From an uncultured virus (IMG/VR IMGVR_UViG_3300040751_001717) (taxonomy: Duplodnaviria; Heunggongvirae; Uroviricota; Caudoviricetes): a DNA stretch of 20,000 nucleotides. A program made the translations under genes and the position numbers. How positions within the stretch are numbered: the first letter of the stretch is position 1; each line of letters begins with the position of its first letter. The notes under the pieces are model-generated. The model did not search any database. It saw only the letters and a program-made list of their open reading frames with translations, and was not told the origin of the DNA. Below are positions 1-20,000 of the stretch, in pieces. The DNA lies in IMG/VR virus record IMGVR_UViG_3300040751_001717; one strand, written 5' to 3'.

Positions 1-1
1 A

Positions 2-3000
2 ACTGAAAAAGAAAAAGAGTGGTTTAATAAAACTGGGGCGAATTACGGTGAGTTTTTTAGCAAAGACAGCTGGACTGCACCTATTATGACTAGAGCTGCT
101 CGAAGAAAAGCAAGAATCGGTAAGGATAAAGTTACAATGGCCGATGAGGTTCATGCTGTAGTTGATCCTGTTTTAGCTACTGTTATGACTATACCAACAG
201 GAGCAGTTGCCGGAAATGTAGGTAGAGGACTTCTTAGTGGTTATCGTGCAGCTACACCAACCGTTCTAAACGCAGGAAATACTGTAGGTAATTTTATGAA
301 TGCCCCGCTTACTGTAGGGTCAACAACACTACCGGGAGTAACTGCAAATAACCTATTAGGTGCATATGGTGCTACAGATTTTGCATTGAACCGTGCTCCT
401 GCAATACCAGGTCAGGTTCAAAGAGGAGAGTATGGAGACGCAGCATTTAATGTAGGTATGGGTGCACTAGATCTTATGGGTCTTAAATATACCGGTGCTG
501 CTAATCAATTTCTTGATACAGATTTTGCTAGAGGGGTGAGCGATTTAACTAAATATAAAACGCTTTCTAATGAAAGAACTAATGCTCAAACATTAATTAA
601 CGACTCATATAGGGATATATCAAAAGCAGACGGAGCGATAGCTGATCTAAATACCGAGCTATACAAATTAACGATACCAACTACACGATCACTTAGAAAA
701 CAAAAATTATTTACTAATCAGTCTTGGGGAGAGGATTCTTACGTAGGTCGAAGATTGCAAGCTTTAGGATATTCAGGTAATACCATCTGGGATCCTAATA
801 GTACGGGATCTCGAATGGTTCCATTTCAGAATGGTCAGATTGTTCCAGGAAATAAAAAAGGATTTGAGCTTGTAACTACTGGTTCAAATGGACTTAATAC
901 AAGTGTAACTAATCAAGGTTCCATTATTGATTTTAACACAGGACGTACACTAAAATACAATTTTAATTTTCCAGGTGGTGCTCGTACTGCTATTAGACTT
1001 ACTCCTGACGGTAATGCGCGGATGAGCGAGATTCCTAGTGTAAGTAAGTTTACTCCACCTGAAGGTCTTAGCTCTACTGTCTCTGGAAACATAAACCTGA
1101 TAGAAAATCAAATACCTGGATTTAAAGTATTTGGTAGTTCTAGAGGTGTAGCAGATGCGGGTTTACCTCACGTTCCTGGTGATTATGATGGTATTATTAC
1201 GAAAGCAAATTATGATAAAATGGTTGCTGAGGGTAAATATCCTCTTACAGACGGTTCAGGATTTGCTAAAGTACATGAGGTTGATATAAACGGAAATCTA
1301 GAAAAAATAGATTTTAATGTAATTGAAGAAACTGCAGACGGTAAACCCACAGGAAAACTTGCAGAACAACTCTATAGAAATTTAGATCCCCAAGGATACT
1401 ATGAACAAGCAGCACGTGTTACAGCAGGTGAACAGAAAGTAGTAGATATACCCTATACGGCAGATGAATTAATTGAAAAGACAAATTGGTCAGGAAGAAC
1501 AATTGCAGATGCTTTTGAAACACCGTCAGCAGGGGCAAAAGCAAAACACATTAATAGACCAGATGTTTATATAGCATATGGTGATCCAGCTAAACTTCAA
1601 GAAGGTTTTGAAACATACGCTAAAAGTTTTTTAGGTGAAAATGCAAACCTTGGACCTAAGTTTTCTGCTGAACAACTTTCCAATGTAGAGGAAAATTTAG
1701 AGCTACTCAAATCTATGCAGTATCCCGGTGACATAAATGCTATTGCAAGTTCTCCGGAAAGAATGCAAGTAGCTCTTCAGGATTACTATATTAATAAAAC
1801 TACTTTAAGTAGAGGAATTGATCGAAACCGTTTAATCGGTGGGACTGATAGACAGAATATAGAGGATGCTCTTACAGAATGGAATGTAGACGCAGGGGGT
1901 GGTAATGCAAATGGAATGGGTTTAAATAATGTTCAGTTAGGTGATAGCGGATGGGGTGATATATATAGTCATAAACAGTTTTCTATACCTACAAATAATA
2001 ATTCACCAAAAGAATTTGTAGAGAGCATTGTAAACTACACTGATGGTACAGCTCCGCTTTCTACTGGAGAAGTTAAAATTATAAGGGATATTCTTGATAA
2101 GCATGGTATTCCGAGAAGAGATCAAACTGATCTTACAGAACTTACAATGAAAAATCTGCTGACTAGTTTACCTCAAAATAAAGCAACTGAGTCCGTACTT
2201 AATGATATTGCAGAAAGAACTGGACGTAGGTATTCTATTTATAATGAGTTTGGTGATTCTCAATATGCAGGTAGTTTTGGATCATTTAATAATGACGGTG
2301 ATATTTTAGTATACGGTAATCGATATGGTGACACAGGTTTAGTACCTACAGGTAAGGGTTTACAAACAAGACTTGATAACTACAATGTAAACTCAACCTC
2401 AAATGTTAATTTCAACCCGTACGTATATAATCCTAATTTAATAAAAGCAGATTGGTATAGAGCTAGTTCACCAGGAGCTTTTGATAAAATTACAAAGCGG
2501 GCTGAGTTAACTGGTATAAACGACCAACTTACCAGTGCTAATCTAGGGCCTTCACCATTTAAAGTACAAAGAATAAAAGGCTACATTTCGGAACGAGAAG
2601 CAATGAGAGATGCTTTAGTACAACGAGCTATAGACGCAAATAGTGATATATATAACATAACTAGGAGGCTTCAGAATGCTGAGAAGCAAGGAACTAATCT
2701 AGGTATAGGTGCTGGTGTCACAGGTGCAGGATATTTTACTTACAGGGGATTGAAAGATGGAACATCAGATAATAAAAAATACGGAGGAAAACTAATACCT
2801 AGATATAGTGAGTTACCTAAAGCACAAGATGGTAAATACTTACCACCTGCTGTAAGAGATATGTATCCTAAAGAGGATCCTATATACTATGATGGTATGC
2901 TAGCTGAAACTACAGTTACTGCTCCTAAATATGACGGTCCTCAAATACGCAGAGCTTTTCCTGGTGAAACAGATCCTGTAAATACAAACTTTGAATTTGC

Positions 3001-4681
3001 AGGCGTGGATAGAACAAGTGGTCTTAGTGCGTTAAGAGGTTTAGCTAAAGGAGTTAAAAAGATAGTAGGGCTTAAAGAACCTGCTAAAACCGTAATACAA
3101 CCTTACAGTAGAAAATTAGATCAAACTTTGTATGCACCTCAAAAAGTTTATGGTAGAGGTATGCCTAATACGGATGCTGAAATGAACTTACGCGGACAAT
3201 TGGTAGAACAATATAATGCTAGAAACAACGCATATCACACGGTTAATATAACAGATGACATTAGAAATAGTGAGTATTTACGTGAGCGTGCAAAAGTTTA
3301 TGGTTATAATCCAGACAGTGATAGAGATCTTGCATTGTTCTTAGGTACTTCTCCAGGAGGTGGCGGAAGAAGAACGGGGTATGAAAACTTATTACCTGAA
3401 GGATATGATATTTTATATTCAGGTAATAACCCAATTCAAACGTATAGTAGATATGGAGATTTTACAAATAATGCTACTCCATATACAACTAAGTTTAAGT
3501 TATTTAATGACAATACTTCAATGCTTTCAGATAGACAGTTATTTGAAAGAATTCAAGCTTTAGATGGAGTTAATACATACCGACCAGATCTTAGAATAAA
3601 AACATTTAATCAAGGAGATAATATTAATGATTTAGTTCAAGGACAGATTATTAACACTAATACAGTACATGTACCTGGATTAAATCAGACTAACATGATG
3701 GTAGGTAGAACTAATGTTCCTGTAAGAGAACCTATAGATATTAGATCTGGTAGAGAGATGAATGGTTGGCCTAATGCTTTTCAATTAGGTCAAGGAGCTA
3801 ACTTTAGTAATCCTTCAGATTATGACTTCTACTTTAAACAAAAAGGAGGATCGCTCCCCTCTTATCAAGATAAGGGACAAGTAACTCAAACGCGTAGTGA
3901 AAAGGTAGGAAGAAACGAAATACCTGAGAATAAAGATTTATTTAGCAAGCATGTAATGTATCCTGCTTTATTAGAAGGTGCTGCATTTATGGATTGGTAC
4001 GGACCTAAATTAAATGAAGCCGCAGGGGATATGACACGTTATGCAAAAGAGTATTTGTATTCAAATCCAAGTACAGCTGTACCAACAGCAATTGCTCACA
4101 GTAAAGCTAATGACTGGTTATTTGAAAATGTAAGACCAGTTGCTTATCCCACTCTTCTTACAGGTGCTCTTACAGTTGCTTCAGGAATGATGGGTAATAA
4201 TGCACCACCTGCTTTAGACGCTGATGGTAATTATACAGTAGATGAAGAAGCTTGGAGAAGAGCTTTAGGTCTAAAAACTGAACCTAAATATATTTTAGAG
4301 TCTCAATATAAACCAAGTACGGCAGAAGATCCGAATGCTAAGTATTATACGATTAGTCCTTCTGTATTAGACAGACAGAAACTTGTTCAGGAAGCTCAGG
4401 CTAGAAACATGCAAGTTGGAGATAAAGCTTATATGGAATCTTTAGCACCATACATTGTAGATGGGTTCATGTCTCAAAATGAGTTCAGCGAAATCGATCC
4501 TTTACAACGATTTAAAATGAGCGTTGGTGAAGACGATAAGGGAAGGTATTTATCTATCTATGATAAGTATGATTTCAGCGGACCAGCAAATGAGTTTATC
4601 ATGCCTTATGAGTTCTATGATAGAGTATACTATAAACGAGGAGGTAAGATCCCTCGCTATACTGGAAACCTTTACCGCTAA
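2..4681 (+). CDS. Large modular phage virion-associated (cargo/polyvalent-type) protein, 5'-partial, with at least three modules separated by xxxGG motifs, including a nucleotidyltransferase-like domain
   Basis: ORF track gives 86..4681 (1531 aa), but the same frame is open from position 2 (TEKEKEWFNKTGANYGEFFSKDSWTAPI-M), so the true start lies upstream. Ends in TAA. Contains FGS-x14-DYD...IDF and KKYGG/KQKGG/YKRGG motifs. Product is inferred. Confidence 0.85.
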   Translation, partial: TEKEKEWFNKTGANYGEFFSKDSWTAPIMTRAARRKARIGKDKVTMADEVHAVVDPVLATVMTIPTGAVAGNVGRGLLSGYRAATPTVLNAGNTVGNFMNAPLTVGSTTLPGVTANNLLGAYGATDFALNRAPAIPGQVQRGEYGDAAFNVGMGALDLMGLKYTGAANQFLDTDFARGVSDLTKYKTLSNERTNAQTLINDSYRDISKADGAIADLNTELYKLTIPTTRSLRKQKLFTNQSWGEDSYVGRRLQALGYSGNTIWDPNSTGSRMVPFQNGQIVPGNKKGFELVTTGSNGLNTSVTNQGSIIDFNTGRTLKYNFNFPGGARTAIRLTPDGNARMSEIPSVSKFTPPEGLSSTVSGNINLIENQIPGFKVFGSSRGVADAGLPHVPGDYDGIITKANYDKMVAEGKYPLTDGSGFAKVHEVDINGNLEKIDFNVIEETADGKPTGKLAEQLYRNLDPQGYYEQAARVTAGEQKVVDIPYTADELIEKTNWSGRTIADAFETPSAGAKAKHINRPDVYIAYGDPAKLQEGFETYAKSFLGENANLGPKFSAEQLSNVEENLELLKSMQYPGDINAIASSPERMQVALQDYYINKTTLSRGIDRNRLIGGTDRQNIEDALTEWNVDAGGGNANGMGLNNVQLGDSGWGDIYSHKQFSIPTNNNSPKEFVESIVNYTDGTAPLSTGEVKIIRDILDKHGIPRRDQTDLTELTMKNLLTSLPQNKATESVLNDIAERTGRRYSIYNEFGDSQYAGSFGSFNNDGDILVYGNRYGDTGLVPTGKGLQTRLDNYNVNSTSNVNFNPYVYNPNLIKADWYRASSPGAFDKITKRAELTGINDQLTSANLGPSPFKVQRIKGYISEREAMRDALVQRAIDANSDIYNITRRLQNAEKQGTNLGIGAGVTGAGYFTYRGLKDGTSDNKKYGGKLIPRYSELPKAQDGKYLPPAVRDMYPKEDPIYYDGMLAETTVTAPKYDGPQIRRAFPGETDPVNTNFEFAGVDRTSGLSALRGLAKGVKKIVGLKEPAKTVIQPYSRKLDQTLYAPQKVYGRGMPNTDAEMNLRGQLVEQYNARNNAYHTVNITDDIRNSEYLRERAKVYGYNPDSDRDLALFLGTSPGGGGRRTGYENLLPEGYDILYSGNNPIQTYSRYGDFTNNATPYTTKFKLFNDNTSMLSDRQLFERIQALDGVNTYRPDLRIKTFNQGDNINDLVQGQIINTNTVHVPGLNQTNMMVGRTNVPVREPIDIRSGREMNGWPNAFQLGQGANFSNPSDYDFYFKQKGGSLPSYQDKGQVTQTRSEKVGRNEIPENKDLFSKHVMYPALLEGAAFMDWYGPKLNEAAGDMTRYAKEYLYSNPSTAVPTAIAHSKANDWLFENVRPVAYPTLLTGALTVASGMMGNNAPPALDADGNYTVDEEAWRRALGLKTEPKYILESQYKPSTAEDPNAKYYTISPSVLDRQKLVQEAQARNMQVGDKAYMESLAPYIVDGFMSQNEFSEIDPLQRFKMSVGEDDKGRYLSIYDKYDFSGPANEFIMPYEFYDRVYYKRGGKIPRYTGNLYR
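1090..1335 (+). other. Pol-beta superfamily nucleotidyltransferase-like motif region within ORF1
   Basis: KVFGSSRGVADAGLPHVPGDYDGII (GS 1133-1138, DYD 1181-1189) fits the hG[GS]x(n)Dh[DE]h signature with a slightly long spacer. A candidate third carboxylate lies in EKIDFNVI (D at 1310-1312). Confidence 0.55.
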
Positions 4682-4691
4682 AAATGGGTAT

Positions 4692-4733
4692 TCTACAGGA
4701 TTTATTGTATATTAATATGTAGAGTGTATACTC
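4692..4733 (+). promoter_or_regulatory. Putative phage promoter/regulatory site upstream of ORF2
   Basis: TTTATTGTATATT (4701-4713) resembles TTTTATGTATATT upstream of ORF4. It is flanked by the inverted pair TCTACA (4692-4697) / TGTAGA (4718-4723) and followed by the short palindrome GAGT-GTAT-ACTC (4722-4733). Confidence 0.45.
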
Positions 4734-4751
4734 AGATAATACTACCACCGA

Positions 4752-6338
4752 ATGTCTAAAAACATACCTACAAACAAGAAACTTTATGCTCGTGTAAAAG
4801 CAGAAGCTAAACGGAAGTTCGATAGATGGCCTTCTGCTTATGGTTCTGCATGGTTAGTTAAAGAGTATAAAAAGAGAGGTGGAGGTTATCGTAAAGCTGA
4901 ACAGGGTATGGAAGTACCTGATTACACAATTCCTTATATGGCAGCAGGTGGTAAAATGCCGCAGTGGTTAGCAGACGCAAGATTTGAAGCTGCAGGCAAT
5001 GAAGACAAGAAACAAGAATATGGTTATCACTTTGGTGGTATCGTAACTCCAGCAGAACAAATGCAGATGCTATCTGAAGAACAAGCATTTGTTAATCCGT
5101 TTACAGAATCTATGATGTACGGCGGAGAAGAGTACATGTATGGAGGAGAAGAAGAATATAAAAAAGGTGGTGGTATACCTCAACGCTATAAAAATAAAGG
5201 CTTCACTAAAGTTGGTGCTAAGAAAAAGTCTACACGTCCTGGTAAAAAATGGATGGTGCTTGCTAAGAAAGGTGACAAGTATAAAATTGTACACGGTGGT
5301 GATAGCAACATGAAAGACTTTAAGCAACACGGTTCAGCAAAAAGAAAGAAAAGATTCTGGGATCGAATGGGTGGAAGAGATTCTGCTAAAGCTAAAGATC
5401 CGTTCAGTCCGTTATACTGGCACAAGAGATTTGGTACCTGGGCTGAAGGTGGTGAAACGTTTAATGAAGATTCACAAGACTTCTATAGATCTGGTGGAGA
5501 AAACTGGATTAAAGAAGCTACTGATAGAATGGAAGCGAAGGGTACAGTAGGTGCTTTCACAAAACAAGCAAAGCGTGCTGGTTATGATTCTGTTCAAGCT
5601 TTTGCAAATAAAGTATTAAACAATGAGGATGACTTTACTAAGACAACGGTTAAGCGTGCTCAGTTTGCTAAAAACATGAAGGATATTGCAACTGCAAAGT
5701 TTGGAATGCAACTACCTAAGTTTCAAGGATTTGATATGTCTCAGGTACCCACTACTTCAGGTATGGGTTCTGTGTACATGCAAGATCAAGCTCTTGAAGC
5801 TGAGCTAAGTCAGTATGCACCTCCAGCTCCATTATCGATGATCAATCTACCTTCAAAGGGTATAGGTAATGTTTTTACCCCAGAATCGCCTCAGTTAATT
5901 CCTACAGAAACATTAATTGCAAAACAGCAAGCGCAATATGCAAATGCTGAAGAAGCAGCAGAAGAAACTCCGCAATCTACAGCAATGATAAACTGGGTCA
6001 ACATTGCAGGTAATGCTGCACTAGGCGCATTGGGTGGTATCGGTAGAGGAATGGAAGCTCGTAGAAGACAGGATGAAATTGCAGGAATGACTTCTGCAGA
6101 TAATGTGTTTGCTATGAACCCTCAAGGTTTACCAGGAGACAGAGGTGATTATGATGTTAACACCGGTTTCTTCCGTCCTGATGAAATGGGATTCAAAAAT
6201 GATGCACGATACTGGAACCCTTATGTTACTCAAGCTAGTACCTTTAGAGCTAAAGAAGGTGGTCAGATGGGTATGGTAGATGAACAATTATTACAAGAAC
6301 TTATTGCAGCTGGCGCTGATATTGAAATCTTAGACTAA
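4752..6338 (+). CDS. Phage virion protein / polyprotein of small basic domains separated by xxxGG motifs (528 aa)
   Basis: ORF track. Three distinct compact domains, two very Lys/Arg-rich (PTNKKLYARVKAEAKRKFDRWPSAYGS...; KKSTRPGKKWMV...HGG...DFKQH...SPLYW; NWIK...KGTVGAFTKQAKRAG...KRAQFAKN), nine xxxGG motifs, and a C-terminal EQLLQELIAAGADIEILD helix. Confidence 0.9.
   Translation: MSKNIPTNKKLYARVKAEAKRKFDRWPSAYGSAWLVKEYKKRGGGYRKAEQGMEVPDYTIPYMAAGGKMPQWLADARFEAAGNEDKKQEYGYHFGGIVTPAEQMQMLSEEQAFVNPFTESMMYGGEEYMYGGEEEYKKGGGIPQRYKNKGFTKVGAKKKSTRPGKKWMVLAKKGDKYKIVHGGDSNMKDFKQHGSAKRKKRFWDRMGGRDSAKAKDPFSPLYWHKRFGTWAEGGETFNEDSQDFYRSGGENWIKEATDRMEAKGTVGAFTKQAKRAGYDSVQAFANKVLNNEDDFTKTTVKRAQFAKNMKDIATAKFGMQLPKFQGFDMSQVPTTSGMGSVYMQDQALEAELSQYAPPAPLSMINLPSKGIGNVFTPESPQLIPTETLIAKQQAQYANAEEAAEETPQSTAMINWVNIAGNAALGALGGIGRGMEARRRQDEIAGMTSADNVFAMNPQGLPGDRGDYDVNTGFFRPDEMGFKNDARYWNPYVTQASTFRAKEGGQMGMVDEQLLQELIAAGADIEILD
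5115..5174 (+). repeat. Short in-frame tandem repeat encoding MYGGEEY-MYGGEEE-YKKGGG
   Basis: 21-nt units ATGTACGGCGGAGAAGAGTAC (5115-5135) and ATGTATGGAGGAGAAGAAGAA (5136-5156), followed by TATAAAAAAGGTGGTGGT. Confidence 0.75.
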
Positions 6339-9300
6339 TGAAAAAAGTTAAAATCAATAAGCTACCTAAAGGTTATCATAGAATGCCTGACGGTACTATT
6401 ATGAGAGATTCCGATCACAAGAAGTATGGTGGGAATACTCTATCACAAGGTAGTGGTCCTTTTAATCTAGAAGCAGAAGGAGGAGAAACTATTGTTACTG
6501 ATAAAACAGGTAATGGTATACCTGAACTTTATAAAATTGTTGGTCCGAGACACAGTCAGGGTGGAGTTAAAATGAATGAGAGCGCCGGCTCATTTATTTA
6601 TTCTGATACACCTAAGATGAAATTAGGTAAAGAGTTAAATAAGTTCTTTGGTAAGTCTGATAAGAAAGCTTATACTCCTGCTGAGTTGTCTAAGCAATAC
6701 CTAGATATGAATGAAGACAAGCTAACTCTAATGGACGAGAATGCAGATAGATATGCATTAGCTTCAGCTGAGATGAACTTGTTTAATAAAACATATAAGC
6801 TTGGTGGTCTTGCAATGGCGCAAGAAGCTAAGAAGAATTTTGAAGACGGTATTCCGCAGATTGCAAATCTTTACGCATCTATGAATGGTATACCTACTGG
6901 AGATTCTACAATGCCTGCGGGTATGCAAACTGCAAAGTATGGTAAACAAGTAGGTTATCCTAAGTACCAAGATAATGGTCAGGTTCAAGCTGATACAACA
7001 GGTTTAAGTGCTTTTTTAGAGCAAGCAAATGCAGTTAATGATACTATACAAATACCCCAAGTTGATGTTACAGCTATGGACTGGAGCAGGCAACCAAAGG
7101 TGGGGGATAGATATTACGTTAATTCAGAGCCTGTAAGTATAAGTAAAATTAAACCAGATCGTTGGTATGATTATATATCTCCAAACTGGCTGTCAGATCC
7201 GGGCGGTATATACTTTAATGACGAAAGCGGAACTGAGTTTTATCTTCCTGTTGATGAGTTTAATAGTGTAAAACAAGGAAAACCTCAAGAAAAATACGGC
7301 AGAGATGATGATTCAGACTGGAGAGCTTTTGCAGGTTTTAAAGGTCAACAAGATCCTTATACAAAATATATATTTTCTAGAAGTAGTACGGATGCTGAAG
7401 GCAACCGCTACCTTCCAGAATACGAAATTGGAGATACCGGTATTAAACAAGGAACTATCGTTGAAGGACCGGATGGTAAATTTATGGTACAAGATCCTTT
7501 TGCTATGCCGAAGGAAGCATTCTATATGCCTAATTGGTTAACTGAAGCCGTAACTCTTGGTTCATATTCTCCTAAAGCTAGCGGATATAAAATTGATCCA
7601 GAAACCGGAGAGCAATCAGACGAAATGATAGCACTAGACATAGATAAGATGGCTAGGTTATATAAGCAGGGTTTGATGAGTATTGATGATAAGCTAATGG
7701 GTACGTTAACAGAAGAGCAGCAAGAAGAGCTCACTCAAGCTATTAACGAGCAATCTGGTAGCGAACAATCTGCTATTGGTAATGCTACCGGAAGTAACAG
7801 GTACGGAGGTCCTGTAAAAAAACAAGGCGGTGGTCAACTAACATTAGAAGAAGCAAAAAATCAAGGGACACTTGTTAAAGAGGAAAATGGTTTTGCTGCT
7901 TATAATGTATCAGGTAAAGTATACGTTTATAAGGATGGTGTTTTAGTTTCTGTTGATGGGCAAACTATTTCTCAAAATGTTGCTACAACTCCTCCACCGG
8001 CTAATAATACTCCACCAACACCACCAGCTAATAACACTGCACCAAGTGCACCCAGCACACCGTCTACACCTTCCGGAGGTTCTGGAAGCTCTAGTGGTTC
8101 TATGAACAACAGTGCAGTTGATGAGGATTTAGATGCTCAATTGAGAGCTGCCGGTGTTATTATTAATGACGTAGGTATTGGTGAAACAAGATATGATGAT
8201 GTTCAGCGATCTCAAGGTCAAGGTAGATATGGAGATGCTAGTAAAAATGAAGGTGGGTTCCAACAAGTTTGGAGCACAGAAGATGCATTGAACAGCTATC
8301 CTGAAACACAATCTCTTTTCGATTCTTTACCTAATTACGGAACTGGTGAACAAAATCCAGAAGTTGCAAAATTCCAGAGATGGTTTAATGAGGTATATTT
8401 AAATACTGTAGCAGATGCAATGGCAACAGATGCTCAAGAGGCGGGCAGAGAATTTGATAGAGATGGTGTTTATAATATACTTGTAGAATCAAGAGGCTTT
8501 AATGAAACAGCTCCTGGTCAAGGTTATGATGGTCTGTGGGGTACGTTTACTTCATCTAGAAGACCGATTAGCTGGGAGTTTGTACCTATGGAAATTCCAC
8601 CAGATGAGATTCCACCAGATGAAATCCCTCCAGCTGAAATACCATCAGATAAAATACCACCTAAAGTTCCTCCATTTATTCAAGATAGAATGCAGCTTGC
8701 AGGTCTTGCTGCTATTAGAGGAAGAAATGAAATGTTACCAGCGTGGGCACCTAGAGTGGAAACACCTTTGATGAAAGGACCATTCCTAGATCCTACTAAC
8801 GTTAATGCTAATATTCAGGCTTCTGCATCTCAAGCAATTCAAGGATCTAATATGTTTGCAGGCAGCCCTTCTATTGGAAGAGCTACAGGTATGGGTATTC
8901 AAGCTAAAGCTTCAGAACAAATTGCTAAGAACATAGCAGATGTAGAAAACAAAAATGTAGCTTTGGCCGGTAACTACGCATCTCAAAACAGAGACGCATT
9001 GATGCGAGGTAATGCAGCTAATGCTCAACTAGCAGCTGGAGAGTATGCAGCAAACAATCAAGCGCGTGATATATTTAATATGAGAAATGCACAGCTTGAT
9101 GCTGCTAATACAGATGCATGGAAAAACTTGATGACAAACTGGGCAAACGCTAGAAATATTAGTGCACTTACAGATCCTTTCTATTTAGATACAGATATGG
9201 GTGGGGTATATCAGTTAACACCAGGATATAGAGCAGATCTTAATAGACCTTCTGGTACTCCTGGAATGAATTATGCTGAATTTGCTTCTGATCCTACATT

Positions 9301-9526
9301 ACAAGGACTAAGTGAAGAAAACAAGCAAAAGCTTTTCTTAGAGCGCTATGGTAATAAACCTCAACTGTCTTATAATTATGGTACTACACCTCAAGCGCAG
9401 ATGCTTCAAAATGCTACAGCATTTATGCCTATGCCTTACATGGGATATCAAGTAGGACCTATGGGACAGCAAGTACAAATGCAAAAAAGAGGTGGGACTA
9501 ACAAAAGAAAAAGGAGAGGTTACTAA
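6338..9526 (+). CDS. Phage virion/cargo protein (1062 aa) with N-terminal EAEGGE...GPRHSQGGV domain
   Basis: ORF track. TAATG overlap with the ORF2 stop. The EAEGGE (6470-6487) / GPRHSQGGV (6542-6568) / FIYSD / TPAELSK motif set resembles internal virion proteins of crAss-like phages (recalled, not searched). Has Pro-rich linkers and an Ala/Asn/Gln-rich helical C-terminal part. Confidence 0.88.
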   Translation: MKKVKINKLPKGYHRMPDGTIMRDSDHKKYGGNTLSQGSGPFNLEAEGGETIVTDKTGNGIPELYKIVGPRHSQGGVKMNESAGSFIYSDTPKMKLGKELNKFFGKSDKKAYTPAELSKQYLDMNEDKLTLMDENADRYALASAEMNLFNKTYKLGGLAMAQEAKKNFEDGIPQIANLYASMNGIPTGDSTMPAGMQTAKYGKQVGYPKYQDNGQVQADTTGLSAFLEQANAVNDTIQIPQVDVTAMDWSRQPKVGDRYYVNSEPVSISKIKPDRWYDYISPNWLSDPGGIYFNDESGTEFYLPVDEFNSVKQGKPQEKYGRDDDSDWRAFAGFKGQQDPYTKYIFSRSSTDAEGNRYLPEYEIGDTGIKQGTIVEGPDGKFMVQDPFAMPKEAFYMPNWLTEAVTLGSYSPKASGYKIDPETGEQSDEMIALDIDKMARLYKQGLMSIDDKLMGTLTEEQQEELTQAINEQSGSEQSAIGNATGSNRYGGPVKKQGGGQLTLEEAKNQGTLVKEENGFAAYNVSGKVYVYKDGVLVSVDGQTISQNVATTPPPANNTPPTPPANNTAPSAPSTPSTPSGGSGSSSGSMNNSAVDEDLDAQLRAAGVIINDVGIGETRYDDVQRSQGQGRYGDASKNEGGFQQVWSTEDALNSYPETQSLFDSLPNYGTGEQNPEVAKFQRWFNEVYLNTVADAMATDAQEAGREFDRDGVYNILVESRGFNETAPGQGYDGLWGTFTSSRRPISWEFVPMEIPPDEIPPDEIPPAEIPSDKIPPKVPPFIQDRMQLAGLAAIRGRNEMLPAWAPRVETPLMKGPFLDPTNVNANIQASASQAIQGSNMFAGSPSIGRATGMGIQAKASEQIAKNIADVENKNVALAGNYASQNRDALMRGNAANAQLAAGEYAANNQARDIFNMRNAQLDAANTDAWKNLMTNWANARNISALTDPFYLDTDMGGVYQLTPGYRADLNRPSGTPGMNYAEFASDPTLQGLSEENKQKLFLERYGNKPQLSYNYGTTPQAQMLQNATAFMPMPYMGYQVGPMGQQVQMQKRGGTNKRKRRGY
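7985..8101 (+). repeat. Low-complexity Pro/Thr/Ser/Gly linker in ORF3
   Basis: Encodes TTPPPANNTPPTPPANNTAPSAPSTPSTPSGGSGSSSGS, with duplicated PPANNT and PST units. Confidence 0.75.
8591..8674 (+). repeat. 15-bp degenerate in-frame tandem repeat (EIPPD x5) in ORF3
   Basis: GAAATTCCACCAGAT / GAGATTCCACCAGAT / GAAATCCCTCCAGCT / GAAATACCATCAGAT / AAAATACCACCTAAA, then GTTCCTCCA. Confidence 0.9.
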
Positions 9527-9567
9527 ACCTTAAGGGTTTACTAAACCTTGAAAATTTTATGTATATT
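9518..9567 (+). promoter_or_regulatory. Nested direct/inverted repeat plus promoter-like motif upstream of ORF4
   Basis: TTACTAAACCTT occurs exactly at 9520-9531 and 9538-9549. Inverted pairs TAAACC-N5-GGTTTA (9524-9540) and GGTTTA-C-TAAACC (9535-9547) are present, then AAAATTTT (9551-9558) and TTTTATGTATATT (9555-9567). Confidence 0.55.
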
Positions 9568-9581
9568 GTTGATATATAATT

Positions 9582-12320
9582 ATGAAGAAGTACCAACAAG
9601 GTGGAGGTTTAATTGCAGTACCGCAGGCGTTCCGACCTGACTTTGATTTTTTATACAAAGTAGGTAAGGAAAGACAGACACGTTATAATGCTGCTGAAAG
9701 AGAGCTTGGAGGTATATATTCTTCATTGCTGAACTCTCCATTAACACACGAGGATAATAATCAGAGAAGGGATACTTGGTTTAAATCAAGTCAAGCTGCT
9801 CTTGATCAGATTACAGGATTAGATCTTAGTTTACAGAGTAACCTTAGATCTGCTAAAGATGTATTTGATCCGATTATCGAGGATAAGTATATTGCTCACG
9901 ATATGGCATGGTCTAAAAGACTATCGCAAGAAGCTCGTAAAGCAGAAATGTACAAAACATCTGATGATCCTGCTGTTAGATCTAAAGCGTGGACATATGG
10001 TGACGCCTATTTAAATATTCAGAGAGAGCGTTTTGCTGGGTCATCATTAGATGAAACTCTTAATATGGGAGCACCTAGATATGTAAGTCAGGTGGACATC
10101 CAAGGATTAGCTAGTGAAACGGTTAAAAAATTCTTTGGAGACGAAGCTCTTCTTTCAACTACTGTTAATGGAGGTTGGGTTGTAAAAACTAAGAACGGTC
10201 CTGTTGTATATGATCAAATGAATGCATTAATACATAATGCTATACAAAATGATCCTGCGGTAAGGGATATGTACAGAGTGATGTACGAAGTAAACGAAGA
10301 TCAGTTTATTAAAAGTTCTGGGTTTGCTTCTGCAGATGAAGCTCGTTTAGCATTTGCTGAACAAGTTATTTCAGATAATGAAGAAGTAGTAATCAGAGAC
10401 TTCTATGGTAAACAAAGAGCTATACAAGATCTTACTGAAGGAATTAACTTAAAGAGAAGTGAGTTTAAGAAGACAGGCGTTGTACCCGGTTCAAGTAAAC
10501 ATAGAGAAGTTTTAGATCAGCTTGCTATTCTTTCAGGTTTAAAGAACTCTCCACTAAGTAGTGAAGATGAACGAGCAATCGGAACCCCTGCTGAATCTAT
10601 AATGGACATGCGTAATAAAGCGCTTTCTGTTTTTGCAGGAGCATCTTCTATTAAGGATGCTCAGAATGCAGCTAGACTTACAGCAAGTAAAGGTTACTCT
10701 GTTGATGTTGATGAAAATGAATACGGACTAATTAGTGCCCGTGCAAAAGCAGAGGCTGATCTTGCAAAACTCAAATCACAGCTTAGTGTTTGGGAAGCTT
10801 GGAATAAACCACAAACAAGTGGTACCAAAGGTAAAGGCACAGGTACAAATCTTACTGGAGCAGATATTGGTTTACCTGGTGGTGTAGGTGTTGAAACAGC
10901 TCCTGCGGGAGGAACTCCTGTTGTAGAAATGAGTGCAGGACAAATGAATGAGGAAGCAATCTCTACCTATACTAATCAAGTATTAGGGGATATGACCACA
11001 TTTATTCAAAAGTATTCTATTGCCGCTGGAAAAAATACTGTAGTACTACCGGATGGTAATCAAATTGCATTTAGAGATTTACCTGCCCTAATGAATACAC
11101 GAGAGGGTAGAGATCTTATCATATCTACCTATGGTGATATGCAAAAAAAATCAAGAACTTTATTTAAAGACAACGTAGAGCTAGCAACATTAAGAGCAAG
11201 TCTCGAAGTTAACGGAGCTCAGCTTAGTCAGATTACTGATGAGGCAAATGCAGCAGACAGAAATATTGCACAGTCTTGGTTAAGTATAAACCGAGGTGCA
11301 CTTACTAAAGCACATCAGCAACTATTTATCAATCCTAACACAGGTAGACCGGTATCTCTTGATAGCTACATCACGATGTATGCTCAAGCAAACTATGAAA
11401 CCGTTGAAGATGCTGTAGATGATGCAACAGACGAGTATGCAGAATTGATGGAGCGCTACACGGAGTTCTATAACAGAAACGCTACTTACTCTGCGTATAA
11501 TTCATTTAGTGGTGGAGACGGTACTACAGGTGGTTTAGGTACAGGGTCTGGCAGTTTCCCTGCGTTTACTACTACATTTAGTGGAAGCAACTTAAACCCT
11601 GAGTCTGTTAACATGCTCAAAGATTTGAATATCAGCTTAACTGCAGCAGATAGATTTGGTGGTCAAGTGATTTATCAAGCAGGTGGTCTAGCTGAAGTTG
11701 GTGAAAACAGTGCTGAATTACAACAGCTATACCAAAGAATTATGGCTGACGTTATTTCAAGACAAGGTGATTCTGATGCTCCTGTGTTTACAATGAAGTA
11801 TCAATCCGTTGCTGGAGGTGATGGTTCTAAAGCAGGTTATCAAATTACACTTGATTCTGAGTATCTAAAAAAATGGACGGACGGTGATGATGATGCTGCT
11901 AAGCTTCTCGCTAATAGCAACATGCAAGATCTCACTTTCTCCATTGTATTTGATAAAGACTACGATCGTAGCAACTACCGTTACACTAATCAAAGAGTTG
12001 ATGGTGTTCAATCACAACTAGCAAGCAGTGGTGATGGTAATCTTTATTATGAAGGTCCTTATGGTTCATCAGTAAGATTTACCCAGATGGCGGATGGTAG
12101 CACTAGAGTTATGACTCGATTTGGTGCACTTGATCCTAAAACAGGTGAACTTACTTTTGTTGAAGGAAGTAGAATGATTATGGGCGGTCCTGGTATATTT
12201 GAATCAGAACTTGCTGACTTTAATAGTAAAGTCACTCAAATAGCTAAACAAAACGAAGCACTACAAAAAACCATCAATGATCAGTTAGGTACTAAGAACG
12301 TTGATGAAGTAATGCCATAA
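9582..12320 (+). CDS. Phage virion/cargo (putative ejection) protein, 912 aa
   Basis: ORF track. Starts MKKYQQGGG, followed by a predicted helical N-terminal region (FRPDFDFLY...YSSLLNSPLT...GLDLSLQSN) and Gly-rich linkers. It lies between other large virion-type genes. No enzymatic motif was recognised. Confidence 0.88.
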   Translation: MKKYQQGGGLIAVPQAFRPDFDFLYKVGKERQTRYNAAERELGGIYSSLLNSPLTHEDNNQRRDTWFKSSQAALDQITGLDLSLQSNLRSAKDVFDPIIEDKYIAHDMAWSKRLSQEARKAEMYKTSDDPAVRSKAWTYGDAYLNIQRERFAGSSLDETLNMGAPRYVSQVDIQGLASETVKKFFGDEALLSTTVNGGWVVKTKNGPVVYDQMNALIHNAIQNDPAVRDMYRVMYEVNEDQFIKSSGFASADEARLAFAEQVISDNEEVVIRDFYGKQRAIQDLTEGINLKRSEFKKTGVVPGSSKHREVLDQLAILSGLKNSPLSSEDERAIGTPAESIMDMRNKALSVFAGASSIKDAQNAARLTASKGYSVDVDENEYGLISARAKAEADLAKLKSQLSVWEAWNKPQTSGTKGKGTGTNLTGADIGLPGGVGVETAPAGGTPVVEMSAGQMNEEAISTYTNQVLGDMTTFIQKYSIAAGKNTVVLPDGNQIAFRDLPALMNTREGRDLIISTYGDMQKKSRTLFKDNVELATLRASLEVNGAQLSQITDEANAADRNIAQSWLSINRGALTKAHQQLFINPNTGRPVSLDSYITMYAQANYETVEDAVDDATDEYAELMERYTEFYNRNATYSAYNSFSGGDGTTGGLGTGSGSFPAFTTTFSGSNLNPESVNMLKDLNISLTAADRFGGQVIYQAGGLAEVGENSAELQQLYQRIMADVISRQGDSDAPVFTMKYQSVAGGDGSKAGYQITLDSEYLKKWTDGDDDAAKLLANSNMQDLTFSIVFDKDYDRSNYRYTNQRVDGVQSQLASSGDGNLYYEGPYGSSVRFTQMADGSTRVMTRFGALDPKTGELTFVEGSRMIMGGPGIFESELADFNSKVTQIAKQNEALQKTINDQLGTKNVDEVMP

Positions 12321-12332
12321 CTTTAGGTTGTA

Positions 12333-15300
12333 ATGATAGATTTCAATACCGGTTTCGGGGCACCTCTTAATGATGATGCACCTCAAATGAGTCAGCTTAA
12401 TGAAATGTCTGCAATTCAGAATGCAGATAGAATTTATACTACATTTCAAAACACAGGATTAAGTTCTTTTGGAGATCAACAATCTCTGCAATCAAACCCT
12501 GTTACATTTGCTCAGAATCTTTTAGATCGTCCGGTACAAACACAGTCCTTTCAACCAGCTGGTTATCAGGATCCTATATTCTATAGCAAAGAAAAACTAA
12601 ACTTTGATAGATATTACAACCATCCTAAGTATAACACTTTAGGCTTTCATCCATTTAGAGATAACGAAACCTATTACAACGAGAACTCACACTGGACCGA
12701 TGATTACGTTAGAATGGGTAGTCAGTTCGGTACGCTGTTTGCATCTGGTTTTGTATCAACATACGATACAATAGGTGACATCTTTACTGGTAACAACCTT
12801 GCATTTGATGATGATATATCGCGAGCATATGAAAAAGCATCAGCAATTGGGACAAGTAGTAGAGGTGGTCTTGTGGGTTTCGGCAATAATCTATTGCTTA
12901 ACTCTGCTTACACTCTCGGTATTGTAACAGAATTTGCATTAACAGAATTAGCACTAGCTGGTATTACAGCAGCTACCGGAGGTGGTGCAGCCCCAGCTAC
13001 AGGAGCAGCAGCTATTGGTAAAGCTGGACAGTTCGGTCGAGCTGTCACCAATGTGTGGGATGTATTTAAAGCAACCAACAGTGTAGCTAGGATGCGACAA
13101 GCAGCTTCTGCAGCTAAAGATGCAGGTAAAATGCGTCAGTTCTTTACTGCAGTTGGCACTGGTTTAAATCCTCTTGAGAATACTATTTCGTTTGGTAAGT
13201 CACTACTGACTACTGAGAGTGAGCTATCTAAGATGAGTAATCTTGCAAAGGCAAGCACTGGTTTTGGTTCATTCTATAGAGATGTTAAAAAGACATCGAT
13301 GGCATGGTCTGAATCAAAGCTTGAAGCAGGTATGGTTGAGGCTGATGTTCGTAAGACACTAACAGATCAGTACATTCAAGATAATGGTTTTGCGCCTGTA
13401 GGTGAAGATGCTCAAAGAATTAGTGAGCTATCATATAGCTCAGGTCTTACCACAGCAATGTATAACTTCCCGTTAATTTATGGTACTAATGCTATTACAT
13501 TCGGTACACTCTTTAAGGGTTATAAACCGCTGAAGGAAGCAGCAGAACTTGCAGGTGATGTAGGTGTAGGTAAATCTATGCGCAGAACTGCAGCTAAAGG
13601 AGTGTTGTTTGAAGACATGCCTGGTAAGGCTAAACAATTTGTAGAGCTGTTTACTAAACCATCTGTATCTAGAACGTTCGGATATGTTGGTAGATATACT
13701 TCTGCTAACTTCTCGGAAGGTTTACAAGAAATTGGACAAGAGATTATTGCCGGTGCTGCTAAAGATTACTATGAAAATCTATTTGATTCTCCAGCATATG
13801 CTCAAGGTAGAGCTTGGTCTGATTCATTAGCGAAAGCAACTAAAGATCAGATGAGTGCTCAAGGACTTGAAGTATTCTTCTCAGGTTTCTTAATGGGTGG
13901 TGTTGCTGGACCTTACACTAAAATGCTTTATGGTATCCCTAATGTTATTCAGAGAATGCAGGATCCTAAAGCTTACAAACAACGTAAGGCTGAAATCAAA
14001 GCATACAAAGCAGAAATTCTTAAAGCTGCTAATGAGATAGGTGCTGATCCTGATGCATTCTACAATGCAATGTACCTAGAGATGGCAAGACAAAAAGAGC
14101 TTGGTGACATGGCTCTTACTGCTGCTATGGAAAATAATCAGCATGCTTTCCAAAACATTAAAGATGCTTCTGCATTCGATAGAGCATTTGCACTAATGAA
14201 ATCAGGTGCTTTGAACGAGCACGTAGACTTCTTGCGTTCTATGAAAGATCTTAGTGCAGAAGAACTTAAGGATGCTTTCCCGCAATTAGCTGGTAAGTCA
14301 CAAGAAGAAACACTTGCTAAAGTAGATGAACTAATTGATCGCTTTGAAAAATTAGGTAAGGACTATGTAGCAGACATGCAAGGTTTCCAGAACCCTTACA
14401 AACCTCACTTATATAAAGAGGATAAAGCTAAATACAGAAACGAAAAGTTAAAGTATGAAACCTGGGAAGAGCTAAGAAGACAGCGTTTGTTCTACAAAGA
14501 CTCTGCAGAGCGTCATCTTGATCGTATTGAATCAATGATGAACGTAGCTAAAGAAGATCCGGTTGTAGGAAACATGGCATTCTCAGATTACGCTTTACTC
14601 TTTGATGAGAAAGCACTTGTAAATGAGATTGACAATCTAAACGCTGAGCTAGAGATTGAAGCTACAACAGATGAGCAAAAAGAACTACTTGCTAAAAAAC
14701 AAGAAAGAGTTGCTGCTTTGAATCGTCTGAAAGATTCTTTAGGTAAAAGAAAGAAAGACGGTACGTTTGATAGAAGATATAACAAGCAATTGTTTGACTC
14801 TTATCTAAACTTCCTAAACACGATAAGCGAAACCCCGGTTGATGAGGGTAAAGCTAAAAAGACTTTTGAATTAGTAAAGGATGCTCACAACCTTAGAGAT
14901 GATGCAGTATTGTACCAAGAGATGTACAACATGCTGGCAGATCCTCAAGGGTCTTTCTACTCTGCTACTGCTAGTAAAGTAAAGAGCATTCTAGAGGGGG
15001 TTCAAGAAGAGCAGGTTAAGAATCTAAACAAGGTACTTGATAACTTAGAAGTTACTCATGAAGATAAAGCGTTCCTTGAAATGCTTGCAAGAGCAGGGGT
15101 TGTCGTATCTAAAGAAGATCTAGATGATTTCCTAAAGAGAGGTAAAGTTCCTACTCGCTTGATGGATGCTAAGGATACTAGCAAAGAGATAGATCCTAAA
15201 AGCGAACTGTATCAGCAGGCAATTGCTTTAATAAGCTTACACGCTGCTCAGAAAAACAGAACTACAACTGAAGAAACTAAAACGGAAGCGGAAGGAGCTA

Positions 15301-18300
15301 AATACGCACAGACAGAGGATCTGATTACTGTAGAGGAGCTTTCAGAAGTTACTCCTTTATTTCAGTCTCTTATTGAAAACTTATATAAGCAAGAGGTTGC
15401 AGATCGTCAGGCAAGAAACCTGGAACCGATTAGCTATAATGAATTTATAGGTAGCGCCGTAGCACAGAGAGCTATTACAGCTATTACGCTTATTGATGAA
15501 TTATATAGAGCGGATAATGAGCAGTCTGCTATTTCCCCAGGAGAGTGGTTACAGAAGAACAGATCTAGAGAAGATGTCTATCAGATTGTTAATGATAACG
15601 GATTTAAACCAGAAGAGCTTTTAATTACAGGAATCGACCCTAATGTATTTGCACTGGAAGAAATGCCTGAAGGGTTTACTCTAGAAACAACTAAAGGAGA
15701 GAAAGGAATCTTTGTAAGATCTACTTCAGCATTAGATACTGAGACCGGTGAAGAGAATACCGTCTTCGAATTAGTAGATAACAAGAATAATGTTATACCT
15801 GGTACAGAACCATCGCTAACACTTGATGAAGCACTTAAGAAAAGAAAAGAGTTAGCTAAGAAAAGAAAAGATCAAGCTGCAGAATTTGAGTTTGATGGTA
15901 AATCATTTAGACAAGGTGATGTTGTAAATGACGGTAGAGGTAATGACTACATTGTTGTAAACTCTGCTGAAGAAATGAATAAGGCTAAGAGTGAAGAAGG
16001 TACAGTTTCTATCACTCTTCGTAATAAGCAAACAGGCGCTTTAGTAAAAAGAGCTAGTTCAACAAATATATTCCCCGGTTCATTTGCTTCGTTTAAATCT
16101 GAGCTTGCTTACATCCAAGATGTAAACAACTACAATATGATGTATGGTTTTATCTCTGACGTAGATAGAACCGAAGAAGCAATTGAAAAATACGGTTCTG
16201 CTTCAAATGCGGCAACAGCTAGAATGAAACAACGTCTTTCAGAACTATCTGAAGAAGAGTTGAATTCTAGAATTACTATAAGAATAACTCAGAACGATCC
16301 GGCTAAAATTAAGAAACCTTCCAAGCTTAGGATTAACGGAAAAGAAAATCCTAATATAGAAGAGCGTGGAGAAAAGTACGCTATTCTTATACTTCTTGAT
16401 GGTCAAGAGTTAGGTTTTGTAAGAAGCGCTCAGAACTTTCAGTTCATTGGTAATGATGGAAAGAAAGTACCTATTTACTCTAAGAACAACGGTACTTGGA
16501 CTTTTGGTATCAGCTTTGATTTATTCAACAGAGTATTTAATCTACCAGGACAAGATATGCTTAAGGCATATAGTAGATTCCAACTTGCGATGTCTCAAGC
16601 TTTAAACATTCAGACGAATGTAAGCAAGATAATGCAAGGCAAAACAGAAGTAGAGCTATCAAATGAAGAGACACTTGAGCTATTTGGTAGAATAAAACTT
16701 ACTGAAGGTAGTTATGATTTTGCAAAAGGTGATGAGCGAGCTACATATGATGAGTTAGCATCTAAGACTGTTAACGGTGGTACATATTTAATTGACTATA
16801 GACCTGTTACAGAAGGTGGTGTATATAAGGTTGCTCCACGTATTCTTACGGATTTAACAGGTGAAGCATTGGACGAAGCAGAAGCTAAGATTAATGCAGC
16901 TATAGAAAATATGAATGGTCACCCATCTAACATGGGTCGTTATATCCTAGCGGTAGAAATTAATGGTAAGATTAAGTTTGTACCTTTTGTTTCTCAACCA
17001 CTTACTGAAGTAGAAGTAGGTGAAGTTCTTGCAGACCTTCAATCTATTTCAAATGATGCGGCAGAAAATAATAGTGAGGGTACAGATCTTACCTACACTG
17101 ATGCTGCAAACCAATCTGTTCTTTATGATAAGCTTTATCATGCACATGGAACAGGACTTTACTCTAGAATGCGAATCACTGCAGACGGCAGTTTCGTAGT
17201 AGAGGTTGCTGACAACCCTGGTTTTTCAGATCCTAAGATATTACTAAAGAAAGATGCGGGAAGTGAGATAGGTAATGTAAGCTCTCTAATAGAAGAGATG
17301 AATGCAGAAGTACCAAACCTCCCTAAAAAGTTTAGAGGAATTAAGTTCTCTAACGATATGTTTAGAGCTTCGCTTCCGCAAGACTTTACAGTAGAGCAAT
17401 TTAAAACTGCACCAGTAGTTGCTACTGTATCTGCAGACATTGTTAAGAGTAACAATAAAGCTATCGTAATTCCGGCTAAGAAAGTTAAAGCTGAAACAAT
17501 GCCAGGTACAGGTGAAAATACACCTCAAGGTACAGGTAATGATTTGTTAGGCGAAACAGAAACAACAGAAACCGAAGAGACAACTGAAGCTCCGGGTGCT
17601 GCAGATCTTATTGCCGGTCTTACTGTAGATCAAATTCCAGCTCCTTCAGAAGAAGCTAAGTCTGAGAACCAAGCATTGTTTGAAAAACGCAATGAATTAC
17701 AAGAGCAACTTAAAGCTAAGAGAAAATCTAAGACGGATGCTCTAGTAACAATGGGGTATTCTAGAACAGCTGCAAGTAAGCAAGCTGATCAAGACCCTGA
17801 TGTATTAGCACTACAAGATCAACTTAATAAAGTAAAAGCTCAGATTATCAGTAGAGCTAATAAGGTTGTACCATTAGGGGATCGTAAGTTTACAGAGAAA
17901 GATGTTGAAGACATTGAAGCGTTTAAAGCTTGGGTAAATAAAAATTTACCTTCGTCTGTTACGGTTGAGGTTATAGATACTCTTATAGATAATCTATACA
18001 ATGGTCACGTTACAGTAGGTCAGTTTGTTATGAAGCTGATGGGTATTAGTAATCAGATTCAAGGTTCAATCTTAGTTAATCCTTTATCGCCAGATAAATA
18101 CCACGAAGCGTTCCACGCTGTATTTAGAATGTTCTTAACAGATGAGGAGATTCAGAAACACCTTGATCTTGCTAAAGCTGAAGTAAAAGCAAATCTTAAA
18201 AAACAAAACAAAACTCTTGACCAGGCAATAGCAGAGTTAAAAGCTAGTTCTGAAATTTATCAGGATATGAGCTATGCTCAGCTTGAAGAACGTCTGTATG

Positions 18301-20000
18301 AAGAGTATTTGGCTGATAGATTCCAAGAGTGGAAAACAAATAAAAAGACACCTACAGCTGCTGCTAATAAGTCTTTGTTTAGAAAGATTGTAGACTTTAT
18401 AAAAGAGTTCTTTAAATCTTTCCGTAGCACAAACGAAATGACCAATTTGTTTGAAGCTATTGATTCCGGTAAGTATTCTAATAAGACAGTTGAAAATAAC
18501 CGCTTTACTTCTGTAGTTGAAGAAGGGGGTCCGATAGTAGCTAATAAAACAATTAAGATTGGATCAGCAGAAGTACTTACTAAAGATGGTTCTATTAAAG
18601 TCTTTAATAAGTATCTAGGAGGTGACAGAGCAACCGGTATTATTGCATCTATTGCGGGCATCTTTGCAGAAAGAAGAGAAGATCCTAAGAACAATGATAA
18701 GTCTGACCAGGAAATTTATGATTCTATCTTTGATGATTATTTAGAAGCATATGATTATGACTCTGAAATATATCGTGAAAGAGAAGACTTTGAAGATATC
18801 AGAGAAGATCTTGAGATGATGTATTCATTATTTGATGACGCAGATGTTCGTCAACAAATGATTGAAGGTACTCAAGAGTTCTTAGAGGTATTAGCGTATG
18901 TTGATCAGCAAACAGAAGATGAAATTTCTGAGATGTCTGATGACATAGGTGATAAGAGTACTACTGATTCTAGAAAAGAATCTGAAAGTATTGGTGGCTT
19001 TAAATCGCTACCTTCTTTCCTAAGAAGATATATTGCAACTACACGATATACCAATGTTAATGAATACGGCGTACCATTAGATAACTTATATAGCGTAGTA
19101 GAGTCAGGTATTGTTTATAATGGTCTTTTAAAAGCACTTAGCAATACAACAAACGAAAAGGATGCTCTTGCTAAGCTTGCGTTATTTAACAGACCCGGTA
19201 CTCAAACAGGAGCATTTATAACACGTTTCTTTGAAGATGCGGGTATAGTTGTAAATGAGGATGGAACAGTAAGTCTTGATAACTTAACTAAACCAGAACT
19301 GGTACTGAATGTACTTAAAGGGTTTGAGAAGTTTAAGATTGACTATAAATACATAGGTCTTGATCCTTCAACGCAAGCTGTGAGAGTTCTTGATGCTAAC
19401 CGCAGAGATGATACTCGTACAATTTTCTCTTTATGGAATGCTGCTTTTGAAAGAAAGCGTAAGTTCTATGGTGCTCAGTTTAATGCTAAAGCGGCAACTG
19501 CATTAGAAGAACTTAACTCTGCAATCCAACAAGGAGCTAGCTCTGAAAAAATAGTAGAAGTTGTAAAAAATCTAGAAGACATTGCAGGTATTAGAATATC
19601 TCCAGTTCTTGTAGAGTATACCATTGCTGTAAATGCAGAAAATAAAACAGACGCTCAACAGTATTTAATAGAGCTGAATAAAAATGTAGAACCAATTGAT
19701 ACTGAGGGTATTAGCTACCTTGCAACAGATGTTAGAAACGGTAAAAACATTTTTAGTAGAGAGTCTTCTACGGATACTACGCTAGAAGGCGCGAAGAGTT
19801 CAGGTGGGCGTACTTACAAGTTTGCTAAGTCCGCTTCTGCGTTTGACGAAACGGTTGGTGCAAATAGCTGGGTTAATGCTGAAGGCGAAACAGTCTATGG
19901 TTATCAATCACCAACATTTAATCACAAGCGTTTAGAAGACATCAAAGATCCTGTTAAGTTAATGGAGATGCTTCAAGATGCCTTCATGACTAACAACTTC
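12333..20000 (+). CDS. Giant phage virion/ejection protein (>2556 aa, 3'-partial) with zincin metallopeptidase domain
   Basis: Not in the ORF track, presumably because it has no stop in the window. ATG at 12333 (12 nt after the ORF4 stop) reads MIDFNTGFGAPLNDDAPQ... The frame was spot-checked open at about 13.7, 14.4, 16.2, 17.4, 18.1 and 19.2 kb and to the last codon (...AFMTNNF). Contains Gly/Ala hydrophobic segments, EGLQEIGQE and HEAFH...EEYLADRF. Confidence 0.92.
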   Translation, partial: MIDFNTGFGAPLNDDAPQMSQLNEMSAIQNADRIYTTFQNTGLSSFGDQQSLQSNPVTFAQNLLDRPVQTQSFQPAGYQDPIFYSKEKLNFDRYYNHPKYNTLGFHPFRDNETYYNENSHWTDDYVRMGSQFGTLFASGFVSTYDTIGDIFTGNNLAFDDDISRAYEKASAIGTSSRGGLVGFGNNLLLNSAYTLGIVTEFALTELALAGITAATGGGAAPATGAAAIGKAGQFGRAVTNVWDVFKATNSVARMRQAASAAKDAGKMRQFFTAVGTGLNPLENTISFGKSLLTTESELSKMSNLAKASTGFGSFYRDVKKTSMAWSESKLEAGMVEADVRKTLTDQYIQDNGFAPVGEDAQRISELSYSSGLTTAMYNFPLIYGTNAITFGTLFKGYKPLKEAAELAGDVGVGKSMRRTAAKGVLFEDMPGKAKQFVELFTKPSVSRTFGYVGRYTSANFSEGLQEIGQEIIAGAAKDYYENLFDSPAYAQGRAWSDSLAKATKDQMSAQGLEVFFSGFLMGGVAGPYTKMLYGIPNVIQRMQDPKAYKQRKAEIKAYKAEILKAANEIGADPDAFYNAMYLEMARQKELGDMALTAAMENNQHAFQNIKDASAFDRAFALMKSGALNEHVDFLRSMKDLSAEELKDAFPQLAGKSQEETLAKVDELIDRFEKLGKDYVADMQGFQNPYKPHLYKEDKAKYRNEKLKYETWEELRRQRLFYKDSAERHLDRIESMMNVAKEDPVVGNMAFSDYALLFDEKALVNEIDNLNAELEIEATTDEQKELLAKKQERVAALNRLKDSLGKRKKDGTFDRRYNKQLFDSYLNFLNTISETPVDEGKAKKTFELVKDAHNLRDDAVLYQEMYNMLADPQGSFYSATASKVKSILEGVQEEQVKNLNKVLDNLEVTHEDKAFLEMLARAGVVVSKEDLDDFLKRGKVPTRLMDAKDTSKEIDPKSELYQQAIALISLHAAQKNRTTTEETKTEAEGAKYAQTEDLITVEELSEVTPLFQSLIENLYKQEVADRQARNLEPISYNEFIGSAVAQRAITAITLIDELYRADNEQSAISPGEWLQKNRSREDVYQIVNDNGFKPEELLITGIDPNVFALEEMPEGFTLETTKGEKGIFVRSTSALDTETGEENTVFELVDNKNNVIPGTEPSLTLDEALKKRKELAKKRKDQAAEFEFDGKSFRQGDVVNDGRGNDYIVVNSAEEMNKAKSEEGTVSITLRNKQTGALVKRASSTNIFPGSFASFKSELAYIQDVNNYNMMYGFISDVDRTEEAIEKYGSASNAATARMKQRLSELSEEELNSRITIRITQNDPAKIKKPSKLRINGKENPNIEERGEKYAILILLDGQELGFVRSAQNFQFIGNDGKKVPIYSKNNGTWTFGISFDLFNRVFNLPGQDMLKAYSRFQLAMSQALNIQTNVSKIMQGKTEVELSNEETLELFGRIKLTEGSYDFAKGDERATYDELASKTVNGGTYLIDYRPVTEGGVYKVAPRILTDLTGEALDEAEAKINAAIENMNGHPSNMGRYILAVEINGKIKFVPFVSQPLTEVEVGEVLADLQSISNDAAENNSEGTDLTYTDAANQSVLYDKLYHAHGTGLYSRMRITADGSFVVEVADNPGFSDPKILLKKDAGSEIGNVSSLIEEMNAEVPNLPKKFRGIKFSNDMFRASLPQDFTVEQFKTAPVVATVSADIVKSNNKAIVIPAKKVKAETMPGTGENTPQGTGNDLLGETETTETEETTEAPGAADLIAGLTVDQIPAPSEEAKSENQALFEKRNELQEQLKAKRKSKTDALVTMGYSRTAASKQADQDPDVLALQDQLNKVKAQIISRANKVVPLGDRKFTEKDVEDIEAFKAWVNKNLPSSVTVEVIDTLIDNLYNGHVTVGQFVMKLMGISNQIQGSILVNPLSPDKYHEAFHAVFRMFLTDEEIQKHLDLAKAEVKANLKKQNKTLDQAIAELKASSEIYQDMSYAQLEERLYEEYLADRFQEWKTNKKTPTAAANKSLFRKIVDFIKEFFKSFRSTNEMTNLFEAIDSGKYSNKTVENNRFTSVVEEGGPIVANKTIKIGSAEVLTKDGSIKVFNKYLGGDRATGIIASIAGIFAERREDPKNNDKSDQEIYDSIFDDYLEAYDYDSEIYREREDFEDIREDLEMMYSLFDDADVRQQMIEGTQEFLEVLAYVDQQTEDEISEMSDDIGDKSTTDSRKESESIGGFKSLPSFLRRYIATTRYTNVNEYGVPLDNLYSVVESGIVYNGLLKALSNTTNEKDALAKLALFNRPGTQTGAFITRFFEDAGIVVNEDGTVSLDNLTKPELVLNVLKGFEKFKIDYKYIGLDPSTQAVRVLDANRRDDTRTIFSLWNAAFERKRKFYGAQFNAKAATALEELNSAIQQGASSEKIVEVVKNLEDIAGIRISPVLVEYTIAVNAENKTDAQQYLIELNKNVEPIDTEGISYLATDVRNGKNIFSRESSTDTTLEGAKSSGGRTYKFAKSASAFDETVGANSWVNAEGETVYGYQSPTFNHKRLEDIKDPVKLMEMLQDAFMTNNF
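17900..18480 (+). other. Zincin-like (HExxH) metallopeptidase domain within ORF5
   Basis: YHEAFHAVFRMFL (HEAFH 18102-18116, about residue 1924), downstream EEYLADRF (18300-18323, candidate third Zn ligand), then amphipathic LFRKIVDFIKEFF and LFEAIDSGKY. This is the motif order typical of zincin/MPTase domains in phage polyvalent and crAss-like giant proteins. Confidence 0.8.

Follow-up and report, generated by a model that had tools for sequence, protein, structure and literature searches.

The closest described counterpart of the proteins analysed here is the C1 cargo protein of phage crAss001, gp45 (PDB 7QOG chain M, PF25725), whose gene likewise follows that of the muzzle. In the particle gp45 is resolved at residues 214–245, located in the tail, and at residues 425–552, located in the portal, with 12 copies of each (PMC10172136). 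LC-MS/MS does detect gp45 in virions (PMC10172136). Bayfield et al. propose that one gp45 chain bridges the head to the tail through the portal (PMC10172136), and in the accepted ejection model C1 is one chain extending across capsid and tail. In its accessible text gp45 is taken to be a single, unprocessed chain; cleavage is not mentioned, nor is the motif described below. Searches of the accessible literature outside subscription papers, including the available text of the review PMC10136315, brought up no account of the motif or of cleavage of C1.

The window is the whole stretch of DNA analysed (20,000 nucleotides); it lies at the end of a linear virus record that measures 75.7 kb and is ~63% complete. 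Among the genes of the record are those for a terminase, portal, capsid (PF23898, E = 5e-28), ring proteins and muzzle of the crAss type (further profile matches are PF25702, PF24228, phrog_6547, phrog_6681 and phrog_37948), arranged in the conserved order. Judged from its genes and their order, the genome is that of a crAss-like (Crassvirales-like) phage. Relatives of its capsid gene are present in an estimated ~1800 IMG/VR stretches, of which the best 80 are near 80% identical; the named relatives are remote (24–28% identity). ORF1, ORF2 and ORF3 directly follow the muzzle gene, which is the slot of the cargo gene gp45 (C1) in crAss001, and ORF4 and ORF5 occupy the positions of gp46 and gp47. 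The C1 locus is that between muzzle and C2, and ORF1–3 lie there; by position, they are members of the crassvirus C1 (gp45) cargo locus. They are probably present in the particle, as gp45 is in the accessible account of crAss001 (PMC10172136), and as is suggested by the annotation of phi17:2 gp41 and phi14:2 gp69 and gp70 as virion proteins. Together they comprise 3362 aa, compared with 842 for gp45. Related loci were collected using the C-terminus of the muzzle as query, giving 74, or 46 after removal of redundancy; the N-termini of ORF3 and ORF4 retrieved no loci, and tblastn with ORF3 against the named phages gave no match.

All of the features are on the plus strand. ORF1 (1772 aa) is the first cargo gene after the muzzle. 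It begins at window position −637 (genome position 55099) and occupies 1..4681 of the window. Its N-terminal module is common to phi17:2 gp41 (aa 15–79, E = 1e-18), followed by half of DUF5872 and then by large unannotated modules; nothing in the large modules of ORF1 and ORF3 was above the Pfam cut-off. The equivalent of ORF1 in the closest relative fetched carries LysM and SLT domains. The sequence xxxGG occurs in ORF1 as KKYGG (2774), KQKGG (3836) and YKRGG (4631), and the part lying outside the window has two further GG copies and a second bipartite copy. These copies form what are termed here seams. Those at 2774..2833 and 3836..3877 are bipartite, the xxxGG copy of the first being followed 12 codons on by a single-Gly copy, and the final seam (4631..4645) leaves an 11-residue basic tail.

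ORF2 (528 aa, 4752..6338) is formed of small modules strung between nine GG copies, KKRGG (4869), MAAGG (4938), YHFGG (5025), MMYGG, YMYGG and YKKGG (5112–5171), WAEGG (5439), YRSGG (5484) and AKEGG (6249). A basic module corresponding to the N-terminal half of DUF5872 (4767..4898, E = 8e-10) ends at the seam at 4869, and a basic DUF5754 module (5223..5369, E = 4e-7) lies between the seams at 5157 and 5439. The small module at 5502..5672 is similar to residues 382–420 of crAss001 gp45 (E = 8e-13) and also exists as a stand-alone family (phrog_20603); it is flanked by two motifs both in gp45 and in ORF2. ORF2 terminates with its final seam and a 24-residue acidic tail (6249..6335). ORF3 (1062 aa, 6338..9526), the C1/gp45-type protein, starts with a basic leader (6338..6433) that ends at the seam KKYGG (6419), and then continues as a folded domain resembling the portal-bound domain of gp45 (6443..6907). 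A tandem seam follows at 7796..7834 (NRYGG at 7796 and KQGGG at 7820), and the final seam, QKRGG (9482..9496), leaves a basic tail of nine residues. This ending, a motif and then a short basic tail, is also found in crAss001 gp45 and phi17:2 gp41. ORF4 (912 aa, 9582..12320), the C2/gp46-position protein, has one N-terminal copy, at 9591.

The original prediction had counted 17 xxxGG copies and had put the last ones 11 (ORF1), 24 (ORF2) and 9 (ORF3) residues before the C-terminus; every copy and all three distances are confirmed. It held that the motif punctuates four adjacent proteins. This stands for ORF1–3, but the single copy of ORF4 is within chance, being reached in 62 of 300 shuffles, so that the punctuation concerns three proteins.

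The motif was defined from GG sites only, after an unconstrained EM motif search had strayed into low-complexity, Gln-rich sequence and been set aside. A two-class model was trained on 1032 GG sites of relatives, with the three closest loci left out. The informative position is three before the first glycine (M.23, Y.16, K.15, F.12, A.08), and the next position prefers Q, K or A. The register is bulky-[A/Q/K]-x-G-(G), in which the second glycine is dispensable; of the GG motif with an upstream residue preference that had been proposed, the context is real but the second glycine is often replaced. Single-Gly copies of the form P-K/S-x-Q-x-G number 29 in the cargo proteins versus none in the muzzle or upstream genes. 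The predicted bipartite form is a minority that exceeds expectation, at 41 of 531 sites in relatives compared with 13.3 in random placements (maximum 21). The copies in Suoliviridae C1 proteins have low scores and often one glycine; by eye they occur after the leader and flank the portal domain on both sides. Glycine codons at the motif vary about like those of other glycines, and this synonymous variation indicates a peptide signal and rules out an origin as a DNA repeat.

There are 1120 GG runs in the muzzle-to-C2 genes of the relatives, with an observed/expected ratio of 1.55 compared with 1.06–1.23 in the flanking gene classes, and their context is clear only at the three upstream positions. 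Scored against the held-out profile, 12 of the 17 copies reach at least 2 bits and two more at least 1; the copies at 5025, 5484 and 7796 are below 1 bit, so that five fall under the 2-bit threshold. The enrichment over a composition-matched background that had been suggested is found: ORF1–3 have 12 hits among 33 GG runs, compared with 1.31 ± 1.11 (maximum 5) in 300 shuffles. One of these 12 (ORF3 residue 75, outside the original 17) is a structural element within the fold of the C1 domain. ORF4 has one profile hit, which is not significant, ORF5 has none, and the 45 other ORFs of the genome show no enrichment (2 hits, 3.65 expected). Conservation in homologues is likewise upheld, as the same register recurs at the C1 locus in crassviruses from culture and from the gut. 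In eight named phages (crAss001, Lbo-JY46, phi17:2, phi14:2, csAssE-Sib, cr6_1, cr118_1 and cr55_1) the 13 C1-locus proteins have 20 sites versus 2.5 expected, while 21 neighbouring proteins have 4 versus 4.8 expected. crAss001 gp45 itself has seven copies, one of them preceding its basic C-terminal tail. From these comparisons the motif is conserved and confined to the cargo locus, and is crassvirus-wide in the families tested (Steigviridae and Suoliviridae, with the epsilon group).

The sites are located at the borders of modules and at the ends of proteins, as had been proposed. Among 122 cargo proteins, 274 of 649 internal alignment ends fall within 10 aa of a site, compared with 103 ± 10 under shifting. 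When motifs and decoys are masked, the figure is 230 of 554 versus 87; decoys, placed >20 residues from motifs, gave 54 versus 80, and non-motif GG 35 versus 38 expected. Sites near the two ends occur in 61 and 58 of the 122 proteins, with 29 and 26 expected. Two relatives of crAss001 are without two of the gp45 modules and a third is without one, the joins being at the motif (available supplement of PMC6235969). Phage phi14:2 divides the C1 elements, in another order, between two punctuated proteins: gp70 has the portal domain, and gp69 has the hydrophobic and C-terminal parts. A single continuous chain is therefore not required. By their sequences, ORF1–3 are strings of swappable modules joined by a conserved peptide.

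The first 220 residues of ORF3 were modelled with AlphaFold, giving a confident core at 36–190 (pLDDT >90) flanked by the motifs in linkers with pLDDT <50, in agreement with the expected location of motifs at domain boundaries. Of 48,161 solved chains, the one that the model matches best is 7qog_M (gp45 residues 425–548; 91 residues aligned, rmsd 4.3, with a modest Z of 5.4). ORF3 residue 31, the first glycine of the first motif, aligns with residue 425, the first of 7qog_M. Comparison of profiles for ORF3 and the gp45 domain supports the match (hhalign 87%, E = 4e-6), and the atlas places the ORF3 domain in the PF25725 cluster (0.94); a direct search with PF25725, Foldseek, and a profile against PDB sequences all missed the likeness. 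ORF3 is thus modelled as a C1/gp45-type protein with a distant match to the portal-bound domain. Locus, fold and module evidence agree with the original view of modular proteins of virion-cargo type.

The acidic 24-residue tail of ORF2 and the basic-strand leader of ORF3 are each set off by a seam, and are predicted to form an end-to-end clasp. In relatives the leader follows in 36 of 40 genes with the acidic tail compared with 4 of 59 without it, for patterns drawn after seeing examples and genomes that are not independent. The acidic tail is also internal in five proteins where there is no leader.

The structure and peptides of crAss001 gp45 bear indirectly on cutting. The two resolved pieces each lie inside one inter-motif segment and in different virion compartments, and none of the four gp45 peptides named in the accessible text of PMC10172136 crosses a motif. 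Residue 425 is the alanine of A-F-G-G, and the model runs through G427–G428 into W429. With an Asn at the bulky position the site departs from the consensus; from A425 onward it is ordered and not cut. The piece that begins there interdigitates with SH3-like loops of the portal. Since gp45 is modelled from A425 across the glycines, a cut after or between them is excluded at that site, while a cut before Ala425 would give exactly the observed start of the model.

The MALDI peak lists of 13 crAss001 virion bands in the available part of PMC6235969 were re-matched after removal of trypsin autolysis and low-resolution peaks. The bands correspond to gp44 with the ring proteins, gp47/gp50, gp49, gp20, gp26/gp22, gp22/gp25, gp25, gp23, gp32, gp36, gp29 and possibly gp46 (one peak); full-length gp45 (90.9 kDa) was matched to none of the 13. 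In bands 5–9, containing proteins of 77–97 kDa, 2 of 16 Arg-ending gp45 peptides were matched, one of which is also explained by gp23. The portal, equally present in 12 copies, gave 7 of 13 (Fisher p 0.04 compared with gp45), and five proteins pooled gave 48 of 69. Neither gp45 fragments nor a cut end were found in the 13 bands; of the three non-trypsin peaks of the 15 kDa band two match gp29 and none gp45. The 26 kDa 12-copy ring proteins appeared only in the top bands and not at their own size. Excision was limited to visible bands, and gp45 may thus have escaped detection on other grounds. The missing full-length signal fits cutting, as indirect evidence from a distant relative of the present phage.

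The likeliest reading, to which we give an even chance, is that the seam peptide is a maturation cut site, cleaved upstream of the glycines, so that the modules of ORF1–3 are released separately. Precursors would reach the prohead via the portal-binding C1 domain, the upstream proteins being clipped on by the pair of acidic tail and basic leader. A protease would then cut just upstream of the [A/Q/K]-x-G-G part rather than after Gly-Gly. Cutting would remove the basic leaders and tails and free small basic, probably DNA-neutralising modules, together with pieces of a membrane channel and with enzymes, for instance the LysM-SLT module of the close relative. If any module between two seams were loaded and released, the locus would tolerate constant swapping of modules. 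The wider proposal, that crassviruses make C1 cargo as true polyproteins from which a particle-borne zincin, cutting a universal seam, releases modules loaded via the portal-binding domain or clasp, is put forward tentatively, as somewhat short of probable.

To our knowledge no maturation protease has been described for crassviruses. The Ulp1-type protease originally suggested finds no support, Peptidase_C48 (PF02902) being found in 0 of 5 relatives with a positive control; PF00770 (adenain) was also found in 0 of 5, where the control was silent. There is no match to prohead protease families among 33 proteins of this ~63% complete genome, and no maturation protease among 110 proteins of two relatives (58/84 and 52/190 scanned by Pfam). 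In the same Pfam scan the only metallopeptidase is a putative one, DUF2201, in a replication block. The gp33-like gene after the capsid was considered as a protease candidate, for which its model gave no support, Foldseek giving no match at E ≤ 0.001. VIA matches its residues 181–336 to the C-terminal domain of RecA (Z 9.6) and to helical domains, with no protease among the matches (residues 1–180 were barely sampled), so that the C-terminal half of this conserved protein looks DNA-binding-like. Structure comparisons gave no support to the invariant Glu, His and Ser of the C1 domain as a protease site.

An HExxH motif is present in the zincin-like region of ORF5 (17850..18557), the gp47-position protein that is cut by the end of the contig, and, as a motif only, in the equivalents from crAss001, G001–G003, JY46 and phi14:2. 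Used as query, the region found only two related loci. HExxH is absent from the polymerase-block proteins examined in phi17:2 and csAssE-Sib, both of which carry the seam motif. crAss-like phages carry an MPTase-type domain in the polymerase block, and this zincin has been proposed to act in polymerase activation or wall digestion (accessible text of bioRxiv 2020.03.07.982082); zincins in general have been proposed to process polyvalent proteins (PMC5512222, accessible text). The particle-borne HExxH zincin of the ORF5/gp47 block is the best candidate for an in-particle protease; alternatively, a host protease may cut.

The failure of these searches to find a maturation protease favours the strongest alternative, that the motif remains uncut and is a multivalent loading tag, binding to the wing of the portal, to the scaffold or to the inside of the capsid wall and so drawing its carriers into the prohead. 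It is consistent too with the gp45 site seen by cryo-EM, which is ordered where the portal-bound piece begins, and with the small Lys-rich genes bearing dense motif arrays in the head modules of 15 of 25 relatives (24 genes, 79 sites, 4453 aa). The head module of the present genome has no such genes, and the arrays would be explained equally well by avid binding and by cleavage into basic peptides. The known cargo proteins gp46, gp47, gp49 and gp50 are largely without the motif (0, 1, 0 and 0 scored sites), which weakens the idea of a general capsid-loading tag that had been advanced with the motif. Moreover, loading would not need tags at both borders of each module, and leaves the missing full-length gp45 signal in the available bands unexplained. 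We regard this alternative as a serious one, though unlikely.

It is still less likely that the seam is a passive, flexible product of module shuffling, in which small Met-x-x-Gly-Gly genes were fused and the peptide is recognised by nothing; the equally doubtful extension is that the flexible joint helps the chain to unfold and pass the tail. Methionine is indeed commonest at the bulky position, several modules of the ORF1–3 type are separate genes in other phages, and the sites are predicted to be disordered. Yet the same position-specific register persists across marine and freshwater clades and the gut Steigviridae, Suoliviridae and epsilon group, although the flanks are unalignable, the synonymous codon variation is not that of a patch of DNA homology, and the tandem arrays of the small basic proteins have no linker role.

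Structural polyproteins with glycine-containing cleavage sites are processed in ASFV (pp220 and pp62, by pS273R), by the adenovirus protease and by poxvirus I7L. The adenain rule has its bulky residue at another spacing than the seam motif. Most sites have two glycines and a bulky residue upstream, but a phage cysteine protease cutting after Gly-Gly in this way is highly improbable, since the second glycine is often replaced (there are single-Gly sites in cargo proteins and in Suoliviridae C1), the available gp45 model passes through both glycines, and no Peptidase_C48 was found in the five relatives. The original prediction of polyprotein processing by the phage keeps indirect support, from the signal of full-length gp45 missing in the accessible crAss001 bands, but not in its ASFV/adenain mode.

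Cutting at the seams would change the accepted model of ejection, the published head-to-tail C1 chain becoming a set of separate cleavage products. It would also explain the free swapping of cell-wall enzymes, peptidases and small basic proteins at this locus. Crassviruses, including the most abundant phages of the gut, would then possess a system of plug-in cassettes for the effectors they inject, and the seam would offer a brief sequence code by which foreign proteins could be loaded into phage particles.

Compared with crAss001 gp45, the present locus has the matching ORF3 domain, one ORF2 module in common and copies of the motif; unlike gp45, its C1 elements are distributed over three genes with many extra modules and the pair of tail and leader. 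Such processing would not be general to podophages, as phiRIO-1 shows none (PMC4819975). Lambda provides a lead in the tape measure protein gpH, an ejected protein that is cut near its C-terminus to gpH* by an enzyme not named in the accessible text of PMC12617516. F-A-T-G-G at 733–737 of gpH has a seam profile score of 3.2; the likeness is only a lead because the cut site is unmapped according to that text, and, unlike ORF1–3, gpH is a siphophage tail protein. The polyvalent proteins with a zincin-like MPTase are also multi-module and packaged in the head, with proposed HExxH processing; the accessible text of PMC5512222 describes no common seam peptide, and here the candidate zincin is in a different gene from most of the sites.

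The present system is compared finally with the head maturation of the large myophages. The sites of the prohead proteases of T4 and phiKZ end in Glu. SPN3US sites do so too, and T4 gp21, phiKZ gp175 and SPN3US gp245 act at a short degenerate motif, often multiple, to remove the leaders and tails of head proteins; the propeptides of T4 also target proteins into the head (accessible text of PMC10052503). In those phages a recognisable prohead protease also processes the capsid or portal, whereas none was found here among the proteins scanned, the seam motif is not Glu-ended, and the capsid and portal are without the motif pattern. Most sites of the present locus, unlike those of T4 and phiKZ, are internal, so that cutting at them would yield many mature products. 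In its proposed working the seam system nevertheless resembles T4/phiKZ head maturation as there described, of which it is here taken as an analogue.

The DUF5872 module is divided in two halves between the first two genes of the C1 cargo locus, ORF1 (L003:15099–15540) and ORF2 (window 4767–4898). In many relatives the C-terminal half lies at the end of the first gene and the N-terminal half at the start of the next. At the following junction ORF2 ends with an acidic C-terminal mini-domain and ORF3 begins with a basic N-terminal strand (window 6264–6367). Across loci L089–L162 such a strand opens the next gene at 36 of 40 junctions that have the acidic mini-domain, compared with 4 of 59 that lack it. 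The ORF2–ORF3 pair is a candidate for a putative end-to-end clasp.

ORF4, the protein in the C2 (gp46) position, carries the full seam motif, bulky-[A/Q/K]-x-G-(G), in its N-terminal stretch (window 9582–9608), and 11/22 C2-type proteins of relatives have an N-terminal aromatic-x-x-Gly at the matching site. In polymerase-block proteins of other loci (phi14:2, L187 gp65–gp67; L188 WOZ57301) cysteines are present at the facing ends.

Of 25 relatives, 15 also have clusters of small lysine-rich genes with dense motif arrays, located between the capsid or gp33-like gene and the genes for the ring proteins (among them L037:15360–16556, L053:12971–13855, L074:13404–13733 and L077:12962–13890); none of eight such genes tested had a PHROG match. 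The conserved gp33-like protein, encoded after the capsid gene (L001:15300–16310), is predicted to carry a SAP/CARD-like helical domain followed, at the C-terminus, by a RecA C-terminal-like domain (Z 9.6). Its first 180 residues include many invariant positions and gave no fold match.

A motif-bounded HExxH module is near-identical in phi14:2 (L187 gp70) and phi17:2 (L007 gp42), and this likeness in sequence suggests that modules may be exchanged between distant phages. In crAss001, adjoining genes gp76–gp77 (L163:28395–30793) are annotated as ThiF-like and metalloprotease; no such pair was seen among the relatives scanned.

Lambda gpH (L164:1043–3604) contains F-A-T-G-G at 733–737 and Y-A-T-G-G at 778–782, both within the region removed during tail assembly; PMC12617516 describes the cut site as not known. 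Within the C1 domain of ORF3, residues 45–90 (window 6470–6607) include invariant Glu45, Glu47, Glu50, His72 and Ser89; the order of the His and Glu-Gly-Glu elements is reversed with respect to the crAss001 cargo protein gp45.
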